From the NCBI GenBank assembly GCA_022820545.1, contig JAJEFG010000107.1:29579-93578 (forward strand): DNA of 64,000 nucleotides. The letters run 5' to 3'. The position numbers were made by a program, and so were the translations under genes. The notes under the pieces were generated by a model that worked only from the letters and a program-made list of their open reading frames with translations, had not been told where the DNA came from and made no database searches. Source of the DNA: Acidobacteriota bacterium. Lineage in GTDB: Bacteria; Acidobacteriota; Vicinamibacteria; Marinacidobacterales; Marinacidobacteraceae. Numbering within the stretch: the stretch's first letter is position 1; the number at the start of each line of letters is the position of its first letter. This document shows, one piece after another, positions 1 to 64,000 of this stretch.

Positions 1-1019
1 CGGATCGCGGCGAGCGGCCGGTACTGGCCGCCCGAGGCGCCGGCGGAGATGAACAGGCGCCCTTCCCACGCGAAGGGGCTCTGGATCGGGCCTCCGGCCA
101 TGCGCCTCATGTGCCAGAGCGGATTCCCGTCGAGGTCATAGCTGATCGCGATGCCGGGGCCCAGGGTCACGATCTCGGTGCGCGCCTCGTTCTCCCAGAC
201 GAAGGGAGTGGACCAGCCGGTCTTGCGCCGCTCGGTGATCTCGCGCGGGGTCCGCCAGAGCTCCTCGCCGCTGCGCTTGTCGAAAGCGGCGAGGAAACCC
301 GATTCCTCGTTGTCGTTCAGGACGTAGAGCCGGTCGCCGTGGAGCGCCGGAGAGGCGCCGGTGCCGAAGTCACGGACGGTCGGATGCGCCGCAAGCGGGG
401 TGTCCCACACCGGGTTTCCTTCCATGTCGAAAGCGAACAGGCCGTGATGCGTGAAATAGGCGTAGACGTTCGTCCCGTCGGTCACCGGCGTTTCGGAGGC
501 GTAACTGTTCTTCCGGTGCCGGCCCCCGAGCGGCTGGCCGCGGTACAGCTCCCGTTCCCAGAGTATGGCCCCGGTCTCGAGGTCGAGACAGAAGACGTGC
601 AGGGCGATCACGATCTCCTCGGGCAGTTCGCGGTCGCGGGCGAAGAGGCGCCGGTTGACCTCCTCGGGGGGCAGGCCCTGGGCGCGCAGTTCGGCGATGT
701 AGTTGTTGCTGAAATCGGTCCCGAGCGACGGTCCCTTCATTTCCTGGGAGCTGGTGGCGGCGGTCAGGAAGATCCGGTTCCCCCAGACCACCGGAGACGA
801 CCAGCCCACCCCGGGGACCGCGGCGGCCCACTCGACGTTCTCGGTCCTGGACCAGGTGACCGGCAGGTCCGGATGGGCGCCCACGGGGTTGGCGAGAGGC
901 CCCCGGAAGCGGGGCCAGTTGGCGGAAGCGTCGGTTTCGGACGGTTGTTTCTCTCCCGCCACCGGCGCGGCGGCGAGGATGGCGAAGGCGGCGAGCGCCG
1001 CGAGCGGCAGCGGTCTCAT
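1..1019 (-). CDS. PQQ-like beta-propeller repeat protein (BamB-like fold), secreted; 3' end runs off the window start
   Basis: My own reverse-strand translation starts MRPLPLAALAAFAILAAAPVAGEKQ (signal peptide) and is followed by repeated W...SSP.V beta-propeller repeat motifs. The + strand ORF 111..1082 is its antisense shadow. Its ATG overlaps the stop of the upstream gene (ATGA). Confidence 0.6.
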   Translation of the reverse strand, partial: MRPLPLAALAAFAILAAAPVAGEKQPSETDASANWPRFRGPLANPVGAHPDLPVTWSRTENVEWAAAVPGVGWSSPVVWGNRIFLTAATSSQEMKGPSLGTDFSNNYIAELRAQGLPPEEVNRRLFARDRELPEEIVIALHVFCLDLETGAILWERELYRGQPLGGRHRKNSYASETPVTDGTNVYAYFTHHGLFAFDMEGNPVWDTPLAAHPTVRDFGTGASPALHGDRLYVLNDNEESGFLAAFDKRSGEELWRTPREITERRKTGWSTPFVWENEARTEIVTLGPGIAISYDLDGNPLWHMRRMAGGPIQSPFAWEGRLFISAGASGGQYRPLAAI

Positions 1020-1879
1020 TCGGGGATCAGGGACGGAGGCATCCCGGTGCGCTTGCTGCCCGCGTCCTTCCAGGCGTCGTAGCGGAGCCGGAGGGTGATG
1101 ACGGGGTTGGCGTTCTCGTGGGGCTGGATGTCCTCGTCGCTGACGGCGAGGTATGCGTAGTAGTCGCCGTCGTTGTGCGACTGGCCCAGCGCGTCGTCCC
1201 GGTTCGCGATGGCGATGTAGGCGACGTGGGAGGTCTTGCCGTCGCAGGGGGCGGCGGGCTTCGGTTCCTCCTCGCAGGTGCAGCGCTTGTCGCCGCCGGC
1301 GCGGTCCGCGCCTTCCATGGCGGCCATCACCCGGTCGGCCAGGGTGCCCTTCGCCCTCATGAAGGCCAGCACGGCATCCTCCGCCACGTCGTCGTCGAAG
1401 AGGATGTTCCCCTGGACCTGGACGAAGATGTCGTCTCCGACCTGGCCCGCCACGTAGAGCGATGCCGCGCTGTTGCGGCTCCCGTTGAAGCCGGCGCTCC
1501 GGCCCTGGAGGTCCAGGATGCCGAACTGGCGCCGTTCCATCTGGGGTTCGTCCTTGAGGTTCTCCTGCTCCCGAAGGAGTTCGATGATCCGCTCGGGGTC
1601 GGTTCCCTTCCGGATCTCCTCATAGACGAGCGTCTGGTTCGCGCGGGTGTTGTCCACGCCGGCCTGGCAGGCGGCGACTCCCACGCCGGGGACGATGACG
1701 GCCTGGATGTCCATCAGGTCCCGGGCCGGCCGGGGCGGAAACCGCGACTGGCGAACGCAGGTGGCCGAGGCGACGATCACCTGGCCGGAGTTGCGGTCCA
1801 CCGCGATCACCGACCAGGTGGCGAGTGCGGCTGTCGGCGCGAGCAACGCCGCCAGGGCGAGAAGTGCGATGCGTCTCAT
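1016..1879 (-). CDS. DUF1028-family (Ntn-hydrolase-like) secreted protein
   Basis: Within ORF 1016..2005(-), the internal start MRRIALLALAALLAPTAALA is a signal peptide followed by TWSVIAVDRNSGQVIVASATC, a DUF1028-like N-terminus. The 5' extension of the ORF is antisense junk. The stop overlaps the downstream ATG. Confidence 0.6.
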   Translation of the reverse strand: MRRIALLALAALLAPTAALATWSVIAVDRNSGQVIVASATCVRQSRFPPRPARDLMDIQAVIVPGVGVAACQAGVDNTRANQTLVYEEIRKGTDPERIIELLREQENLKDEPQMERRQFGILDLQGRSAGFNGSRNSAASLYVAGQVGDDIFVQVQGNILFDDDVAEDAVLAFMRAKGTLADRVMAAMEGADRAGGDKRCTCEEEPKPAAPCDGKTSHVAYIAIANRDDALGQSHNDGDYYAYLAVSDEDIQPHENANPVITLRLRYDAWKDAGSKRTGMPPSLIPE

Positions 1880-2155
1880 GGGCGCCTCCCGGTGAGAGGC
1901 TATCGTGTCCGGTCGGACAGAGGTCACCGGCGCGATCCGAACCGGCCGCTTCGGGGACGGGACCGTGGGACATGGCGCGCCGCCAACCGGCGGTTGGGGG
2001 GGCAAGGGGGATCAGTGGCCTTCCCCTTGCTTGCCCTCTTCCCGGACGGTGGAGTTTTCCGGGGCATGCGCGGGCGCACGGTGGCTTCGCAGCCATCCTG
2101 CGCCGAGGCGATCCTTGCCGAGACTCCGCGGAGCCTTCGTTGGAGGTGTTCGGTG

Positions 2156-4777
2156 ATGAGCAGGTTCTCGAGCTGCCATTTGGTCTGTCTGCTGGGCGCC
2201 TCAGTCCTGGCCGGGGGTTGCGGTCAGGATTCGGTGGCGCCGTCGTCCACGTTCCCGCGTCGCGCACTTCCGGGAGATCCGGTACGGGATTGGCTCGACG
2301 CCAACGGCAAGCCGTTCGAGGGTCCCCACCTCTCGCTTCCCCACCAGGAACTGGAGTTCATGAGGGAACTGGTGGGCGACGCACGCATCGTCTCCCTGGG
2401 TGAGAACACCCACGGGGCTCGCGACTTCTTCGAGATGAAGGCCCGCGTGCTGCGCTTCCTGGTGGAGGAGATGGGGTTCAACACCTTCGGCATCGAAGCC
2501 ACCTGGCCGGAGGCTCGGCTTCTGGACCGGTACGTTCGGACCGGCGAGGGTGACGCAAGGGAGCTGCTCCAGGGTCTCTTCTTCTGGACCTGGCGGACCG
2601 AGTCGGTGCTCGAGATGATCGAGTGGATGCGCGCCCACAACGAGGCGGGCGGCGACGTCGGGTTTCACGGCTTCGACATGCAGTTCCCCGGCCTCGCGCT
2701 CGAGAACGTGCGCGCCTATTTCCGCGAGGTGGATCCCGATCGGGTCGGGATCGTCAACGAACACATCCAGTGCCTCGACGCCTTCGCGAACGACGAAAGG
2801 GGACGGTTCCCGACTCGGCGTTACGCCAGCCAGCCCCTCGCCTATCAACGAGACTGCGCTGCTTCACTGCAGGAGGTCCGCAACCTGCTGTTCGTGAGGC
2901 GGGCGCAGTACGAGGCCGCTTCGGGCACGGACGCGTTCGAGGTCGCCCTCCAGAGCTTGCGCGTCGCCGTTCAATACCACCTCGATGAGACAGGCGAACA
3001 GGATCGCGACGAATCCATGGCGGAAAACGTCGGCTGGATCAGCGACCGGATCGGGCCGGACGGGCGAATGGTCCTCTGGGCCCACAACTACCACGTCTCC
3101 ACGCAGGAGGGGGCCCAGGGTCATTTCATGCGGCAGCGCTTCGGGGACGACATGGTGGTGGTCGGTTTCAGCCACGCCCGCGGCCACTTCACCGCGGTTA
3201 CCCGGACTGGGTCGCAGTACCGGGGACTGGCCGAGCACGAACTCGACGAGCCCGTCGAGGGCTCCTTCGAGAGCTATCTGGAGAGGGCCTCCGCGCCCCG
3301 GTTCGTGCTCGATCTCCGGGACCTGGGCACGATCTCGGCGGGAAACTCATGGCTCACGGAGACGCGGCCGTTCCGCGGCATCGGCGCCGTCTACGACCCC
3401 GACGCACCCGGTGACTATTGGCATGAGGCCCCGCTCCGGGAGTGGTACGACGTGATCATCCACTTCGAGTCCACGCGCGCGACCGCGGTGCTGCCGACGG
3501 TGACGCCGAGACCCGAACCAGTTCCCGACCCGACGGCCGCCGAGGAGTGGATCGAAACCAGTGCCGTGCCGTTCCACGGCACTCACTTCTCCCTCCCGCA
3601 CCGCGATCTTGCCGGCGTCGGGGAGGTGGTTGGCGAGGCCCGCATCGTCGCCCTCGGCGAGAACACCTACGGCACCCGCGACTTCCACCAGATGAAGGCC
3701 CGCCTCTTTCGCTATCTCGTGGAAGAGAAGGGTTTCGACACGTTCGCGCTGGAGGGCGCCTGGCCGGAGACCCGCCTCCTGAACCGCTACCTGCAAACCG
3801 GCGAGGGAGACCCCCACAGGCTGCTGTCCGGAATGCACTTCTGGGTGTGGAGATCCGAGTCCATGCTCGAACTCATCAAGTGGATGCGGGCCTACAACGA
3901 AGACGGAGGCCACCTGGAATTCCATGGATTCGACATGCAGTACCCGGGACTGGCGCTCAGGAACGTCCGCGAGTACCTGCGTTCGGTGGATCCCGAACGC
4001 GCGGCGTCGGTGGAGGCCGATCTCAACTGTCTCGAGACCTTTGCCAACGACCACACCGGACGGTTCCCCAGTTCACGATACGCCGATCAGACCGAGATCT
4101 ACCGGTCCGCCTGCGGGGATTCGCTCGAGGCGGTGCGGGAAGACCTGGTCGCGAACCGGAACGCATACGAAGCGGCATCCGATGAGGATGCCTTCGCGGT
4201 AGCGCTCCAAAGCCTGCGGGTGGCGGTTCAGTACCACCTGATGTTTGCCCGCGAGCAGTCGCGCTCGGAGTCCATGGCCGAGAACATCGCCTGGATCAAC
4301 GGGCGCGTCGGGCCGGGCGGTGGGCTGGTCCTTTGGGCCCACAACTCCCATTTCGCGCGAAATCCCGCCGCCACGGGGTTTCACCTGCACGAGATGTTCG
4401 GGGACGATCTGCTCAGCGTCGCCTTCGGCCACGAAAGCGGGCAGTTCACGGCTGTCACTCGCCGGGGATCGGAGTACGTCGGCCAAATGGTGAACGAGTT
4501 GAGCCCTCCAATTCCCCACTCGTTCGAGTACTACCTGGCGGGCGCCTCCGCGTCCCGTCTGGTACTCGACCTGCGCACCTGGGACGCGAGTTCGCCGGGC
4601 AGTGCCTGGCTCGGCGACCTCCGTCCGTTCCGCAACATCGGTTGCTGCTACGACCCTGACACCCCGGAGAGTTACTGGCGCTCGATTCCCTTGGCACGTT
4701 GGTACGACGTGCTCATCTTCTTCAAGACGACCCGGCCTGCCGTGGTGCTTCCCGCACTCACCCCGGATCCCTGGTAA
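2156..4777 (+). CDS. Lipoprotein with two tandem erythromycin-esterase-family (Ere/PF05139-like) domains
   Basis: This is the in-frame internal start of ORF 1118..4777. MSRFSSCHLVCLLGASVLAGGCGQDS has a lipobox (LAGGC). There are two ~400-aa repeats, each carrying an LGENTHGxxxF(F/H) motif, MKAR..R(F/Y)LVEE.GF.TF, WAHN.H and VAFGHxxG. The 5' 1 kb of the ORF is antisense to the DUF1028 gene. Confidence 0.7.
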   Translation: MSRFSSCHLVCLLGASVLAGGCGQDSVAPSSTFPRRALPGDPVRDWLDANGKPFEGPHLSLPHQELEFMRELVGDARIVSLGENTHGARDFFEMKARVLRFLVEEMGFNTFGIEATWPEARLLDRYVRTGEGDARELLQGLFFWTWRTESVLEMIEWMRAHNEAGGDVGFHGFDMQFPGLALENVRAYFREVDPDRVGIVNEHIQCLDAFANDERGRFPTRRYASQPLAYQRDCAASLQEVRNLLFVRRAQYEAASGTDAFEVALQSLRVAVQYHLDETGEQDRDESMAENVGWISDRIGPDGRMVLWAHNYHVSTQEGAQGHFMRQRFGDDMVVVGFSHARGHFTAVTRTGSQYRGLAEHELDEPVEGSFESYLERASAPRFVLDLRDLGTISAGNSWLTETRPFRGIGAVYDPDAPGDYWHEAPLREWYDVIIHFESTRATAVLPTVTPRPEPVPDPTAAEEWIETSAVPFHGTHFSLPHRDLAGVGEVVGEARIVALGENTYGTRDFHQMKARLFRYLVEEKGFDTFALEGAWPETRLLNRYLQTGEGDPHRLLSGMHFWVWRSESMLELIKWMRAYNEDGGHLEFHGFDMQYPGLALRNVREYLRSVDPERAASVEADLNCLETFANDHTGRFPSSRYADQTEIYRSACGDSLEAVREDLVANRNAYEAASDEDAFAVALQSLRVAVQYHLMFAREQSRSESMAENIAWINGRVGPGGGLVLWAHNSHFARNPAATGFHLHEMFGDDLLSVAFGHESGQFTAVTRRGSEYVGQMVNELSPPIPHSFEYYLAGASASRLVLDLRTWDASSPGSAWLGDLRPFRNIGCCYDPDTPESYWRSIPLARWYDVLIFFKTTRPAVVLPALTPDPW

Positions 4778-5056
4778 GGCTTGCGGGTGGGACCGCAGCA
4801 CGGCCCACGCGTCGTTCCCGCTTGAACTGCCGGCCTAGCGGGCGTGCGGCCCGGGGCTCCGGCGCGCGATAGTCGAACCGGGCGATTCCACGGTGGCGAG
4901 GTAAAGGCCGCCCGGGACCAGGACCGCCGTCAGGGCGGCGAGAAGGAGGGCGAGGATCGTCATGGGGACATCATGGCGGCCGAGTGCGCCAAAAGGTGTC
5001 CCCCGGCCGCCACGCCGGTCCCTGGGTCGCGAGTTGGAACCGGCCGGCGGCTCGTT

Positions 5057-6262
5057 CTAGAGCAGTTCCCGTTCGGCGACCACGTCCATGTCGCCGCCGA
5101 AGAGCCGGCGCGGCGTCACCTCGACGGGTTTCGGCAGCCTGTCCTCGGCGGTCTCCTCCGGCCGGCCGCCCAGCTCGCGCAGTTTCCGCAGGTGCGGCGT
5201 GAGACGCGACTCGGCTGAGCCCGCGGCGGCGTTGTAAACCGCGTTCGTCTTGGTGAGCTGACTCCCCACGTCGGCGAAGCGAGCGAGAAAGATCTCGAGA
5301 CGCTTTTCGAGCTCGAGACCGGCCTTTTTCATTTCCTCGGCGTTCCGGGTGCTTGTCTCGCTCCGCCACATCGCCACGACGCTCCAGAGAAGTCCCATCA
5401 GAGTGTGGGGGGTGGCGAGGACCACGTTGCGTTTCGCCGCGTAAGGGAGGAGGTCCGGTTCGTGTCGGATAGCTTCCGAAAGGAGCGATTCGAAGGGTAG
5501 GAACATCACCGTGAACGGCGGGCCGTCGCCGAGCTTGGTCGGATAGCTCCTACGGGAAAGCTCCTCCGTGTGCGCCTTGACCCGCTTCGCGTGCTTCGCG
5601 AGCGCCGCGTCCTGGAGCTCGGGTGATTCCACCTCGGTGGCCGTCAGGTAGTCGTCCATCGGAACCTTGGAGTCCACGGGCAGGCGCGTCCCGCCCGGCA
5701 ACTGGAGTTCCAGGTCGGGCCGTGCGCCATTTGTTCCCTTTTGGGTCCTGAAGTCGGCGTGGCTCGTGAGCCCCACCGACTCGATCAGGTTCTGGAGCTG
5801 GATCTCGCCCCATTTGCCGCGGGCTTGCTTGTCCCCCTTCAGTGCCTCACGCAGCGAGCGACTGCTGTCCTGAACATCTTCCACCTGGCTGGCGAGGCGC
5901 TCCGCTACCTTTTGAAGGGCGCCGCGGTCTTCAGCGCGTTTCCGCTCCAGCTCGCGTGCGAGACCCTCGACCTTGGCGAGCGATTCGCGCAGCGGTCCCG
6001 CGGTCTCGGCGAACTTCGCCTGCCCGATTTCCCGATCCGAGCGGGCTGCGGCCTGCAGGCGCTCGACGGCCTGCCCGGTGGCGTGTTCGTAGGCCTCCCG
6101 GGCCTGCTGGTTGCTCTCGGCGGCCGCGGCGCGTGCGATGTCCTTGAGATCCGACTGGGTCTGCTGGCGCCCGCTCCGCTCCCCGGCGCGCAGGCCGGCG
6201 ACGTAGGCGGCGACGCCCAGGGCCAGGGCGCACAGGGCGAAGAGGAGGGTGGAAGTGATCAT
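5057..6262 (-). CDS. rmuC: DNA recombination protein RmuC
   Basis: ORF 5057..6664(-) trimmed to the internal Met MITSTLLFALCALALGVAAYVAG (N-terminal TM helix). A coiled-coil region follows, then a RmuC-domain C-terminus (PVDSKVPMDDY, VMFLPFESL, VVLATPHTLMGLL). GGAGA lies 9 nt upstream of the ATG. Confidence 0.8.
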   Translation of the reverse strand: MITSTLLFALCALALGVAAYVAGLRAGERSGRQQTQSDLKDIARAAAAESNQQAREAYEHATGQAVERLQAAARSDREIGQAKFAETAGPLRESLAKVEGLARELERKRAEDRGALQKVAERLASQVEDVQDSSRSLREALKGDKQARGKWGEIQLQNLIESVGLTSHADFRTQKGTNGARPDLELQLPGGTRLPVDSKVPMDDYLTATEVESPELQDAALAKHAKRVKAHTEELSRRSYPTKLGDGPPFTVMFLPFESLLSEAIRHEPDLLPYAAKRNVVLATPHTLMGLLWSVVAMWRSETSTRNAEEMKKAGLELEKRLEIFLARFADVGSQLTKTNAVYNAAAGSAESRLTPHLRKLRELGGRPEETAEDRLPKPVEVTPRRLFGGDMDVVAERELL

Positions 6263-6338
6263 GGGGTGCATTCTCCGAGGCGGATACGCCAGAACCTGAC
6301 ACCCCCGGCGCCCGGGAAGCGGGCGAGGGCGGCGGGCC

Positions 6339-6557
6339 TCATTCCGGAGTCCTCCGGCCGGGCCGGGAGTGCGGCGGCTGCCGGAAAAGAGGACCGCGGC
6401 GGAAGATGTAGGCGGCGACCGCGTCGCGAACCACCCAGGCGAGCGACACCCGCTTCTCGGCGGCGATCCTCCGGAGTTCCTCGTAGTCGGCGGCGTCGAA
6501 GGAGACGGATACCCGGCGGACGGTGTCCCGGGAGCTATCCCTGCCGCTTTGCACCAT
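6339..6557 (-). CDS. Ribbon-helix-helix (CopG/antitoxin-like) DNA-binding protein, orphan
   Basis: This is the C-terminal 72 aa of ORF 6339..7121(-), starting at MVQSGRD. The RHH signature is VRRVSVSFDAADYEELRRIAAEKRVSLAWVVRDAVAAYI. No toxin gene is adjacent; rmuC starts 76 nt downstream. Confidence 0.65.
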   Translation of the reverse strand: MVQSGRDSSRDTVRRVSVSFDAADYEELRRIAAEKRVSLAWVVRDAVAAYIFRRGPLFRQPPHSRPGRRTPE

Positions 6558-6559
6558 GA

Positions 6560-6576
6560 TGCACCATTGTGGTGCA
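6560..6576. promoter_or_regulatory. Palindrome TGCACCA-TTG-TGGTGCA (plus direct GCACCAT repeat) immediately 5' of the RHH gene start; putative autoregulatory operator
   Basis: A perfect 7-bp inverted repeat with a 3-bp spacer abuts the start codon at 6557. GCACCAT occurs twice (6551-6557 and 6561-6567). Confidence 0.45.
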
Positions 6577-6696
6577 GACTGGGAGCCCCAGTCAAACGGG
6601 AACCCTGAACCGGTGACGCGGCGCTCCCGGGCGGTGACGCCGGGCGGGGAAGTGGTGTGCCCACCCGGACCGGTCGTCAGTGGGGGTAACGGGGAG

Positions 6697-6750
6697 CGGT
6701 TTCGACCGCCTCTCGGCGGTCGATGCCGGCCGGAGGCCGGCGCTCCGAGC
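6697..6750 (+). repeat. REP-like GC-rich palindromic element, family A copy 1
   Basis: GGTTTCGACCGCC-TCTC-GGCGGTCGA is a 5' hairpin. It is followed by the core GATGCCGGCCGGAGGCCGGCGCTCCGAGC, which contains the hairpin GCCGGCC-GGA-GGCCGGC. The same core recurs at 33162, 46911 and, inverted, at 42103. Confidence 0.7.
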
Positions 6751-7695
6751 TCAGATTGCGGCCAGGCGAGCCGTCGGGCCGTGAAGGACCTCGACGTAGG
6801 CGCCGGCCGGCACCTCGGCGGAGACGACGGCCAGCGAGAGGCCGGCGGGACCGCCCCAGCCCTCCGGGCGGCGCACGGCGCTCGTGACCCGGCCGGCGGG
6901 AGCAGCCTGAAACAGGACGACCGAATCCGCCGCCGGCGCGAATTCCTCGTCGAACTCCAGCCGGCGCAGGACACGGGGAATCCGGCCCCGATGCGCCTGC
7001 CGCGCCACGTACTCCTGGCCGATGTAGCACCCCCTGCCGAGGCGGACGTGCGCGGCCAGCCCGCTCTGGAGGGGCAGGGCCCGTTCGTCGAGTTCGGCGC
7101 CCCACCGCGGCTCGCCGGCAAGGATCCGGAGGTACTCCTGTTCTTCGGGCGACGCTTCCACGGACTCCCCGCCGTCCTCGATCAGGTCCCGGAAGGACAT
7201 GCGGCCGCCGGTCCGGAGTCCGATGTGGACCATCGTCTTCGCCGTCCAGGGCCGGAAATCCCGGCGGACGAACCCGACTCCGGTTTCCACCACCCAACCC
7301 GGCGAACCCGGATCCGGCCGGCCGGGACTGGGACCGGCGTCCGTGCAGACGATCTCGAAGTCGCCGCGCTCCGCGAGCGCGATCTCCACGTCGTCCGCGA
7401 TCCGGTACCGGTCCAGCGCCGCCGCGAGCGCCTGCTCGCGGGTCCGCTCGCATTCGAGGAGCACCGCCCCGTTCGTGACCGTCGCGACCGCCGGGGCGAT
7501 GAGGTTGCCTCGCGGGCCGAGGAGGGCGGTCCGCGCGGCGCCGGGAGCCCCCGGCAGCTCGCCGGACATGATGCGCGTGAGGAACCCGATCCGGTCGTTC
7601 CCGGTGACGACCACGATCCCCCGGCTGCCCGTTTGCACCGAAAAGCGGGGATCGCCGCCCGGAAACTGCGGGACTTGGGGTGTGGAATCCTCCAT
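6751..7695 (-). CDS. YgfZ/GcvT-like folate-binding protein
   Basis: This is the C-terminal 314 aa of the 1444-aa ORF 6751..11085(-), starting MEDSTPQVPQFPGG. GAGGA lies 9 nt upstream. The remainder of the ORF is antisense to the + strand genes. Confidence 0.6.
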   Translation of the reverse strand: MEDSTPQVPQFPGGDPRFSVQTGSRGIVVVTGNDRIGFLTRIMSGELPGAPGAARTALLGPRGNLIAPAVATVTNGAVLLECERTREQALAAALDRYRIADDVEIALAERGDFEIVCTDAGPSPGRPDPGSPGWVVETGVGFVRRDFRPWTAKTMVHIGLRTGGRMSFRDLIEDGGESVEASPEEQEYLRILAGEPRWGAELDERALPLQSGLAAHVRLGRGCYIGQEYVARQAHRGRIPRVLRRLEFDEEFAPAADSVVLFQAAPAGRVTSAVRRPEGWGGPAGLSLAVVSAEVPAGAYVEVLHGPTARLAAI

Positions 7696-7764
7696 GGATG
7701 GGTCCTCGCGCTTTATCCTAATCGGGGGTGGGCGTTCGCTCCGGCCCGGAGGCCCCCGCCACTC

Positions 7765-8901
7765 ATGGATCTCCCACTCTCGATCGTCGCCGAATCCTTC
7801 AATCCGCCGGCGCCCCGCCGGCTCGATTTCGACAGCGTGGGGTCCCCCCGCACCCTGCGGCCGCGGCCGGTGGGGGCCGGCGCGTCGGCCGAAGCCGATC
7901 TGCGGGCGGACCTGGCCTGGTTCTGGAATTCGAACGCGGACTGGGCGGACGATCAGATCGCGGTCGGTGAGAACTACCCGGAGCTGGTGCGGCGGCTGGC
8001 CGGTTCGCTCGGACTTCGGGAAGGCGACCGCGTCGTGCTCTGCGGCTCGGAGCCGGACGGGCGGCGCGCCGCCTGGCGGGCGGCCCTCCCGGACGGGGTC
8101 GAGGTATCCGACTGGCGCCCGCGCCGGCTGGGGAGGGTGCTGCTCCGCGACCTCGAGGCGCTGCTCCACGAGCGGACCCGCCTCGTGCTGCTGACCAAGG
8201 CCTGTCCGGTGACCGGCTCGCTGAACGAGATCATCCCGGTCGCGCGGCTTCTGGAGGGGACGGATGCGGTGCTCGTCACCGACGCGAGCCACTTCGTCGC
8301 CCACGGTTCGCTCGACATCCGGAACCTCCGCTGCGACGCCGTCATCGCGGACGTGGCCGAATTCTTCGGCGCCCGCGGGGCGGCGCTCTGGGCCCGCCGG
8401 CTGGATAGCGAGGCCTCGGCGAACGGGGCCGTCTCGCCCAACGTCCTCGCGGGGCTCGCCCGGGCGGTTTCCTATGCCGAGCGGCTCGGCGAGGCGCCGG
8501 CCGCCCCGGTGGCGCCGCCCTCCGAGCGCTTCGGACGCCGGGAACCGATGCGGAAGGGGATGCAGGGCATCCGCCAGGAGGAACGGATCCTCTCCCGCTG
8601 GATGCTCCGCGGACTCGCGCGCATCGAGGGCGTCTCGGTCCTCGGGGAGGACGATCCCCGCCGGGCCGCGTACCGGATTCCGACGTTCACCTTCACCTGC
8701 GAGGGAGGGAGCGCGCCGGCGCTCGGCGCCGCGCTCGAGGCGGAGGGGGTGCAGGTCGCCGCCGGGGACCTGGGGTCCTCGACCACGCTGGAGAGCCTCG
8801 GCCACGATCCGGAAGCCGGCGTGCTGCGGGCGTCGCTCGGGCACTACCACACCCGGGACGACGTCGAGCGTTTCCTGCGCGTGCTGCAGTCGCTGCTCTA
8901 G
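7765..8901 (+). CDS. Aminotransferase class V / cysteine desulfurase-like PLP enzyme
   Basis: This is the C-terminal 378 aa of ORF 6523..8901(+), starting MDLPLSIVAESF. The fold is class V-like (VTDASHFVAHGSLDIRNLRCDAV, HYHTRDDVERFL). It is divergent from the ygfZ-like gene. Confidence 0.65.
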   Translation: MDLPLSIVAESFNPPAPRRLDFDSVGSPRTLRPRPVGAGASAEADLRADLAWFWNSNADWADDQIAVGENYPELVRRLAGSLGLREGDRVVLCGSEPDGRRAAWRAALPDGVEVSDWRPRRLGRVLLRDLEALLHERTRLVLLTKACPVTGSLNEIIPVARLLEGTDAVLVTDASHFVAHGSLDIRNLRCDAVIADVAEFFGARGAALWARRLDSEASANGAVSPNVLAGLARAVSYAERLGEAPAAPVAPPSERFGRREPMRKGMQGIRQEERILSRWMLRGLARIEGVSVLGEDDPRRAAYRIPTFTFTCEGGSAPALGAALEAEGVQVAAGDLGSSTTLESLGHDPEAGVLRASLGHYHTRDDVERFLRVLQSLL

Positions 8902-8967
8902 TTCGGAACGGGCTCTCCTGCGCGCCGCCGCCGGGGCGCGTACGATGGTGGGTCCCGGAGGCAAGCC

Positions 8968-10644
8968 ATGACTGTCCGTTCCGCGTCCATCCCCGTTCCG
9001 CTGCGTCTGCTGCCGTTGTTGCTGGCCGGATTCCTCGCGGCCTGCGGGTCCGAACCGCCCCCGCCGGTCCCCGCCGAACCCGGCGCCCACGCGGACCTCG
9101 TCGCGCTCTTCGAGGAGTGGCGCGAGTTCGAGATGCCCGAGTTCCGAGACGGCGTTCCGGACTACAGCGCCGCGGCGATGGCGCGCCAACAGGCCGAGCT
9201 TCCGGCCTGGCGCGCGCGGCTGGACGGGCTGGCGCCCGAGACCTGGCCGGTTTCCGAGCAGATCGACTGGCACCTGCTGCGCGCCGAGATGAACGGGCTC
9301 GACTTCGACCACCGGGTGCGGCGGCCGTGGGCCCGCGATCCGGGTTTCTACGTGCAGGTCTTCACCGCCCAGAGCGACGTGCCGGCCCACGAAGGGCCGG
9401 TGCTCCACGGGTTCATCGACCTCTGGACCTACGACTACCCCCTCTCCGACGCGGACGCGGCCGAGCTGGCGGCGCGGATCGGAACGGTCCCCGCACTGCT
9501 GGCGCAGGCGAAGGAGAACCTCGCGGCTTCCAACGCCCGGGACCTCTGGCTCGGCGGGTTTCGCTACTTCCGGAACCAGGCCGCCGACCTCGCCGCGTTC
9601 GGCGAGCGGATCGCGGGAACGAGCGCCGATCTGGACGCCGCGGTGGAGGCGGCCCACGCCGCCACCGTGGACTTCCGGGAGTTCCTCGAGGCCGAAGCCG
9701 ACTCGAAGACCGGTCCCTCGGGACTCGGGGCCGACAACTACACCTGGGCGATGCAGCACGTGCACCTGCTGCCGTGGTCGTGGGAGCAGATCCTGACCAT
9801 CATGGAGCGGGAACTGGCCCGCTCCCACTCCTCGATGCGCCTCGAGGAGAACCGGAACCGGGCGCTCCCCGAACTCGAACGGATCGCCTCGGCCGAGGAG
9901 TACGACCGGCGCCTCAACGAGTCCGTGGACCGCTACCTGGAGTTTCTCGTCCGCGAGGAGGTCCAGAGCATCGAGGACTTCATGGATCCGGCGCTCCGGG
10001 CGGTGAACGGGACCTTCCAGCCGCTGGAGAACCCGGACGATCTGCGGAACTTCTTCAGCGAGGTGAACTACCGCGACCCGGACGCCTTCCGCCCGCACAT
10101 GCACCACTGGATCGAGCTGGCGGCCATGCGGGACGCGCCCCACCTGAGCCCCATCCGCGCCGTTCCGTCGCTGTTCAACATCTACGCGTTCCGCTCGGAG
10201 GGCCTCGCCACCGGCGTCGAGGAGATGTTCATGCACCTCGGCCTCCTCGAAGGTTCGCCGCGGTCGCGGGAGCTGACCTGGATCATGCTGGCCCAACGCG
10301 CCGCCCGCGCCATCAGCGGACTCCACCTTCACGGCGGCGGCTTCGACATGGAGGAGGCGGTCGCCTACGCGATGAAGTGGACGCCGCGCGGCTGGCTGAC
10401 CGAGGGCGCCCTGGTACGCGGCGAACAGAGTCTCTACCTGCGTCAGCCCGGCTACGGGACCAGCTACATCATGGGGAAGATCCAGATCGAGCAGCTCCTC
10501 GCCGAGGTGGCGGTGCTGGAGGGCGACGACTTCAGCGTGAAGGACTTCTTCGACCGCTTCTACGCCGCCGGGGTGATTCCGGTCACCCTGGTGCGCTGGG
10601 AGATGACCGGCGAGAAGGACCCGGTGCTGGACCTCCGGCCGTAG
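8968..10644 (+). CDS. Hypothetical lipoprotein (~558 aa; DUF885-like assignment uncertain)
   Basis: The clean ORF has a signal and lipobox LLAGFLAACGS. GGAGG lies 6 nt upstream. There is no HEXXH motif, so a peptidase-MA assignment is not supported. Confidence 0.7.
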   Translation: MTVRSASIPVPLRLLPLLLAGFLAACGSEPPPPVPAEPGAHADLVALFEEWREFEMPEFRDGVPDYSAAAMARQQAELPAWRARLDGLAPETWPVSEQIDWHLLRAEMNGLDFDHRVRRPWARDPGFYVQVFTAQSDVPAHEGPVLHGFIDLWTYDYPLSDADAAELAARIGTVPALLAQAKENLAASNARDLWLGGFRYFRNQAADLAAFGERIAGTSADLDAAVEAAHAATVDFREFLEAEADSKTGPSGLGADNYTWAMQHVHLLPWSWEQILTIMERELARSHSSMRLEENRNRALPELERIASAEEYDRRLNESVDRYLEFLVREEVQSIEDFMDPALRAVNGTFQPLENPDDLRNFFSEVNYRDPDAFRPHMHHWIELAAMRDAPHLSPIRAVPSLFNIYAFRSEGLATGVEEMFMHLGLLEGSPRSRELTWIMLAQRAARAISGLHLHGGGFDMEEAVAYAMKWTPRGWLTEGALVRGEQSLYLRQPGYGTSYIMGKIQIEQLLAEVAVLEGDDFSVKDFFDRFYAAGVIPVTLVRWEMTGEKDPVLDLRP

Positions 10645-10678
10645 AAGCCCCGGCGCCGGGCTGGCATACTCCGCCGCC

Positions 10679-11797
10679 GTGATTGCAAGACCCATCGCCG
10701 GACTGCTCGGCGCCACTCTGCTGTTGTCGGCTCCCTCCGGGGCCGCCTCGGCCGAACCGTTCCGCCTCGGAACCTTCGAACACCGGGGCGAGGCGTTCCT
10801 CGGGATCGTTCTCCGCGACGCCTGGGCGGTGGACCTCTCCGGAGCGAACGCCTCGCTCGAGCGGCACAACCGGATGTGGGTCAGCCTCCCCATGCCGGAG
10901 GACATGAAGGAACTCGCCGGGCGCTGGCATCTCGGCATGCGCGACCGGGTCCACGCCATCGTGGACCAGGTGGTCCCGCTGCTCGACCGCTCCGCGGACG
11001 AACGTCCGGTGTGGATCCACGAGCTCGAGGGGCTCCACGTCTTCCCGCCGGTACGCCCGGGGATCATCCTGGCCACCGCCCTCAACTACCCGGCGCACGG
11101 GGTGGAGATGACCACCGGCGCGCCGGCGGCCATGTCGGACGCCTCGGCGCTCGACGACCAGCAGGTCTCGATGGACCACTTCTGGGAGCGGGAGCCGGGC
11201 GACCGCCGCCAGAACCCGTACCTCTTCATGAAGCCCGGGAGCATCGCCATCGGCCACGGCGAGCCGATCCTGATGAAGCCCGAGCGGGAGATGGTGGACT
11301 GGGAGTGCGAACTCGCGGTGGTGATCGGCCGGCCCGCGAGCGACGTCGAGGCGGAGGACGCCGGCGCCCACGTCTTCGGCTACACGATGATGAACGACGT
11401 CGGCGACCGGGAGGGCCGGGGGGACGACCGCTACGGGTCGGACTGGCTGGTGTGGAAGTCCACCGAGACCTTTGCCCCGCTCGGCCCCTTCATCACCCCG
11501 GCGGAGTTCGTGGCCGACCCGCACGACCTGGACATCCGTTTCACCCTGTCGGGCGAGATCATGCAGGACGCCAACACCGGCATCATGGAGCACAAGATCC
11601 CCGAACTCATCCAGTTCGCCTCCCACAACCTGATCCTGCGGCCGGGCGACGTGATCGCCACCGGAACCCCGGACGGCGTGGGCTACGCCCGCATCCCGCC
11701 CATCTTCATGAAACCCGGCGACACCGCCGCCTGCTGGGCCGAGGGGATCGGAACGCTCGTGAACCCGGTGCGCGCGTGGGCGGACGCCATTCGCTGA
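10679..11797 (+). CDS. Fumarylacetoacetate hydrolase (FAH) family protein with N-terminal Sec signal peptide
   Basis: GTG start. MIARPIAGLLGATLLLSAPSGAASA is a signal peptide. FAH motifs are present: VIATGTPDGVG, and the C-terminal 220 aa are typical of HpaG/MhpD-like hydratases. Confidence 0.75.
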   Translation: MIARPIAGLLGATLLLSAPSGAASAEPFRLGTFEHRGEAFLGIVLRDAWAVDLSGANASLERHNRMWVSLPMPEDMKELAGRWHLGMRDRVHAIVDQVVPLLDRSADERPVWIHELEGLHVFPPVRPGIILATALNYPAHGVEMTTGAPAAMSDASALDDQQVSMDHFWEREPGDRRQNPYLFMKPGSIAIGHGEPILMKPEREMVDWECELAVVIGRPASDVEAEDAGAHVFGYTMMNDVGDREGRGDDRYGSDWLVWKSTETFAPLGPFITPAEFVADPHDLDIRFTLSGEIMQDANTGIMEHKIPELIQFASHNLILRPGDVIATGTPDGVGYARIPPIFMKPGDTAACWAEGIGTLVNPVRAWADAIR

Positions 11798-11813
11798 CCC
11801 AGGCAGAGCGCCC

Positions 11814-12947
11814 GTGATCCAGGACCCCTTCGGCGTCTTCCTGGCGCTCGCCGGGGCGGTCTTCCTGGCGGTCTGGCTCGAGGGGCGCTACCGCTTCTTC
11901 CGCGCCATGAGCGCGGGCCTCATGTGCCTCGTGTTCGGGATGATCCTGTCGAACTCCGGGCTCCTGCCCGGGGACGCGGAGGCCTACTACCAGCTCGGCA
12001 ACATCTGGGTGAACGCCGCGATCGTGCTGGTGCTCCTCAATGTGGACCTTCGCACCCTCCTGGCCGCGGGGAAGCCCATGCTGGGGGCGTTCGGCATCGG
12101 CGCCGCCGGCACCATGCTGGGGACGGCGGTCGCCACGTTCCTGCTCGCCGGCGCCATCGGCCCCGAGACCTGGAAGCTCACCGGGCAGTTCACCGGGACC
12201 TACATCGGCGGCGGGGCGAACTTCTACGCGCTCGCCAGCGCCTTCGGGACCGATCCGAGCATCATGTCCGGGGCGGTCGCGGCCGACGTGATCGTCACCG
12301 CCTGCTGGCTCGCGACCTGCCTCGTCATCCCGGCGCTCCTCTACGGCGGGAAGGGGCTCGACCCGGTCCGGAAGGGCGATGCCCCGATGACGCTCGAGCA
12401 GCGGCTCAAGGAGAGCGGCGAGAGCCTGCGGATGATGGACTTCTTCGGGCTCTCCGCGATCACGCTCGGGGCGATGGTGGCGGCGCAGTTCCTGGGGGCC
12501 GCGGTCCCGGCGGTCCCGGCGGTGCTCTGGCTGACCAGCATCGCGCTCGTGCTCGGCCACACGCCGCCGGTCCGCAAGCTCCGGGGCGCCCCGGTCCTCG
12601 GCAACTCGCTGCTCTACCTGTTCCTCGCCGGGAACGGCGCCCAGTCGCTGGTCTCGGAGATGCTGGCCTACGGGCCGTCGCTGTTCTTCTACGCGCTGAT
12701 CACGGTGGGGATCCACGGGCTCGTGATCTTCGGCATCGGCCGGCTGCTCCGGTTCGATGCGGGGACGCTGGTGGTGGCGTCGCAGGCCAACATCGGCGGC
12801 GCCGCCTCGGCGGTGGCCATCGCCACCGCGCGCGGCTACGGGGACAAGCTGCTGCCGGGGATCGCGGTGGCGCTCGGCGGCTACGCGTTCGGGAACTACC
12901 TCGGGTTCGGGATGGGGACCCTGGCGCGGACGCTGCTCGGGGGATGA
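11814..12947 (+). CDS. DUF819-family polytopic membrane protein, paralog 1
   Basis: GTG start, (M)IQDPFGVFLALAGAVFLAVWLE. 377 aa, hydrophobic throughout. Confidence 0.65.
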   Translation: MIQDPFGVFLALAGAVFLAVWLEGRYRFFRAMSAGLMCLVFGMILSNSGLLPGDAEAYYQLGNIWVNAAIVLVLLNVDLRTLLAAGKPMLGAFGIGAAGTMLGTAVATFLLAGAIGPETWKLTGQFTGTYIGGGANFYALASAFGTDPSIMSGAVAADVIVTACWLATCLVIPALLYGGKGLDPVRKGDAPMTLEQRLKESGESLRMMDFFGLSAITLGAMVAAQFLGAAVPAVPAVLWLTSIALVLGHTPPVRKLRGAPVLGNSLLYLFLAGNGAQSLVSEMLAYGPSLFFYALITVGIHGLVIFGIGRLLRFDAGTLVVASQANIGGAASAVAIATARGYGDKLLPGIAVALGGYAFGNYLGFGMGTLARTLLGG

Positions 12948-12960
12948 GAAAGGGCTCTCA

Positions 12961-14094
12961 TTGATCCAGGACCCCTTCGGGATCTTCCTGGCGCTCGCCG
13001 CGTCGGTGTTCCTCGCCGTCTGGCTGGAGCGCAACTACCGCTTCTTCCGGTCGCTGAGCGCGGGGCTGCTGTGCCTCGTGTTCGGAATGGTGCTCTCGAA
13101 TACCGGGATCCTGGTAGGCGAGGCGGAGAGTTACGAGCAGATCTCGAACATCTGGATCAACGCCGCGATCGTGCTCGTGCTCCTGAACGTGGACCTGCGG
13201 GCGGTCCGGAAAGCCGGGAAGGCGATGCTCACCGCGTTCGGGCTCGGGGCGGTCGGAACCATGCTGGGGACCTTCCTCGCGACGGTCCTGCTGGCCGATG
13301 CGCTGGGTCCGGAGGCGTGGAAGCTCACCGGCCAGTTCACCGGGACCTACATCGGGGGCAGCGCCAACTTCTACGCCCTCGCCGCGGCCTTCGACACGGA
13401 TCCGAACCTCATGTCGGGGGCGCTCGCCGCCGACGTGATCGTGACCAGCATCTGGCTCGCCGCCTGTATCGCGATTCCGGCGCTGCTGCGGGGAGGGAGA
13501 GATCTCGATCCGCCCGGCCCGCGCGACGGGCCCCTGACGCTCGAACAGCGGCTCAACGAGAGCGGCGAGAGCGTGCGGATGCTCGATTTCTTCGGGCTGG
13601 TGGCGATCACGCTCGGAACCATGGTCGCGTCGCGCCTGATCGGGGCGGCGTGGCCGGTCATCCCGTCGGTTCTCTGGCTGACGACGATCACGCTCGTCCT
13701 CGGCCACCTCGGCCCGGTGCGGAAGCTCCGGGGGGCGCCGGTGCTCGGGAACTCGCTCCTCTACCTGTTCCTCGCCGCGAACGGGGCCCGGTCCCTGGTC
13801 TCCGAGATGTTCGCCGCCGGAGCGGTGCTGTTCTGGTTCGCGGCCCTCATCGTCGCCGTTCACGGACTCGTGATCTTCGGGGTGGGACGGCTGCTCCGGA
13901 TCGAGGCCGGGACCCTCTCGGTGGCGTCCCAGGCGAACATCGGCGGCGCCGCCTCGGAGGTGGCGATCGCCTCCGCCCGCGGCTATGCGGTCCAGATGCT
14001 CCCGGGCATCGCGGTGGCGCTCGCCGGCTACGCGGTCGGGAACTACTTCGGGTTCGGGATGGGGGTGCTCGCGCGGTCGCTGCTCGGGGGGTGA
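12961..14094 (+). CDS. DUF819-family polytopic membrane protein, paralog 2
   Basis: TTG start, in frame within ORF 12757..14094, with (M)IQDPFGIFLALAASVFLAVWLE. About 70% identical to paralog 1 over the full length. GAAAGGG lies 7 nt upstream. Confidence 0.65.
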   Translation: MIQDPFGIFLALAASVFLAVWLERNYRFFRSLSAGLLCLVFGMVLSNTGILVGEAESYEQISNIWINAAIVLVLLNVDLRAVRKAGKAMLTAFGLGAVGTMLGTFLATVLLADALGPEAWKLTGQFTGTYIGGSANFYALAAAFDTDPNLMSGALAADVIVTSIWLAACIAIPALLRGGRDLDPPGPRDGPLTLEQRLNESGESVRMLDFFGLVAITLGTMVASRLIGAAWPVIPSVLWLTTITLVLGHLGPVRKLRGAPVLGNSLLYLFLAANGARSLVSEMFAAGAVLFWFAALIVAVHGLVIFGVGRLLRIEAGTLSVASQANIGGAASEVAIASARGYAVQMLPGIAVALAGYAVGNYFGFGMGVLARSLLGG

Positions 14095-14138
14095 GCGACC
14101 GGCCCTGACTCCCTCACGGACGGAGACCCGCCCTGACT

Positions 14139-14429
14139 CTAAGTGGATGGAGTCGCGGCACTTGCGTCGGAACGGGAGTCATTGAGCCGGGGCCAGGGGA
14201 CCTGGAAAGTCGTCACTTCCGGAATCGGAAGCAATCCGGCCTCTCGCAACACTTCTTCCACCGTTCCCATTTCCTGACACGTTTCCAGGAACAGTTCCAC
14301 TGCTTCCCGCAGGTTCTTTTCCGCTTCGTCCCTCGTTGCGCCCTGGGAGGTCACGTCCAGATCAGGACACCAGCCGATCCACTGATTCCGTTCCCGTTGG
14401 AGATTCGCCCTCAGGGTGATCGCCGCCAT
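14139..14429 (-). CDS. HicB-like (UPF0150/HicB N-terminal domain) protein, no HicA partner found
   Basis: ORF 14139..14477(-); the likely start is the internal Met MAAITLRANLQRERNQWIGWCPDLDVTSQGATRDEAEKNLREAVELFLE, which gives the HicB N-domain pattern. Confidence 0.5.
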   Translation of the reverse strand: MAAITLRANLQRERNQWIGWCPDLDVTSQGATRDEAEKNLREAVELFLETCQEMGTVEEVLREAGLLPIPEVTTFQVPWPRLNDSRSDASAATPST

Positions 14430-14562
14430 GTCTCTCAGACGGTGCGGGCCTAGCCTAGTGCACGGATCACGTCGCAACGTCCCGCACGCCGGCCTTGCTG
14501 CCCCAACGGCGCCTGGCGCCGCGTCGGTCGTCCGAGTCAGCGTTGGAGATTCTCATGTCTGA

Positions 14563-15246
14563 TCAACGCCGGGGCCGCCGGCCCACGGCAACCACCATCG
14601 GGCCTTCGGTCCACGCCAGTTCCGCCTCGAAACCGGCGGCGCCCATCGCAGCGGCTTCCATCTCCTGCGGGAAATAGGTGTCCTCTTCCTGCCATTCGGC
14701 GAAGTGCCGGTAGGCGCGCTCCTCCGGAATGCCGCACGACATCAGGTGGGCGGCCCAGGCACGCCACACGGGCTCCCGGGCGCTGGGCTCCGCCGGCATC
14801 GTCGCGTCGGCGTTCACGAAGACGCCGCCCGGACGGAGACAGTCGTGGATCCGGGCGAAGAGCCGCCGCTTTTCGCCCATCGTCGGGACGTGGTGGAGCG
14901 CGAGCGAAGCGGCGACCGCGTCGGCCTCCGGGAGGGGATCGTCGAAGGACGCCTCGCGGAAGCGCGTCCGGCGCCCGTACCCGTCGAGGCGTTCCCGCGC
15001 CACCGCGAGCATGTCGGGGTCCACGTCGATCAACTCGACCGTCGCGCCCGGCGCCGCACGCAGGATGGCTTCGGCAAGGGCGCCGGTGCCGCCGCCGAGG
15101 TCCAGCACGTGTTCCGGCGCCACCCGCGCGATCTCGGCGGCGGCCGCTTCGAGCATCGCCTCGTAGCCGGGGATGAAGCGCCGGATCGCCTCGTCGTAGG
15201 CCTCGACCTCGACGCGCAGGTGACGTCTGACGGAGTGACGGGACAT
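14563..15246 (-). CDS. Class I SAM-dependent methyltransferase
   Basis: This is the C-terminal 227 aa of ORF 14563..15606(-), starting MSRHSVRRHL. The SAM motif is VLDLGGGTGALAEAI, with an acidic loop ELIDVD. Confidence 0.7.
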   Translation of the reverse strand: MSRHSVRRHLRVEVEAYDEAIRRFIPGYEAMLEAAAAEIARVAPEHVLDLGGGTGALAEAILRAAPGATVELIDVDPDMLAVARERLDGYGRRTRFREASFDDPLPEADAVAASLALHHVPTMGEKRRLFARIHDCLRPGGVFVNADATMPAEPSAREPVWRAWAAHLMSCGIPEERAYRHFAEWQEEDTYFPQEMEAAAMGAAGFEAELAWTEGPMVVAVGRRPRR

Positions 15247-15448
15247 GCCGGGCGATTCTCGCAGCAGCGTCCGCGAGGAGGCCGTACCCGCGGCGATCAG
15301 CGGCAATCGGTTTCGCGGCCCTCCCGGGCGGCGGCGCCGGTCTGAAAGCCCCCACCGGGAGACACCGTCATGTTCGGTGCACCAGCACGCCCCGCCGCTC
15401 ATGAAGGTGCGCGGCGGGACGCTGAGCCTTCGGTGGCAGGGACGGTTT

Positions 15449-15474
15449 GGAACGCCGGCTTCAGCCGGCACAGC
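15449..15474 (+). repeat. REP-like element family B copy (GGAACGCCGGCTTCAGCCGGCACAGC), left arm of inverted pair
   Basis: It contains the GCCGGC-TTCA-GCCGGC hairpin and is followed by the palindrome GCCCGCC-GCA-GGCGGGC (15472-15488). Confidence 0.7.
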
Positions 15475-15578
15475 CCGCCGCAGGCGGGCGGCGAGACGGA
15501 CCTCATTCGCCGGGATGGCTCGACCGTGTGCGCCAATGCACCCGGGTAGCGACGGAACCGCCCGCGGCCCTGCGGGCC

Positions 15579-15604
15579 GCTGTGCCGGCTGAAGCCGGCG
15601 TTCC
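15579..15604 (-). repeat. REP-like element family B copy, right arm (exact reverse complement of 15449-15474)
   Basis: GCTGTGCCGGCTGAAGCCGGCGTTCC is a perfect 26-bp inverted copy. It is preceded by the hairpin GCCCGC-GGCCCT-GCGGGC. Confidence 0.7.
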
Positions 15605-15648
15605 AAGCCAGCGGCGTCCTCACGGCTGTTGGCCCGCCGGCGCTTCCC

Positions 15649-21530
<5,882 letters not shown>

Positions 21531-21691
21531 AGCTGGTTCATTGCTGTGGTCGCCCCGACACCGTCTAGCATCGAAAGATGGTGGCTTGGCAGTCTCGCTG
21601 TTGGAACGGGCTCACCACTCTCGTTGCCCGCATAGTGAACTGCCGGCCATTCGTGTGTGTCACCGCGTACTTTGCCAAAGGAGCACAATCC

Positions 21692-22177
21692 TTGACCGAT
21701 TCGACCGAAAGACATTCTGGACGTTCCAGCTATCGGGAACTACTGATTGAGAAGCGATTCCTCAGCGATCTGCTCGCCGAGTTGTGGCCCGAAGAGGTTG
21801 AAGTGCTCCGGCCCGACGTGGACATTGCGGGATACGACCTCGTGCTAGAGGCCCGCGGGTCTATGCGTCATCTCCAACTCAAGTCGGCGCTCCGATCCGT
21901 ACGCAAAAACAATCGCAGCGTGAGGGGAAGACTCGCCCAAAAGCCTGCGGGCTGTGTCCTCTGTATCGTGATAGACGACAAGCTGGAGCCGAAGAGATAC
22001 CGATGGTTTGGCAACGGTCCGGGAGAGAGGCTGAACTTGCGCGGGTTCGACAAGGCGTGCGATCCCAAGACCAAAAAGGAGAGGCTGGACACCTACACCG
22101 TGCCTCCTGAGGAATTTGTCGAACTGGAAGGGATCAAGGACGTGATCGAGAAACTGTTTGGACCGAAAACGGCGTAG
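21692..22177 (+). CDS. Small PD-(D/E)xK-type (Hjc/YraN-like) putative nuclease, low-GC horizontally acquired gene
   Basis: This is an in-frame TTG start within ORF 21578..22177, with AAGGAG 8 nt upstream. A putative catalytic core E..(16 aa)..DIAGYD..(9 aa)..LQLK is present. The gene is ~55% GC and K-rich in a ~70% GC background. Confidence 0.45.
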   Translation: MTDSTERHSGRSSYRELLIEKRFLSDLLAELWPEEVEVLRPDVDIAGYDLVLEARGSMRHLQLKSALRSVRKNNRSVRGRLAQKPAGCVLCIVIDDKLEPKRYRWFGNGPGERLNLRGFDKACDPKTKKERLDTYTVPPEEFVELEGIKDVIEKLFGPKTA

Positions 22178-22287
22178 CCTTGCCTGCACCCGAGGGGCGA
22201 CAAAGGGCCTTTCAGAACCACGAAGAGCTACTTGGCGTTCAACGCTCGCCGGTCGGATCCATCGGGCGCCTGGTTGGCAGCTCGCAG

Positions 22288-23412
22288 CTACTCCGTCTTC
22301 CAAAAGGCGATGCCCGAGGCCTGCTTGCCGACTTCGACGACCGCTTCGCGCTCCAGGGATTCCAGGTTGTAGAGCTCGACCCGCCCGGGTTCGCCGCCGA
22401 TCTCCTCGACGGTGACGATGGCGAAGCGGCTGTCCGGGGTGATCACCACCCCGTGGGTGATGCGCGCCGAGGCCGGCACCGAGGCCCGCTCGGTCCCGCT
22501 CTCGAGATTCCAGAAGCCGACCGAGTCATTCGTCTTTTCGGTGACGACCAGATGCCTGCCGTCCGCCGAGACGTCGATGTTGTAGGGCCCCCGGCGGGTG
22601 TGGAACCGGCGCCGGGGCTCCCACGCTTCGAGATCCACTTCGAGGACCTGGTTCAGCCCCTGCAGCGCGACGTAGGCGTGCCTGCCGTCGGGGGCGGGCT
22701 GGACCCAGGTCGGGCTCGCGGCGGGCCCGCCGCCCATCGCGTGTCCCGCGTGGGGATCGCCGTCCACGACCGCCGTCGTGGTCTCGTTGTCGCCGGTGAG
22801 GCGCATCCGCCGGCTGGGCTGGAAGGTCATGGTGTCGATCTCGAACAGCTCGGCGCTCATCATGGCCACCGAGTAGGCGAGCATCCCGTCGGCGCTCAGC
22901 CGCGAGCCGTGCGGCATGACGCCCTGCTCGATCTGGGCGATCTCGGTCATCGAAACGGTGTCGATCACCGAGACGTTCGAGGGGACGTGGTCCCCGTGCA
23001 GGTTGAAGTTCACGACGAACAGGAACCCGGTCGCCGGGCTGATGTCCATGGTGGCGGGGAAGAGGCCGGCGGTGGTGTCCCCCACTTCGAGGTCGGTACC
23101 GGTCTCGAACTTGTGGACGGTGCCGTAGGGCATGCCGTGGGCGATCGAGACGTACCAGTGCCGGCCGTCCGGAGACACCTGGATGCCGTGCGGCCCCTCG
23201 ATCTCGTTCGGGAGGATCCCCACGGGAATCCGCCGGAGCAGCTCGCCGCCGTCCGGCCCGAAGCGGACGAGGTCCACGGTGTCGTCGGACTCGGCCGCGA
23301 CGTATACGAAGTAGCTCTGTTCGGCGCTCGTCTGGGCGCCGGCTGCGGCGGCCGCGCAGAGGGCTGCGCCAAGGGCGGCGGCGAGCCGGCGGGGCGGGGC
23401 GTCAGTTCTCAT
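22288..23412 (-). CDS. YVTN-family beta-propeller repeat protein, secreted
   Basis: ORF 22288..23445(-) trimmed to MRTDAPPRRLAAALGAALCAAAAAGAQ (signal peptide). It carries repeated ..DG..LYV.N..S..VSVID motifs. Confidence 0.65.
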   Translation of the reverse strand: MRTDAPPRRLAAALGAALCAAAAAGAQTSAEQSYFVYVAAESDDTVDLVRFGPDGGELLRRIPVGILPNEIEGPHGIQVSPDGRHWYVSIAHGMPYGTVHKFETGTDLEVGDTTAGLFPATMDISPATGFLFVVNFNLHGDHVPSNVSVIDTVSMTEIAQIEQGVMPHGSRLSADGMLAYSVAMMSAELFEIDTMTFQPSRRMRLTGDNETTTAVVDGDPHAGHAMGGGPAASPTWVQPAPDGRHAYVALQGLNQVLEVDLEAWEPRRRFHTRRGPYNIDVSADGRHLVVTEKTNDSVGFWNLESGTERASVPASARITHGVVITPDSRFAIVTVEEIGGEPGRVELYNLESLEREAVVEVGKQASGIAFWKTE

Positions 23413-23550
23413 GGATGCGTCTTCTCCACCGCTGGAGACGCCCAATGGTACCGGCCGCGCGGAGAACGGCGGCTGTCAGACCGGCCCGATCGCGCATCCG
23501 GCCGGGAACATCGGCCAGTCCTCCCGGCACCGTGAGAATCTCACCAGCTT

Positions 23551-23925
23551 TCATGGCTCCCTTACCCGGCTTCGCAGCCACGGCTCCAGGTTCTCGAAAC
23601 GGAAGGTTCCGGTTTCGTAGAGCCGGGAAACGAAGCCGAAGACATCATCGGAATCGGCTTCCAGATGTGCACCGTTGATTGCCAGGAACGTGTGCATCAC
23701 GGCGAACGCCGTCCGTTTGTTTCCGTCCAGGAACGGATGATTCTGCGAGAGGCTCTCCCACAGCGCCGCCGCCTCCTCGATGAGGTCGGCGTAGTAGCCG
23801 GTCCGGGGCCGGTAGAGGGCCGCTTCGAGGAGACCGGGATCCCGGATCCCGTGTGTTCCCCCGTACTCCTCGATCTGATCGAAGTGAATGGCGAGGACTT
23901 CCGCAAACGTCGGACAGTCGCTCAC
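23551..23925 (-). CDS. doc: Doc (death-on-curing) Fic-family toxin
   Basis: This is the C-terminal 124 aa of ORF 23551..24345(-). The Fic motif is HPFLDGNKRTAFAVMHTFL. The GTG start overlaps the antitoxin stop (GTGA). Confidence 0.75.
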   Translation of the reverse strand: MSDCPTFAEVLAIHFDQIEEYGGTHGIRDPGLLEAALYRPRTGYYADLIEEAAALWESLSQNHPFLDGNKRTAFAVMHTFLAINGAHLEADSDDVFGFVSRLYETGTFRFENLEPWLRSRVREP

Positions 23926-24182
23926 TTCGCGAGCTTCTTGTAGAGCTCGCCGTACTTGTCGCGGCTCTCCAGATAGGCCTCCATGACGTGGGGACGGGGC
24001 CGGCCCTGGTTGCGCTTGTCGATCAGATCTCGAAGCGCCTCGTCCACCAGTGCCTGGATCTGGCGGCCTTCCTGCGCCGCGATCTTGCGCACCTTGGCCA
24101 AGGTCTCCGGTTCGACCTGGGTGGCGAATTTCTGGCGAGACGTGGGCAAGGGTCGCTTCTCCTGGTCGGGCATACGTGTCAT
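23922..24182 (-). CDS. RHH/CopG-type antitoxin partnered with Doc
   Basis: 86-aa ORF. The RHH-like segment is FATQVEPETLAKVRKIAAQEGRQIQALVDEALRDLI. It lies immediately upstream of Doc and overlaps it. Confidence 0.65.
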   Translation of the reverse strand: MTRMPDQEKRPLPTSRQKFATQVEPETLAKVRKIAAQEGRQIQALVDEALRDLIDKRNQGRPRPHVMEAYLESRDKYGELYKKLAK

Positions 24183-24194
24183 GATAAATCATGA
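24179..24194. promoter_or_regulatory. AT-rich palindrome TCATGAT-AA-ATCATGA spanning the divergent start codons of the RHH antitoxin (-) and the S9 peptidase (+); putative TA operator/promoter
   Basis: A 7-bp inverted repeat with a 2-bp spacer. It sits in the only AT-rich 25-mer in the region. Confidence 0.45.
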
Positions 24195-26140
24195 TGAATC
24201 CGGATGTCTGGCGATTCCGGCGGCCCGGTACGTGGAAGAGCGTTTTCCGACCGATATCGCCTGTCTGTCTTGTATTGGGTTGGACCGTCGTTGCCTTCCC
24301 TGGTTGTGGTGAATCGGGCCGCGACGGTTCGTCTGCTCCCGGCAAGGTCCCGCTAACGCTTCAAAACATCTACCGGGACGCGCGGGGCGGCGTGTTCTCC
24401 GCGGCGATCTCGCCCGACAGCCGCTGGGTGGCGGCGGTGGCCGAAAGCGAGGACGGCCGAGGTATCCACCTGGTCGACCTGACCGAGGACCCGCCGGTCC
24501 CGCGTTTCTGGCTGTCCGGAGGCTCCCCGGCATGGTCGCCGGACAGCCGCCGGATCGCCTTCGTCCGCGGCGGCAACCTCTTTCGCGCCCCGGTCGGCGA
24601 TCCGGACGCCGTCCAGCTCACCGACGGCCTCGCGGGCGTCCGCGCCCCGGCCTGGTCGCCCGGCGGCAAGACCGTCGCGGTGATGGCGAGCGCGAGCGGC
24701 AGTCAGGACGTCTGGCTCGTGCCGGCGGCAGGCGGCGAACCGCGCCCGCTCACCTCGGGCGCGATGACCGCCGACGAGGTGCGGTTCGGGGTTTCCTGGT
24801 CGCCGGACGGCGGGACGGTCGCCTACGTCGGGAACAAGGCGGACTACCGCGCCGACGACGTCTGGCTTGCCGAGGTCGCGACGGGCGACGAACGCCGGAT
24901 CACCACTTCGATCCGCGCTATCTCCACGGTCCCGGCGTGGTCTCCCGACGGCGGCCGGCTCGCGGTCCTCGGCGTGAAGAACGAGGAGTACTGGTATCTC
25001 GATATCGCCGACCTCTATCTGCTCGACCCGGCGGGCGGCCCGGAAGAGCCGCTCCCCATGTCTTCCTTCGCCACCGCCTACCGGTTCCGGCCCTTCTGGT
25101 CCGGAGACGGAGCGCGCCTGTTCTTCACCCACCAGGAGCGAGGCGAACACCACCTGTGGTCGGTCCCCGCCGCGGGCGGCGCGGCGACCCGGGTGACGAA
25201 CCTGGGCGGGGTGTTCGGGAGCGTCACCGCAAGCGCCGGTGCCGAGCGCTTCGCGTTCATCCGTTCGTCCGCCACCGAGGGTTCGGATCTCTACACGGTT
25301 CCCGCCTCCGGCGGCCCGGCGGAGCGGCTGACCCGACTGGCGCCGGTCTGGGACGGGGTCCAGTCGCCGCGCGAGGTTTCCTACCGCAGCTTCGACGGCC
25401 ACTACATCCAGGGGTTCCTCCATCTCCCGCCGGAGGTCGAGGCCGGCGGCGTCTGCCCGGCGCTCGTGCAGGTCCACGGCGGCGGGACGAACTCCTACCT
25501 GGCGGGGCCCAACCTCGCCGACCAGTACCTGGCTTCCCGGGGCTTCGTGGTGCTCGCCGTGAACTACCGGGGCGGCTCGGGGTTCGGCCGCGAGTTCCAG
25601 GACCTCGGGGACGAGGACTGGCTGAACGAACAGGCCCTCGATCCCGGAGCGGCCGCCGACTGGTTGCGGGAGCAGCCGTACGTGAGCGGGCGGGTCGGGA
25701 TCTACGGCTACAGCTACGGCGGCATGCAGAGCATGGCGGCGATCACCCGCACCCCGGACAAGTTCGACGCCGCCGCCCCGATGGCCGGCATCTATTCCGA
25801 GCGGCAGACCTTCGAGCACCAGGACCGGCTCGGCCGGATCTTCACGATCGATGGCCACGGGGGGCTTCCCGAAGAACGCCCCGAGATCTACGACAAGACC
25901 GAGACCATCGCCCGGATCGGCCACATCACCGCGCCGGTGCTCATCCAGCACGGCGACCGGGACGTCCGCGCGCCCTTCCTGAACTTCGAACTCGCGGTGG
26001 CCGCGTTCGAGGAACACGGCATCGAGTACGAGGCCCACACCTACCCGGAGGGGCACGGCTTTCGCGATCCTGAGAACCGCATCGCGCTCTACCGCCGGGT
26101 GGAGGAGTTCTTCACGCGCGAACTGGGAACCTGCCGCTGA
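24191..26140 (+). CDS. S9-family serine peptidase (prolyl oligopeptidase/acylaminoacyl-peptidase type) with N-terminal WD40/TolB-like propeller
   Basis: 649-aa ORF. Propeller repeats (AWSPDG) are present. The catalytic domain has GIYGYSYGG (Ser), HGDRDVRAP (Asp) and EGHGF (His). The N-terminal start is uncertain. Confidence 0.8.
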   Translation: MMNPDVWRFRRPGTWKSVFRPISPVCLVLGWTVVAFPGCGESGRDGSSAPGKVPLTLQNIYRDARGGVFSAAISPDSRWVAAVAESEDGRGIHLVDLTEDPPVPRFWLSGGSPAWSPDSRRIAFVRGGNLFRAPVGDPDAVQLTDGLAGVRAPAWSPGGKTVAVMASASGSQDVWLVPAAGGEPRPLTSGAMTADEVRFGVSWSPDGGTVAYVGNKADYRADDVWLAEVATGDERRITTSIRAISTVPAWSPDGGRLAVLGVKNEEYWYLDIADLYLLDPAGGPEEPLPMSSFATAYRFRPFWSGDGARLFFTHQERGEHHLWSVPAAGGAATRVTNLGGVFGSVTASAGAERFAFIRSSATEGSDLYTVPASGGPAERLTRLAPVWDGVQSPREVSYRSFDGHYIQGFLHLPPEVEAGGVCPALVQVHGGGTNSYLAGPNLADQYLASRGFVVLAVNYRGGSGFGREFQDLGDEDWLNEQALDPGAAADWLREQPYVSGRVGIYGYSYGGMQSMAAITRTPDKFDAAAPMAGIYSERQTFEHQDRLGRIFTIDGHGGLPEERPEIYDKTETIARIGHITAPVLIQHGDRDVRAPFLNFELAVAAFEEHGIEYEAHTYPEGHGFRDPENRIALYRRVEEFFTRELGTCR

Positions 26141-26215
26141 GGGGCGTCTTGCCGGACCGGGAGGGTGGCGGGACGGACTGGAATGCCAACTGCCCGTCGG
26201 TGACCCACGCGGCCG

Positions 26216-26260
26216 GGAACGCCGGCTTCAGCGGGCACGCGCGGCGCTCGGCGCCGCGCG
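26216..26260 (+). repeat. REP-like element family B copy (GGAACGCCGGCTTCAGCGGGCACGC) plus adjacent perfect hairpin CGCGCGGCGC-TCG-GCGCCGCGCG
   Basis: Intergenic, lying between the S9 peptidase and the downstream membrane protein. Confidence 0.65.
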
Positions 26261-26475
26261 CGTCGTAGCGCTGTTCGCGACGAGCAGTGCGCAAGAGTCG
26301 CTGTCTCCCAACATGTAGCACTGGCGGGGCGGTCCCGGCCGGCGGGCCGCCAGGCCGGGTTCGCCGTGGCTGCCCGGCCGGGAGTTCGGGTAAATTGCGA
26401 ACGCACTGCCTGGGCGGGACTGGCGGTCGTGGAGGCTGAGTCCAGGTCTCGCGGAACGGGGCGGGAGGGGTCCGC

Positions 26476-28023
26476 ATGAACGAGACGATTCAGGCCATCC
26501 TGCAACGCGTGATGGACGCGGGGATCGACTACGTTCCCACGGTCCTCGGCGCCCTCGGCATCCTGGTCCTGGGCTGGCTCATCGCGCTGGCGCTGCGCAC
26601 CGTGGTCATTCGGTTGCTGCGGCGCACCACCATCGACGATCGCCTGGGTGAATGGATCACCGGGCGCAAGGACATCGAGGTCGAACGGGCCGCCGGTTCC
26701 ATCGTGTTCTGGGTCGCCATGCTCTTCGTGGCGATCGCCGTGTTCCAGACACTACGGCTGACGGACCTGGCCGAGCCGCTCAACGTCTTCCTGACCGAAC
26801 TGAGCCGCTTCGCGTTTCGCCTCGGCGGGGCTGCCGCGCTCCTGCTGCTGGCCTGGGCCGTGGCGACCGTGGTGCGCAACGTCCTGTCGGGAGTCCTCGG
26901 CAGGGTGGATCTCGACCGCCGGCTCGGCTCCGCCCGCGAGGACGGCTCCCCCGCGCCCGCCCTCAGCGCCAGCATCAGCCAGGCGGGGTACTGGCTGGTC
27001 TTCCTGCTCTTCCTGCCGGCGGTTCTCGGCGCGCTGGCCCTCGAGGGACTGCTGCAGCCGGTGCAGGCGCTGATCGACGAGCTGCTGGGCTTCCTGCCGA
27101 ACCTGCTCGGCGCCGGCGTCACCCTGGCGATCGGCTGGTTCGTGGCCAGCCTGGTGCGGCGGATCACGACCAACCTGGGAAGCGCCGCCGGCCTCGACCG
27201 CGCCGGAGAGCGCTTCGGCCTGAAGCCCGTCCTGGGCCAGATGGACCTGTCGGCGCTCGTCGGCTACGTGGTGTACGGCCTGATCCTCATCCCGGTGCTG
27301 ATCGCGACGCTCAACACCCTCGAGCTCGACGCCGTGACCGGGCCGGCCAGCCAGATGCTGGGCTCGATCCTGGCCGCGATCCCGATGCTGTTCGGCGCCG
27401 TGCTGGTGGTGTTCGTCGCCTACGTGGTGGGACGGGTGGTGGCGAACCTGGTCCAGACCGTGCTGGCCGGCGCCGGCTTCGACAACATCTCGGTGGGGCT
27501 GGGCCTGTCCCGCACCCAGTTCGAGGGCCGGAGTCCGTCGCAGATCGCCGGGATGCTGATCCTCGTGACGATCATGCTGCTCGCCTCCATCGAGTCCGCG
27601 AACCTGCTCGGATTCGAGTCCCTGAGCGCCCTGATCCGCGACTTCCTGGTGCTCGGCGGGCGCATCGTCTTCGGACTGGTCCTGCTGGCGGTCGGGCTGT
27701 TTCTCGCGAAGCTGGCGGCCGGGACCATCGCCGCGAGCGGGCTGCGGCACGGCCCCTGGCTGGCGATGGCGGCCCGCATCTCGATCCTGGTGCTCTCGGG
27801 AGCGGTGGCGCTGCGTCACATGGGGCTCGCGAACGAGATCATCACCGTCGCCTTCGGCACGCTCTTCGGTGGCGTCGCGGTGGCTGCGGTGCTCGCCTTC
27901 GGCCTCGGTTCGCGCCACGTCGCCACCCGGCTGGTGGATGAGTGGATGGAGCGCTGGACCCGTTCCCGGGAGGCGGCGAACGGGCCGCCGGCGAAGGATT
28001 CGGAACCGGCCGACGGCGCCTGA
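26476..28023 (+). CDS. Membrane protein with ~5 tandem 'conserved TM helix' (PF05552-like, MscS-N-terminal-type) repeats
   Basis: There are five ~90-aa repeats of an amphipathic segment followed by a TM helix, for example IQAILQRVMDAGIDYVPTVLGALGILVLGWLIALALR and VQALIDELLGFLPNLLGAGVTLAIGWFVASLVRR. Confidence 0.6.
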   Translation: MNETIQAILQRVMDAGIDYVPTVLGALGILVLGWLIALALRTVVIRLLRRTTIDDRLGEWITGRKDIEVERAAGSIVFWVAMLFVAIAVFQTLRLTDLAEPLNVFLTELSRFAFRLGGAAALLLLAWAVATVVRNVLSGVLGRVDLDRRLGSAREDGSPAPALSASISQAGYWLVFLLFLPAVLGALALEGLLQPVQALIDELLGFLPNLLGAGVTLAIGWFVASLVRRITTNLGSAAGLDRAGERFGLKPVLGQMDLSALVGYVVYGLILIPVLIATLNTLELDAVTGPASQMLGSILAAIPMLFGAVLVVFVAYVVGRVVANLVQTVLAGAGFDNISVGLGLSRTQFEGRSPSQIAGMLILVTIMLLASIESANLLGFESLSALIRDFLVLGGRIVFGLVLLAVGLFLAKLAAGTIAASGLRHGPWLAMAARISILVLSGAVALRHMGLANEIITVAFGTLFGGVAVAAVLAFGLGSRHVATRLVDEWMERWTRSREAANGPPAKDSEPADGA

Positions 28024-28489
28024 CCGCGGCGGCGGCCGGCACCCAGTGTCACGTCATTCGTGGAGTGTCGGATAGAGCCGAAGCAACTTCACGCGGGCGT
28101 CGGCAGTGGTGAGCTGTCAGTTGACTTTGGCTTGGATCTGGTCCCGGAGCGCTTGCCGAGCGTTGACCTGCCGGGAGAGACGCGCCGTTACCTCCTGTCT
28201 TCCAGCGGAGACTCGTCCTCGGGGAACTCCAGGGGCCGGTAGCCGTACTGGCCGCGGGGAGGCAGTTCGACCCCGTTCTCCGGACCAGAATAGCGCCGAC
28301 AGATATCGGACACGCTTTCCTCGCTGGTGCGTTCCTCGCGCTGTTTCCGGATCAGCCGGCGGACGAACTCCGCCATCGAGATCCCGGCTCTCCTGGCCTC
28401 GGCCTGCAACCAGGACTTCTCCGCCCTTCCGGCACCGCCGCCACGGTACGATCCCGATCCGCCTGACCGGACCGTTCGAGGAGGAACCA

Positions 28490-29878
28490 TTGAGCGAACC
28501 CGACACCAGAATCGAAAGAGACACCCTCGGCGAGGTGGCCGTTCCGGCAGAGCGGCTCTACGGGGCGCAGACCGAGCGCTCCCGGCAGAACTTCCGGATC
28601 TCCGGCGAGCGGATGCCCCGGGAGATCGTCGCCGCGCTGGCCCTCGTCAAGAAGGCGGCGGCGCTCGTGAACCGGGACCTCGGCCGGATCTCCGAGGACA
28701 AGGCGGACGCCATCGCGGCGGCGGCCGACGAGGTGCTCGCCGGCGAACATCCGGACGAGTTCCCGCTCCTCGTCTGGCAGACCGGCAGCGGCACCCAGTC
28801 CAACATGAACATGAACGAGGTGCTCGCGAACCGCGCCAGCGAGATCCTCGGCGGGCCGCGCGGCGAGGGGCGGCTCATCCACCCCAACGACGACGTGAAC
28901 CGGGGCCAGTCCTCGAACGACGTGTTCCCCACCGCGATGCACGTGGCGGCGGTGCTGGCCCTCGAGGAGCGGGTGTTGCCCGCGGTCCGCGCGCTCGCCG
29001 CGGCGCTCGCCGAACGGGCGGCGGCTTTCGGGTCGGTGGTGAAGATCGGCCGCACCCATCTCCAGGACGCCACGCCGCTCACGCTCGGCCAGGAGTTCTC
29101 GGGCTACGCCGCCCAACTCGAACACGGCGCCGCGCGGATCGAGGCCTCGCTCCCGCACCTCCGCGAGCTCGCGCTCGGCGGCACCGCGGTCGGGACCGGC
29201 CTGAACGCCCACCCCGAGATGGGGGCGCGGGCGGCGACCTGGCTCACCCGGCTCACCGGATGCGAGTTCGTGACCGCCCCCAACAAGTTCGAGGCGCTCG
29301 CCTCGAAGGACGCCCTGGTCGCGGGGCACGGGGCGCTGAAGACGGTGGCGGTGTCGCTCCACAAGATCGCGAACGACATCCGCTGGCTGGCCTCCGGCCC
29401 GCGCTCCGGCATCGGGGAGATCCGGATTCCGGCGAACGAACCGGGCAGCTCCATCATGCCGGGCAAGGTGAACCCGACCCAGTCCGAGGCGCTCCTGATG
29501 GCGTCGGCCCAGGTCCTGGGAAACGACGTCGCCATCGGGGTTGGCGGGGCGGGGGGCAACTTCGAGCTGAACGTCATGAAACCGCTGATCGCCCACAATT
29601 TCCTCGGGAGCGCCCGCCTCATCGCGGACGGCTGCGACAGCTTCCGGGAACGCTGCGTGATCGGCATCGAACCGAACGAAGGGCGCCTGCGCGAGAACCT
29701 GGAGCGCTCGCTGATGCTCGTCACCGCGCTGAACCCCCACATCGGCTACGACAACGCGGCGAAGATCGCCAAGAAGGCCTACGCCGACGGAACCTCGCTC
29801 AAGGAAGCGGCGCTCGCCCTCGGCCTCCTCACCGCCGAGCAGTTCGACGAGTGGGTCCGGCCTGACGCGATGGTTTAG
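28490..29878 (+). CDS. fumC: Fumarate hydratase class II
   Basis: TTG start after AGGAGG. The N-terminus [28 protein letters not shown] matches FumC. The signature is [16 protein letters not shown]. The upstream 380 nt of ORF 28106..29878 are non-coding. Confidence 0.85.
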
Positions 29879-29915
29879 ACGAGTTCCCGGGCGGGCGCTC
29901 CGTCAGCGCGTTCCT

Positions 29916-29942
29916 TTGAATGAGGCATACTGCTGCTATACT
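29916..29942 (+). promoter_or_regulatory. Putative sigma70-like promoter TTGAAT-15nt-TATACT for vapBC; the -10 overlaps the inverted repeat TATACTC-AAT-GAGTAT(G) (29937-29953)
   Basis: AT-rich hexamers lie directly upstream of vapB. The palindrome spans the -10 and the first codons, which suggests a leaderless or autoregulated transcript. Confidence 0.4.
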
Positions 29943-29944
29943 CA

Positions 29945-30196
29945 ATGAGTATGAAGCGGCTGCAAGTGGTCATGTCAGACGAAGAACTCGACGGTTTTCA
30001 CCAGACTGCTCGCGCCGAGGGACTGCGCCTTTCCGAATGGGTTCGCCGCACGCTCCGCGCTGCCCGTCAGGCGGCGTCGGCCGAACGGATTGAGCGAAAG
30101 CTGCAGGCGATCGAAGCTGCGGCGAACTGGAAAGCCCCGACTGCGGACCCGGAACAGATGCTTGCCGAGATCGAGGCCGGACGCCTTGCCGATTGA
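29945..30196 (+). CDS. vapB: VapB-type RHH antitoxin
   Basis: 83 aa. The RHH segment is KRLQVVMSDEELDGFHQTARAEGLRLSEWVRRTLRAA. It overlaps vapC (TTGA). Confidence 0.7.
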   Translation: MSMKRLQVVMSDEELDGFHQTARAEGLRLSEWVRRTLRAARQAASAERIERKLQAIEAAANWKAPTADPEQMLAEIEAGRLAD

Positions 30197-30597
30197 CCTT
30201 CGTTGACTCGAACGTCCCGATGTACCTCGTCGGGAAAGAACATCCCCGCCGGGAAGATGCCGTGCGCGCCCTGGCGGAGCTTGTGCGGCAGACCGAACCG
30301 CTGGTGAGCAGCGCCGAGGTTGTACAGGAAATCCTGCACCGGTATCACGCGATCGGTCGCCGTGAATTCGTCCAACCGGCGATCCGGTTGCTGTTGGAAC
30401 TGACCGAGGGGGACATCTTTCCGGCGACCCTGAACGACACGCTGCGAGCTGGCGAACTGCTCGTCTCGTTCCCGGAAATCTCCTCCCGCGACGCGGTGCA
30501 TCTCGCCGTCATGGAGAGTCGCGGCGTTTCCCGGATCCTCTCGTTCGATCGCGGTTTTGACGTCGCTACCGGGATCGAGCGGATTCCCGACTTCTGA
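30193..30597 (+). CDS. vapC: VapC PIN-domain toxin
   Basis: TTG start. FVDSNVPMY carries the first Asp of the PIN domain; EV, HLAVME and LSFDRGFD carry the remaining acidic residues. Confidence 0.8.
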   Translation: MTFVDSNVPMYLVGKEHPRREDAVRALAELVRQTEPLVSSAEVVQEILHRYHAIGRREFVQPAIRLLLELTEGDIFPATLNDTLRAGELLVSFPEISSRDAVHLAVMESRGVSRILSFDRGFDVATGIERIPDF

Positions 30598-30612
30598 GCG
30601 GGATCCCAGCCC

Positions 30613-31584
30613 CTAACCGCTGTCCCGGACGGCCTCGGTGACCAGCGGAATCACCTCCAGCGCGTCACCGACGATCCCCACGTCGGCCGCGCCGAAGATG
30701 GGGGCGTCGGGGTCCTTGTTGATGGCCACCACGAACCGGGAGCCGCGCATGCCCACGAGGTGCTGGATGGCGCCGGAGATGGCGCAGGCGACGTAGAGCT
30801 TCGGCGACACGGTGGCGCCGCTCGAGCCGATCTGGAGCTCGTGAGGAAGCCAGCCGGCGTCGGTCACCGCCCGGGAAGCCCCGACCACGCCGCCGAGCGC
30901 CGCCGCCAGTTCGTGCACGATGTCGAGGTTCTCGGGACCGCCGAGGCCGCGGCCGGCCGCCACCACCACGTCCGCCGCCGTCAGGTCCACCCCGCCGGCG
31001 CCCGCGTCCCGGACCTCGACGAGGCGCGAACGCAGATCGCCGGGGCCCACGGGGGAGGGGAGGATGCGCACGGAGAGCGCCGGCCCCGGTTCCCGGGCCG
31101 GGAAGGCCCCGCGCTCCACCGTCGCCACCGCGGGGAGGCCGGGCGCCTCCACCTCCTGGACGAACTTCCCGAGAAAGGCGGAACGCCTCGCGACGAGTCC
31201 GTCCCCGCGCCAGGAAAGCGCCGACACGGCGGTGGCGGCGGCGGTTCCCAGCCGCGCCGCGACCAGCGGCGCGACGTCCCAACCGACCGGGTCGTGGGGC
31301 AAGAGGACGCACTCGGCGCCGCTCGCTTCCCGGGCGTGCAGCACCGCGGCGGCGGTCCCGTCCGCGGTCGGGGACGCGTGGGCCGGCCCTTCCACCAGCA
31401 GGAGTTCCCCCGCCGGCAGGACCTCGCGCAGCCCCTCGGCCTCGCTGGCGTCACCGACCGGGAGGACGGCGCTCACCCGGTCCGGCCCGCCGGCGAGCCG
31501 GGAAGCGGCCTCGATCAGTTCGTAGCTGGCGTCAGTGACGCCGCTTTCGCTCCGCTCGGCGAGGGTGAGGACCCGGCGGCTCAT
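30613..31584 (-). CDS. etfA: Electron transfer flavoprotein alpha subunit
   Basis: This is the C-terminal 323 aa of ORF 30613..32145(-), starting [11 protein letters not shown]. The FAD-binding C-terminus is [28 protein letters not shown]. The ATGA overlaps etfB. Confidence 0.85.
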
Positions 31585-32360
31585 GCCGTGTCTCCGGGAA
31601 AGGAGACTCCGGCGCCGGCCCGCATCCGGGGAACGAGCGCCGCCGCCGCCTCCTGGGGGGACCCCGGGAGGATCTCGGCGCTGGCGCCGCGTTCGGGCCT
31701 GCCGAGCGTCAGCCGCCGAAGCCCGCCGCCGTCCGCGGGAGCGGCGAGTTCGACGCGCTCCACCGGCTTGCGCCGCGAGGCCATGATGCCGCGGAGACTC
31801 GCGTAGCGCGGGGTGTTGATGCCGGTCTGGACGGCCACCACCGCCGGCAGGCGGAGTTCGACGACCGCGATCCGGCCGCCTTCGAGTTCGCGGTGCGCCT
31901 CGAGGCGCCCGTCCCGGAACTGCAGTCCGGTGGCGGCGGAGGCGAACGAGAAGCCGAGCAGGCCCGCCACCAGCCCTCCCACCTGTCCGTGGCCGCTGTC
32001 CTCGGCAAGGAGGCCGGCAAACACCACCCCGGCGTCGAGTCCGGAAACGGCGCCCGCGAGCGCCCGCGCCACGAAGAAGGGATCGGCGAGGTGCGCGCGA
32101 TCGGTCACCAGATGCACTCCGCGGTCCACTCCCATCGCGAGGCAACTCCGGAGCACCTGGCCGGCGTCCGCCGGGCCGGCGGTCACCGCCACGGTCTCCG
32201 CCGCGTGTCCGGCCTCTTTCAGCGCCAGGGCCGCCTCGACGGCGTAGCGGTCGTAGTCGTTGATGCCGTAACCGAGGCTGGATTCGTCGATCCAGTCACC
32301 CGCCGGGCGAAAGGCGGAGTTGCGGTCGGGAACCTGCTTGACGAGAGCGACGGCGTTCAT
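31581..32360 (-). CDS. etfB: Electron transfer flavoprotein beta subunit
   Basis: 259 aa; MNAVALVKQVPD is the EtfB N-terminus. Confidence 0.85.
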   Translation of the reverse strand: MNAVALVKQVPDRNSAFRPAGDWIDESSLGYGINDYDRYAVEAALALKEAGHAAETVAVTAGPADAGQVLRSCLAMGVDRGVHLVTDRAHLADPFFVARALAGAVSGLDAGVVFAGLLAEDSGHGQVGGLVAGLLGFSFASAATGLQFRDGRLEAHRELEGGRIAVVELRLPAVVAVQTGINTPRYASLRGIMASRRKPVERVELAAPADGGGLRRLTLGRPERGASAEILPGSPQEAAAALVPRMRAGAGVSFPGDTA

Positions 32361-32374
32361 GGAATTCGGGCCGT

Positions 32375-32995
32375 ATGATCGCCGCGCTAGCGTCCGGGGG
32401 CAAGGTGAGCGGCAAAGTCCCGAGAGGGTCCTACGTGGTGGCGGGGATCCTCGCGCTCGCGACCGGGCTCGGCCTGCTCGCGGTCGCCGGGAAGCCGACC
32501 GCCATCCGGCGGCCGGACCCGGTGGACCGTCCGGTCCTGCTGATCCCGGACTTCGACAACCGCACCGGCCGCGGCGAGTTCACCCCCCTGGCGCGACAAC
32601 TCACCGACGCGGTGCGGGCGCGTCTCGCGCGGGATCCGGGCGGCATCTTCCAACTGTCGCCGCGGCGGCTCCGCCCGGCTTTCGGTCCCTCGGAACGCGA
32701 GGAAGGGCTGGTGGGGATAGCCGCCCGCCTCGGTGCGGACTACGTCCTCGCCGGCAGCCTCGAATCGGGCCCGGGGGAACCGCTCGGCCCGGGTTCGTCC
32801 TGGACGCCTCCGCGCGAGGCCCGCGGCGGCGGCGAGGAGATCCGCCTCGACGTCCTCCTGGTGCGGGACTCGGACCCGCCCCACGTGTTCGCCGAACGCT
32901 TCCTGCTGGGGTCGCCGAACCCGGAAGAGGCCGAGGACCGGCAACTCGCGGACTGGGTCGGCGAGCGGATCGCACTCTCCCTCAGCCGCCCGTGA
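32375..32995 (+). CDS. Membrane-anchored protein with TolB-N-terminal-like/LpoB-like domain
   Basis: A TM anchor SYVVAGILALATGLGLLAVAG is followed by VLLIPDFDNRTGRGEFTPLARQLTD and LGADYVLAGSLE. Confidence 0.4.
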   Translation: MIAALASGGKVSGKVPRGSYVVAGILALATGLGLLAVAGKPTAIRRPDPVDRPVLLIPDFDNRTGRGEFTPLARQLTDAVRARLARDPGGIFQLSPRRLRPAFGPSEREEGLVGIAARLGADYVLAGSLESGPGEPLGPGSSWTPPREARGGGEEIRLDVLLVRDSDPPHVFAERFLLGSPNPEEAEDRQLADWVGERIALSLSRP

Positions 32996-33161
32996 CACGC
33001 CCGTCCGTCCGGCGCGTGCACCCAGCGATAGCCCGACCCTCCGGGACGTCGCCGAGATCAGGTCAGGTGGATCGCGAGTGGCACGCCGGTGAGCGCATCA
33101 CGTCGCGGTAAGGCACCCGTCCTGCGGGTCGGAAGGGGGGAGCGTCGTCTCGCGTTTCGCC

Positions 33162-33214
33162 TCGCTGCGCTCGGCGATGCCGGCCGGATTGCCGGCGCTC
33201 CGAGCCATAGCGCC
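33162..33214 (+). repeat. REP-like element family A copy 2
   Basis: GCGTTTCGCCTCGCTGCGCTCGGCGATGCCGGCCGGATTGCCGGCGCTCCGAGC. It lies in the convergent intergenic spacer. Confidence 0.7.
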
Positions 33215-33240
33215 ACGATTCCCGCCGGAGGCGGCGGTCC

Positions 33241-34500
33241 CTACCGCAGTCGGACCCGGTCCCAGGCGTCCCAGGCCGAGGTGTCCGAGAGGATGATCTC
33301 GTCGCCCTCGGCGAGCCCGGCCAGGACCTCGATGCGGTTCACCGAGCCCCGGCCGAGCTCCACCGGCACGCGCTCCGCGGTCTCCCCGTCGGGGGCGATC
33401 CGGAAGAGGCCGACCGTGCTCCCCGGCTGGCCGTAGGCCGGCCGGCCGACGTGGAGCGCGTCCGGGATCCGGTCCAGCTCGATCGTGCCGTCCACCGAGA
33501 GGTCCGGACGGGCGCCCCGGGGAAGCTCGCCGGCGATCGCGATGTCCACGGCCACCGTCCCCTCGCGCACCGCGGGGTCCACCCGGGAGACGACGCCCTC
33601 CACGACCCCGTTCCGCGTGTCCACCAGCGCCGGCTGGCCCGGTTCGACGTCGCGCGCCTGCGTCTCGGCGATCCGCAGCACCGCCTTGAGTTCCCGGGGG
33701 TCCGCCACCCGCGCGAGGTTCGCTCCCGGGCTCACCTCCTGGCCGACCTCGACCGGCACCTCCAGGAGCGTTCCGGCGCGTCCGGCCCGCACGGTGAGGG
33801 CGGCGAGCTGCCGCCGGCGGAGTTCCAGGACCGCCCGGTAGCGCGCGACGGTCGCTTCCTTGGAGGCGACCTGCGCCTCGCTCGAGTCGGCGAGGATGGC
33901 GAGGCGCTCTTTCTCGAGCGCGTGGCGGGTCTCCAGTTCCTCGGCGCTCACCTGGCTCCGGCGGTGAATCAGTTCCCCGACCAGTCCCGCCTCGAAGAGC
34001 TTGCGGTCCGCATCCGCGCGGCGGCGCGCCTGGGCCGAGGAAGCGGCGAGCTGGCCGGCGGCGTTCTCCTGCTCCAGCAGGTCGGAACGCGTCTGGTCGA
34101 GCAGCCGCCGGAGTTCCGCCTGCTCGGCGCGGAGCTGGAGTTCGGCCTCGCGGGTCTGCTGTTCGAGTTCGGGATTCGAGAGGACGAGCAGCACGGTGTC
34201 CTCCTCCACCGGGGTTCCGGGGAGCACCCGGCGCTCCTCGACCCGGCCGCGGGTCTCGGCGGCCAGCCAGCGGATCTGTTCGGGCGGGACCTGGAGGCTG
34301 CCCGGTCCCCGGACCTGTCGGATCAGCTCGCCCCGTTCGACGACCCCGGTCCAGACGACCGAGCGGTCCACTTCGGGCGCGCCGGGAGCGATCCGGCCGA
34401 GCAGGATCACCGCGATCAGCAGCGCGGCGGCGCCGCCCCCAGCCAGCATCAGTCGCCGGACGCGGCGTTTCCGCTGCCGGTCGGCGATCTGGAAGTCCAC
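33241..34500 (-). CDS. HlyD-family membrane fusion protein / periplasmic adaptor subunit
   Basis: GTG start with GGAGG 4 nt upstream. A basic N-terminal tail leads into a TM helix (MLAGGGAAALLIAVILLG), then a coiled-coil, then a beta-barrel (TVAVDIAIAGELP). Confidence 0.7.
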   Translation of the reverse strand: MDFQIADRQRKRRVRRLMLAGGGAAALLIAVILLGRIAPGAPEVDRSVVWTGVVERGELIRQVRGPGSLQVPPEQIRWLAAETRGRVEERRVLPGTPVEEDTVLLVLSNPELEQQTREAELQLRAEQAELRRLLDQTRSDLLEQENAAGQLAASSAQARRRADADRKLFEAGLVGELIHRRSQVSAEELETRHALEKERLAILADSSEAQVASKEATVARYRAVLELRRRQLAALTVRAGRAGTLLEVPVEVGQEVSPGANLARVADPRELKAVLRIAETQARDVEPGQPALVDTRNGVVEGVVSRVDPAVREGTVAVDIAIAGELPRGARPDLSVDGTIELDRIPDALHVGRPAYGQPGSTVGLFRIAPDGETAERVPVELGRGSVNRIEVLAGLAEGDEIILSDTSAWDAWDRVRLR

Positions 34501-34520
34501 GCTGCCTCCGCGCTCGTTCC

Positions 34521-36365
34521 CTAGTCGAAGAAGAGTCCCGGCAGCGCCAGGGTCAGGTAAGGGATGTAGGTCACGAGCAGTACCGCGCCCGCCCGGATCA
34601 GCAGGAACGGCACCGAGGCGCGATAGACCTCCCCGAGCGGCCGCTTGAACCGGTAGGAGGCGAGGAAGAGGTTCATCCCCACCGGCGGCGTCAGGTAGCC
34701 GAGCTCCAGGTTCGTGAGGAAGATGACCCCGAGGTGCAGGGGGTCGATGCCGAAGGCGAGTCCGAGCGGCGCGACCAGGGGCACCACGACCACGATGGCC
34801 GAGTAGATGTCCATGAGGCAGCCGACGATCAGCAGGAAGATGTTCAGCAGGAGCAGGAAGAAGAGCGGCGAGGCCACGAACGACTGCACCCAGTCGATCG
34901 CCATCCCCGGGATGTCGGCGAAGATCAGGTAGTTCGTGAGCCCGAGCGCGGCGCCCAGGATGAGCAGCACGCCGCCGATCAGGGTCACCGCGTTGGCCCC
35001 GGTGCGGACCAGATCGGAGAACGTCTTCCCCTCGCGGTGGATCACGAACTCGATGAACAGGGCGTAGAGGACGGTGATGGCGGCGGCTTCCACGAGCGTC
35101 GCGATCCCGCCGAGCATCACGCCGATGACCACGAAGGGGATGGAGGCCTCCCACTTCGCGGTCCAGAGCGCCCGCGCCGCCTCCCCGATCCGGAAGGACG
35201 AGGTAGTCCCCTTGAAGCGTTGGCCCGCGAAACGCCGGGTCACCAGGATCGTGAACCCGGCCACCAGCACGATCTGGAGGGCGGAGGGAATCAGTCCGGC
35301 CACGAAGAGCCGCGGAATGTCCACCTCGGCGACGATCGCGTAGAGGATGACGGCGACCGAGGGGGGAATGAGGAGGCCGAGCGAGCCCGCCGCGGTCAGG
35401 AGTCCGGTCGCGAACTTGGGGCGGTGGCCGTCGGCGAGCAGCAGGGGGAACATCAGGCCGCCCATCGCCAGGATGGTGACGCCGCTGCCCCCGGTGAAAC
35501 AGGTGAAGAACGCGGACATCACGATCGCCACCACCGCCACCCCGCCCGGCATCCAGCCGAAGACGCCGCGGAAGAGCACCACGAGGCGCTTGGGCGCGCC
35601 GCCCTCCGCGAGGATGTAGCCCGCGAGGGTGAAGAGCGGAATCGTCGGCAGCATGGGCTTCGTGACCATGCTGTAGGCCTCGGCGGGAATCGCCGCGACC
35701 GGGTCCCAGTTGCTCCACAGCAGCACCGCGGCAGCGCCGCCGAGCGCCACGAAGATCGGCGCCCCGAACGCCGCGGCGATCAGGATGAGGGCGAGCAGCG
35801 GCCATTCGATGCCGTATCCGGTGAGGTCCCACCCGGTGAGCCCCTCGTGGAGCAGCAGGGGAACCGCGAGGCCGAGGACCGCGGTCCAGCGGCCCCAGGC
35901 GGTCGGGACCCGCCGCCAGAGCCGCCAGGCGATCAGCAGGAAGCCGACCGGCATGACGGCCACGGCGGCCCAGACCGGGACGCCGAGCGCCAGTTCCCGG
36001 CCGCCCTCCCACTCGGCCCGGGTGAGCACCACGCTGGCGTAGGAGAGCGTGACCGACACCACGACCCCGACCGCGCCCGACAGCGACAGGAGGCGCGGCC
36101 TCCAGACCTCGGACACCATGCTCGGGCCGGCGCTCAGCGAGAGCAGCTCGCCCCGGCGGGACGCCACCGCCGCCCCCAGGAAGGCGACCCAGAGCGTCAG
36201 GTGCTGCACCCACATGAACGAGCCCGGGATGCCCGTCGGATAGACCGGACGGATGAGCGCCTCGGTGATCGGGATCGCCGCCATGAGGACGAGCGCGCCG
36301 ACCGAGATCGCGTCCTCGAAGACCGCGAGGCGGCTCCGGGGCGGACCGGCGGTTCCTTCCGGCAT
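34521..36365 (-). CDS. TRAP transporter fused permease (DctQ-DctM fusion)
   Basis: ORF 34521..36407(-). The internal Met start (MPEGTAG) has GGAGG 8 nt upstream. A 4-TM DctQ-like N-terminus precedes a DctM-like 12-TM region. Confidence 0.8.
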   Translation of the reverse strand: MPEGTAGPPRSRLAVFEDAISVGALVLMAAIPITEALIRPVYPTGIPGSFMWVQHLTLWVAFLGAAVASRRGELLSLSAGPSMVSEVWRPRLLSLSGAVGVVVSVTLSYASVVLTRAEWEGGRELALGVPVWAAVAVMPVGFLLIAWRLWRRVPTAWGRWTAVLGLAVPLLLHEGLTGWDLTGYGIEWPLLALILIAAAFGAPIFVALGGAAAVLLWSNWDPVAAIPAEAYSMVTKPMLPTIPLFTLAGYILAEGGAPKRLVVLFRGVFGWMPGGVAVVAIVMSAFFTCFTGGSGVTILAMGGLMFPLLLADGHRPKFATGLLTAAGSLGLLIPPSVAVILYAIVAEVDIPRLFVAGLIPSALQIVLVAGFTILVTRRFAGQRFKGTTSSFRIGEAARALWTAKWEASIPFVVIGVMLGGIATLVEAAAITVLYALFIEFVIHREGKTFSDLVRTGANAVTLIGGVLLILGAALGLTNYLIFADIPGMAIDWVQSFVASPLFFLLLLNIFLLIVGCLMDIYSAIVVVVPLVAPLGLAFGIDPLHLGVIFLTNLELGYLTPPVGMNLFLASYRFKRPLGEVYRASVPFLLIRAGAVLLVTYIPYLTLALPGLFFD

Positions 36366-36448
36366 GCCGGCGGCCTCCGGGAGGGCCCCTGCGGCGTCCG
36401 GACTCATGGCTCCCCGGGGCGGACTCCGCGGGTCAGCCCGCGGCGGGG

Positions 36449-37474
36449 CTACTCATTGGCGGCCCGGTACTCGTCGCGCAGCCGGATCATGCGGTCGAAC
36501 ACCGGAGGGGAGACGAGCTGCTCCCGGACCAGCGGGAAGAGCTTCTCCGCGGTCTCCATCCAGGCGCTTTCGAACGCGGAGGAGGCCTCGATCACCTCGA
36601 GACCCCGCGACTTCATCGCCGCGAGCGACTTCCGCTCCTGCTCGCGGTTGGTCTCGCGGAACGATTCCGCCGCCTCGTTGCTCTTGCGGAGCACCACCTC
36701 CTGCTGGGACGCGTCGAGCCGTTCCCAACCCTGCTCGTGCACGATGATGGCGCCCTGCAGCGGCGCCCAGGGGAGGTCGTTCATGAACTTGGCCGAGCGG
36801 TAGATCTGGGACCCCTCCGCGAGCACGATCGGCAGCGGGACGGCCTCGATGAGTCCGGTCTGGAAGCCGCTCACCAGCTCGACCGAACTGATCTGGACCG
36901 GGTCGAAGCCCGACCAGCGCAGGAGATCGAGGACCGTCTGGTCGTTCGAGGCGCCCGCCAGCTTCAGCGCCTGCAGGTCTTCGAGGGTGTTGACGGGGTC
37001 GCTCGCGAAGAAGTGGAGCCAGCCCACGTCGGCCCAGGCGATGACCTGGAACCCGTGCCCGCTCAGCGTTTCGGCGATCGCCGGGTTCATGGCCTCCCGG
37101 ACGTGGTCCCATTCGGGGTAGTCGCGGAACACCATCGGGATGGAGAGCGTCCAGGCGCTCGGGTCCAGTTCGGCGAGTCCCACGTTGGAGACCGCGGCCA
37201 TCTGGACCTGGCCGAGCCGCATCTTGCTGATCATCGCGGTTTCGTCGCCGGCGGCGCCCCCGGCGATGATGCGGATCCGCACCTCGCCGCCGGTCTCGCG
37301 GCCGATCTCGGCGGCCATCTTGTCGAGGATCAGGTGGTAGGCGGACCCCCGGGGCGCGACGGTCGCGAGGCGCAGGTTGACCCGCGCCTCGGCGGCGGCC
37401 GCGGGCAGGACGAGGGCGAGAGCCACGAGCGCGACGCTCCGGCCAGCCGGAAGGAACTTTCTGACGTTCGGCAT
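36449..37474 (-). CDS. dctP: TRAP transporter substrate-binding protein (DctP family)
   Basis: This is the C-terminal 341 aa of ORF 36449..37939(-), starting MPNVRKFLPAGRSVALVALALVLPAAAAEA (signal peptide). DctP fold. Confidence 0.8.
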   Translation of the reverse strand: MPNVRKFLPAGRSVALVALALVLPAAAAEARVNLRLATVAPRGSAYHLILDKMAAEIGRETGGEVRIRIIAGGAAGDETAMISKMRLGQVQMAAVSNVGLAELDPSAWTLSIPMVFRDYPEWDHVREAMNPAIAETLSGHGFQVIAWADVGWLHFFASDPVNTLEDLQALKLAGASNDQTVLDLLRWSGFDPVQISSVELVSGFQTGLIEAVPLPIVLAEGSQIYRSAKFMNDLPWAPLQGAIIVHEQGWERLDASQQEVVLRKSNEAAESFRETNREQERKSLAAMKSRGLEVIEASSAFESAWMETAEKLFPLVREQLVSPPVFDRMIRLRDEYRAANE

Positions 37475-37494
37475 AAGGGAATTCTCTGCTGTTT

Positions 37495-38436
37495 CTATGG
37501 GTTCTGCAGGTCGTCGAGGAAATAGTCGTCGACGTTGCTGAGCAGCCAGGCGGCCCGTTCCTGGGCCACCTGGTTCAGGAGACGCGCTCCCGGTTCGCTG
37601 TCGATGTCGAAATCGAGCGTCTGCCGCAACAGGGTCTCGAATTCCTCCCGGTTGCCGCTCGCGACCGATCCCGTCTCGGCCCAGGTGGACCAGAGCACCG
37701 GAGCCCGCGCCGGGCCGATCCCGAGCGCGTGCTCGTAGTACTCGCGTCCCTGGTCGATGGAGCCCCCGATCCGGGACACCTCGTAGATGCTCAGGTAGTC
37801 GTAGACCACCCCGTCGTCCACCGTGTCGTCGAGTTCGCGGGACCGGTTCAGCAGGGCGCCCATCAGGGAGAGGTCCGCGGTGGCCTCGGGATTGTCCGTA
37901 TCCATCGCGATCCAGGCGCCGAGCGCGGTGCCTGTCCACAGCGCCAGGGCGGCGTCCTCGACCTCCAGCTCGGCGGCGGCCGCCTCCGGGTCGCGGCGGA
38001 GGCGGGCTTCGATGCCGGGATGGTTCACTTCGAGACCCCGCATGCCGTAGCCCGTGGCGCGGCGGTAGAGCCGGGCGGCGCGCCGCCGCACGGCCTGCTT
38101 CTCCTCGAACTGGGTGAAGTCGAGATCGAAGAGGTCCGGCTCGACGAAGCCGTAGGCGAAGAGCAGGAAGCCCTTGGTCGCGCTCAACAGCATTTCCCGG
38201 TGCTCGGGGCTCGTCTCCAGCATCGTCTCCATGAGCCAGAGGTTGTTGGCGAGCGGCGCCTTGACGAGGTCGAGGTCATCGTCGGAACGGAGGACGGCCT
38301 CCCCCTCGGCGAGCAGTCCCGAAATCGAGTTCACCGCCATGTTGGCGACGAGACTGCACCCCGGCAACCACGTCAGCGCGGCGACAAGGCCGGCAGCCGG
38401 ACCGAGCCGCATCCTCCCCGCTCCCACGGTCCTCAT
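37495..38436 (-). CDS. TatT-like TPR/helical lipoprotein (T component of TPR-protein-associated TRAP transporter)
   Basis: The lipobox is LTWLPGCS. The 313-aa protein is predicted helical. It sits 20 nt upstream of dctP, giving the T-P-QM gene order seen in TPATs. Confidence 0.45.
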   Translation of the reverse strand: MRTVGAGRMRLGPAAGLVAALTWLPGCSLVANMAVNSISGLLAEGEAVLRSDDDLDLVKAPLANNLWLMETMLETSPEHREMLLSATKGFLLFAYGFVEPDLFDLDFTQFEEKQAVRRRAARLYRRATGYGMRGLEVNHPGIEARLRRDPEAAAAELEVEDAALALWTGTALGAWIAMDTDNPEATADLSLMGALLNRSRELDDTVDDGVVYDYLSIYEVSRIGGSIDQGREYYEHALGIGPARAPVLWSTWAETGSVASGNREEFETLLRQTLDFDIDSEPGARLLNQVAQERAAWLLSNVDDYFLDDLQNP

Positions 38437-38518
38437 GACGGCGGAAGGTTACTCCGCGGGCGGGTTCCGTCCGGCGCCCGGACGCCCGCGCCAGCGAGCG
38501 GGTAGCCTTGTTCGCCGC

Positions 38519-39076
38519 ATGCGTTCGAACCCTCCTCCTTCCCTTGTGCTTTTCGCCGGGTCGGCCCTGGTGTCGCTGGGGCTGACCGTGTCTCCCGCCG
38601 CGGGCGCCGCGGGGCCGGCGAACGTCAATTCTGCCTCCCCGCAGGCTTCCGCCGCCCCGGATCCCATCGTCGGCTCCTGGCGCCCGCGCGAGTACCGCCT
38701 CGCGGCCGGGGAGACGCTTCCGGTGGACGGCCGGATCGTGTTCCTCGCCCGGAGCGACGACGGGAGCCGTGGCGAGTGGTCCGTGACCTTCTTCGTCACC
38801 GGCGCGGAAGGCGCCGCGGTCCGCGGGTCGGCCGAGGGCGGAGCGTGGTCGCGGGAGGGCAGATCCCTGCTCCTCACCCACCAGTACCACCTCTCGGCGG
38901 GGGACGCCGCCGGACCGCTCGCGGCGGCCCCGCTCGCGATGGCGATGCGTTCGGCCGAGGAAGCGGACGCGAACCACCGCGAGCCCTGCGAGGTGTCCGT
39001 GGAGAGCGGCGTCCTGACGCTCTACTTCCCGAGCGGCAACTCGATGACCTTCGAACGGGTCGAGGCCCTCCGGTAG
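38519..39076 (+). CDS. Hypothetical secreted protein (185 aa)
   Basis: In-frame Met within ORF 38174..39076, with signal peptide MRSNPPPSLVLFAGSALVSLGLTVSPAAGAAG. Confidence 0.5.
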   Translation: MRSNPPPSLVLFAGSALVSLGLTVSPAAGAAGPANVNSASPQASAAPDPIVGSWRPREYRLAAGETLPVDGRIVFLARSDDGSRGEWSVTFFVTGAEGAAVRGSAEGGAWSREGRSLLLTHQYHLSAGDAAGPLAAAPLAMAMRSAEEADANHREPCEVSVESGVLTLYFPSGNSMTFERVEALR

Positions 39077-39090
39077 GGTCGCATGGCGCC

Positions 39091-39142
39091 GCCGGCTTGG
39101 AACGCCGGTCTCCAGACCGGCACCGCAGCGCTCCGCGCTGCG
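39091..39142 (+). repeat. Cluster of GC hairpins related to REP family B (GCCGGCTTGGAACGCCGG; GCCGGTCT-CC-AGACCGGC; CAGCGC-TCC-GCGCTG)
   Basis: The hairpins lie in the intergenic region upstream of the molybdo-oxidoreductase operon. Confidence 0.55.
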
Positions 39143-39228
39143 CACCGCACGGCCTTGACGTGCAGGATGACGCGCGGGAGGCATAGGATGTTGACGGACA
39201 ATCCTCCGCGCGGAGGGGAGAGACATCG

Positions 39229-39708
39229 ATGAGAGAGACCACGCTCACGGTCAACGGCGAGACGCACACGCTGGACGTCGATCCGGCGACGCCGCTGCTC
39301 TACGTCCTCCGGAACGACCTCGGACTGCGGGGGCCGCGCTTCGGCTGCGGCCTAGCCCAGTGCGGGACGTGCACGGTGCTGATGGACGGACGCCCGATCC
39401 GTTCGTGCATCCTGCCGGTCTCCCGGACCCGGGGCGGGATCACGACCCTGGAGGGACTGCCCGAGGACGGAAAGCTGCACCCCGTCCAGCAGGCCTGGAT
39501 CGAAGAGCAGGTGCCCCAGTGCGGGTTCTGCCAGAACGGCCAGATCCTCACCGCCGCGGCCATGCTCGACGCCAACCCGAACCCGTCCGACGACGAGATC
39601 CGCCGGGGCATGAACCCGATTCTCTGCCGCTGCATGACCTACTTCCGGATCCAGTCCGCGGTGAAACGCGCCGCGGCGGCGATGGCCGAAACCGAGGCAG
39701 ACCGATGA
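39229..39708 (+). CDS. (2Fe-2S)-binding small subunit of xanthine-dehydrogenase-family molybdo-oxidoreductase (IorA-like)
   Basis: Cysteine clusters CGLAQCGTC and CGFCQNG...CRC are present. Confidence 0.85.
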   Translation: MRETTLTVNGETHTLDVDPATPLLYVLRNDLGLRGPRFGCGLAQCGTCTVLMDGRPIRSCILPVSRTRGGITTLEGLPEDGKLHPVQQAWIEEQVPQCGFCQNGQILTAAAMLDANPNPSDDEIRRGMNPILCRCMTYFRIQSAVKRAAAAMAETEADR

Positions 39709-42086
39709 GCGGCGGGCGCGACATGAACGCGATCGACCGCGCCCTCGAACGCTGGGAGGGGACCGCTTCCCGGCGCGACTTCCTCAAGTCCTCGGGCCTC
39801 TTCGTCTTCGGTCTGAGCGCCCCGGGCGCGGCCGGCGAAGGCCTCGCGGCCCAGCCCGCGGCCGACGGCCCCTATCCCGATCCCGACTTCCTCCAGCTCG
39901 ACTCGTGGCTCGTCGTCCACGAGGACGGCAGCGCGACCTTCTACGTCGGCAAGACCGACGGCGGCCAGGGCACCGGGACCGCCACCCGGCAGATGATGTG
40001 CGACGAGCTCGACCTCGCCTTCGACCGGGCCACGGTGGTCATGGGACGCACCGATCTGACCGTGGACCAGGGCGGCTCGGGCGGCTCGGACGCGATCGAG
40101 CGCGACGCCATGGTCGGACGCCGCATCGCGGCGGAGGCCCGGCGGGTGCTGCTGGAAATGGCGTCCGAGCGCTTCGGCGCGCCGGTGGAGGAGTTGCGCG
40201 TGAGCGAGGGGGTGATCTCGCTCGGGAGCGATCCCTCGCGGACGGTCACCTACGGGGAGCTGATCGGCGGGCGGCGCTTCGACGTCGCGCTGACGGGCGC
40301 GAACATCAACCAGACCGCCGGCGTCGCGAGCATCAAGCCGGTCCAGGACCTGAAGCTCGTCGGCCAGTCGATCCCGCGCTACGACATCCCCGCCAAGGTG
40401 GACGGATCGTTCGAGTGGGCCGTCGACGTGAACCTCCCGGGGATGGTCCACGCCCGGAACGTGCGCCCGCCGTTCGCCGGGGCGACTCTGACCGGCGTCG
40501 ACGAGTCCTCGGTGAGCGGGATGCCCGGCTTCCTCCGGGTGGTGCGCGAGGGGAACTACGTCGCGGTGGTGTGCGAGCGCGAGGAGCAGGCGATCGAGGC
40601 CGCGGAGGGCCTGGCGGTCACCTGGGAGAAGCCCGCCACGGCGCCGTTCCCGGCATCGGACGACCTCTTCGACTACCTGCGGAGCGCGGAGCCGGAGCCG
40701 AACCTGGGCGGACGCTGGGCCGCGGAGGTCGAGGGCGATCCCGACGCGGCGCTGGCGAGCGCCGCGACCGTCGTCGAAGCCGCCTACGACGTTCCCTTCC
40801 AGGGACATACGGCGATCGGGCCCGCCCACGCGCTGGCCGATCCTTCGGACGGCCAGATGACGATCTACACGAACGACATGAAGCCGTACAGCCACCGGAC
40901 CGGGATCGCCGAATTCCTGGGGCTCGCGCCGGAGCGGGTGCGGGTGATCTGGATGGAGGGCCCGCAGCTCTACGGGCGCACGGCGGCGGACGACGCGGGT
41001 TTCGAGGCCGCCTACCTTGCGAAGGAACTGGGGCGCCCCGTTCGGGTCCAGTGGATGAGGCACGAGGAGACGGCGTGGGACACCAAGGGTCCCGCCTTCG
41101 CCATCGACCTCCGCGGGGGACTCGATGCGGACGGCAACCTGGTCGCGCTGGACTATCGGGGCCGGATCGCCAACTACGCGCACGTCGGCTACAACCAGGC
41201 CCGGACGGTGCTCATCGCGCAACTGATGGGCCTCCGGCCCGAGCGGCCGGCGCCCGGGGGCGCGGGCGGGCCGGACGCCATGTACCACGTCCCGAACCGG
41301 CGCGAGGAGACGCGCGCGGTCCGCCTCCCGCTGGTCTTCGAGACGCCGCTCCGCACCGGGAATCTCCGCGACCCGAACGGCCCGCAGATCACGTTCGCCG
41401 CGGAGTCGTTCATCGACGAGCTGGCGGCCGCCGCGGACGCCGATCCGGTCGAGTTCCGGCTGCGCCTCCTGCGGCGCGCCACGGACGACGACGAGATCTT
41501 CCGGCGGGCGCGCTCGGTCGCGGTGGTCGAAGCGGCCGCGAAGGCCTACGGCTGGGACGCCCGGCCGTCACCCGCGAGGGTGGGCAGCGGACGGCTGCTC
41601 ACCGGACGGGGCATCGCCTACGCCTACCGCGCCCGCACCACCGTCGCCGTGATCGCCGAGGTCGAGGTGGACCGCGAGACCGGGCAGGTGCGGGTCCCCC
41701 GGATGGTCTGCGCCCACGACTGCGGCCTCGTGATCAACCCGGACGGCCTCGAGAACACCATCCAGGGGAACCTCCTGCACGGCATCAGCCGGACCCTCTA
41801 CGAAGAGGTCCGGTTCGACACCGAGAAGGTCACGAGCGTCGACTGGCGCACCCACCCGACCCTCACCCACCGGGACACCCCCGAACGCATCGACGTCGTG
41901 GTGGTGAACGGCGACCCCAACCCCGACCGCCCGGACCTCCCCCCCTACGGCGCCGGCGAACCCTCCCACAAGCCCGTCCCCGCAGCCATCGCCAACGCCG
42001 TCCACGACGCCACCGGCGTCCGCATCCGCCGCCTCCCGCTCCGCCCCGAACGCGTCCTCGCGGAACTGGAAGCGGCGGGCGTCTAA
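39705..42086 (+). CDS. Molybdopterin-binding large subunit (IorB/aldehyde oxidoreductase-like) with Tat signal
   Basis: The ATGA overlaps the small subunit. The Tat motif is SRRDFLKSSGLFVFGLSAP. The protein is 793 aa with an MPT-binding domain. Confidence 0.85.
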   Translation: MSGGRDMNAIDRALERWEGTASRRDFLKSSGLFVFGLSAPGAAGEGLAAQPAADGPYPDPDFLQLDSWLVVHEDGSATFYVGKTDGGQGTGTATRQMMCDELDLAFDRATVVMGRTDLTVDQGGSGGSDAIERDAMVGRRIAAEARRVLLEMASERFGAPVEELRVSEGVISLGSDPSRTVTYGELIGGRRFDVALTGANINQTAGVASIKPVQDLKLVGQSIPRYDIPAKVDGSFEWAVDVNLPGMVHARNVRPPFAGATLTGVDESSVSGMPGFLRVVREGNYVAVVCEREEQAIEAAEGLAVTWEKPATAPFPASDDLFDYLRSAEPEPNLGGRWAAEVEGDPDAALASAATVVEAAYDVPFQGHTAIGPAHALADPSDGQMTIYTNDMKPYSHRTGIAEFLGLAPERVRVIWMEGPQLYGRTAADDAGFEAAYLAKELGRPVRVQWMRHEETAWDTKGPAFAIDLRGGLDADGNLVALDYRGRIANYAHVGYNQARTVLIAQLMGLRPERPAPGGAGGPDAMYHVPNRREETRAVRLPLVFETPLRTGNLRDPNGPQITFAAESFIDELAAAADADPVEFRLRLLRRATDDDEIFRRARSVAVVEAAAKAYGWDARPSPARVGSGRLLTGRGIAYAYRARTTVAVIAEVEVDRETGQVRVPRMVCAHDCGLVINPDGLENTIQGNLLHGISRTLYEEVRFDTEKVTSVDWRTHPTLTHRDTPERIDVVVVNGDPNPDRPDLPPYGAGEPSHKPVPAAIANAVHDATGVRIRRLPLRPERVLAELEAAGV

Positions 42087-42102
42087 CCGCCGGAGGGTCC
42101 GT

Positions 42103-42133
42103 TCGGAGCGCCGGCCTCCGGCCGGCATCGCGG
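42103..42133 (-). repeat. REP-like element family A copy (reverse orientation)
   Basis: The reverse complement reads GCGATGCCGGCCGGAGGCCGGCGCTCCGAAC. It lies in a convergent intergenic spacer. Confidence 0.7.
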
Positions 42134-42207
42134 CCCCCAGGGCCGCGAGACCGCGTAACGCGAACCGGCAACAGGCGCGGCGCGTAGCCCGGAGTGCCCG
42201 ACCCCTC

Positions 42208-43590
42208 TCAGCGGTAGCCCCGCACCTCGAGCGCCTCGCCGAGCTCCGCCGAAACGTCCGGGTCGGGAGCGCCGCCACCGTCGTTCTCCTGCCGCCACGC
42301 CACCGTCTGGATCCGCCGCGTCTCCAGTTGCGCCTTCAGCGGCTCCATCGAAAACCGCGCCTGCTCGTACACGTTGTCGGCTTCATTGGGGTCCCGGACG
42401 AGGTTGAACAACGCGAACAGGGGGGCCTCCTGGCCGGGAACCGGGATGCGCAGCATCCGCAGCCGGCCGTTGTAGACGCCGAAGAGTCCGCGTTCGGACT
42501 GCGCGTAGAGCCGCCGGTGGGGACGCGGGTCGTCGCCGAGCAGCGCCGGAACCAGCGACTTGCCGATCGTCCCTAGCAGCAGGGTGTCCGGAAGCGGCAC
42601 GCCGATCAGCTCGAGAGCCGTGGGGCCGACGTCGCCGAGGCCCACCGCCGATCCGAAACGCGTTTCGGTGGGGACCCGCGTCCCGTCCCCGCCGGGCCAG
42701 CCGACGAGCAGCGGCACCTCGAGCGTCTCCCGGAACAGAGTGCGCGGGGTTTCAAAGGGGGGGCCGTGTTCCCCGAGCGACTCGCCGTGCAACCCGGCCA
42801 CCACGAACAGCGTTCGGTCTCCCAAAGGACCGGACGCCACGCTCGCGAGCACGGCGCCGGCCGCCTGGTCCACCGACCGGATGGAGGCGTCGTAGCCGTC
42901 CACCAGCTCTCCGTAGCCGGCGCCGGGGGCGACCGCCGCGGTCGGCTGGGGCCCGCCGCGGAACCGCGGGCCGGCGGGGGTCATCGTGTCGCTGCGGACG
43001 GCGTCCAGGTCCTCTTCCGGCGGCTCGTGCGGCCGGGCGGGGTCCGAGAAGTGGAGCCAGACGAACATGGGGGCGCCTTCGGCGGCTGCTCCCAGCGCCT
43101 CGATCCCGAAGTCCCGTACTTGATCGGTGGCAGCGGCCCCGTCGCCCCAGTACTCCCGGAACTCGTCGAAACCGATTCCGAAGCCGAGTTCCGCGGCCAG
43201 CGCCGGATGACCGACAGCGGCGAGGGTCCGGTAGCCGTGCTCGCGCAACCGTGCCGCCAGCGTGGCCCCCTCGATCAGCCGCGCGGGCTCCCCCCGGGTG
43301 CTCCGGCTCGGATCCACTCCGGTGAGGAGCGCCGCCGCCGCGCGCCCGGTCTCGGGCCAGGGAGTCAACGCTTCGAGGAACACCGCTCCCGACGCGCCGA
43401 ACAGGTCGAGGTTCGGGCTGATGTTGCGCGGATAGCCGTAGATCCCGAGGTGGTCGGCGCGCAGCGAGGAGACGGTGATGAGGACCAGGTTGGACCGCTC
43501 GGTGGGAACCTGCGGCCCCGAATCGCCGCACGCGGCCGCGGTGAGGGCGGCCAGCGCCGCCGCCACGAGGCGATTCGGCCAGCCGTTCAT
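42208..43590 (-). CDS. Sulfatase-like hydrolase (alkaline-phosphatase superfamily) lipoprotein
   Basis: This is the C-terminal 460 aa of ORF 42208..44112(-). MNGWPNRLVAAALAALTAAACGDSG is a signal with lipobox. SNLVLITVSSLRADHLG is a sulfatase N-terminal motif. The ATGA overlaps tsaE. Confidence 0.7.
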   Translation of the reverse strand: MNGWPNRLVAAALAALTAAACGDSGPQVPTERSNLVLITVSSLRADHLGIYGYPRNISPNLDLFGASGAVFLEALTPWPETGRAAAALLTGVDPSRSTRGEPARLIEGATLAARLREHGYRTLAAVGHPALAAELGFGIGFDEFREYWGDGAAATDQVRDFGIEALGAAAEGAPMFVWLHFSDPARPHEPPEEDLDAVRSDTMTPAGPRFRGGPQPTAAVAPGAGYGELVDGYDASIRSVDQAAGAVLASVASGPLGDRTLFVVAGLHGESLGEHGPPFETPRTLFRETLEVPLLVGWPGGDGTRVPTETRFGSAVGLGDVGPTALELIGVPLPDTLLLGTIGKSLVPALLGDDPRPHRRLYAQSERGLFGVYNGRLRMLRIPVPGQEAPLFALFNLVRDPNEADNVYEQARFSMEPLKAQLETRRIQTVAWRQENDGGGAPDPDVSAELGEALEVRGYR

Positions 43591-44039
43591 CGACTTTCCA
43601 CCCCGGCCCGGATCTCGATGCGCCGGGCCCCGTTCGCTTCCCGCACGAGACGCACCCGCGTCGCGTCGGCGCGCCGGTAGGGTCCGAGCCGTTCCGGCCA
43701 CTCGACGATCACCACCGCGTCTTCTTCCTCCATCTCTTCGATGCCGAGTTCCCGGAGCTCCTCGGGGCGCTCGATCCGGTAAAGGTCCAGGTGGTACACC
43801 GGACGCGCGCCCTCTCCGTAGCGTGACACGAGCGCGAAGGTCGGACTCGTGACCTGGCGGGGGTCCACGCCGTAGTGCCGCGCGAGTCCCTTGGCGAACA
43901 CGGTCTTGCCGGCGCCCAGGTCCCCTTCCAGGTAGAAGGCCCGGCAGCGGGGTTCGCGGGCCGCGAGCCGGGCGCCCGCTTCGAGCGTGTCCTCCGGGGT
44001 GCGGCTGGCGACGGCGTCCGCCGCCGGCGCGGCCGTCAC
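43587..44039 (-). CDS. tsaE: tRNA t6A37 threonylcarbamoyladenosine biosynthesis protein TsaE
   Basis: The GTG start overlaps the nnr stop (GTGA), with GGGAGG 7 nt upstream. The Walker A motif is GDLGAGKTVFAKGL, followed by SPTFALV. Confidence 0.75.
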   Translation of the reverse strand: MTAAPAADAVASRTPEDTLEAGARLAAREPRCRAFYLEGDLGAGKTVFAKGLARHYGVDPRQVTSPTFALVSRYGEGARPVYHLDLYRIERPEELRELGIEEMEEEDAVVIVEWPERLGPYRRADATRVRLVREANGARRIEIRAGVESR

Positions 44040-45619
44040 CGGGACACCTCCCGGCGCAGCCGGTGCACCGCCTTCCCAAGGTGGGCGGCCACGCCGGATG
44101 CGGTGACCGCATCCTCCCCGCTGCTCTCGCGGGCTTCGCTGCCGGCGAGTCCGTGCAGGAAGACGCCCGCCGAAAGCGCCTCGAGCGGACCCAGGCGGCG
44201 GGCGAGCAGCGCCCCCACGACTCCAGTGAGGACGTCCCCGGACCCGCCCGCGGCGAGTTCGGGCCCCCCGGAGCGGTTCACGAAGACGGCGCCGCGCGGG
44301 TCGGCGATGAGCGTCCCCGGTCCCTTGAGGGCCACCGCGGCCTCGGTCTCCCGGGCGAGGCGCCGGGCCGTTCCCAGCCGGTCCTCCTGAACCTCCGCGC
44401 TGGTCACGCCGAGCAGCCGGGCGGCTTCGCCCGGATGGGGCGTCAGCGCGAGCCCCGGCCGCTGGGCGAGGCGCCCGGCCCGGCCGGCCCAGGCGTTCAG
44501 CCCGTCGGCATCGAGCACGAGCGGCAGCGAGGTGGTGAGGACGATCCGTCGCACCGCCTCCTTCGTTTCCTCTCCGCTGCCGAGGCCGGGCCCGAGCGCG
44601 ATCGCGTCGCCGGCGAACGCCGCGATCTCGGGCACCCCGTCGAGAGACATCTCTCCTTCGCCGGAAGCGGGCAGGGGCAGCCGCATCGCCTCCGGAGGCA
44701 GCTCCGTCAGGCCGTCGGCCGGGCCCGCCACCGTCAGCAGACCGACCCCCGCCGACAAGGCGCCCTGCGCCGCGAGCGCCGCGGCCCCGGGCATGCGCCG
44801 CGACCCCGCGACGAGCAGCAGCCGGCCGAGCTGCCCCTTGTGAACGCCGGGCGCCCGCGCGGGGAAGAACGGCGCCACCCGGCGTTCGTCGTTGGTGCGG
44901 ACCCCCGCGGTGCCGGCGTTCAGCCAGACGCGCGGGATTCCGATCTCCGCGACCCGGATCTCCCCGCAGGCGGCGCTCGCCGGATAGACGAAATGGCAGA
45001 TCTTCGGCGCCGCGAGGGCCACCGTGAGATCGGCGCGGAAGCAGAGGTCCGGCGCCGCCCCCGTGTCGGCGGAAAGGCCGGTCGGAATGTCCACGGCGAT
45101 GCGGACCGCGTCGCGGAACCGCCCGACGTGATCCAGGTCGGCGACCACCCGGGCGGCAAGCCCCCGGAGGGGGCCGGAACTCCCCGTCCCCAGGATCGCG
45201 TCCACGATGACCCCGGGGCGCGGGGCGGTGAGTCCGTCCGGTCCCGTATGGCGCAGCGCCCATTCCCAGGTGGCCTCGTCGGGACAGGGAACCACGTGGA
45301 GCGCGAGCTGCATCGCGGTCTCGTAGTTCGCCTTCGTCTCTCCGGTGAGCCGTTCCGGATCGGCCAGCAACACGGCGGTGGCCCGCAGTCCGCGGGCCGC
45401 GAGCGCCCGAAGCGCCACCAGGCCGTCGCCCCCGTTGCCGCCCCGCCCGCAGAGGATGAGGGTCCGCCGGCCGCCCGCCCCCGACGCGGCGGCGACGACG
45501 TCCGCGACCGCCCGCCCCGCGTTTTCCATCAGGACGCGCGCCGGAACCCCGGCTTCCTCGATGGTGTGGCGGTCCGCTTCGCGCATCTGCTGCGCGGTCA
45601 GCACGTCCATGACGTTCAT
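44036..45619 (-). CDS. nnr: Bifunctional NAD(P)H-hydrate repair enzyme Nnr (epimerase + ADP-dependent dehydratase)
   Basis: 527 aa. The YjeF-N domain carries GRGGNGGDGLV. The C-terminal carbohydrate-kinase domain carries GPGLG and GSGDVLTG. Confidence 0.85.
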   Translation of the reverse strand: MNVMDVLTAQQMREADRHTIEEAGVPARVLMENAGRAVADVVAAASGAGGRRTLILCGRGGNGGDGLVALRALAARGLRATAVLLADPERLTGETKANYETAMQLALHVVPCPDEATWEWALRHTGPDGLTAPRPGVIVDAILGTGSSGPLRGLAARVVADLDHVGRFRDAVRIAVDIPTGLSADTGAAPDLCFRADLTVALAAPKICHFVYPASAACGEIRVAEIGIPRVWLNAGTAGVRTNDERRVAPFFPARAPGVHKGQLGRLLLVAGSRRMPGAAALAAQGALSAGVGLLTVAGPADGLTELPPEAMRLPLPASGEGEMSLDGVPEIAAFAGDAIALGPGLGSGEETKEAVRRIVLTTSLPLVLDADGLNAWAGRAGRLAQRPGLALTPHPGEAARLLGVTSAEVQEDRLGTARRLARETEAAVALKGPGTLIADPRGAVFVNRSGGPELAAGGSGDVLTGVVGALLARRLGPLEALSAGVFLHGLAGSEARESSGEDAVTASGVAAHLGKAVHRLRREVSR

Positions 45620-45663
45620 TGTAGGAAAGGGGCCGGGACGCGCCCCGCGTACCCTTTTCCCCG

Positions 45664-46614
45664 GTGACGCTCTACTTTCCGGAATCGCTCGTCCGCGAAG
45701 CCCTTCCCATGCGGGACGCGCTGGATGCGGTCGAGGCGGTCTTCCGGGAGCTCGGCGAGGGGGGAGCCCAGAACCGGCCCCGGCAGCGGGTCCGGGTCCC
45801 GGGCCGGATGCTGCACACGATGAGCGCCTCGAGTTCCGCGCTCGGGTACCTGGGGCTGAAGACCTACCTGACCTCCCGGGACGCCATGCGCTTTGTCCTC
45901 TTGCTCTTCGACCAGGAGACCGGATCGCTCGCCGCCGTGATGGAAGCCGACGCCCTGGGGCAGATCCGGACCGGCGCCGCCACCGGGGTCGCGGCGGCCT
46001 ACCTGGCGGCGCCGGGCGCGTCCACCGTGGGGATCGTGGGGTGCGGATACCAGGCCGAAACGCAGCTCGAAGCCCTCGCGCTGGTGCGCCCGCTCACCCG
46101 GGTGGAGGCGTTTTGCCGGAATCCGGAACGGCGAGCCCGGTTCGCCGCGAAGATGGCCGGTCGGCTCGGCGTGGAGGTCGTCCCGGCGCCCAGCGGGGAG
46201 GCGGCGGTCCGCGGCAAACCCATCGTGGTCACGGTCACGAATGCCGCGGAGCCGGTGGTCCGGGGCGCGTGGCTCGCTCCGGGCGCGTTCGTGGCGGCGG
46301 CGGGAGGCAACGCGCTCGGACGGCGCGAACTCGATTCGGCGGCGGTGCGTCACGCAAGCCGGATCGTCGTGGACGACCGGGAGCAGGCGCGGATCGAGTG
46401 CGGCGATCTGGCGCCGCTCGTCGCCACCGGGGAGTTGGCATGGGACGACCTGGAGACGATCGGGGAGGTGGTGGCGGCCGGGAAGGGGAGCGCGGCGTCG
46501 GGGCCGGCGCTGTTCGAGTCCCAGGGGATCGCCGCCGAGGACATCGCGGCGGCGGCGGTGGTGTACGAGCGTGCGAAGGCCGAAGCGGCGCCGTTTCCCG
46601 GCAGTGGCGAGTAA
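45664..46614 (+). CDS. Ornithine cyclodeaminase / mu-crystallin family protein
   Basis: GTG start. The N-terminus LVREALPMRDALDAVEAVF is typical of the family, and there is a Rossmann motif GIVGCGYQA. Confidence 0.7.
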   Translation: MTLYFPESLVREALPMRDALDAVEAVFRELGEGGAQNRPRQRVRVPGRMLHTMSASSSALGYLGLKTYLTSRDAMRFVLLLFDQETGSLAAVMEADALGQIRTGAATGVAAAYLAAPGASTVGIVGCGYQAETQLEALALVRPLTRVEAFCRNPERRARFAAKMAGRLGVEVVPAPSGEAAVRGKPIVVTVTNAAEPVVRGAWLAPGAFVAAAGGNALGRRELDSAAVRHASRIVVDDREQARIECGDLAPLVATGELAWDDLETIGEVVAAGKGSAASGPALFESQGIAAEDIAAAAVVYERAKAEAAPFPGSGE

Positions 46615-46631
46615 GCGGATAGAATCGCCCC

Positions 46632-46859
46632 ATGACTTCCTTCCTGTGGGTCCCGGTCCTCCTGGTCGGCCCCTTCGGGGCGACCGAACTCCTCATCATC
46701 CTGGGGATCGTGATCCTCATCTTCGGGGGTTCGCGGCTGCCGCAGCTCGGGAAGGGTCTGGGGGCCGGAATTCGGAACTTCCGGAACTCCATGAAGAGCG
46801 TCACGAACCCGGATGCCGGTTCCGAGGACGATTCCTCCTCCGGCAAGAACGACGACTGA
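46632..46859 (+). CDS. tatA: Twin-arginine translocase subunit TatA/E
   Basis: GATELLIILGIVILIFGGSRLPQLGKGLGAGIRNFR, followed by an acidic tail. Confidence 0.75.
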   Translation: MTSFLWVPVLLVGPFGATELLIILGIVILIFGGSRLPQLGKGLGAGIRNFRNSMKSVTNPDAGSEDDSSSGKNDD

Positions 46860-46910
46860 GCGACTGCCGCCGTCGCGCGGGTAGTCCTTCCGGTCGCCGA
46901 TAGACGGCGT

Positions 46911-46964
46911 GAGTTTCGCCTCGCTGCGCTCGGCGATGCCGGCCGGAGGCCGGCGCTCCGCTAG
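46911..46964 (+). repeat. REP-like element family A copy 3
   Basis: GAGTTTCGCCTCGCTGCGCTCGGCGATGCCGGCCGGAGGCCGGCGCTCCGCTAG. It is nearly identical to the copy at 33162. Confidence 0.7.
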
Positions 46965-48040
46965 ACCACGACCCGCAGTCCGTCGTGGGCGCGCTCGAAG
47001 GCCAGGCCGGCTGCGCCGAGAACGTCGTCGCCGGTGTGTACGAGCAGCACGCGGCGGGCCGTGATCCGGGACGCCGCCTCCTCGAGTTCGCGGTGGGAGG
47101 TATGACCGGGAAGCGCTTCGAGTGACGTGCACTCGTGGATCAGGAGATCCACTCCCGCCGACTCGGAGATCAGTTCGTCGCTGAAGCCGGTGTCGCCCGA
47201 GTAGACGACGGTGCGGCCGCCGAGATCCAGCTTCCACGAGAACGCCCAGGCCTCGGGCTGGTGGCGCGCTGCGAGGGCCCGGGCGGCGCCGCCGCCCAGG
47301 GCGGCCGGCAGGCCGATGGTCTCGCCGGGGAGCGCCTCCGTGATCTCCTCCTCGAAACGGATGGGCAGATCGCGGTAGAGGCATTCCCGGAGCGTCGCGA
47401 GGCGTTCCGGCGCGCCCGGGGGGGAGATCACCCGGAGCGGTTCGGTGCGTCCGCTCCGCATCGCGTCCAGTTCGAGAAACGGAATCCCCCCGTAGTGGTC
47501 CCCGTGGAAGTGGCTCAGCACCACGGCGCCGAGGTCGTCGCTCGTGAGTCCTTCCGCGCGGAGGGCGGCGTGGCAACCCGGCCCGGCGTCCAGCAGGAGT
47601 CCCAGCCGGCTGCCGAGCGTCCGCACGAAGATCGCGGCCTGGCGTTTTCCGCCGGAGCCGAAAGCGTCGCCCGTCCCGAGGAAGCGGACTTCGACCCCCT
47701 CGCCGGCGCTCTCCGGCCCGGCCGGGCGGGGACCCCGCGCCGCCGCCTCCTGACAGCTCCCGCAGACGAAGGGCCGCCGCCCGTCACCCTCCGCCATCGG
47801 GTCGAGTGCGCGGTCGCACCGCCGGCAGCACTCCCGCCGGGGCGCCGGAAGCGCGGCCGCATGGCGTTCGAACAGTTCCGCGACGAAGGCCACGATGCGT
47901 TCGCGGTCCCCCGCGGCGAAGAGCCGGGAGTCCTCGAGCGGGTCCTCGTCCGGCCGCGGCCGGGCGATCAGCCGGACCTCGACGGTCCGGCCGGAACCGT
48001 CGTCCTCGTCGGGGTCGGCGAGGATCCGGATCTCGAGCAA
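46961..48040 (-). CDS. MBL-fold metallo-hydrolase with N-terminal CxxC..CxxC zinc-ribbon extension
   Basis: This is the C-terminal part of ORF 46961..48340(-). A probable TTG start lies 13 nt after the larE-like stop. The zinc-ribbon cysteines are CCRRCD...VCGSC, and the metal-binding motif is HFHGDHYGG. Confidence 0.55.
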   Translation of the reverse strand: MLEIRILADPDEDDGSGRTVEVRLIARPRPDEDPLEDSRLFAAGDRERIVAFVAELFERHAAALPAPRRECCRRCDRALDPMAEGDGRRPFVCGSCQEAAARGPRPAGPESAGEGVEVRFLGTGDAFGSGGKRQAAIFVRTLGSRLGLLLDAGPGCHAALRAEGLTSDDLGAVVLSHFHGDHYGGIPFLELDAMRSGRTEPLRVISPPGAPERLATLRECLYRDLPIRFEEEITEALPGETIGLPAALGGGAARALAARHQPEAWAFSWKLDLGGRTVVYSGDTGFSDELISESAGVDLLIHECTSLEALPGHTSHRELEEAASRITARRVLLVHTGDDVLGAAGLAFERAHDGLRVVV

Positions 48041-48053
48041 TAGGCTGCTAGTG

Positions 48054-48893
48054 CTAGTGGGCGCCGGTCGACAGGTAGGCCAGATCGCGGTCCGGGTCGA
48101 AGGGGGCGGCGAGCCCGGCAGGCCGGTAGCCGCGGAGGTCCACCGCCACCTGCCGGTATCCGACGCCCAGCAGGCGTTCCGCGAGGCGGTCTCCGACCTC
48201 CGGGCTGAGGGCGCGGGCGATCTGGGCCGCCGGCAGCTCGATGCGGGCGAGGTCCCCGTGGTGGCGGACCCGGAAGGCGGAGAACCCGAACTCCCGGAGC
48301 GCCGCTTCCCCGGCCTCCACCCGGCCCAGGACCCCCGCATCGATCTGGATCATCGCGGGAACGCGGGAGGCGAGGCACGCGGAAGCCGGTTCCTCGGCCA
48401 CCGGCAGTCCCAACTCGCGCGCCAGCGCCCGGATGGCCGCCTTGCCGACCCCGGCCTCGAGGAACGGCGAGCGGACGCCGTAGAGCCCCGCCGCGCGCCG
48501 TCCCGGCCGGATGTCCCCCACGTCGTCGGAGTTCGTGCCGTCGAGCACGGCCGCGAAACCGCGCGCGTCGGCGACCTCCCGCAGCAGACGGTAGAGCTCG
48601 TTCTTGCAGTGAAAACAGCGATCCGGACCGTTCCGGCGGTAGTCGGCGGACGCCAGCTCATCCGTCGCGAGCCACTCGTGCGGCATGGGGTGCGCGTGGA
48701 GAACCGACTCCACGAGGGCCCGCTGGTGACCGGAGAGGCTGGCGCTCACCCCGGTGACCGCCAGGCTCCGCTCCCCGAGCGCGAGGTGGGACAGGACCGC
48801 CAGCGTCGCGCTGTCCACGCCGCCGCTGAGCGCCACGACCGCCGAGCCCTCCGCCTCGAGGGCGGCCAGCAGGGAGTCCCGGGCCTCAGGCAC
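48054..48893 (-). CDS. LarE-like PP-loop ATP pyrophosphatase (TIGR00268-type, putative sacrificial sulfur transferase)
   Basis: The PP-loop is SGGVDSATLAV. A LarE-type Cys motif is PASACLASRVP. The GTG start has GGAGG 7 nt upstream and overlaps the moaC stop. Confidence 0.65.
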   Translation of the reverse strand: MPEARDSLLAALEAEGSAVVALSGGVDSATLAVLSHLALGERSLAVTGVSASLSGHQRALVESVLHAHPMPHEWLATDELASADYRRNGPDRCFHCKNELYRLLREVADARGFAAVLDGTNSDDVGDIRPGRRAAGLYGVRSPFLEAGVGKAAIRALARELGLPVAEEPASACLASRVPAMIQIDAGVLGRVEAGEAALREFGFSAFRVRHHGDLARIELPAAQIARALSPEVGDRLAERLLGVGYRQVAVDLRGYRPAGLAAPFDPDRDLAYLSTGAH

Positions 48894-49389
48894 CGTCCGC
48901 CCTCCAGTCGCCGCTCGCCCCACCGCTCTTCTCGAGGAGGCGGACCGGGCCGATCACCATCGCCCGGTCGGCGGCCTTCAGCATGTCGTAGACCGTGAGG
49001 GCGGCCACCGAAGCCGCGGTGAGCGCCTCCATTTCCGCCCCGGTGGAGGCCCGGCACCGGATCCGGGACACGATGCGGATCCCGGTCTCCTCGAATGCCG
49101 CCGAGACCTCGGCATGGTCGAGGGGCAGGGGATGACACAGCGGGATCAGGGCCGCGCAGGACTTCGCCGCCTGGATCCCGGCGAGGCGCGCCGTGTCCAG
49201 CACGCTCCCCTTGGGAGCGTTTCCGCGGCGCGCCAGCTCGAGCGCCGGTTCCGAGACCCGCACGAAGGCTTCGGCGGCGGCTTCGCGCGAGGTGACGGGC
49301 TTGGCCCCCACGTCCACCATGCGCGCGTTTCCCCCGGAGTCCACATGGCTGAGGGTCGCCGGGGTCGCCGGGCTACCGCCGGAAGTCAT
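48886..49389 (-). CDS. moaC: Cyclic pyranopterin monophosphate synthase MoaC
   Basis: The N-terminus is LSHVDSGGNARMVDVGAKPVT. The ATGA overlaps moeA. Confidence 0.85.
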   Translation of the reverse strand: MTSGGSPATPATLSHVDSGGNARMVDVGAKPVTSREAAAEAFVRVSEPALELARRGNAPKGSVLDTARLAGIQAAKSCAALIPLCHPLPLDHAEVSAAFEETGIRIVSRIRCRASTGAEMEALTAASVAALTVYDMLKAADRAMVIGPVRLLEKSGGASGDWRADGA

Positions 49390-50651
49390 CGCCGGGGATC
49401 ATGCCATCCGGCCCCGGCGTCCGGAAACCCGGGGAGCGGCTGCGCTGCGACGCTCGCTCCGGCGGGGACCCTCTCCACGTCTTCCGGCACGATCACGAGG
49501 GCATTGGCGAGCGCCACCGCCGCGATGTCGCCCGACCCCTGGGAGCGGATCGGCTGCGCCGTCAGGGTCCCGTCGTCCGCGACTCCCACCCGCGCGGGCA
49601 GGAAGGCGCGCCGCGGTCCGCGCGCCGTGACCGGGGCGAGCAGGCGCACCGAGGGGCGCGGCGGCCTCGGATCGGCGATGCCCTGCATTGCCTCGAGGGC
49701 CGGCCGGGCGAGCACCTCGAAGGTGGTGAGCGCCGAAACGGGGTTGCCGGGCAGGCCGAAGACGAGGACCGGAGGGGCGTCGCCGGTGATCCCGAAGACG
49801 AAGGGTTTGCCGGGCCGGATGGCGACCGCAGTCACGAGGAGCCGGACCCCGGCCCGCTCGAGCACGGGTTCGACGTAGTCATACCGGCCCATCGACACGC
49901 CGCCGCTGATGAAGAGCACGTCCGCCTCGAGGCCGGAAGCGACCTTCGCGGCGAGGTCGTCGGGATCGTCGGCGGCGAAGCCCAGCCGCCGGACCGGAAG
50001 CCCCAGCGCGCGGCAGCGGGCGGCGATCAGGTGGCTGTTGGCGTCGCGGATCTCGGCGGGGCGCGGCCTGGCGGTCCGCGGATGCCGGAGTTCGTCGCCG
50101 GTCGAGAACACCGCGATCCGGGGCCGCCGGGCGACTTCCACCCGGACCTTGCCGACGGTGGCGAGGAGCCCCACGGCCGCCGGCGAGACCCGGATGCCGA
50201 CCTCGAGAAGCTTCGCGCCTCTCCGGACCTCGGCGCCGCGGGCGGTGACCCGGTTTCCCGGCTCGATGGGGGCCGGGGTCCTCCCGGGGGCCGGCCAGAC
50301 GACGCAGTCCCCGTCGCGCACGGTGTCCTCCACCATGATCGCGGCGTCCGCCCCTTCCGGCAGCGGAGCGCCCGTCATGATGGCCGCCGCCTCCCCCGGG
50401 CCCACCCGGACCTTCGGCATCGTCCCGGCGGGGATCTGGTCGACGACGCGCAGCCGGCCGCCGCCGGCAAGGCAGGCGGCGCGGACGGCGTAACCGTCCA
50501 CCGCCGAGCGGTGGAAGGGGGGCAGGTCCCGGTCCGCGAACACGCCCTCCCGAAGCACCCGGCCGCGGGCCGCTTCGAGCCCGACCGTCTCGGCCGGCAG
50601 CCGCGGAGACCGCTCGAGGATTCGGCGGAGCGCCTCCTCGACCGGAATCAA
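49386..50651 (-). CDS. moeA: Molybdopterin molybdotransferase MoeA
   Basis: The N-terminus is MIPVEEALRRILE. The MoeA_N, MoCF_biosynth and MoeA_C arrangement is present. Confidence 0.8.
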   Translation of the reverse strand: MIPVEEALRRILERSPRLPAETVGLEAARGRVLREGVFADRDLPPFHRSAVDGYAVRAACLAGGGRLRVVDQIPAGTMPKVRVGPGEAAAIMTGAPLPEGADAAIMVEDTVRDGDCVVWPAPGRTPAPIEPGNRVTARGAEVRRGAKLLEVGIRVSPAAVGLLATVGKVRVEVARRPRIAVFSTGDELRHPRTARPRPAEIRDANSHLIAARCRALGLPVRRLGFAADDPDDLAAKVASGLEADVLFISGGVSMGRYDYVEPVLERAGVRLLVTAVAIRPGKPFVFGITGDAPPVLVFGLPGNPVSALTTFEVLARPALEAMQGIADPRPPRPSVRLLAPVTARGPRRAFLPARVGVADDGTLTAQPIRSQGSGDIAAVALANALVIVPEDVERVPAGASVAAQPLPGFPDAGAGWHDPRR

Positions 50652-50672
50652 GGACGTTTCGGGGCCTGGCCC

Positions 50673-51020
50673 TCAGGCGTCCGTGGTGAAGCTGGCGACC
50701 GCCTGATCCTCGGTCTCGAACACCTCGAAGAGCGGCAGCACCCGGGCGATGTTCATCACGTGGACGACGCGCTCGCGCGGATGAAGCGCCTTGAGGGCGC
50801 CGCCCGCGCGGGCGACCCGCCGGGCGCACGCGACGAGTTCGCCGAGGCCCGCGCTGTCGATCGCGCTGACCCCGCTGAGATCGACGACGATGCGGGTGCG
50901 GCCCGAATCGAGGAGCACGTCCACGGCCTCCCGGAGCTCCTGGTCACCGTGGCCATCCACCAGGCGGCCGTTCAATTGCAGCAGCGAGACGCCGCCCCGC
51001 TCCCTCAGGTCGAGTTGCAT
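50673..51020 (-). CDS. STAS-domain anti-sigma-factor antagonist (SpoIIAA/RsbV-like)
   Basis: 115 aa. The motif is IVVDLSGVSAIDSAGLGELV. It lies 4 nt downstream of the ppiD-like gene. Confidence 0.7.
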   Translation of the reverse strand: MQLDLRERGGVSLLQLNGRLVDGHGDQELREAVDVLLDSGRTRIVVDLSGVSAIDSAGLGELVACARRVARAGGALKALHPRERVVHVMNIARVLPLFEVFETEDQAVASFTTDA

Positions 51021-51024
51021 CGCT

Positions 51025-52926
51025 CTAACCGATCAGGTCGTTGAGGGCCTGCCGGTCGATGCGGATCTCGTAGCGCTCGCCCGCGGCCCCGACGAAGGCG
51101 GCCCAGATCCGTTGTTTCTTCTCTTCGGCCATCTGCGCCCGGAAGGGTTCCTTCTGCTCCTCGAACGTCGTCTCGGCAAAGCCCTCTTTTCCGTTGATCC
51201 GGACGACGGCGTAGCCGCGGTCCCCCTCGAGGGGGCCGACGACGTCTCCGACCTCGGCGCCGAAGACCGTCTCCTCGTGGTCGGGGAGCATTCCGGCGAT
51301 CCCCAGCGGACTGCCGCGGAACCAGCGCTCGAGGGGCGTGGGATCGGTTTCGGCGGTCCGGCCCCCGGCGACGAGGTCCCGGAGCGCCTGACCGGCCTCC
51401 TCGGCGAGGGAACGGGCCCGCTCTTCCTCGAGTCCGGCGATCACCTGCTCGCGAATGTCCTCGAATTCGGGAACGTGGGGCGGCCGTTCCTCGAGGACTT
51501 CCACGAAGCCGTAGCCGGTGGGGAGCCGGACCGGACCGCCCACCGCGCCGATCTCGAGTTCGAAAGCGAGCGCGGCGAGCCCGGCGGAACCGGCCCCGGC
51601 CACCGGGTCCCCGGCGGAGAAGTAGTCCGATTCCTGGGGGATCAGCAGCGGGTGGTCACGCGTCAGCTCGTCCAGCGAATCAGCGCCGTCCACGAGTCCT
51701 TCGAGTTCGATGGCCCGCTCGGTCAGGAGATCGCCGGCCTTCTCCTGCCGCAGGCGGCTCTCGATCTCACCCTCCACCTCGCTCAGCTCCCGGGTCTCCG
51801 CGGGTTGCCGGCTGTCGAGCCGCACCACGTGCCAGCCGTAGTCGGTGCGGACCGGATCGCTGATCTCGCCCGGCATCATGTTGAAGACCGCTTCGGAGAA
51901 CTCGGGCACCATCTCTTCCGGCCCGAAGACGCCGAGGGCTCCCCCCGCTTCCCGGGTCGCTTCGTCAGCGGAATAGGTCCGCGCGAGTTCGGCGAAGTCC
52001 TCGCCCGCCCGGGCCCGCTCGGCGAGACGGGCCGCGAGGGTGCGGGTGGCGTCCTCCTCGGCCTCGGTCTCCGCCTGCAGCAGGATGTGGCTGGCTTCCG
52101 CCTGCTCGCCCATCTGGTACTGGAAGAGGTTGCGGTTGTAGTAGCGCTGGATTTCGCGCTGCCGGACCGAGACTTCCTCGGCGAGGATCTGCTCCGACAG
52201 TGTCAGGTACCGGATCCGCCGCTGTTCCGGCACCTCGAACGCCGCCGGATCGGCCTCGTAGCGCTCGCGCGCTTCCGCCTCGGCGACCTCCACGTCGCCG
52301 CGCCGGCTATCGGTCGTCACGAACCAGACGTCGAGCGAGGCGCTCTCGTTGCGGCGCCGGTATTCCTCCCGCAGTTCCAGGTCGGACACGTGCGGCGACT
52401 CCGTGATCAGCGCCCGGAGCTTCTCGGTCATCAGGTCGGACCGGATGGAATCCTCGAAGTCCCGCGGGTTGAGCCGGGCGGCGCGCAGCATGGCGAGATA
52501 GGCGTCCCGGCCGATGAAGACGCCGTTGTCCTGAAAGGTGGGAGAGGTGGCGATACTGGTTCCGACTTCGGTGTTGGTGACCTCGATGCCGAGACGTTCG
52601 GCCTCCCGGACGAGAACCCGGCTCCGCACCAGTTCGCCCACGACCTGGTCCGGAATACCGAGTTGCCGCGCCAGGGCGGGAGAGAAGTCACCGCCGCTCT
52701 GTTCCTGGTACATGCGCGCCACGTTCCGGTAGCGGTCCAGGAAGGTCGATGCCGGGATCGCTTCGCCGTCCACCCAGGCGACGCCGCGGCGCATCGCGGC
52801 GGTGGCCGGATCTCCCATGAAATCGGGGAAATAAAGGGCGACGAACGCCAGGATGACCAGCCCGAGCAGGCCGGCGCCGAGGAACCAGCCGACGGACCGG
52901 CGGTTGCGGAAATACTCGAGGATCAT
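51025..52926 (-). CDS. Periplasmic chaperone/peptidyl-prolyl isomerase PpiD-like (parvulin domain)
   Basis: N-terminal TM anchor, SurA-like chaperone region, and a parvulin motif ASHILL. Confidence 0.7.
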   Translation of the reverse strand: MILEYFRNRRSVGWFLGAGLLGLVILAFVALYFPDFMGDPATAAMRRGVAWVDGEAIPASTFLDRYRNVARMYQEQSGGDFSPALARQLGIPDQVVGELVRSRVLVREAERLGIEVTNTEVGTSIATSPTFQDNGVFIGRDAYLAMLRAARLNPRDFEDSIRSDLMTEKLRALITESPHVSDLELREEYRRRNESASLDVWFVTTDSRRGDVEVAEAEARERYEADPAAFEVPEQRRIRYLTLSEQILAEEVSVRQREIQRYYNRNLFQYQMGEQAEASHILLQAETEAEEDATRTLAARLAERARAGEDFAELARTYSADEATREAGGALGVFGPEEMVPEFSEAVFNMMPGEISDPVRTDYGWHVVRLDSRQPAETRELSEVEGEIESRLRQEKAGDLLTERAIELEGLVDGADSLDELTRDHPLLIPQESDYFSAGDPVAGAGSAGLAALAFELEIGAVGGPVRLPTGYGFVEVLEERPPHVPEFEDIREQVIAGLEEERARSLAEEAGQALRDLVAGGRTAETDPTPLERWFRGSPLGIAGMLPDHEETVFGAEVGDVVGPLEGDRGYAVVRINGKEGFAETTFEEQKEPFRAQMAEEKKQRIWAAFVGAAGERYEIRIDRQALNDLIG

Positions 52927-53093
52927 GGCAACCGGCCATGGTACCGCCGCGGAGTCCCGGCCGGCAAACCCGGACAGGAAAACGCGCGGGTTGAGACTGT
53001 CACGATCGCGGTTTCACTGGTACTCTCTCGCCGCATTTCCCGTCCCGGTCTTCCTGAAATCCCCGACACAGTGCCGCGACCCGGCCTCGCCTG

Positions 53094-54122
53094 ATGCTCA
53101 AATATCTCCTCAGTCTCTTCTCCGTCGATCTCGCGGTAGATCTCGGGACCGCCAACACCCTCATCTATACCCAGGATTCGGGAATCATCCTCCGCGAGCC
53201 GTCCGTGGTGGCCATGAACACGGTCACCAAACGGGTGGAGGCGGTCGGGGCGGAGGCCTACGACATGGTCGGCAAGACCCCCGACCACATCAAGGCGATC
53301 CGTCCGATGCAGGACGGGGTGATCGCCGACTTCGAGGCGGCGGAGCGGATGATCAGCCACTTCGTCCAGAAGGCGCTGGGGAGGCGGCGCTGGGCGGCTC
53401 CCCGGATGGTGGTCGGCGTGCCGCTCAGGATCACCCCCGTGGAGCGGCGCGCGGTGCGCGACAGCGTGCTCCGGGCGCGGGCCAGCGAGGTGTTCCTGGT
53501 CCAGCAGCCGATCGCGGCCGCCATCGGCGCGGGACTCGACGTCACGACCCCCATCGGCTGCTGCGTGGTGGACATCGGCGGGGGCACGACCGACATCGCG
53601 GTCATCTCGCTGTCGGGCATCGCCGCCGGCACCTCGGTGCGCGCCGCGGGCGACATGTTCACCCAGGGGATCATCGAACACCTGCGGCGGGCGCACGGAC
53701 TGCTCGTCGGCGAGCGGACGGGCGAGCGGATCAAGATGGCCCTCGGCAGCGCCCGGCCGGGAATGCAGGCGCGGAGCATGGAGATCCGCGGCCGGGACCT
53801 TTCCCGACTGTCGCCGGCCACGCTGACGGTGACCGATCAGGACATCCGGGAGGGTTTGAGCGGTCCGCTGCACCAGCTCCTCACCGCGGTGGCGAACGTG
53901 CTCGAAAAGGTGGAACCGGAGCTGTCCGCCGACCTCGTGGAGAACGGGATTCTGCTGACGGGCGGGGGCGCTCTCCTCGAAGGGCTGCCGGAGCTGCTCG
54001 CCGACGAGACGAACCTGGCGGTCAAGGTGGCGGAGCACCCGCTCGACTGCGTCGTGAACGGCGCCGGCGTCATGCTGGAGCGCATGGACCTGCTCCAGCA
54101 GGTGTCCCGGCACGACGTGTGA
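53094..54122 (+). CDS. mreB: Rod shape-determining protein MreB
   Basis: The N-terminus is MLKYLLSLFSVDLAVDLGTANTLIY. It has an actin-like ATPase fold. Confidence 0.9.
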   Translation: MLKYLLSLFSVDLAVDLGTANTLIYTQDSGIILREPSVVAMNTVTKRVEAVGAEAYDMVGKTPDHIKAIRPMQDGVIADFEAAERMISHFVQKALGRRRWAAPRMVVGVPLRITPVERRAVRDSVLRARASEVFLVQQPIAAAIGAGLDVTTPIGCCVVDIGGGTTDIAVISLSGIAAGTSVRAAGDMFTQGIIEHLRRAHGLLVGERTGERIKMALGSARPGMQARSMEIRGRDLSRLSPATLTVTDQDIREGLSGPLHQLLTAVANVLEKVEPELSADLVENGILLTGGGALLEGLPELLADETNLAVKVAEHPLDCVVNGAGVMLERMDLLQQVSRHDV

Positions 54123-54194
54123 GCCGGCCGGGGTAACCTAGTGGGGACCCTGCGATCGGCAGGGCCGACGAGAGGGAGAGGTACGAGTTAGCCG

Positions 54195-55043
54195 GTGCCC
54201 GGGAAACGCGGCCACGGAATCCTTCTGGGGATCGTGTTGGCCGCGAACTTCCTGGGACTGACCTTTCAGGTGCGGAGCGGGATCAGCTTTCCGATCCGCG
54301 ACGGCCTGGCCGCGGTGTTCGGCGGGGGCCAGAGCCTGGTGCTGGGCTCCACCCGCGCGGTTTCGTCGTGGGTGGAGACCGTGGGGGAGGCGCACGAGAT
54401 GCGGCTCGCCCGCGACGAGTTGCGTGACCGGGTAGCCCGGCTCGAGTGGGAGCTGACCGTCCAGCGGGGCATGCTCGAGCGGGCGCGCGGGTTCACGGAC
54501 CTGGACGCCGCGGCGATGGACCTCGGCGAGCCGGTTTCCGGCGAGGTCGTGGGGGTCAGCGCATCGCCGCTGGATCGGACCGTCACCGTGAACCGGGGCA
54601 GCCGGCACGGCATCGAGCGGGACGCTCCGGTGATGGCGGCAAGCGGACTCGCGGGCCGGATCGTGGCGGTGGGGCCCGGGGTCAGCCAGGTCGAGCTGCT
54701 GTCGGCCTCCACCGCGGCCGTCGCCGTCATCACCTCCGGGAGCCGCACCCGCGGAGTGGTCCGGTCCGCCGCCGGGGAGGACGGCGCGAGCGGCTACCGG
54801 CTCCATTTCGTGCCCGTCGGGCAGACGATCGCCCTCGGGGAGGAGGTGATCTCGAGCGGGCTCGACCAGCTCTATCCGAAGGGGCTCCTGGTCGGACACG
54901 TGTCGGCGGTCCACGAGGGCGCCGGCCTGCTCCTCGAAATCGAGGTCGAGCCGGCCGTGGACTTCGACACCCTCGAACGGGTGTTCGTGCTGCCGCGCCG
55001 GGACGATTCCGGGATGGCGCCGGAGCCTGATGCGGCGCCATGA
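54195..55043 (+). CDS. mreC: Rod shape-determining protein MreC
   Basis: GTG start, TM anchor, coiled-coil, then a beta-domain. Confidence 0.8.
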   Translation: MPGKRGHGILLGIVLAANFLGLTFQVRSGISFPIRDGLAAVFGGGQSLVLGSTRAVSSWVETVGEAHEMRLARDELRDRVARLEWELTVQRGMLERARGFTDLDAAAMDLGEPVSGEVVGVSASPLDRTVTVNRGSRHGIERDAPVMAASGLAGRIVAVGPGVSQVELLSASTAAVAVITSGSRTRGVVRSAAGEDGASGYRLHFVPVGQTIALGEEVISSGLDQLYPKGLLVGHVSAVHEGAGLLLEIEVEPAVDFDTLERVFVLPRRDDSGMAPEPDAAP

Positions 55044-55525
55044 GCTACGCGCGCGCCGCCCTCGCGGTGATCGCCGCTTTCCTGCTCCAGACCGGGGTGC
55101 TTCCGCTCATCCTGGGTGGAGGGGTAACGCCGGATTTTCTGCTCGCCACCGCCGCGGCGGTGGCGCTGCTCGCGGGGCCGGGTCCGGCCATCGGGTTTGG
55201 TCTCGTGACGGGGCTCCTGCAGGATTCCTTCTCCGGTGGCCTGCTGGGGATGAACGGTTTTTCGAAGCCTCTGGTCGTTTTCCTGGCGGCCCGTGCACGC
55301 GAGTACCCTCCTCTGGACACCCGGGCCGGGATCCCGTTGCTGCTCCTGTTCGCCGCCGCCGCCGATCTGGTGATTCTCTGGGCGCTTGGCGAGGTTGCCG
55401 GATTCACCACGGTTCCCGCTCTCGAACTGGGGGCGGCCGGATTCGGGATCCCCATCACCGTGATCTACGGACTGCTGGTGGTCCGGTTCCTGCGGCCCCG
55501 GCCGGCGGGGTACCAGGCGCGATGA
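55040..55525 (+). CDS. mreD: Rod shape-determining protein MreD
   Basis: The ATGA overlaps mreC. It is a 161-aa polytopic membrane protein. Confidence 0.7.
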   Translation: MSYARAALAVIAAFLLQTGVLPLILGGGVTPDFLLATAAAVALLAGPGPAIGFGLVTGLLQDSFSGGLLGMNGFSKPLVVFLAARAREYPPLDTRAGIPLLLLFAAAADLVILWALGEVAGFTTVPALELGAAGFGIPITVIYGLLVVRFLRPRPAGYQAR

Positions 55526-55544
55526 GGCTCTTCGGAAACGCATC

Positions 55545-57320
55545 GTGATCCACGCCGAGTATCTCGCCCGCATCCGCCGGCGCCTGACCATCGCCCGCTA
55601 CCCGCTCTGGGCGTTCGTCATCCTGTTGACCGTCCGCTTCTGGCAGCTCCAGATCGTCCGGGGCGAGGAGTTCAGCAGCCTGGCCCGGGACAACTATCTC
55701 CAGACCGAGCGTCACCGCGCTCCCCGGGGACTCGTGGTGGACCGGGGCGGGCAGGTCCTCGCCCGGAGCGAGCCGTCGTTCACGCTCCTCGCCGATACGG
55801 CGGGACTCCGCCAGCTCGAGGACCTGGGACTGCTCGCCGTGGAGGATGAGGACCGCGCCGGCCTCGAGGCGCGCGCGGCGCGCGGCCCGGCGGTCGTGCG
55901 CTCCGGGATTCCGTTCGCCGAAGCGGCTTTCTTCGAAGCCCGCCGGCGGGAACTCCCCGGAGTCCGGGTGGAGTTCGTCCCGGCGCGGGACTACCCGCTC
56001 GGTCAAGCGACCGCGCACCTCCTCGGGTACGTCGGCGAGGTCACGGCGGCGCAGTTGCTGCTCGAGGAGTTCGTTACGGCGGCGTCCGGAGACCTCGTCG
56101 GGCAGGACGGGATCGAACGGGTCTACAACACGACCCTGGTCGGCTCGGACGGCTATCTGGACCGGGTCGTGGACAGCCGCCAGCGCGTCCTGGTCTCCGG
56201 CGGGCTGCGAAGGACGGAACCGGTTCGCGGCGAAACGCTGCAGCTCAACGTCGTCGGCGCCCTCCAGGAAGCGGCCCACCGCGCCTTCGGGGATCACCGC
56301 GGAGCCTTCGTGGCTCTCGATGTGCGGACCGGCGCGGTGCTGGGCCTGGGCAGCTATCCGGCGGAGAATCCCGAGGACTTTCGCGGCGACGCCGGCAGGT
56401 TCCGCGAGATGCTCGCCGACACGGCGACTCCGCTGCTCAACCGGGCGGTGCAGGGCCGGTACCCGCCCGGTTCGGCCTTCAAGCTGGTGACCGCCGCCGC
56501 GGGCCTGGGCGAGGGCGTGGTGGGGCCCGAAACCCGCATCACCTGCAACGGCCGGGCTCGGGTGGCGGGTCGGACCTTCCACTGCCACCGCACCGAGGGG
56601 CACGGCTCCCTGACGCTCCGCGAGGCGGTCTCGAAGTCGTGCAACGTGTTCTTCTATCGGCTGTCGGAAGCCCTGGACGTGGACGTCATCGCGTCCTACG
56701 CGCGGGCCTTCGGCCTGGGGGCGCCGACCGGCGTGGACCTCCGGAACGAGTCGACCGGCCTCGTCCCGACCCGCGAATGGAAGCGGCGCGCCACGGGGGA
56801 GCGTTGGTACGCGAGCGAGACGGCCTCGGTCGCCGTCGGCCAGGGAGCCGTCTCGGTGACCCCGATCCAGATGGCCCGGCTGGCGGCGGCGGTCGCCTCG
56901 GGGGGGAACATCCCGACGCCGAGACTTGTCGGCGTGGAACCCGGCGGAGAGGTGGGCGGAGTGATGCCCGAACACTTCGAGCTGATCCGCGACGGGATGC
57001 GGGACGCGGTGGTGTCGGGGACGGCGTGGCGGGCCCGGATGCCGATTGCCGAGGTGGCGGCCAAGACCGGAACGGCGCAGGTGGCGAGCGCCAGCATGGT
57101 GGCCCCCGACAACGAGGACCGGCCGTACGAGCTGCGCACCCACGCCTGGTTCGTGGGGTTCGCGCCGTTCGACGACCCGGAGATCGCGATTGCGGTGGTG
57201 GTCGAACACGGGGGAGCCGGAGGAACCGCGGCGGCGCCGATCGGAGGAGAGATCCTGCGGACCTTCTTCGAGGACTCACCCGACACCCGGGTCGTGGGCG
57301 GGGGAGGAGTGGACCAGTGA
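55545..57320 (+). CDS. mrdA: Penicillin-binding protein 2 (peptidoglycan D,D-transpeptidase MrdA)
   Basis: GTG start. Transpeptidase motifs SAFK, SKSCN and KTGTA are present. Confidence 0.85.
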   Translation: MIHAEYLARIRRRLTIARYPLWAFVILLTVRFWQLQIVRGEEFSSLARDNYLQTERHRAPRGLVVDRGGQVLARSEPSFTLLADTAGLRQLEDLGLLAVEDEDRAGLEARAARGPAVVRSGIPFAEAAFFEARRRELPGVRVEFVPARDYPLGQATAHLLGYVGEVTAAQLLLEEFVTAASGDLVGQDGIERVYNTTLVGSDGYLDRVVDSRQRVLVSGGLRRTEPVRGETLQLNVVGALQEAAHRAFGDHRGAFVALDVRTGAVLGLGSYPAENPEDFRGDAGRFREMLADTATPLLNRAVQGRYPPGSAFKLVTAAAGLGEGVVGPETRITCNGRARVAGRTFHCHRTEGHGSLTLREAVSKSCNVFFYRLSEALDVDVIASYARAFGLGAPTGVDLRNESTGLVPTREWKRRATGERWYASETASVAVGQGAVSVTPIQMARLAAAVASGGNIPTPRLVGVEPGGEVGGVMPEHFELIRDGMRDAVVSGTAWRARMPIAEVAAKTGTAQVASASMVAPDNEDRPYELRTHAWFVGFAPFDDPEIAIAVVVEHGGAGGTAAAPIGGEILRTFFEDSPDTRVVGGGGVDQ

Positions 57321-57348
57321 GCCATTCCCGTCCCGGGAGGTACGCGCC

Positions 57349-58452
57349 ATGGAACTGAGAGCGCGCGAGGGCGTGGACCGGGTGCTTCTCGTCTGCGTGG
57401 GACTCCTGGTCGCGATCGCGCTGCTGCTGCTGGAGAGCGCCCTGCGGGGGGTCGCTTCCGGGGCCACCCTCGGGGCGCATCTGATCCGGCTCGGGCTCGC
57501 TCTCGGAGTCGGCGTGGTCGCGTACCACATGGATCACCGCCAGCTGGCTCGCCTGTCCCCGGCGCTGTTCCTGTTGGCGCTCGGCCTCAGCGCGATCGCC
57601 ATCACTTCCGGGGCCCTCCGGGCGGGAACCCGCCGCTGGCTCGAGGTGGGGGCCCTGACGGTGCAGCCCGGCGAGCTGGCGAAGATCTCCCTGGTGCTGC
57701 TGCTGGCCCATCTGATCGCCCGCTCCCGGCACGAACCGATGAGCCGCCGCGCCACGGTCGGCTGGATCGCGGCGTCGGGCGCCCTCGTGCTGGCGGTGGC
57801 GGCACAGCCCGATCTCGGGAGCGCGGCGATCCTGTTCGGCATCGGGGTCGGGATGGTGTTTTTCAGCGGCGTGACGATCTCCCGCAAGTGGATGCTGGCC
57901 GCCGGCGGCAGCGCCGTTCTGGCCCTGCCGCTGATCTGGGCGTTCGGCCTGCGTGACTACCAGCGAACCCGAATCCTCTCCTTCCTGAACCCGGAGAGCG
58001 ATCCGCTCGGGGCGGGGTATCAGACGCTGCAGGCTTCCATCGCGGTCGGTTCCGGCGGCCTCTTCGGTACCGGGTGGCTCCAGGGCCCGCAGACCAGCCT
58101 CCAGTTTCTCCCGGCGCCCCACACCGACTTCGTCTTCGCGGTGCTTGCCGAGGAGTTCGGGTTCCTGGGCGTGGTCGCCGTTCTCGCGCTCTACCTGGTC
58201 CTCGGCCTGCGTCTCCTGCAGATCGCGGTGGAAGCGGTCGAGAACAAGGATCCGACCGGCGCCTTCATGGTCGGGGGCTTCTTTCTGATGCTCCATCTCC
58301 AGGCGCTCTACAACATCGCGATGGTGGCGGGGATCGTCCCCATCAAGGGCTTCCCCCTGCCGTTCATGAGCTACGGAGGGAACTCGCTGCTGATCGCCGC
58401 GGCGGCCATCGGCCTGGCCGCCTCGGTGCGCCGCCGCAACTTCCTTACGTAG
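57349..58452 (+). CDS. rodA: Rod shape-determining protein RodA (SEDS family)
   Basis: In-frame Met within ORF 57046..58452, with GGAGG 8 nt upstream. FtsW/RodA motifs GGNSL and the C-terminal PFMSYGG are present. Confidence 0.85.
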   Translation: MELRAREGVDRVLLVCVGLLVAIALLLLESALRGVASGATLGAHLIRLGLALGVGVVAYHMDHRQLARLSPALFLLALGLSAIAITSGALRAGTRRWLEVGALTVQPGELAKISLVLLLAHLIARSRHEPMSRRATVGWIAASGALVLAVAAQPDLGSAAILFGIGVGMVFFSGVTISRKWMLAAGGSAVLALPLIWAFGLRDYQRTRILSFLNPESDPLGAGYQTLQASIAVGSGGLFGTGWLQGPQTSLQFLPAPHTDFVFAVLAEEFGFLGVVAVLALYLVLGLRLLQIAVEAVENKDPTGAFMVGGFFLMLHLQALYNIAMVAGIVPIKGFPLPFMSYGGNSLLIAAAAIGLAASVRRRNFLT

Positions 58453-58494
58453 CCGCCGCGCTGCAGAATGTGGCGCGGACCCATGGGGAACCCC

Positions 58495-58521
58495 CGGCCT
58501 CCAGGCCGGCGCGCGCCGGCC
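58495..58521. repeat. Degenerate REP-like palindromes CCGGCCT-CC-AGGCCGG and GCCGGCGCGCGCCGGC
   Basis: Two overlapping perfect GC palindromes lie in the rodA-rng spacer. They are related to the family A core. Confidence 0.5.
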
Positions 58522-58606
58522 GCCGGCCAGTGCTCCGGGCGCAGGGATCGGCCGGCTTCCGTGCTACGGTTTCGGCGAACGCCCCGCTGCCCATGCCCGT
58601 AGTTCT

Positions 58607-60214
58607 GTGTATCGAGAGCTGATCGTCACCAGCCTTCCGGGCGAGACCCGAATGGCTCTCCTCGAGGATGGAGTGGTGGTGGAACTCGGTGTCGAACACC
58701 GTTCCGAGCAGAGCGTGTTGCACGGGATCTACCGGGGACGGGTGCAGCGGGTGGTGCCCAGCACCCAGGCGGCCTTCCTGGACATCGGACTGCACCGCAA
58801 CGCCTTCCTGCAGATCGATCAGATTCCGCGCGGAGCGCTGGATGCCTGGCGGGAAGAAGGCCGCTTGCCGGAAGCCGAGCCGGACGGAGCCGCGAACGGG
58901 AACGGGTCGGGAACGTCCGGACTCCGGCTGGAGAACATGCTGCGCGCCGGACAGCCCGTGCTGGTGCAGGTCGTCCGGGAGCCGCTCGGGCCCAAGGGTT
59001 ACAAGGTCAGTTGCGATCTCAATCTCCAGGGGCGGTTCTTCGATTTCCGGCCGCTGGCGCCCACCGGGATCATCACCTCGAGAGCCACGGCGGGACCCCG
59101 GGAGCAGCTCCGCATCGCGGCGCTGGTCGAGCGCCGGAGCACGCTGAAAGGAGAGTGGGTCGCGCGTTCCACCGCGGAGCAGCGCGACGAGGAGACGCTC
59201 TCGGCGGACATCACGCGCCTCGAGGCCGATTGGGCCGAGATCCGGAAAGAGAGCCTCTCTGGTCCGCCGGCCTGTCTCCGGGCCGAGGTGCCGATGGTGT
59301 TCCGCTACATCCGGGACGTGCTCTCCTCGGGATTCAGCGTCATCCGGGTGGACAGCGAGACGCTCTACGGACGGATGGTGAACTTCATCCGCCAGTTCCT
59401 TCCGGGAATGGAGCACAAGGTTCGGCTCTATTCGCGGAACTACCCGATCTTCGAGGAATACGGGGTCGAGGTGGCCTTCGAGCAGGCGACCCGGCGCCGG
59501 GTGCGTCTCCCCTCGGGCGGGTCGATCGTGATCGATCAGACGGAAGCCCTCGTGGCCGTGGACGTGAACACCGGCAGCTTCACCGGCGACACCGGGGAGC
59601 GCGACGAGACGAACACCGTCACGAATCTCGAGGCGGCGGTGGAGACCGCGCGCCAGCTCCGGTTGCGCGGACTCGGCGGGATCATCGTGATCGATTTCAT
59701 CGACATGAAGGAGGGCCGGAACCGGGACCGCGTATTCCGGACCCTGCAGGGCGAACTGCGCCGGGATCCTGCCTTCACCCGGGTCGCGCCGCCCGAATCG
59801 AGGGCCGGGCTGGTCATCGTTACCCGGAAACGGGAGCGCCCCTCGCTCGAGTCCGCGCTCCTGGCTTCCTGTCCGGCGTGCCGGGGATCGGGCCGGGTGC
59901 GGTCACTGGGCGCCGTTTGCCAGGACATCCTGGTCCGCGCCCAGAAGAAGTCGGGAGAGTTCCGCGCCGGACTCGTGATCCGCGCCGCGCCGTCCGTGGC
60001 GTCGGCAATCCGCCGGTCCGCGGTCCTGCCCGAGATCCGGACCGTGGTGGCGGGGCCGGTGGCGATCGAGGACGCGCCGGCGCTGCCGGAGCCGCAGTTC
60101 GAACTCGTTCCGGGATCGGTGGAGCACGAGGGCGACGCCGAGACCGGATCCGGAGCCCCCGGGGAGTTCCTGCCGGACGCGGCCGTGCCGGAACCGAGCC
60201 TGAAGTCCGCGTGA
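58607..60214 (+). CDS. rng: Ribonuclease G/E-family endoribonuclease (Rng/CafA-like)
   Basis: GTG start. An S1 domain is followed by the RNase E/G catalytic core (VAVDVNTGSFTG, IIVIDFIDM). Confidence 0.8.
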   Translation: MYRELIVTSLPGETRMALLEDGVVVELGVEHRSEQSVLHGIYRGRVQRVVPSTQAAFLDIGLHRNAFLQIDQIPRGALDAWREEGRLPEAEPDGAANGNGSGTSGLRLENMLRAGQPVLVQVVREPLGPKGYKVSCDLNLQGRFFDFRPLAPTGIITSRATAGPREQLRIAALVERRSTLKGEWVARSTAEQRDEETLSADITRLEADWAEIRKESLSGPPACLRAEVPMVFRYIRDVLSSGFSVIRVDSETLYGRMVNFIRQFLPGMEHKVRLYSRNYPIFEEYGVEVAFEQATRRRVRLPSGGSIVIDQTEALVAVDVNTGSFTGDTGERDETNTVTNLEAAVETARQLRLRGLGGIIVIDFIDMKEGRNRDRVFRTLQGELRRDPAFTRVAPPESRAGLVIVTRKRERPSLESALLASCPACRGSGRVRSLGAVCQDILVRAQKKSGEFRAGLVIRAAPSVASAIRRSAVLPEIRTVVAGPVAIEDAPALPEPQFELVPGSVEHEGDAETGSGAPGEFLPDAAVPEPSLKSA

Positions 60215-60666
60215 GCCCGGAAAGCGAGCCCGTGACGGTTCGGCTCGACGTCGAGACCCGGATCGAATGGGTTGAAGTCGTACTGGGAGTCTTCGAACGT
60301 CACTGCGCCCAGTGCGGCTACGAGCCGGACGCGACGCACTGGATGGGAGCGGCGGTCCGGGAGGCGGTGACCAACGGGATGCGCCACGGAAACCGCATGG
60401 ATCCCACGAAACGCCTGCGGATCCAGATCGAGACCCGCGACGGCAGCGGCGGGGGTCCCGCGGTCCGGATCGCCGTGGAGGACGAGGGGGAGGGTTTCGA
60501 CACGGCCGAAGTGCCGGATCCCCTGCTGGAGGACAACCTGCTCAAGGACAGCGGGCGCGGCATCTTCTTCATGCGCCAGTTCATGGACGGGGTGACCTGG
60601 ACCCGCACCGACCGCGGCGGAACGCGCGTCGTGCTGGTCCAGCGGCAAGGGCCCCGGACACCGTGA
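60211..60666 (+). CDS. Anti-sigma regulatory factor, HATPase_c Ser/Thr kinase (RsbW/SpoIIAB-like)
   Basis: The GTG start overlaps the rng stop (GTGA). The motifs are EAVTNGMRHGN...DEGEGFD...GRGIFFM. Confidence 0.6.
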   Translation: MSPESEPVTVRLDVETRIEWVEVVLGVFERHCAQCGYEPDATHWMGAAVREAVTNGMRHGNRMDPTKRLRIQIETRDGSGGGPAVRIAVEDEGEGFDTAEVPDPLLEDNLLKDSGRGIFFMRQFMDGVTWTRTDRGGTRVVLVQRQGPRTP

Positions 60667-61502
60667 GGAGCGCCGCTGCCCGGGCCTGCGTCGAGGCGGC
60701 GGAAGCCGGGGCGGCGGTCGTCCGGAAGGCCCATCGCGCCCGTGGGGAGCGCGGCTTCGGGATCGATCTCAAGGGCCCGATCGACCTGGTAACGGCAGTG
60801 GATCACGCCGCCGAGACCGTGATCGTCGAGTGCCTGCGGCGGCTGCAGCCCCAGGTGCCCATCCTGGCGGAAGAACGCGGTGTGGTCGGTGGTTCGAGAA
60901 CCGGGTGCCGCTTCATCGTCGATCCGCTGGACGGGACCACCAACTTCGCCCACGGGTTCCCGGTGTTCGCCGTGTCCATCGCGTATGAAGAAGGCGGGGA
61001 GGTCGTGGCCGGCGCGGTCCTCGATCCCGTCCGCGAAGAGCTGTTCACCGCGGAGGCGGGCCAGGGAGCGCACCTGAACGGCGTTCCGATCCGGGTCTCG
61101 CCGACGGCGGACATGCAACGCGCGCTGCTGGCCACCGGGTTTCCCTACTCCTCGGAAGCGATGGACCGGGCGCTGGACCTGTTCGTCCGCGTGATGCGGC
61201 GCGTGCGGGCGGTGCGCCGCGCCGGTTCGGCCGCGCTGGATCTGTGCTGCGTGGCCGCGGGACGCCTCGACGCGTTCTGGGAGGAGGCGCTGAGGGCCTG
61301 GGACACCGCCGCCGGGGAGGTGATCGTGCGGGAGGCCGGCGGGGTCGTCTCGGACTTCGAAGGTCGGCCGTTCTCCAACGGCGGCCCGAACATCGCGGTG
61401 TCGAACGGGCCGCTGCACCCCGCCCTCCTGGAGATCCTCGCCGAGGCGAGCGCCGGGCGGCGCGCGGCAGCAACCGCCGTGTCGTCGGCTCCCGGCGGCT
61501 AG
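60663..61502 (+). CDS. suhB: Inositol monophosphatase family protein (SuhB-like)
   Basis: The GTG start overlaps the upstream stop (GTGA). The motifs are DPLDGTTNF and WDTAAG. Confidence 0.75.
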   Translation: MRSAAARACVEAAEAGAAVVRKAHRARGERGFGIDLKGPIDLVTAVDHAAETVIVECLRRLQPQVPILAEERGVVGGSRTGCRFIVDPLDGTTNFAHGFPVFAVSIAYEEGGEVVAGAVLDPVREELFTAEAGQGAHLNGVPIRVSPTADMQRALLATGFPYSSEAMDRALDLFVRVMRRVRAVRRAGSAALDLCCVAAGRLDAFWEEALRAWDTAAGEVIVREAGGVVSDFEGRPFSNGGPNIAVSNGPLHPALLEILAEASAGRRAAATAVSSAPGG

Positions 61503-61522
61503 CAGCCGGCAGCGGCTGGCCG

Positions 61523-62260
61523 TCAGAAGCGGACGCGAAGACCGAGGAGTGCGCCCGCGCGCGCCACGCCGAGGTCGCCGAAGTCGGTGAACTCGTCCCG
61601 GTGCCGGCCCTCGCCACGGGCGTAGCGGAACTCGCCGAAAGCATCGAGCCGCCGCCCGAAGGGCATCCGGACCACCGCGAAATCGACCCCCGCCCCGGCG
61701 TAGAGCCCGGTCAGGGACACGCGTTCCTCGAGTTCGTCGTAGTAGATGTCGAAGTTCTCGAAGTTCACGAATTCGCCCTTTTCCGAGTAGTCCCAGGATG
61801 TCCGGGCCACTCCGAACACGACGTAGGGACTTGCTCGTCCCAGCCGGAAGGGGCGGACCCGGACGCCGATCGTGTAGTCCGTCAGCCTCAGCCGGGCCGA
61901 GTGTTCGATCTCGGACCCATCTTCGTAGACCAGGTCCAGGTAGTTCCCGTCGACCTCCGCCTGGCCGGTGTCGAACCCGACGACGATCTCCAGCATGGGC
62001 AGCAGCGCGTAGTCCAGTTCGAACCCCAGGCGACCGCCCCGGAAATCGTCCTCCGTGAGGCCGAACTCCGCCTCGTTGGCGTCAAAGAGCCGGCTGTCCA
62101 CCTGGAGCGCGCGAAACCCGCCGAACGCCGAGAAACCGTAGCGGGGCCGCGCGCCGGCGGGTCGCGAACGGTCGGGGTCCCGGCCGGCGCGTGGGGGCTG
62201 CGCCTCCTCGTCGGCCACGGCTCCCGTCGCGAGACACGCGGCCGCGATCAGGCAGGTCAT
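61523..62260 (-). CDS. Outer-membrane beta-barrel protein, paralog 1
   Basis: ORF 61523..62359(-) trimmed to MTCLIAAACLATGAVA (signal peptide). The C-terminus GLRVRF is an aromatic OMP terminus. Confidence 0.6.
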   Translation of the reverse strand: MTCLIAAACLATGAVADEEAQPPRAGRDPDRSRPAGARPRYGFSAFGGFRALQVDSRLFDANEAEFGLTEDDFRGGRLGFELDYALLPMLEIVVGFDTGQAEVDGNYLDLVYEDGSEIEHSARLRLTDYTIGVRVRPFRLGRASPYVVFGVARTSWDYSEKGEFVNFENFDIYYDELEERVSLTGLYAGAGVDFAVVRMPFGRRLDAFGEFRYARGEGRHRDEFTDFGDLGVARAGALLGLRVRF

Positions 62261-62352
62261 GATTCGGCGGAAGCGGATCACGGTGATGGTCCTTTCGGAG
62301 GCGCCGATGTTGCCGGCGCCGGCAATGTCCGGTGCTTCCGGGTCAGGGACCG

Positions 62353-63111
62353 CTACCACCGGATCCGCAAGCCGAAGAGGCCGCCCGACCGGTTGAGCTG
62401 GAGGTCGCCGAAGCCGTCGAACCCCTCCGTGTGCTCGCCCTGGGACCGGACGTAGCGGAACTCGCCGAAGAGATCGAGGCTGCCGCGATCACGGAACCGC
62501 ACGACGGCGACGTCGGCGCCCGCGCCGGCGAAGAAACCGGGGAGGAACGACGTCTCCTCGAACACGTCGTAGTAGATGTCCGCGGTCTCGAAGTCCACGA
62601 AGTCGCCAACTTCGGTGTACCGGTAGTAAGCGCCGGTAACGCCGCCGATCAGGTAGGGGCGCACCCGCGCCGCGCTGCCGAGCAGCCGCAGCCGTACGCC
62701 GAGGCTCAGGTCGGTCACGGCCAACTGCGCCGAGTGTTCGATCTCTCCGCCGTCTTCGTACACGAGGTCGAGGTAGGACCCGTAGGTCTCGGCGTCGCCG
62801 TTGTCGATACCGATCGAGATGTCCACCCGGGGCAGGACGGCGAAGTCGAACTCGAAGCCGAAGCTGCCGGTCCGGAAATCGTCGTCGGTGATCCCGAAGT
62901 CGAACTCGTTGGCGACGAAGAGATCGCTCGTCACGTTCAGCACCCGGAATCCGCCATAGGTCGAGAAGGCAAAGCGCGTGTCGCGCACGCTCCGTTGGGA
63001 GGCGTCCGGATAGGGCCCCCGGCGGGGGGGCTGCGCGGACTCCGCCGCCGTGGCGGCGGCGAAGCTGACCGTTGCCAGCAGGGTCATCAGGATGTGCCGC
63101 GTGCGGGTCAT
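62353..63111 (-). CDS. Outer-membrane beta-barrel protein, paralog 2
   Basis: This is the C-terminal 252 aa of ORF 62353..63975(-), starting MTRTRHILMTLLATVSFAAATA. It shares YLDLVYEDG.EIEHSA.L..TD...GVR.R and a C-terminal GLR(V/I)R(F/W) with paralog 1. Confidence 0.6.
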   Translation of the reverse strand: MTRTRHILMTLLATVSFAAATAAESAQPPRRGPYPDASQRSVRDTRFAFSTYGGFRVLNVTSDLFVANEFDFGITDDDFRTGSFGFEFDFAVLPRVDISIGIDNGDAETYGSYLDLVYEDGGEIEHSAQLAVTDLSLGVRLRLLGSAARVRPYLIGGVTGAYYRYTEVGDFVDFETADIYYDVFEETSFLPGFFAGAGADVAVVRFRDRGSLDLFGEFRYVRSQGEHTEGFDGFGDLQLNRSGGLFGLRIRW

Positions 63112-63307
63112 GGCGAACTCCTTTCCAGGTGGTTGGTCGCGCTCGGCCACATTTCCGCAATGCCTGTGCCACAACCGGCAGGGGCCGCCCGTGGTCCGCG
63201 GCCGGGCCGCCGATCGGCCGGCGGCGGAACCCGATCGGTCCACCCGCGTTAAATTCGTTTCCCAGTGCCCCGGTGACACCAGGACCTGACCAAGGAGGCC
63301 ACCGTTC

Positions 63308-64000
63308 ATGTTTCGATTCCTGCCGGCCGCTCTCGCCCTCGCCGGGTTGGTTGCGGCTCCCGGATGTCTGACCGAGAGCGCCGAGTTTCGACGCCTCGCG
63401 GCCGCCGTGACGGACGCGCGGGGCCAGGAGGCTTCGGACCAGCGGCCCGGCCATGAGCGGCTCGCGGACATCCCCGCGCCGCAGGAGACTCCCGACCGCA
63501 ACCGGACCGAGGCGGCGTGGACCCTCTCCGACGCCTTCGCCGAAGTGGGGCGGGTCGCGACTCCGGGAGTGGTGAGTCTGCTCGTGGAGCGTGAAAGCAC
63601 CCGGGGAGGCGACGATCCGAGACTCGAACAGTTCTTCGGATTCCCCCCGGTTCCATCGCCTCCGGGAACGCAGATCGGCCGCGGGTCCGGCGCCATCGTG
63701 GACCCGAGCGGGCTCGTCGTCACCAACAACCACGTCGTGGACGGGGCCACCCGCATCGAGGTGGAGTTCTCCGACGGCCGAACGCTCGAGGCCGCGATCG
63801 TCGGGCAGGATCCGCCGACGGACCTGGCCGTGATCCGTCTCGAAACCGACGGGGAGGTGTTCCCGCACCTGGCGCTGGGAAACTCGGATGAAGTCCGCGT
63901 CGGGGACTGGGTCCTCGCGATCGGGAATCCGCTCGGCAACAGCCACTCGGTCACCGCCGGAATCGTGAGCGCCAAGGGCAGGGTGCTCCAGGGCGACTAC
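63308..64000 (+). CDS. Do/HtrA-family serine protease (DegP-like), 3' partial
   Basis: AAGGAGG lies 9 nt upstream. MFRFLPAALALAGLVAAPG is a signal peptide. The trypsin-like motifs GSGAIVDPSGLVVTNNHV (His) and TDLAVIRL (Asp) are present. The gene runs off the window end. Confidence 0.75.
   Translation, partial: MFRFLPAALALAGLVAAPGCLTESAEFRRLAAAVTDARGQEASDQRPGHERLADIPAPQETPDRNRTEAAWTLSDAFAEVGRVATPGVVSLLVERESTRGGDDPRLEQFFGFPPVPSPPGTQIGRGSGAIVDPSGLVVTNNHVVDGATRIEVEFSDGRTLEAAIVGQDPPTDLAVIRLETDGEVFPHLALGNSDEVRVGDWVLAIGNPLGNSHSVTAGIVSAKGRVLQGDY

Follow-up and report, generated by a model that had tools for sequence, protein, structure and literature searches.

The erythromycin esterase (Ere) family is known chiefly for macrolide resistance, and of its members, which number about ten thousand (10,731 representative proteins at E <= 0.001), the majority have no assigned substrate. 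To our knowledge, the Ere macrolide esterases are single-domain proteins. The best matches, in sequence and in fold, to the protein described here are BcR135 (PDB 3b55/2rad) and BcR136 (2qgm) of Bacillus cereus, deposited as "succinoglycan biosynthesis protein" and reached by the family profile at E = 3e-84 and 4e-82. Both cleave p-nitrophenyl butyrate, and BcR136 shows no macrolide hydrolysis (PMC6109786). They resemble our protein in having the major and minor lobes and the 2His/2Glu residues, with a probable lipobox in 2qgm, but each is a single domain, about 23-25% identical to each half of the tandem protein, with no non-catalytic partner domain. Literature searches on Ere with sponge or Acidobacteria, "Marinacidobacterium", Ere pseudoenzymes and PF05139 yielded nothing relevant on tandem or inactive Ere domains.

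The tandem protein is encoded in a window of 64,000 nucleotides, the whole stretch analysed, from an Acidobacteriota bacterium (contig JAJEFG010000107.1); some MAG names suggest marine sponge as the source of the samples. The coding sequence lies at 2156..4777 on the + strand, from an ATG at 2156 to a TAA at 4775-4777 (included), and direct reading finds a Shine-Dalgarno-like GGAGGTG at 2143..2149 (+), 6 nt 5' of the ATG. Public assemblies contain the gene, called with the same 873-aa product (P0001, near-identical, 99%). The initial annotation of an 873-aa lipoprotein agrees with the open reading frame, with the lipobox and its Cys22, and with these gene calls. There are no other Ere genes in the window, where the domain HMM built here matches one ORF only, and a promoter and terminator scan of 1800-5200 gave no signal exceeding shuffled expectation.

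The protein belongs to the PF05139 (erythromycin esterase) family and contains two full domains, as was first proposed. Pfam matches PF05139 to the whole protein in two stretches (E = 2.3e-145; 485 bits, where the gathering cut-off is 26.4), the best of which spans positions 1-358 of the 358 in the profile. The suggested PF05139 HMM check gave no assignment to another family, PF05139 being the sole Pfam family at E <= 0.01. Our domain HMM gives the two P0001 halves scores of 590 and 552 bits, and the halves of the window protein align to each other over 418 residues (E = 9e-170) with 232 identities, or 56% rather than the ~45% originally estimated. The Ere fold consists of a major lobe of parallel beta-sheet plus a helical minor lobe (PMC7979712). 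An AlphaFold model with a mean pLDDT of 87.5 has secondary structure in the same order in both halves, and Foldseek finds the two-lobe fold, with TMt of 0.84-0.86 to 3b55, 2rad and 2qgm and 0.68-0.70 to EreC. At a pTM of 0.58, the model leaves the mutual orientation of the two domains unfixed and so points to no particular cooperative mechanism.

The N-terminus, MSRFSSCHLVCLLGASVLAGGC, fits a lipoprotein signal pattern with lipobox LAGG-Cys22 (signal peptide at 2156..2221, +; Cys codon 2219-2221), and the pattern with its Cys22 is kept in 6/6 orthologs. The pattern, PROSITE-style, is {DERK}(6)-[LIVMFWSTAG](2)-[LIVMFYSTAGCQ]-[AGS]-C plus an Arg or Lys within the first 7 residues; residues 12-22 fit it both in the window protein and in five orthologous genomes, each with Arg or Lys in residues 1-7. 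The residues after Cys22 are G-Q-D, and the paralogs have a common ...G-C-[GQA]-[EQ]-D at the lipobox. We know of no established lipoprotein sorting rules for Acidobacteriota. From the Cys to domain 1 runs a flexible tether, aa 23-40 (2222..2275, +), marked by pLDDT values below 50 at residues 19-38 of the AlphaFold model and by a dN/dS of 0.33 for residues 1-60 (tether included), the highest among four regions. A near-invariant Cys pair in domain 1, C206/C234, is repeated in domain 2 as C625/C653, which together with the conserved lipobox points to an extracytoplasmic location. From these features, the tandem protein is predicted to be lipidated at Cys22 and to reside outside the cytoplasm, either in the periplasm or on the surface. 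The lipid anchor is not peculiar to the tandem protein: lipoboxes are present in nearly all paralogs of the clade, and the chain of 2qgm (BcR136) begins ...LLVTGC.

The two domains differ in their catalytic residues, which were mapped by HMMER alignment to EreC chain 6xcq, with residue roles taken from PMC7979712 and PMC6254334. By alignment and column conservation, domain 1 (aa 41-448; 2276..3499, +) has the full catalytic set: E83, H86, E114, R284 and H313 correspond to EreC E47, H50, E78, R261 and H289, and all are invariant in 6 orthologs. His86 (codon CAC, 2411..2413, +) is the predicted catalytic base, a role taken from that of the equivalent His (PMC7979712). Domain 1 keeps 59/61 family-conserved columns, with block-mean pLDDT of 76-98, mostly above 90. 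Domain 2 (aa 459-873; 3530..4774, +) keeps 50/61, with block-mean pLDDT mostly 80-96, and its set is incomplete: E502, Tyr505 for His, E533, R703, Ser704 for Asp, and H732. Tyr505 (codon TAC, 3668..3670, +) aligns with EreC His50, whose equivalent is His in 94/94 other full domains compared. The residue at 505 is Tyr in 6/6 genome orthologs and Phe in P0004 and P0006 (four Tyr and two Phe among the six domain 2 sequences compared). Similarly, the Asp285 equivalent is Asp in 93/94 other domains and Ser in every domain 2. Further domain 2 changes are E533A in L003/P0003 and H732R in P0006. The motif LGENTHGxRDF, at first described in both halves, is thus found in half 1 only (aa 80-90), half 2 reading LGENTYGTRDF with Tyr505. 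The other motifs quoted with it hold approximately (WPEARLL in half 1 and WPETRLL in half 2; WAHNYH and WAHNSH; VGFSHARG and VAFGHESG). Nor are the catalytic motifs kept in both halves, since domain 2 has neither the base His nor the near-invariant Asp. The alignment leads us to predict that domain 1 is the sole catalytic centre and that domain 2 is inactive.

It might instead be proposed that both domains are active, with Tyr505 or a nearby His serving as base or nucleophile, and that the fusion doubles or diversifies catalysis at the surface. The pocket of domain 2 has not been erased, since E502, R703, H729 and H732 remain, as does E533 in most orthologs; it might still support an altered chemistry, and the domain is under purifying selection (see below). 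Tyr in place of His is also found in a number of single-domain lineages that appear separate from one another (P0018/P0019, P0124, P0141 and P0142), and Tyr is the replacement in 10/14 non-His domains across the family; Tyr could therefore be a functional alternative to the catalytic His rather than a plain loss. Two other tandem Ere proteins, P0015 and P0198, have His in both domains. However, the Phe at 505 in P0004 and P0006 is incapable of acting as base or nucleophile, individual orthologs show Ala for E533 or Arg for H732 with no such variation in domain 1, and the Ser for Asp exchange is found in every domain 2. Mutating the catalytic His of EreB cuts activity about 1000-fold (PMC7979712), and all four 2His/2Glu residues of RRSP are essential (PMC6254334). 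Activity in both domains is, on this evidence, unlikely.

Purifying selection acts on both domains. A comparison of 6 orthologous genomes in which synteny is conserved gives dN/dS values of 0.17 in domain 1 and 0.19 in domain 2, the latter meaning that selection on domain 2 is still purifying. This bears on the idea that the protein is a decaying duplication with a functionless domain 2, or an assembly artefact arising from a frameshift or a false join in metagenome data. Domain 2 does evolve somewhat faster, with ortholog identity of 82-85% versus 88-90% in domain 1, and it has the smaller share of conserved columns. But the uninterrupted ORF, of 872-874 aa, recurs outside the window in 5 species-level MAGs that are independent of one another and in additional metagenome contigs, and the low dN/dS of domain 2 goes with a confidently predicted fold. 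The initial annotation had taken a half lacking all catalytic residues as the sign of a degenerate duplication; domain 2 goes partway there, having lost the His and the Asp, but it is not decaying. Decay or artefact is largely refuted, and we consider it extremely improbable.

The tandem protein is a fusion of two neighbouring Ere-family genes, and the junction (aa 441-466, RATAVLPTVTPRPEPVPDPTAAEEWI; 3476..3553, +) is recognized by comparison with single-domain paralogs. These have C-termini of the form ...TTVLPxRxPD[ST]W followed by the stop, and N-termini of the form ...GCAEDAVTPTLVLPDPPPDPTSAW. The junction consists of the C-terminal tail of an upstream gene, without the final Trp and stop, followed by the Pro-rich post-lipobox tether of a downstream gene; pLDDT falls to 65 at residues 451-460. 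In related Acidobacteriota genomes, single-domain Ere lipoprotein genes stand next to one another in arrays of 2-5, with a stop/start overlap, TGATG, between array genes in L007 and L008. It is these relics of both parent genes, together with the arrays of single genes in relatives, that identify the event as gene fusion. Two adjacent paralogous genes would have been joined in frame, with removal of the first gene's stop codon and the second gene's signal peptide. In a neighbour-joining tree, both halves group with single-domain P0009, domain 2 on a longer branch.

Domain 2 might alternatively descend from a paralog that was already of the Tyr type. The same tree speaks against this, placing P0018/P0019 apart from domain 2. 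Conversely, 5/7 positions fixed differently in domain 2 also deviate in the P0018/P0019 type (hypergeometric p = 0.005), two of the five with the same residue in both.

We think it probable that the protein is a fused periplasmic or surface lipoprotein hydrolase, with a catalytic domain 1, a non-catalytic domain 2 and a substrate other than a macrolide. The product, of about 92-95 kDa, would be exported by Sec, lipidated at Cys22 and attached to the membrane by its short flexible tether. Domain 1, with the water-activating 2His/2Glu + Arg site of the Ere/TIKI superfamily, would be the only catalytic centre, acting on an extracytoplasmic ester, lactone or possibly peptide bond. Domain 2 would most likely be a non-catalytic partner with a role in substrate binding, substrate positioning or protein stability. 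The window neighbours are DUF1028 (divergent), RmuC (convergent) and a class-V aminotransferase, which are on other strands or of unrelated functions, and DUF885; the paralog arrays are flanked by M10-like peptidases, amidohydrolases and CYTH-CHAD. No conserved partner gene was found in the window neighbourhood or in the array flanks, so genomic context gives no clue to substrate or function.

The family name implies a different substrate, that of an extracytoplasmic macrolide (erythromycin-type) esterase. Membership in PF05139 would fit, as would the complete EreC/EreB catalytic set in domain 1: EreA-D have the same fold, and their set E47/H50/E78/R261/H289 is matched there. But EreA-D are far more distant relatives than BcR135 and BcR136, as the TMt values to EreC also indicate, and the NCBIfam scores fall far under their cut-offs (EreB 121.5 bits for a cut-off of 750, EreD 72 for 800, EreA 59.8 for 750). 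A phmmer search with the full protein gives E = 4e-8 to EreC versus 7e-35 to BcR136, the relative without macrolide hydrolysis. Macrolides act on intracellular targets, and we know of no Ere enzyme that is a lipoprotein; both points argue against such a substrate for a lipid-anchored protein. The macrolide hydrolysis suggested by the initial annotation is therefore very improbable, and the tandem gene, judged from these comparisons, is unlikely to be an antibiotic-resistance determinant. Annotating genes of this kind as resistance determinants under the name "erythromycin esterase" is a pitfall for resistome surveys to avoid.

A second function suggested at the outset, a haem or iron role, would make this a haem- or metal-binding lipoprotein like ChaN, with the domain 2 Tyr as ligand and the fused domains mimicking the ChaN dimer, at whose interface Tyr-ligated haem is bound cofacially. 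ChaN has the same major-lobe fold (PMC7979712), Foldseek matches its structure 2g5g at E = 3e-4, and its dimers bind haem (PMC3417520); the preference for Tyr as the substitute for His would also fit. The match to 2g5g is a weak one, however (TMt 0.50, rmsd 14.3 Å), and sequence support is absent: there is no ChaN-family Pfam match at E <= 0.01, and the family profile fails to reach 2g5g at E <= 10. ChaN is without the minor lobe (PMC7979712), which both domains here possess. The Phe of two orthologs speaks against an essential Tyr ligand, and the adjacent genes include none for iron or haem uptake. By this analogy a haem-binding role could be imagined, but we regard it as improbable.

A broader proposal is that His-to-Tyr Ere domains are a distinct, recurrently evolved class of non-hydrolytic ligand-binding modules, obligate partners of catalytic Ere paralogs. 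Such modules might bind metal or porphyrin, by analogy with the Tyr-ligated haem of ChaN, or might trap substrate. If this were true, the fusion would permanently couple enzyme and pseudoenzyme into a heterodimer at the surface of uncultured Acidobacteriota cells. The proposal is speculative, and we hold it to be quite doubtful. In the present data the class would comprise domain 2, the P0018/P0019 type (inside a five-gene array), P0124, P0141 and P0142.

If its domain 2 is indeed inactive, the tandem protein offers a concrete candidate for an enzyme and pseudoenzyme pair, in a family for which no such pair is described. It would also be a clean example of two steps, in which neighbouring paralogs were fused and the catalytic base was lost in one of them, with selection maintained. 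There is a precedent in the superfamily: the PMT C1/C2 domain is a TIKI member without the 2His/2Glu motif, inactive and with its fold kept (PMC6254334). Members of this type differ in being very distant toxin domains or proteins, with no fusion to an active paralog.

The locus also shows that Ere-like proteins, predicted to be secreted and lipid-anchored, have expanded in a lineage-specific manner in uncultured Acidobacteriota. The single-domain paralogs of Vicinamibacteria and "Ca. Marinacidobacterium" (L006-L012; P0007-P0014) show 60-65% identity with domain 1 and 52-55% with domain 2. Those of L006-L012 share with the tandem protein the lipobox, the Pro-rich tether and the C-terminal ...TTVLPxRxPDSW tail, but they are separate genes with their own signal peptides, in head-to-tail arrays of 2-5. 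The catalytic His is found in almost all of them, the exception being the third gene of the L010 array, which has Tyr and is of the P0018/P0019 type.

Known members had been described as single-domain, which holds for characterised proteins but not for the family as a whole, as public data include no fewer than three further tandem Ere proteins, independent of this one: P0015 (1197 aa, Thermoanaerobaculia), P0136 (894 aa) and P0198 (1150 aa). Like the protein described here, each has two full Ere domains per polypeptide, in their case 54-68% identical to each other. They differ in being independent duplications, with identities to the query domains of only about 30-40% in the comparisons made, and in having the catalytic His in both domains, although domain 2 of P0136 has a Glu-to-Gln change at the Glu83 equivalent. 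P0015 has a larger duplicated unit (a ~200-aa N-terminal domain plus the Ere domain) and a hydrophobic, signal-peptide-like stretch at its N-terminus. The tandem Ere architecture is rare and has arisen several times, and the protein described here represents a modest variation in structure within a known, poorly understood family rather than a new class of system.

The gene that runs from an ATG at 2156 to a TAA at 4775-4777 on the forward strand of the window, with GGAGGTG six bases 5' of the start codon, encodes an 873-aa protein, and public-assembly gene calls agree (P0001, 873 aa, 99% identical). Its N-terminus, MSRFSSCHLVCLLGASVLAGGC, matches the lipoprotein signal pattern with Cys22 at the lipidation position, a match kept in five orthologous genomes. 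Pfam gives one family only, PF05139 (E=2.3e-145), in two stretches, and the two halves align with each other over 418 residues (E=9e-170). The initial annotation of a tandem lipoprotein of the erythromycin esterase (Ere) family is therefore borne out, although the halves are 56% identical rather than about 45% as it had estimated.

The two domains differ at the active site. In EreC, E47 positions H50, the catalytic base, while E78 and H289 keep the catalytic water in place and R261 stabilises the transition state (PMC7979712); in RRSP, the related 2His/2Glu motif is indispensable (PMC6254334). Mapping by HMMER alignment to EreC chain 6xcq finds the complete set in domain 1 (E83/H86/E114/R284/H313), whereas the domain 2 equivalents are E502/Tyr505/E533/R703/H732. 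The motif LGENTHGxRDF, thought to occur in both halves, reads LGENTYGTRDF in the second, where the TAC codon at 3668-3670 (+) puts Tyr in place of His. In 94 further complete Ere domains, drawn from the 120 nearest database hits, the equivalents of the catalytic His, E114 and H313 are each present in 94 of 94, and the Asp following the Arg in 93. Within the tandem clade, domain 2 has Tyr at the His position in four of six compared sequences and Phe in two, and Ser at the Asp position in all; E533A is a further loss in one ortholog and H732R in another. Of 61 highly conserved columns, 59 are retained in domain 1 and 50 in domain 2. Catalytic residues are thus complete in half 1, but half 2, whose motifs were also supposed to be intact, lacks both the base His and the Asp.

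A few single-domain Ere members have also replaced the catalytic His: P0018/P0019, P0124, P0141 and P0142 with Tyr, and P0253 and P0227 as well, the substitute across this variant set being mostly Tyr, once Gln and once Arg. The P0018/P0019 type, encoded at L010:6326-7798 by the middle gene of an array of five, additionally carries Glu-to-Asp and His-to-Asp changes at two other catalytic positions. Of the seven family-conserved positions where domain 2 has a fixed substitution, it shares five (p=0.005). Such recurrence of Tyr, and the partly conserved pocket of domain 2, could fit an active Tyr there, or Tyr as a ligand, but we consider this improbable because domain 2 also occurs with Phe, which argues that the Tyr hydroxyl is dispensable. 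Nor is domain 2 decaying, despite its catalytic losses: across six syntenic orthologs dN/dS is 0.19 (0.17 for domain 1), and the predicted structure is confident (mean pLDDT 87.5), with identical order of secondary-structure elements in both domains; pTM, for the inter-domain geometry, is only 0.58. We propose that the protein would be exported and then lipid-anchored, and that in the N-domain His86, supported by Glu83, Glu114, His313 and Arg284, would activate water to hydrolyse an ester or lactone bond, or possibly a peptide bond, of some extracytoplasmic substrate, the C-domain being kept as a putative non-catalytic module for binding or scaffolding.

When one genome per species was scanned, the fused gene was found in uncultured Acidobacteriota MAGs. 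Five species-level genomes, labelled only "Acidobacteria/Acidobacteriota bacterium", carry it at 86-98% identity with conserved synteny. Single-domain relatives occur in Vicinamibacteria and "Ca. Marinacidobacterium", and related genomes, as well as second loci of the same MAGs, contain arrays in which two to five single-domain Ere genes are arranged head to tail: five at L010:2924-10861, three each at L006:7914-12138, L008:7818-11216 and L011:6733-11312, and further arrays at L007:7863-10717 and L012:7821-10714. Summed over the separate loci retrieved, the Ere domains of single related genomes number at least 4-6, a lineage-specific expansion of the family in Acidobacteriota. Nearly every arrayed gene encodes a ...G-C-[GQA]-[EQ]-D lipobox and a Pro-rich tether of its own, so the predicted lipid anchor is not unique to the tandem protein; at L007 and L008, stop and start codons of array genes overlap as TGATG. 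Single-domain proteins end in ...HFESTRxTTVLPxRxPD[ST]W and the tandem protein in ...TTRPAVVLPALTPDPW, while its junction, ...HFESTRATAVLPTVTPRPEPVPDPTAAEEW..., corresponds to a single-domain tail without the final Trp and stop, which runs on into a downstream gene's post-lipobox tether. Both halves cluster with the single-domain P0009 in a neighbour-joining tree, domain 2 on the longer branch. Given these junction relics, the arrays and the tree, the gene is a fusion of two adjacent paralogs, the second of which lost catalytic residues after or along with fusion.

No substrate hint was seen in the genomic context of this locus or in the flanks of the paralog arrays. A DUF1028 protein (1016-2005, -), whose N-terminus has a hydrophobic stretch resembling a signal peptide, MRRIALLALAALLAPTAALA, is divergent from the Ere gene, an arrangement kept in all five orthologous genomes; at L032, a PQQ_2 repeat protein and an M23 peptidase lie upstream of the DUF1028 gene. 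Two long ORFs, of 1219 aa (1118-4777, +) and 1444 aa (6751-11085, -), overlap real genes in other frames and are artefacts of about 70% G+C. The 1444-aa reading has GCYIGQEY, which we take to be a YgfZ/GcvT-like folate-binding signature, near its C-terminal end; Pfam gave no match on segment 6751-8100. Far from the Ere locus, 39083-39145 matches L004:17774-17836, intergenic in that orthologous locus, over 64 bp (91% identity, opposite strand), which could reflect a small dispersed repeat.

When 1.84 billion representative proteins were searched exhaustively with HMMER, 10,731 fell within the family at E<=0.001; of the top 150, none outside the query's own cluster matches at full length. Domain counts on all 261 proteins fetched, however, show that the architecture is not unique: P0015 (1197 aa, Thermoanaerobaculia), P0136 (894 aa) and P0198 (1150 aa) are also tandem. 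Their own two domains are 54-68% mutually identical, about 30-40% identical to the query domains where compared, and all have the catalytic His; these proteins are independent duplications from other lineages. In P0015 the duplicated unit is an N-terminal domain of about 200 aa plus the Ere domain, with a Pro/Ala/Thr-rich linker. With these three further cases, tandem Ere proteins are rare but recurrent, and the combination of one intact and one incomplete active site appears particular to the query clade. Other fusions join Ere to DUF4440/SnoaL-like (P0021, P0077, P0097) or CarboxypepD_reg domains (P0060, P0068, P0098). In P0061, P0073 and P0076 (885-913 aa) a C-terminal Ere domain follows an ECF-type sigma-70 (regions 2 and 4), which suggests that Ere domains can also be sensory or regulatory modules.

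The closest solved structures are BcR136 (2qgm) and BcR135 (2rad/3b55) of B. cereus, by phmmer (E=7e-35 and 8e-32), by Foldseek (TMt 0.84-0.86) and by the family profile (E values of 3e-84 and 4e-82 for the two proteins). The deposited BcR136 sequence, chain 2qgm_A, begins with a lipobox-like ...IAMVSTALLVTGCAEVG (residues 7-20); BcR136 is probably also a lipoprotein, despite its annotation as a "succinoglycan biosynthesis protein." EreC lies clearly further away (E=4e-8; TMt 0.68-0.70), and the query scores 121, 72 and 60 bits against the NCBIfam EreB, EreD and EreA models, below their cut-offs of 750-800. ChaN is a weak fold match (TMt 0.50), with no sequence match by Pfam or the family profile. 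Both BcR135 and BcR136 hydrolyse p-nitrophenyl butyrate, but BcR136 has no such activity on macrolides (PMC6109786). The tandem protein represents a new architectural variant, a predicted enzyme fused to a predicted pseudoenzyme, of this known but poorly characterised family.

Follow-up and report, generated by a model that had tools for sequence, protein, structure and literature searches.

A clade-restricted family of modular, REP-like hairpin repeats in intergenic spacers of sponge-associated Vicinamibacteria

Introduction

A short GC-rich palindrome lies between two genes at positions 6697-6750 of a 64,000-nt stretch of DNA from an Acidobacteriota bacterium (the whole stretch is called the window here), raising the question of what kind of element it is and why it stands where it does. 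An earlier note, made from the letters of the window, read it as one of four intergenic copies of a repetitive extragenic palindrome (REP)-like family, expected to be genome-wide, in a high-GC non-proteobacterial lineage; that lineage is Acidobacteriota. We find that the palindrome belongs to a set of clade-restricted, extragenic, modular hairpin repeats that undergo gain and loss, tandem amplification and replacement and that are polarised towards stop codons, and that the earlier note saw only part of the larger modular superfamily that includes it.

Results and Discussion

The window contains seven to eight units

The 26-nt core of the element, GATGCCGGCCGGAGGCCGGCGCTCCG, is present exactly at 6722-6747 (+), 46935-46960 (+) and 42104-42129 (-), and a fourth copy at 33176-33203 differs solely in its loop (GGATT versus GGA). 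The four copies listed in the earlier note are thus borne out, and the core found no match in 100 dinucleotide-preserving shuffles. The fold proposed for it, GCCGGCC-GGA-GGCCGGC, is seen in the window sequence. A covariance model built from 15 gap-free units placed the following units, of two families (A and B), in the window, where HP1 and HP2 denote the first and second hairpin of a unit:

6695-6752, plus strand: family A unit, copy 1 (covariance model 81.5 bits, E 1e-21)
6699-6704, plus strand: head GTTTCG of copy 1
6702-6723, plus strand: HP1 of copy 1
6725-6741, plus strand: HP2 of copy 1
6742-6748, plus strand: tail GCTCCGA of copy 1
15306-15349, plus strand: decayed partial unit (covariance model 21.4 bits, E 4e-4)
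15443-15496, minus strand: family B unit, left half of a head-to-head dimer (covariance model 33.9 bits)
15556-15610, plus strand: family B unit, right half of the same dimer (covariance model 34.0 bits)
33150-33207, plus strand: family A unit, copy 2 (covariance model 45.4 bits)
39093-39149, minus strand: family B unit (covariance model 37.7 bits)
42099-42155, minus strand: family A unit, copy 4, inverted (covariance model 65.0 bits)
46909-46965, plus strand: family A unit, copy 3 (covariance model 52.5 bits)

The 64 kb of the window thus contain 7-8 units: four of family A, three of family B and one that is decayed. The inverted copy had been recognised correctly, and its extent of 42103-42133 is replaced by the full unit at 42099-42155 (-). 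In the decayed unit the head and an HP1-like hairpin are kept, HP2 is disrupted, and a small module, CCCCCACCGGGAGA, follows.

Genes were called with a codon-usage model trained on the window and flanking ORFs were checked with Pfam. By these calls all four family A copies are intergenic and three of them lie between convergent genes, as had been proposed, the exception being copy 1, which is placed between same-strand genes. The neighbours of its spacer, a small RHH gene and RmuC at one end and an unnamed 295-aa ORF at the other, are all minus-strand genes, and the tail of the copy is separated by 2 nt from the stop codon of the minus-strand gene 6751-7638. Copy 2 stands between an unnamed plus-strand ORF (32375-32995) and a convergent HlyD-like gene (33241-34500, minus strand), 37 nt from the stop of the latter. 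Copy 3 has TatA (46632-46859, plus strand) on its head side, and its tail adjoins the stop codon (46961-46963) of the convergent MBL-fold hydrolase gene (46961-48040, minus strand). Copy 4 lies between convergent genes for a MoCo-binding dehydrogenase (39705-42086, plus strand) and a sulfatase, its tail 16 nt from the stop codon (42084-42086) of the former. Among the family B units, the tail of 39093-39149 is ~20 nt from the stop of gene 38546-39076 (plus strand) and that of 15556-15610 is ~42 nt from the stop of a GH2 gene (15649-19524, minus strand). Overall, the tail lies 0-42 nt from a stop codon in 6 of 7 units in the window.

The GC content of the window is ~70%, and GCCGGC-type palindromes are common in DNA of this composition. 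Low-scoring look-alikes are indeed found at 58484-58542 of the window, at locus L058 and in some metagenome contigs, and the degenerate relative that the earlier note placed at 58495-58521 is indistinguishable from background (13.6 bits, E 0.079 with the covariance model). As an account of the family as a whole, an origin by chance from GC-rich sequence, or from the break-up of duplicated genes, is refuted by the absence of shuffle matches, the hundreds of full-length units of one architecture, the unrelated flanks and the intergenic position of the copies, and it keeps practically no probability. That the copies are not fragments of duplicated genes, in particular, follows from the fact that their flanking genes are unrelated. 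A search of the window against Rfam 15 gave no match at gathering scores, and with permissive E-values all hits were below 18 bits as against cut-offs of at least 35; no tRNA or tmRNA genes were found in the window.

Each unit is a fixed tandem of a variable and a near-constant hairpin

The unit module of 57-58 nt consists of GTTTCG, the sequence-variable but paired HP1, CGAT, the near-constant HP2 and GCTCCGA, and this conserved module of ~58 nt is preceded by further sequence, the whole unit being 75-100 nt long with the module at its 3' end. On the complementary strand, family A has the plan T-CGGA-GC-(7-bp stem, 3-nt loop)-AT-(HP1')-AAAC. Family B follows the same plan, with HP2 being either GCCGGC TGAA GCCGGC or GCCGGTC TGGA GACCGGC and with the tail GTTCCAAGCC (GTTCCAA type); the unit at 39093-39149 carries the second of these hairpins together with this tail. 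Several units have a 20-nt module, CCCCCACCGGGAGAACTGGGG, inserted between their two hairpins.

The closing pairs of HP1 (T-A, C-G and G-C) are conserved, and the distal stem varies between copies and yet stays paired. For this reason the 30-bp 5' module that had been described as an additional feature of the copies at 33162 and 46911 is the head plus HP1: the two copies do share it, and it is not additional, being present in every unit. These copies (2 and 3) share GTTTCGCCTCGCTGCGCTCGGCGA and have a common HP1 type, with the stem TCGCC-TC-GC/GC-TC-GGCGA, and the TC/CT internal loop is present in HP1 of copy 2. Copy 1 does have a different 5' hairpin, formed by TCGACCGCC and GGCGGTCGA as the earlier note had it; its full HP1 is TCGACCGCC TCTC GGCGGTCGA, followed by an HP2 of GCCGGCC GGA GGCCGGC. 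In copy 4, HP1 is TCGCGGCCC TGG GGGCCGCGA, and in copy 2, HP2 is the loop variant GCCGGC CGGATT GCCGGC (33179-33196), with the tail at 33197-33203. Across 124 copies there are 71 distinct HP1 sequences, mostly perfect stems of 6-9 bp.

To compare stems, the units were aligned under guidance of the covariance model; an alignment with MAFFT puts the variable stem out of register. In 150 units, 96.3% of cells are paired as compared with 84.9% in shuffles and 28-55% with slid partners, figures to be read with the tendency of a model-guided alignment to lean towards the model structure. In the same model-guided alignment of 150 units, both-sided changes occur in 11 of 16 pairs (236 cells). HP2 also has compensatory variants (GCCAGCC/GGCTGGC, GCCGACC/GGTCGGC and GCCGGTC/GACCGGC). 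G.T and A.C mismatches are equally rare (15 versus 15); the wobble test for an RNA strand thus shows no asymmetry and is uninformative. RNA folds are equally good in both orientations (-35.9 and -35.0 kcal/mol, z about -3; for copy 1, -35.9 kcal/mol, z -2.9). About 19% of units have a symmetric TC/CT 2x2 internal loop in HP1, which on the complementary strand is a tandem GA/GA loop (5'-GA/3'-AG). The tandem 5'-GA/3'-AG loop is a stabilising mismatch motif in established thermodynamics, which suggests that it is the complementary strand that is structured.

The family is dispersed among sponge-associated Vicinamibacteria

Genomes, one per species, were scanned with a pattern allowing 1-5 loop bases, and matches were obtained in at least 99 blocks of 8 kb. 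Among the matches listed, all blocks but one belong to metagenome-assembled genomes (MAGs) of Acidobacteriota/Vicinamibacteria, from about a dozen species. Complete chromosomes are among them, and the blocks on chromosome OZ220713.1 span 64 kb to 3.14 Mb. A complete scan of metagenomes returned 79 stretches with the core, and among viral contigs the core had no match. The repeats are thus not confined to the window, in keeping with the genome-wide family that the earlier note anticipated. A sponge habitat of the metagenome matches is established for the MKWU and LXNJ contigs, which are from Mediterranean sponge metagenomes, and for bin61 (MPMW), which is from Aplysina aerophoba (PMC5099237, PMC5649159). 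Five loci from other metagenomes (L106, L127, L128, L143 and L173) and the single 'Anaerolineae' match reach only 20-33 bits, with HP2 alone. In the 811 kb made up of the loci and the window, the covariance model identified 223 units at E<=1e-3. Contigs of SB0668_bin_14 and bin61 show synteny with the window (87-92%).

Literature searches, made with the sequence and on REP elements of Acidobacteria or of sponge symbionts, gave no earlier description of the family.

Most units lie outside genes with their tails towards stop codons

At the genome loci, where gene calls put 84% of the DNA in genes, 118 of 124 family A cores are intergenic, as are 103 of 105 at the metagenome loci, giving 95-98% of copies outside genes when ~80-84% of the DNA is within them; the intergenic restriction suspected from four copies therefore holds for the family. 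On the tail side (GCTCCGA) the adjacent gene presents its 3' end in 90 cases and its 5' end in 26 (p 2e-9; genome loci), with a stop codon within 30 nt in about half of the 90, so that the tail end points towards a stop codon in ~80% of cases, and the head side is unbiased (57 versus 45). Between co-directional genes, units are antisense to transcription more often than sense (34 versus 14, p 0.006). Between convergent genes, the tail is the nearer end in 31 of 42 cases (medians of 37.5 versus 115 nt). The metagenome loci, a set that is not fully independent of the genome loci, give 71 versus 16 for the tail side. The strand of the element follows local GC skew in 70 of 124 cases, a weak link that gives no clear lagging-strand signature.

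This polarity brings in the main rival to the explanation that we favour below, namely that the units are selected cis-acting RNA elements of the 3'-UTR (a lineage-specific, U-tract-free terminator or a barrier to 3' exonucleases, retained site by site for this role) whose repetitiveness is secondary. In support of such a role, the tail or foot end lies 0-40 nt after stop codons with a defined polarity, compensatory changes maintain both hairpins, the fold on the gene-sense strand is very stable (-35 kcal/mol, z -3.35) and the GA/GA loop falls on the mRNA-sense strand of the adjacent gene; moreover, hairpin-plus-U terminators are not above chance at positions 30000-49999 of the window (5 found, 5.5 expected). 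Against it, only ~7 of ~53 gene ends in the window have a unit, and other units lie in divergent promoter regions (L005, L082), have the sense orientation or form tandem arrays of 5-6. The presence, number and family of units differ across orthologous spacers, the equal count of G.T and A.C mismatches lacks the strand-specific wobble expected of RNA, and neither hairpin is followed by a U-tract in either orientation. Taken together, these observations make a selected 3'-UTR element unlikely as the primary identity of the family.

The units share with intrinsic terminators the placement of one or more GC-rich hairpins a few to tens of nt after a stop codon. They differ from them in having no U-tract in either orientation and in recurring, with one and the same sequence, beside hundreds of unrelated genes and in arrays. 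Depending on the orientation, the hairpins are followed by GCUCCGA or CGAAAC, and a terminator scan flags no unit; identity with intrinsic terminators was accordingly rejected.

Orthologous spacers record gain, amplification and replacement of units

Comparison of orthologous spacers revealed turnover. In the one clean filled and empty pair (L082 versus L061), the 103-nt insert of L082 is bordered at either end by GAA (TTC), and this defines a unit of ~100 nt: ~45 nt that are variable, G-rich and partly hairpin-forming, then the 58-nt module. L085 and L002 have an extra 73-nt family B unit that is absent from L041, with no duplication. Since there is only one clean insertion site, the target and a possible 3-nt duplication are anecdotal. 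In the window, the unit at 39093-39149 is missing from the orthologous spacer of L023.

Unit number varies by species, spacers with one unit holding three to five elsewhere. In L134 a 165-nt repeat that combines an A with a B unit occurs 5.6 times in tandem, the two families alternating along the array. At orthologous sites (L007/L010 and L035/L001) family A and B units are swapped such that HP2 and the tail are exchanged and HP1 and the flanks are homologous, which suggests either conversion between copies or re-insertion at hot spots. Head-to-head dimers are found in the window (15443-15610) and at L013, L014, L056 and L075; single units and head-to-tail arrays are commoner. Finally, synteny of the window with L055 and L023 ends exactly at units, that with L023 at the head of copy 4.

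Discrete insertions might also be produced by miniature inverted-repeat elements (MITEs), i.e., deletion derivatives of a DDE-type insertion sequence that move by cut-and-paste and have terminal inverted repeats and target-site duplications. The one clean insertion has a 3-nt direct duplication (GAA/TTC), and units of 73-103 nt are of typical MITE size. However, the ends are not inverted repeats (TGGTGGCGTCAC... in L082 or GCGTCATGACGC... in L085 versus ...GGCGCTCCGA), L085 and L041 differ without a duplication, and no parent insertion sequence with matching ends or transposase was recognised in the ORFs examined (all ORFs in the HuH-Y1 scans, 29 ORFs with Pfam), leaving a MITE origin highly improbable.

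Uniformity of the core raises a different alternative, in which the units are DNA sites for a host protein (nucleoid-associated, or of the gyrase/IHF type) or a signal for uptake or recombination, and the 26-28-nt core is kept uniform by selection and not by transposition. Binding of gyrase- or IHF-type factors has been proposed for the BIMEs of E. coli, and we know of no candidate protein for the units described here. About a dozen species with coding DNA of only 83-94% identity have one and the same core, and two orthologous pairs that involve the window, which was not selected by the core, are core-identical as well, including copy 1 and its ortholog in L055; synteny breaks also coincide with units. 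This invariance is only partly real, since beyond the two window/ortholog pairs it is inflated by exact-match retrieval, which accounts for much of it; among units anchored by their head, 111 have an exact core and 25 a near-exact one. The core also changes by compensatory stem substitutions, which points to the hairpin rather than the duplex sequence as what matters, and discrete insertions and tandem amplification would require a spreading mechanism in any case. We therefore regard protein sites as very unlikely.

Array 'spacers' between units repeat at 94% identity, and there is no cas gene among the Pfam-scanned neighbours, which rejects a CRISPR; likewise, attC sites were rejected as no intI is found among the Pfam-scanned neighbouring genes.

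The units resemble REPs, including those of class 3

By the rules in PMC6006769, a REP has a fully paired stem of 7 bp or more with a GC-rich base, a loop of 2-5 nt and a foot that lies 0-2 nt away. HP2, with a 7-bp stem (GCCGGCC/GGCCGGC) and a 3-nt loop, has such a hairpin, and the copies are many, dispersed and extragenic as in REPs. The GT[AG]G foot is absent; at 2 nt from HP2 on the complementary strand there is instead CGGA (family A) or TGGA (family B), and the flanks conserved on the given strand read GTTTCG and CGAT. Like the canonical REPs and BIMEs of E. coli and Pseudomonas, the units have a 4-nt foot within 0-2 nt of a short GC-rich hairpin, are extragenic, of high copy number and enriched between convergent genes, and form mosaics with other small motifs, occasional head-to-head dimers and stems with compensatory variation. 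The subclass 2.7 REP of D. tiedjei (GTAGTG GCCGGC CTCCGT GCCGGC) has a hairpin nearly the same as the complement of HP2. Unlike canonical REPs and BIMEs, the unit is here a fixed tandem of two different hairpins with a CGGA or TGGA foot, head-to-tail arrays and singles outnumber inverted dimers, the units are strongly polar towards stop codons, and a RAYT was not identified in 1.46 Mb.

A second resemblance is to the repeats of class 3 HuH-Y1 genes. Genes of this class, described in Acidobacteria, Planctomycetes and some Proteobacteria, have beside them atypical structures whose foot is CnGA (Quentin et al. 2018, PMC6006769). Hosts of these REP-like sequences include Solibacter usitatus (~600 copies), Planctomyces limnophilus and Legionella, and an example given in Table S1 of that study is CGGAGCCGCGACCGTAAGGGAGCG (PMC6006769). 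The family A foot, CGGA, fits CnGA and stands beside a GC-rich hairpin, and CGGAGC is shared. The complement of HP1 in its GA/GA form (CGCC-GA-CC-GCA-GG-GA-GGCG) agrees in plan and in most bases with the class 3 hairpin (GCCGC-GA-CC-GTNA-GG-GA-GCGG), and both the class 3 REPs and the present units comprise hundreds of dispersed copies and occur in Acidobacteria. There are differences as well. In the class 3 REPs the foot abuts the GA/GA hairpin, whereas here HP2 lies between the two, and no unit with a CGGA foot abutting a GA/GA hairpin was found among the units searched. The GA/GA form is present in only ~19% of units, the rest having perfect stems; the host belongs to another class, Vicinamibacteria, and is sponge-associated; and no class 3 gene was found near any unit in the 1.46 Mb sampled. 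The TGGA foot of family B is not a strict fit to CnGA.

CGTC-tagged REPs have a terminal CGTC tag, an 8-9-bp stem starting with A/T pairs and a CCA tail (PMC3733652). They resemble the present units in being dispersed palindromes without a dedicated transposase beside the repeats (Di Nocera et al. 2013, PMC3733652). By contrast, the CGTC tag, the first-position A/T pairs and the CCA tail are absent here and stem and loop sizes differ; with none of the tag, stem or tail features in the consensus, identity with this group was rejected.

A probable mode of spread

The explanation that we consider probable is that family A is a branch of a clade-specific, REP/BIME-like superfamily in sponge-associated Vicinamibacteria that is mobilised by a HuH-Y1 nuclease and retained downstream of genes. 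It is a lineage-specific version of REPs, the family being newly found and the kind of system already known. By analogy with REP/RAYT pairs and class 3, the units would move in trans as single-strand DNA hairpins, through a RAYT-like HuH-Y1 nuclease that is probably of class 3 and that may recognise the CGGA foot together with HP2. Gene conversion between copies may add to their uniformity. Copies would survive mainly just downstream of genes, where two GC-rich hairpins may be harmless, or mildly useful as U-tract-free structures at transcript 3' ends.

A more specific reading of the polarity, which we think quite unlikely, is that class-3-type REPs are placed foot-first 0-40 nt behind stop codons, either because a HuH-type enzyme directs insertion to the ends of transcription or translation units or because the clade has domesticated the repeats as a U-tract-free transcript-end signal. 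If true, the variable second hairpin would be free to diversify, and the polarity would be the first functional or targeting rule for the obscure class 3 HuH system.

Irrespective of that reading, a REP-like repeat system is now defined, with a covariance model and clear unit boundaries, for sponge symbionts of the Vicinamibacteria, which to our knowledge are known only from MAGs. The units lie at synteny breakpoints and in variable spacers and so are relevant to assembly, to binning and to annotating the 3' ends of genes in these genomes. Should the polarity towards stop codons be due to targeting or function, the units could provide a handle on transcription termination in a phylum with undescribed terminators; otherwise they would be an ordinary selfish repeat family. 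The resemblance to class 3 HuH-Y1 REPs is a concrete, testable lead on a little-studied class of nucleases.

Search for a cognate nuclease

For the presumed mobilising enzyme, six-frame ORFs were searched by phmmer with E. coli RayT and with an IS200 TnpA query, and by motif regular expressions that included class 3. No HuH-Y1/RAYT ORF was detected among ~10,200 six-frame ORFs in 1.46 Mb of element-bearing DNA (by a rough estimate a few percent of copies), and no ORF in this sample had the class 3 motifs NHVH ... YV[VI]xEQ. As the sample represents a few percent of copies, the missing HuH-Y1 gene is weak negative evidence and does not constitute support either. The ORFs between inverted pairs of units are ordinary (PCMT, glyoxalase, DUF420, MNT/HEPN and the like). 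When PLSDB was searched with the published class 3 REPs, dispersed copies were recovered in Legionella adelaidensis records with no adjacent transposase, and the orientation of these copies is mixed, three being sense and two antisense.

Sister repeat units and an apparently nested mini-module

Family B, the sister family of the family A repeats, is marked by the tail GTTCCAAGCC, and its second hairpin (HP2) takes two forms, GCCGGC TGAA GCCGGC and GCCGGTC TGGA GACCGGC. Three entries in the window belong with these units:

15306-15349, decayed unit
15443-15610, family B units, head-to-head dimer
39093-39149, family B unit

Family B roughly equals family A in abundance across the related loci, although their selection did not depend on it. 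Some units carry between the variable hairpin (HP1) and HP2 a 20-nt mini-module, CCCCCACCGGGAGAACTGGGG, which by itself forms a small hairpin and was found at the following places:

Window 15340-15362
L082:5560-5600, in a related locus
L032, L054 and L087, three further compared loci

Comparison of L082:5560-5600 with L061, another related locus, shows an orthologous unit without the mini-module, which looks like a nested insertion inside the repeat.

Units at variable spacers, synteny ends and gene ends

In the syntenic contig L005, a family A unit occupies the spacer in which the window has a lower-GC island (23551-24149) encoding a Fic/DOC toxin and an RHH antitoxin, which makes this region between divergent genes a hot spot for insertions of different kinds. 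The related contigs L055 and L023 cease to be syntenic with the window exactly at the head end of family A units (window positions 6692 and 42161), indicating that the repeats coincide with rearrangement or replacement boundaries. Both families also occur in alternation within a single tandem array (L134:6193-7101; period 165 nt, 5.6 copies, 94% identical), which lies in sense orientation immediately 3' of a gene's stop codon. In two contigs of metagenome-assembled genomes, long G or C homopolymer runs adjoin family B units near the contig ends (L088:1-60 and L092:6470-6530); these runs are probably assembly artefacts where repeats break contigs.

Published class 3 REP sequences are present as dispersed intergenic copies near gene ends in records filed as plasmids of Legionella adelaidensis NCTC12735 (L183-L187). 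Since these records carry housekeeping genes (the atp operon, dnaK and lysS), they appear to be pieces of chromosome filed under plasmids.

Other genes in the window

Two DUF819 paralogues of 377 aa each lie side by side at 11814-14094, with 78% identity across the 300-nt DNA stretch compared. Internal duplication is seen in an erythromycin-esterase-family gene (2360-4777), which contains two Erythro_esteras stretches with a repeat spacing of 1257 nt. A low-GC ORF of 199 aa (21578-22177), located in a 437-nt gap following a gene cluster, has a weak match to a PD-(D/E)XK endonuclease (E 4e-4) and may be of foreign origin or have a role in defence. Finally, a low-complexity CTC/CTT-rich stretch (17182-17287) within a minus-strand GH2 beta-galactosidase-like gene would encode a Glu-rich linker.

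Follow-up and report, generated by a model that had tools for sequence, protein, structure and literature searches.

A 156-bp inverted repeat of an Acidobacteriota genome as a probable REP doublet of an uncatalogued REP-RAYT family

Introduction

The gap between a beta-galactosidase gene and a methyltransferase gene in the window (the whole 64-kb stretch of DNA that was analyzed) holds a 156-bp unit bounded by two inverted arms. A preliminary description of the sequence left three readings of this unit side by side: a paired REP structure, a miniature inverted-repeat transposable element (MITE), or a structured small RNA. The locus therefore raises the question of which of these the unit is, and of what could have multiplied it. 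The unit is very probably a REP doublet of the REPIN/BIME type, in which inverted, head-outward modules are joined tail to tail, and the cognate repeat of a RAYT system. The paired-REP reading is borne out by the REP modules, by the recurrence of the 156-bp unit and by the flanking of RAYT genes with the same repeats; the name MITE applies only loosely, in the sense of a small non-autonomous mobile unit, and the reading as a small-RNA gene finds no support. Work on REPIN-RAYT systems has, to our knowledge, been largely confined to Enterobacteria and Pseudomonas, and the present case adds a well-populated one for uncultured Acidobacteriota (Vicinamibacteria).

Structure and genomic setting of the unit

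The arms had been described as perfect inverted 26-mers, and this is what they are: GGAACGCCGGCTTCAGCCGGCACAGC lies at 15449-15474 (+) and its exact reverse complement at 15579-15604, with no other match in the window at three or fewer mismatches and a chance expectation of 0 (100 dinucleotide-preserving shuffles). The perfect arms are actually 28 nt long, from TTGG to ACAGC (15447-15474 and 15579-15606). They belong to the extended imperfect palindrome that had been proposed, which has 85% complementarity over 48 nt (15444-15491 against 15562-15609). RNA structure prediction, suggested as a check, gives one long hairpin with small internal hairpins on both strands, at -123 and -127 kcal/mol; relative to shuffles of the 156-bp unit, the folds of the two strands have z = -5.2 and -6.4. 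A second hairpin on the inner side of each arm had also been claimed. The left one stands as described, while the right one is better read as GCGGCCC TGC GGGCCGC, because this register is conserved in the repeat family; the GCCCGC/GCGGGC register given before is an alternative.

When four arms of the window are folded (the doublet pair and those at 26216 and 39099), they have a common module, consisting of a leader ending in ..CGGCTT, the unpaired foot GGAAC, hairpin 1, the dinucleotide AC and a second hairpin that is specific to the copy. With its flanking TT, the strand sequence of the head is TTGGAAC-GCCGGCTTCAGCCGGC-AC. In the 10 aligned class I doublets (defined below), conservation begins approximately 15-17 nt before the foot, and the leader is found in most copies of the family. 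Similarity in this alignment also runs approximately 40 nt past the right head, and the window copy spans about 15432-15645. As the right leader is conserved in class I doublets, the repeat unit extends to about 15645, which is 3 nt before the beta-galactosidase stop codon.

The placement of the 156-bp unit between the beta-galactosidase and methyltransferase genes agrees with the gene calls (stop at 15649 and start at 15246 or 15306, both on the minus strand). Genes were called with a codon-model caller, a GC3-contrast caller having been dropped for its spurious long ORFs. The longest methyltransferase ORF (347 aa) crosses the 156-bp unit, and the domain begins only at residue ~154; this ORF is an over-call, and the gene likely starts at 15246 or 15306. 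It also serves as a warning for annotation, since repeats of this kind get translated into spurious repeat proteins and inflate ORF calls. The right REP head lies 43 nt past the beta-galactosidase stop and on the same strand (minus), so the hairpins of the doublet would possibly form the 3' end of the beta-galactosidase transcript as a secondary effect. In E. coli, REPs form transcript 3' ends.

Related single copies had been noted near 26216 and 39099, and both are real by arm folding and by a search with the head pattern. A wider pattern search finds at least eight heads in the window: those of the doublet at 15449(+) and 15604(-), the two at 26216(+) and 39099(+), and four additional variant heads at 6746(-), 33201(-), 42105(+) and 46959(-). 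The unit at 26216 begins 76 nt past a stop codon on the plus strand. The coordinates of all features are given in Table 1.

Table 1. Components of the 156-bp doublet, its neighboring genes and the single REP units of the window.
Feature	Start	End	Strand	Description
Left leader	15432	15448	+	Weakly conserved ..TGGC..GGACGGTTT; family consensus ..TGGCGCnnnCGGCTT; 10 class I doublets aligned
Left REP head	15449	15471	+	Foot GGAAC 15449-15453; hairpin 1 GCCGGC TTCA GCCGGC 15454-15469; then AC
Left hairpin 2, type A	15473	15489	+	GCCCGCC GCA GGCGGGC
Central spacer	15490	15563	.	Two REP-unit tails joined tail to tail; kept among class I doublets
Right hairpin 2, type B	15564	15580	-	GCGGCCC GCA GGGCCGC on minus strand
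Right REP head	15582	15604	-	Foot GGAAC 15604-15600; hairpin 1 15599-15584; then AC
Right leader	15605	15645	-	Plus strand AAGCCAGCGGCGTCCTCACGGCTGTTGGCC..; conserved in class I doublets
Class I SAM-dependent methyltransferase	14563	15306	-	Start ATG 15246 or 15306
GH2 beta-galactosidase, C-terminal F5/8 type C domain	15649	20724	-	1691-aa ORF; stop 15649
Single REP unit	6704	6746	-	Head GGAGCGCCGGCCTCCGGCCGGC, ATC, hairpin GACCGCC GAGA GGCGGTC
Single REP unit	26216	26260	+	One stem mismatch, GCCGGC TTCA GCGGGC; second hairpin with 10-bp stem
Single REP unit	33150	33201	-	Variant head GGAGCGCCGGCAATCCGGCCGGC; 40 nt past minus-strand stop codon
Single REP unit	39077	39207	+	Head GGAACGCCGGTCTCCAGACCGGC 39099-39121; hairpin 2 39124-39142
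Single REP unit	42105	42146	+	Convergent gap; head differs in the L103 orthologue
Single REP unit	46912	46959	-	Head GGAGCGCCGGCCTCCGGCCGGC; starts 2 nt past stop codon

A dispersed repeat family

The 26-mer is not unique to this locus. Its exact sequence occurs 53 times in 47 fetched loci, and the exact 21-mer GGAACGCCGGCTTCAGCCGGC is present in at least 115 genome stretches (one genome per species) and at least 120 metagenome stretches. Among the genome matches listed, the carriers of the 21-mer are mostly Acidobacteriota MAGs, including two complete Vicinamibacteria chromosomes, with Verrucomicrobiota, Planctomycetota, a Kapaibacterium MAG and further groups also represented; several of the carrier MAGs have isolate names in what we take to be the style of sponge metagenomes. 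Plasmid and viral collections gave no match to the repeat, in keeping with a chromosomal system that is inherited vertically.

In a set of 268 heads, the foot reads GGA(A/G/C)C, with GGTCC in one relative, and the stem of hairpin 1 has compensatory variants (GCCGGCC/GGCCGGC, GCCGGTCT/AGACCGGC, GCCGAC/GTCGGC and GCCGCG/CGCGGC). Of 265 unique copies, 82% have the second hairpin, versus 27% of shuffles; this hairpin has 65 distinct stems and is followed by a module tail of ~25 nt. Called genes contain 14 of the 268 heads. Single heads number 101; a further 96 stand in head-to-tail arrays with periods of ~82 and ~120 bp, 70 form inward-facing doublets, and outward-facing pairs are essentially absent. 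Long inverted head pairs were also considered as autonomous elements and rejected, those of L010 (2.8 kb), L093 and L095 containing ordinary genes or ParDE toxin-antitoxin pairs and no transposase. A comparison of head orientation with replichore and GC skew in the two complete chromosomes showed no pattern, with too few points.

Paired copies do recur with the spacing seen in the window: there are 36 inward-facing doublets, and their modal unit is exactly 156 bp. The 156-bp doublets are of two main types, class I with second hairpins A/B, to which the window copy belongs, and class II with C/D. The class I doublet, core included, is found at nine further unrelated loci in at least five genomes (MAGs) with a mean identity of 87%, and the 104-bp core alone has a mean identity of 82% among the 10 class I copies.

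These repeats have most of the features by which REPs are recognized: a short (20-40 nt), GC-rich, imperfect stem-loop palindrome, high copy number, extragenic location, inverted doublets with characteristic spacing and, in relatives, a RAYT gene that is flanked by the repeats and has its His-x-His and Tyr intact. The GT[AG]G foot of canonical REPs is missing, the feet being GGAAC, GGAGC and GGACC. None of the REP sequences tabulated in PMC6006769 contains the head, and a search of literature text for the motif gave no match. Because the foot is missing and no tabulated REP matches, the repeats are filed outside the described REP families, as a previously uncatalogued REP-RAYT system with a non-GTAG foot: the kind is known and the family undescribed.

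The associated RAYT genes

In the window and the first 115 loci (0.9 Mb), no transposase was found by tblastn with approximate sequences of the E. coli RAYT, IS200 and IS608 TnpA or by a scan for the motif His-x-His...Tyr. When all 668 proteins predicted from the loci were clustered, the groups were limited to housekeeping paralogues, ATPases and one integrase family. Since a REPtron flanked by exact heads is expected in a few percent of head-bearing stretches, a metagenome scan with the 21-mer was added, and tblastn on the enlarged set found RAYT-like genes in L117, L141, L142, L219 and L227. The ORF at L141:80-874, identical in L117, scores 93.3 bits (cut-off 80) with NF047646, the NCBIfam equivalog model for REP-associated tyrosine transposases, passes Pfam Y1_Tnp, and is flanked by inward-facing exact heads.

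A protein search with the L141 RAYT gave 4546 homologues. One of these, P0031, is the RAYT of OY821641.1; it is 70% identical to the query and scores 96.8 bits with NF047646. Its gene is flanked by six upstream REP units on the gene strand and ten downstream units on the other strand, all inward-facing. The sole PDB match of P0031 is E. coli TnpA-REP (4ER8), with which the His-x-His and Tyr align, and H146, H148 and Tyr206 are invariant in eight aligned sequences. With the IS200 model, the RAYTs fail at 16-19 bits versus a cut-off of 55, and among the best 120 of the 4546 homologues there is one RAYT protein cluster on the OY821641.1 chromosome. Inward-facing arrays with stem variants specific to the genome also surround the RAYTs P0008, P0038, P0061 and P0085. 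Head-flanked RAYTs are thus found in OY821641.1 (L236/L237) and six other places (L141/L117, L240, L242, L243 and L245), the latter comprising five further RAYT proteins on other contigs. The possibility that the arrays beside the RAYT are CRISPR arrays was rejected, as the segments between the repeats are themselves repeated and the periods are 80-150 bp.

As no RAYT was found in the window, the link between these REPs and a RAYT rests on the relatives. The heads that flank the RAYT in OY821641.1 have the stem interior GCCGGTGT..ACACCGGC, unlike the doublet of the window, and it is an assumption that one enzyme serves all head variants. The RAYT P0031 and the GGAAC hairpin are offered as a candidate enzyme-substrate pair that can be tested.

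Gain and loss between relatives

Over syntenic genes, the window has ~92% identity to both OY821641.1 and VXNL01, and its genome is therefore a close relative of the two. Several repeat sites differ among them. A class I doublet occupies a gene gap in OY821641.1 whose counterpart in the window (10644-10679) is only a 35-bp spacer, and the whole stretch 39077-39207 of the window is absent from the orthologous site of VXNL01 (L103). At the site between beta-galactosidase and methyltransferase, OY821641.1 has a different single unit, while the unit at 42105 is orthologous in the two genomes (window and L103), with a conserved body and a different head. These differences indicate that elements have been gained, lost and converted within the time scale of ~92% identity. 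Comparison with the two relatives gave no clean filled-versus-empty doublet site, the intergenic flanks being too diverged to fix the ends or to exclude a target duplication.

Alternative explanations

A classical MITE would derive from an insertion sequence by internal deletion; a DDE transposase would bind its 28-bp terminal inverted repeats and move it by a cut- or copy-and-paste mechanism with target-site duplication. The perfect 28-bp ends, the size of ~156 bp, the recurrence of the unit at many loci and its presence or absence in relatives are all in line with such an element. However, no direct repeats flank the 10 aligned copies, although their edges are fuzzy, and most heads are single or head-to-tail, arrangements that transposition through terminal inverted repeats cannot yield. 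The compensatory changes in the stems indicate recognition as a structure and not as duplex sequence, and the gene that is flanked by heads encodes an HUH-Y1 RAYT; in ~1.7 Mb around more than 300 heads there is no other transposase, no longer element with the same ends and no parent insertion sequence. A classical MITE is accordingly highly improbable. A palindrome that arose by chance in GC-rich intergenic DNA, or by a local duplication-inversion, has next to no likelihood: short palindromes do abound in such DNA, and 27% of shuffled 45-mers have a hairpin whose stem is 6 bp or longer, but no copy of the 26-mer is expected by chance, its exact sequence occurs 53 times elsewhere, and the 156-bp unit is conserved over its full length at unrelated loci of several genomes.

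The remaining alternative is that the unit is primarily a functional RNA (a 3'-UTR stabilizer, a terminator without a U tract, a processing site or a small RNA) that selection on the transcript maintains, and that its repetitiveness is secondary. The location of the single heads argues for some such role. In co-directional gaps they follow the direction of the upstream gene (32 versus 10, p = 0.0009), they are more frequent in convergent than in divergent gaps (21 versus 8, with a background of 59 versus 84, p = 0.004), and they begin at a median of 35 nt past the stop codon, often at 1-12 nt. The structure predicted on both strands is also strong, and the same 3' location bias has been reported for REPs generally by Di Nocera et al. 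(PMC3733652). Against this, the window has no Rfam 15 match at the gathering threshold, and the best permissive match, to the MIR8622 precursor at 32 bits (E = 0.0004) versus a gathering score of 197, is that of a generic long hairpin. There are no terminator-like sites in 15000-15900 and no T run follows either hairpin, and the mismatches in hairpin 2 are G-U in 10 cases and A-C in 11, which is no strand-specific excess of wobble pairs. Copies are also found in divergent promoter gaps, antisense to genes and in both orientations, and the tandem arrays of 6-12 units around the RAYT gene would be left unexplained. A primary RNA function is thus improbable, and a dedicated small-RNA gene is not supported; an RNA role is compatible with these data as a secondary, exapted one, not as the origin of the element. 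The orientation and location biases of the single heads may come from an insertion preference, from purifying selection against the disruption of promoters or from a co-opted role at 3' ends.

Proposed mechanism and significance

For the REP doublet, a mechanism can be proposed by analogy with the systems of E. coli and Pseudomonas (PMC6006769). The RAYT, a putative HUH-Y1 nuclease/ligase of single-stranded DNA, would have a single gene elsewhere in the chromosome, with inward-facing arrays of the modules on either side. Where DNA is single-stranded, for example at a replication fork, it would bind the hairpin, read the foot as a guide, cut and rejoin. Intergenic sites would thereby receive copies of single modules and doublets, lose them or have them converted, and no target-site duplication would be made. 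With its heads outward and its tails joined, the doublet has the geometry of a RAYT locus minus the gene, and an origin of REPINs from a RAYT locus without its gene has been proposed (PMC3116915, PMC3337134).

Repeat families in Acidobacteriota, Verrucomicrobiota, Planctomycetota and others have one identical head hairpin, GGAACGCCGGCTTCAGCCGGC. A different dispersed element of ~110-130 bp, present in Verrucomicrobiota MAGs, has this 21-mer as its head, and its copies have no flanking synteny in common. The metagenome contigs L227 and L219, of lower GC content, have RAYTs that are ~41-46% identical to the acidobacterial ones and lie beside exact 21-mers, while other Acidobacteriota with RAYTs that are 54-59% identical have variant heads, and a Haloferula genome has a 57% identical RAYT flanked by a different long palindrome. 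With identical heads beside distant RAYTs and variant heads beside closer ones, conservation of the head does not simply track divergence of the RAYT. It is conceivable, though on balance rather unlikely, that the REP-RAYT pair passed from phylum to phylum or preserved a single recognition hairpin through very deep time, and that the host has co-opted single modules as 3'-end hairpins; such co-option would explain why single modules are oriented with the upstream gene. If this is true, the movement between phyla or the deep retention would run against the idea that REPIN-RAYT systems are strictly bound to lineages. The system has an unusual foot and modules with two hairpins; long arrays surround its RAYT gene, and its recognition hairpin is common to several phyla.

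Comparison with known systems

The IS200/IS605 elements and their palindrome-associated derivatives have enzymes of the same superfamily as the RAYT described here. IS200/IS605 elements have subterminal hairpins that are recognized, with a 5' guide, in single-stranded DNA, and they make no target-site duplication. Unlike these elements, the present system has a protein that scores under the IS200 cut-off and over that for RAYTs, and a single protein cluster on the chromosome of the relative (in the best 120 of 4546) instead of many IS copies. An acidobacterial case is Solibacter usitatus, in which ~600 hairpins with a "CnGA foot" are associated with a class 3 TnpA-Y1 (Quentin et al. 2018, PMC6006769). 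This is likewise an HUH-Y1 protein flanked by atypical hairpins of high copy number; however, its motif is YV..EQ, while the RAYTs here have Y(I/V)xNNP, as do class 2 RAYTs, and the foot differs as well.

The GTAG and CGTC super-families (Di Nocera, De Gregorio and Rocco 2013, PMC3733652) are built in the same way, from a tag, a short stem-loop whose loop has 4 nt, and a short tail. They also form head-to-head dimers with conserved structured spacers, and are enriched between unidirectional and convergent ORFs. The tag here is neither GTAG nor CGTC, and CGTC repeats have 8-9-bp stems starting with A-T and no known transposase, in contrast to the 6-8-bp all-GC stem and the RAYT of the present family. 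The REP/BIME repeats and REPtron of E. coli (PMC6006769) are similar in having mosaic inverted types (Y/Z in E. coli, A/B and C/D here) that lie mostly past the 3' ends of genes, and E. coli TnpA-REP (4ER8) has the His-x-His and Tyr of the RAYT described here. The two proteins are ~25% identical, the E. coli sequence used being an approximate one, and the RAYT here is extended at the N terminus by ~110 aa, a region in which the motif SRSYLPH is conserved. Foot and stem differ in sequence from those of E. coli REPs, and the spacers are much longer than in BIMEs.

The REPINs of P. fluorescens SBW25 and relatives (Bertels and Rainey 2011, PMC3116915; PMC3337134) have the same inverted REPs with a conserved spacer that together form one long hairpin, hundreds of extragenic copies, and singles that resemble remnants of doublets. 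The RAYT of SBW25 type is also chromosomal, flanked by its own repeats and without plasmid copies. Unlike in SBW25, the foot here is GGA(A/G/C)C and not GTAG, each module has two hairpins, and the doublet is longer, measuring 156 bp, of which 104 bp are core. The RAYT gene lies among head-to-tail arrays of 6-12 units, the hosts are uncultured Acidobacteriota and not Gammaproteobacteria, and the identical head is found in other phyla.

Variation in REP units and RAYT loci

The heads of one orthologous REP unit, present in the window and in its syntenic relative VXNL01000094.1 (L103), differ (GGAGCGCCGGCCTCCGGCCGGCATC vs GGAACGCCGGCTTCAGCCGGCACC) while hairpin 2 and the tail have been kept; the two genomes are ~94% identical, and the sequences suggest that the head was replaced by conversion between repeat copies. 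Arrays differ in length as well. The REP-associated tyrosine transposase (RAYT) P0031 is identical on two contigs of one sample (L236, L237), but between these contigs the upstream REP units number 6 vs 9 and the downstream units 10 vs 12, so array length is polymorphic within the population. The RAYT gene is not always at one conserved locus, since it is flanked by gmk and coaBC in two genomes (L243 and L245), whereas in OY821641.1 (L236) it has a RidA-like gene on one side and M16 peptidase genes on the other. A RAYT homologue in L227 has exact copies of the 21-mer head sequence on its flanks and is broken across two reading frames, making it either a pseudogene or the product of an assembly frameshift.

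Neighboring genes and annotation

Many single REP units have a foot that starts 1-12 nt past the upstream gene's stop codon, and in some the foot is immediately 3' of TAG. Long open reading frames (ORFs) run through both arrays and single units, and this read-through yields fake repeat proteins (GLERRLQPAPAAARPRN..., WNAGFSRH...) and gene calls that are extended too far. Separately, the window, otherwise ~70% GC, has an AT-richer stretch within 758 bp that separate two gene calls; this stretch may be a small foreign gene overlooked by a high-GC codon model.

Other genes also occur among the heads. ParD/ParE-type toxin-antitoxin cassettes were found flanked either by inverted REP heads or by REP arrays that adjoin the RAYT gene. 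A putative integrase family, presumed to be P4-type from inspection of the N-terminal sequence, has members in four head-containing loci, and the member in L038 is immediately downstream of two REP heads.

Coordinates of REP units and associated features (L-numbers, loci with a head or RAYT from other genomes or metagenomes)
Feature	Locus	Position
Single unit, foot close behind stop codon	L098	968
Single unit, foot close behind stop codon	L042	4557
Single unit, foot close behind stop codon	Window	46959
Unit with differing head	Window	42105-42146
REP arrays beside P0031	L236	4429-4900; 5770-6490
Split RAYT homologue	L227	1066-1903
Long ORF through REP units	L117	10038-11843
Long ORF through REP units	L141	
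Long ORF through REP units	Window	14563-15606
AT-richer stretch	Window	21560-22200
ParD/ParE-type cassette	L095	2394-3181
ParD/ParE-type cassette	L093	3303-5586
ParD/ParE-type cassette	L243	1394-2015
Putative P4-type integrase	L038	5679-6887

A Verrucomicrobiota element with the same head

The same 21-mer, followed by AGAGGCTCCC, starts a dispersed element of ~110-130 bp in Verrucomicrobiota MAGs (L006, L016, L056, L069, L090, L100). This element ends in GCGGCGTTCC, and it is the element, not the flanking sequence, that these loci have in common.

Follow-up and report, generated by a model that had tools for sequence, protein, structure and literature searches.

Among the described systems closest to the gene considered here, the DREN nuclease of SPARDA is active only once assembled, and enzymes of the BisI family cleave only multiply methylated target sites. 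BisI and NhoI are small stand-alone modification-dependent PD-QXK enzymes that lack a sensor domain, and the Q-for-E variant of the catalytic motif has been described for small modification-dependent enzymes as a 'PD-QxK, Mrr-like' site (PMC11347163). The homing endonuclease I-Ssp6803I, which is the only characterised relative of the present protein detectable by sequence and the only solved structure reachable by sequence, is a tetramer recognising a long (~23 bp) target, and its closest structural relative is Hjc (PMC3384342).

Gene, reading frame and composition

The locus lies in a 64-kb stretch of Acidobacteriota DNA, which is referred to below as the window. The features of the nuclease gene and its surroundings are as follows, with L numbers denoting the loci used in comparison.

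19521..21530, minus strand: MGH1-like glycoside hydrolase gene, one boundary of the slot, followed by a GH2 gene (Pfam PF22422, E 8.5e-48; orthologs and synteny)
21429..22282, no strand: cassette of 854 bp (blastn alignment with the empty allele L092 ends at 21428 and restarts at 22283; junction alignments)
21429..21530, minus strand: replaced 5' end of the glycosidase gene (signal-peptide region), brought in with the cassette (identity switch along the alignment)
21531..21691, no strand: divergent intergenic region of 161 bp between the glycosidase start and the nuclease start (conserved with L011; not alignable by blastn with L100)
21678..21683, plus strand: Shine-Dalgarno sequence AAGGAG, 8 nt 5' of the TTG (sequence, ortholog alignment and comparison with neighbouring genes)
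21692..22177, plus strand: nuclease coding sequence, 161 aa, stand-alone PD-(D/E)xK ('PD-QxK') protein, TTG start at 21692
22178..22287, no strand: spacer of 110 bp between the nuclease stop and the propeller stop (common to L100, the other nuclease-only allele)
22288..23412, minus strand: YNCE/lactonase-type beta-propeller gene, the other boundary of the slot (Pfam; gene maps of L092-L095)

The initial annotation had described a 161-aa reading frame with an AAGGAG-8nt-TTG start, and this was confirmed by the sequence and is backed by comparison with orthologs. The TTG codon aligns with the GTG, ATG and GTG starts of three orthologous loci (L011, L010 and L006), each of which has its own GGAG-type Shine-Dalgarno sequence, and the longer ATG-initiated reading frame from 21578 was therefore rejected as the gene. 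The Shine-Dalgarno sequence had also been singled out as unlike those of most neighbouring genes, which holds in part: it is the strongest of the region but is not unique, as a GGAG-type core is found in 7 of 16 neighbouring genes as well. The divergent intergenic region presumably carries the promoters of both the glycosidase and the nuclease genes; no sigma-70-type promoter was predicted at the nuclease locus, though the prediction may not cover the promoter type of the host.

The low-GC island and lysine-rich composition reported initially were both reproduced. GC content is 0.56-0.59 over approximately 21500-22300 against approximately 0.70 in the flanks, and among all 400-nt windows of the 64 kb the deepest trough is the nuclease region, at 0.570 (mean 0.705, sd 0.036, approximately 3.7 sd below). 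The nuclease gene itself has a GC content of 0.566 and a GC3 of 0.685, compared with a GC3 of 0.91-0.93 in the adjacent genes, and lysine makes up 8.1% of its product compared with 0.4-3% in most neighbours. There was no match to a group I or group II intron or to any other Rfam family at E≤1 over 20800-23000, nor were there paralogs of the nuclease within the window.

Exchange of the cassette among related genomes

Related genomes were located via orthologs of the flanking glycosidase, the nearest named of which are labelled 'Acidobacteria bacterium' (93%, partial) and Gemmatimonadota/Ca. Palauibacter (70-71%). The neighbours named at the outset, a YNCE/lactonase-type propeller and an RHH-Fic/Doc pair, were both recovered by Pfam, with the RHH-Fic/Doc pair lying beyond the propeller and the GH2 gene beyond the glycosidase. 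All four of the closest relatives (L092-L095; 86-92% protein identity) have an empty site without the nuclease, in which the propeller, glycosidase and GH2 genes directly follow one another in the same orientation, with the propeller 11-14 bp upstream of the glycosidase. Relative to the empty allele L092, the cassette replaces 99 bp, comprising the 11-14 bp intergenic gap and approximately 90 nt from the 5' end of the glycosidase gene. At the propeller end, the sequence remains homologous to the empty alleles up to 5 nt past the propeller stop codon, where the homology breaks off. A search for terminal repeats or a target-site duplication around the cassette returned just short, chance-level matches.

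The same slot is occupied by a family member in six distinct genomes, namely the window (identical in L007-L009), L100, L011, L010, L101 and L006. The window and L100 share one contiguous blastn alignment over 21713-23402, at 87.8% identity. Conservation in synteny with normal codon usage, which the initial annotation had named as the observation that would speak against it, was not found, because GC3 is 0.69-0.71 in the nuclease of every slot allele; empty alleles are, moreover, present in closer relatives. Some close relatives have the cassette and others lack it cleanly, which indicates that the nuclease gene is a horizontally exchanged accessory.

The flank of the cassette is a mosaic. In DNA identity over the GH2 gene, the propeller gene and the 1.8 kb at the 3' end of the glycosidase gene, the window stands at 90-92% to three empty alleles, which are of the same clade, and at 84-86% to the occupied clade of L011, L010 and L006. 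Over the first ~250 alignment columns of the glycosidase, the window is instead 76% identical to the occupied allele L011 and 46-53% identical to the empty alleles. Past column 350, its identity is 90-92% with the empty alleles, as against 85% with clade B (the occupied alleles that carry the additional gene described below). The mosaic tract reaches ~250 nt into the glycosidase gene, and the signal peptide encoded in the window differs from that of the empty alleles. The flip of the identity pattern beside the cassette means that the adjacent flank was exchanged along with it.

Synonymous divergence follows the same trend. Between L010 and L006, the nuclease has a dS of 1.25 and the flank (MGH1) one of 0.14; the corresponding values are 1.73 and 0.53 between the window and L006, and 0.96 and 0.53 between the window and L011. 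The dS of the nuclease is up to nine times that of the flank, an excess that is perhaps partly inflated, though not ninefold, by the extreme codon bias of the flanks (GC3 ~0.9), which the nuclease does not share, and so the alleles were swapped horizontally. With a dS of 0.92, the L004 copy, whose genomic surroundings are different, is nearer to the L010 allele than is the allele of L006, a near relative of L010 (dS 1.25). The nuclease alleles are nonetheless under purifying selection, with dN/dS (Nei-Gojobori) of 0.15-0.32, or about 0.2, and of 0.23 between the window and L100, both of which are nuclease-only. The horizontal acquisition suggested initially is shown directly by the empty sites in the four closest relatives, the mosaic flank and the dS excess over the flanks, and related genomes gain, lose and exchange the cassette through recombination in its conserved flanks.

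No element other than the nuclease is shared by every occupied slot allele, and the cassette in the window consists of this one gene, with no methyltransferase. In four of the six occupied alleles (clade B), a gene of 400-449 aa lies between the nuclease and the propeller, its product having only a weak M78/ImmA-like C-terminus without HExxH. A metagenome scan identified 20 other loci with this gene, of which none carried the nuclease and 17 carried a companion of ~145 aa directly upstream; the four clade-B alleles have this companion too, and the window lacks it. The 400-449-aa gene was rejected as a functional partner of the nuclease on these grounds, and with 20 nuclease-free loci and a companion of its own it therefore constitutes an independent two-gene module in the same hotspot. 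A type II toxin-antitoxin module was likewise rejected, there being no antitoxin adjacent to the nuclease in its single-gene cassette, and the RHH-Doc pair lying beyond the propeller and varying independently. The view that the nuclease has no obligate partner is supported both by the independence of the clade-B genes and by the heterogeneity of neighbours across the family.

Protein family, predicted fold and genomic context

The sole Pfam match of the protein is PDDEXK_5 (PF11645, the I-Ssp6803I family), which falls below threshold (21.5 against 26.1 bits, E 2.5e-4) and covers residues 28-74 only. NCBIfam and PHROGs returned no match to the 161-aa protein, and in PADLOC (PADLOC-DB 2.0) no defence model exceeded noise, the single match being HEase (E 0.033, 12.3 bits). 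A word-indexed protein search returned 21 relatives, all of them unannotated, and an exhaustive profile search returned at least 1,425 representative clusters at E≤1e-3 from many phyla, 301 of them at E≤1e-30. The family is large and uncurated, with no Pfam, NCBIfam or PADLOC model covering it, and so escapes routine annotation.

Across 150 diverse representatives, D44, G47, D49, R59 and Q62 are invariant, and S12, E16, E20, Y48, H60 and K64 are at least 90% conserved. The structure predicted for the 161-aa protein is a single domain without extension, in which E16 and E20 lie in a helix at 4-31, D49 stands just ahead of a strand at 50-54, and Q62 and K64 lie in a strand at 57-67. Family profiles place D44, Y48-D49 and Q62-L-K64 on the GD, YD and QVK of I-Ssp6803I (2OST), with the catalytic motif in register; residue roles in I-Ssp6803I were taken from the profile alignment and from PMC3384342. 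Both the fold and the motif of the PD-(D/E)xK superfamily, i.e. a helix-1 acid, a strand-2 Asp and a strand-3 (D/E/Q)xK, were found. The active site is proposed, from conservation and the structural model, to comprise E16/E20 in helix 1, D44, D49 at the start of strand 2, and H60, Q62 and K64 in strand 3. The E...D...QxK pattern picked out by the initial annotation proved to be the conserved one, with D, Q and K invariant or nearly so in the family, and its assignment to the restriction-endonuclease fold was borne out, since the model puts the conserved residues at canonical catalytic positions and these align with the YD...QVK of I-Ssp6803I. In the close subfamily, the loops at 68-74 and 108-129 and the C-terminal third hold most of the divergence, and the catalytic core is conserved. 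Taken together, sequence and model make it very probable that the 161-aa protein is an active nuclease.

A scan of species-representative genomes yielded 210 family loci from many phyla, including Alpha-, Beta- and Gammaproteobacteria, Acidobacteriota, Planctomycetota, Chloroflexota, Nitrospirota and Saccharimonadales, and only four family loci were found in 2.9 M viral contigs (IMG/VR). The GC content of the family gene is below that of its flanks by a mean of 0.06, with the difference under -0.03 in 47 of 80 loci. The gene stands alone across 80 loci besides that of the window, beside varied neighbours. The reading frames next to it on either side (149, from ~75 non-redundant loci) fall into 141 Pfam families, many of them housekeeping, among which only Phage_integrase is mildly recurrent. 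No methylase recurs beside family members, the 149 nearest neighbours including one MTase_II match and two to mad2 (MADS). Approximately one tenth of the nearest neighbours match PADLOC models (MADS, PglW, Shedu SduA, SspH, Type I S subunit, and PDC-S02, PDC-S11 and PDC-S14), and an R-M-like pair adjoins the nuclease in L004.

Clustering of the neighbours revealed three recurrent companions: a tyrosine recombinase encoded on the same strand, 12-30 bp downstream of the nuclease, in ~9 loci (~10%), a C-protein-like XRE HTH gene divergently upstream in five loci, and NucS/DUF91-like PD-(D/E)xK proteins in ~8 loci. Between Paraburkholderia and Acidobacteriaceae, DNA homology is limited to exactly the 1.45-kb nuclease-integrase pair and the identities of both genes co-vary, indicating that one subfamily travels in a minimal two-gene module; only one of 11 integrase-linked loci is beside a tRNA. 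C-terminal extensions are present in 42 of the 150 representatives (~28%), the commonest being a helical domain of ~120 aa in 13 of the 150, for which a Rosetta-stone test found no free-standing counterpart, whether in the window or in any of the loci. Single cases of fusion involve an ADP-ribosylglycohydrolase, REase-ARP, trypsin and DUF6508.

Candidate functions and relation to known systems

The window gene is most likely a defence or selfish gene. By analogy with one-domain Type IV enzymes such as BisI and NhoI, its product is tentatively read as a self-sparing defence nuclease, with a likelihood put a little below even. Under such a reading, the protein would be a stand-alone metal-dependent DNA endonuclease of the PD-(D/E)xK fold with a predicted PD-QxK site (E16/E20, D49 and Q62-x-K64, together with D44 and H60), acting alone as an innate-immunity nuclease and probably forming a dimer or tetramer like its structural relatives. 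Because the nuclease has no methylase, antitoxin or sensor, the host chromosome would be spared through the choice of substrate, which might be offered only by foreign DNA in the form of a modification pattern, a particular structure or a particular sequence.

A defence role is consistent with an accessory, low-GC family that is rare in viruses and keeps divergent alleles at one locus, with divergence in peripheral loops round a conserved core, with the PADLOC defence proteins that make up approximately one in ten nearest neighbours, with the R-M-like pair next to the L004 copy, and with the C-protein-like XRE HTH genes of five loci, the integrase association and the conflict-type fusions. The dN/dS of 0.15-0.32, which includes nuclease-only alleles, and the lack of a recurrent methylase suggest that the protein is functional and acts alone, for which BisI and NhoI provide the precedent (PMC11347163). 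Against this, PADLOC gives no match beyond noise (HEase, E 0.033), the protein is not a relative of BisI by sequence, most neighbours across the family are ordinary housekeeping genes, and the sole characterised relative detectable by sequence is a homing endonuclease. The exact-slot pattern with a replaced flank is, further, also predicted by intronless homing, and the main rival is a free-standing homing endonuclease that would cut the unoccupied propeller/glycosidase junction, with repair copying in the cassette and its flank, and with the altered sequence of the co-copied flank making the occupied allele immune. This rival, which is considered rather unlikely though far from negligible, draws on I-Ssp6803I/PDDEXK_5 as the closest characterised relative and the HEase model as the only PADLOC match, on the filling of the same slot in two flank-defined clades with empty alleles among the nearest relatives of the window, on the replacement of 99 bp including the junction with co-transfer of a flank tract of ~250 nt, and on the placement of a short solitary reading frame between unrelated housekeeping genes across the family; the presence/absence pattern and the mosaic flank are compatible with it. 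However, there is no intron or intein context and no Rfam match, the family is nearly absent from viruses and abundant in the chromosomes of many phyla, ~28% of representatives have extra C-terminal domains, some of conflict-system type, and all slot copies are intact and under purifying selection with no decay. Simple homing into empty sites also does not explain alleles of 61% amino acid identity in the same slot of near-identical backgrounds. Intronless homing is, to our knowledge, well documented in phages and hardly at all in cellular genomes.

The remaining candidates are less probable. A latent effector or toxin nuclease of a multi-component system, with its sensor or antidote encoded elsewhere and working like the DREN nuclease of SPARDA, is favoured by SPARDA DREN-APAZ chains being the top Foldseek PDB matches (E 3e-4), by the domain forming the N-terminal module of longer proteins with variable C-termini in 42 of 150 representatives, and by the toxin-antitoxin modules nearby in the window. 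It is nonetheless improbable, as no recurrent neighbour emerges from 80 loci, the genes on either side in the window encode a glycosidase and a propeller, the DREN Foldseek scores are no better than those of Hjc or I-Ssp6803I, and purifying selection is kept in nuclease-only alleles. An accessory nuclease serving the mobility or maintenance of integrative elements, of which the window copy would be a stranded remnant, fits the co-oriented tyrosine recombinase that follows the nuclease by 12-30 bp in ~9 loci and the co-varying 1.45-kb nuclease and integrase homology between Paraburkholderia and Acidobacteriaceae, but is held to be slightly more improbable still: neither the window cassette and its vicinity nor any of the other five occupied alleles of the slot contains an integrase, ~90% of loci lack one, and the slot alleles are under purifying selection. 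A housekeeping structure-specific nuclease, i.e. a Holliday-junction resolvase or repair enzyme of the Hjc/RecU type, is very improbable given that the gene is absent from the four closest relatives and so dispensable in sister genomes, and that the distribution is patchy, the GC content atypical and the alleles horizontally swapped, with no Pfam Hjc or RecU match.

There is some chance, judged well short of likely, that the window gene is the founding example of a phylum-spanning one-gene nuclease family (at least 1,400 clusters), constituting either a new single-protein immunity system against foreign DNA or a group of free-standing PD-(D/E)xK homing endonucleases. If its members are active alone, a compact, widespread family of 161-aa proteins would join the catalogue of one-gene defence or selfish elements; if the homing reading is the true one, the slot would record conversion of cassette plus flank between bacterial chromosomes. 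In either case the slot amounts to a natural experiment, with ten related genomes bearing empty, nuclease-only and nuclease-plus-module alleles, and illustrates how small cassettes are exchanged by flank recombination and are able to split an operon and rewrite the signal peptide of a neighbour. A small nuclease that is possibly sequence-, structure- or modification-specific may also have value as a tool. Current concepts are unchanged, as the fold, the chemistry and the lifestyle are all of sorts already known.

Comparison with the described systems places the protein beside, and outside, each of them. It shares with I-Ssp6803I and PF11645 a motif in register and scores under the gathering threshold; I-Ssp6803I is intron-encoded and its group resides in cyanobacterial tRNA introns (PMC3384342), whereas the window gene is intergenic, without an Rfam match, and belongs to a chromosomal family of many phyla. 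Unlike I-Ssp6803I, the window protein also has S12, H60, R59, C88 and W105 as extra invariant residues and a C-terminal beta-rich extension. Hjc, along with RecU and SSV D212, has 10-13% sequence identity to the window protein with no match at the sequence level, and its third motif has E where the window protein has Q; orthology to Hjc or RecU was rejected, given the lack of a Pfam match to either, the absence of the gene from the four closest relatives and a dS far above that of the flanks. SPARDA DREN (DUF4365) provides the top Foldseek PDB matches (E 3e-4 to 1e-3), with low TM scores of 0.33-0.38, and both it and the window protein are N-terminal PD-(D/E)xK modules of similar size; a SPARDA component was rejected, as the protein is not fused to APAZ, no Argonaute is encoded beside it in the window, and Pfam returned no DUF4365 match at E≤1. 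Type II restriction-modification was rejected as well, with no adjacent methyltransferase and with a glycosidase and a propeller as the window neighbours. Like the BisI family, the window protein is a single-domain PD-QxK protein with neither methylase nor sensor domain, but membership of that family was rejected, as hhalign of the family profile against NhoI and Eco15I_Ntd gave a probability of 0.2%; the D-to-Q spacing is 13 residues in the window protein compared with 10 in Eco15I, the latter as read from the mutant names D69A and Q79A in the supplement. The family is best filed as a new, uncurated one of a known sort, solitary accessory restriction-fold nucleases, rather than as a new kind of system.

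Insertions in and around the nuclease slot

The second-deepest GC trough of the window (0.608) coincides with a toxin-antitoxin pair beside the propeller gene, the individual genes of which have a GC content of 0.62-0.63.

Window 23551-24182, (-): RHH-Fic/Doc toxin-antitoxin pair
L100:5049-7149: reverse-transcriptase gene (Pfam RVT_1) and 414-aa ORF

This pair is a presence/absence polymorphism, being found in the window, in L094 (a close relative with an empty nuclease slot) and in L010 (a relative with nuclease and extra genes), and missing from the empty-slot relatives L092, L093 and L095, in which the propeller gene adjoins an S9 peptidase gene. Its presence varies independently of that of the nuclease cassette. 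In L100, the other nuclease-only relative, which lies on a low-coverage (2x) contig with apparent frameshifts, the RVT_1 gene and 414-aa ORF are located just past the propeller gene, i.e. at the position of the RHH-Fic/Doc pair in the window, and therefore provide further evidence that the neighbourhood of the nuclease slot is an insertion hotspot.

In four relatives, the slot holds, besides the nuclease, an uncharacterised two-gene module that was also found in 20 metagenome loci, where the nuclease is absent.

L006:6579-8338, L101:2369-4167, L011:8542-10178, L010:8541-10340; also L102-L121: two-gene module

The first gene encodes a ~145-aa protein (motif YVGSAEHKxYPS...FPKYVWGW) and carries a frameshift in L010 and L006; the second encodes a ~440-aa protein with a C-terminus resembling M78/ImmA peptidases, without HExxH. 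No Pfam family was found for either protein.

The glycosidase gene and other features of the window

Window 21280-21530, (-): glycosidase 5' end, compared with L092:5001-5090
Window 15649-19524, (-): GH2 beta-galactosidase-like gene
Window 29945-30597, (+): low-GC (0.63) small-gene pair with PIN-domain toxin
Window ~2100-4777, (+): large ORF with low-GC patch at 3701-4100

In the empty alleles, the propeller, glycosidase and GH2 genes form a string with 11-14-bp spacing, which the nuclease cassette interrupts. The N-terminal signal or lipoprotein-like peptide of the glycosidase also differs, the cassette version in the window replacing the VPGKLTVFLVALALGAGC... of the empty alleles. Expression of the glycosidase in occupied genomes must accordingly depend on a new promoter. 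Between the domains of the GH2 beta-galactosidase-like protein lies a long low-complexity insert of strongly acidic character.

The PIN-toxin gene pair, the second low-GC small-gene pair, lies ~8 kb from the nuclease cassette, and a FitA-like RHH and PIN pair is located at another position in the same neighbourhood in related genomes (L092:1030-1742, L093:681-1393). The large ORF, which resembles erythromycin-esterase-like proteins, comprises a ~430-aa unit twice in tandem, with the repeated motif GENT(H/Y)G(A/T)RDF...MKAR...FLVEE(M/K)GF(N/D)TF; the second copy includes the patch that ranks third-lowest in GC within the window.

Neighbours and fusions of the nuclease family

L018:6001-7463, L024:6001-7463, L076:6001-7457, L032:6001-7478, L085:6001-7454, L031:3752-5202, L056, L066, L088: nuclease and tyrosine recombinase unit
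P0042, P0066, P0073, P0090, P0096, P0104, P0119, P0131, P0143, P0147, P0161, P0164, P0167: fused C-terminal ~120-155 aa
L004:6695-7486, (+): 263-aa protein with classic PD...ExK motif (SYPDFSLV...EGYEIKG)
L004:7494-10001, (-): 835-aa HTH-fused DNA methyltransferase (PADLOC MTase_II, E 2e-28)
L032:5570-5800, L035:5657-5881, L040:5674-5889, L041:5650-5868, L046:5658-5879, all (-): small XRE-type HTH genes

Across phyla, a family nuclease and, 12-30 bp downstream of it, a ~318-aa tyrosine recombinase form a discrete ~1.45-kb unit, possibly a minimal mobile module. DNA homology between Paraburkholderia and Acidobacteriaceae is limited to these two genes, whose identities co-vary. A further, incomplete integrase copy is present in L018 at 2360-2623.

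In 13 of the 150 family representatives, the nuclease domain is joined to an apparently helical C-terminal domain (motif ...HLIDGY...LW..LF.EHRR.R...) that matched no Pfam family and does not occur on its own in any retrieved locus. In the Acidobacteria MAG locus L004, the 263-aa and 835-aa genes adjoin the nuclease homolog and look like a restriction-modification pair. In five loci, a divergent XRE-type HTH gene (~73 aa, motif RTYISGIERGERNPTV) lies directly upstream of the nuclease, its product resembling the controller (C) proteins of restriction-modification systems.
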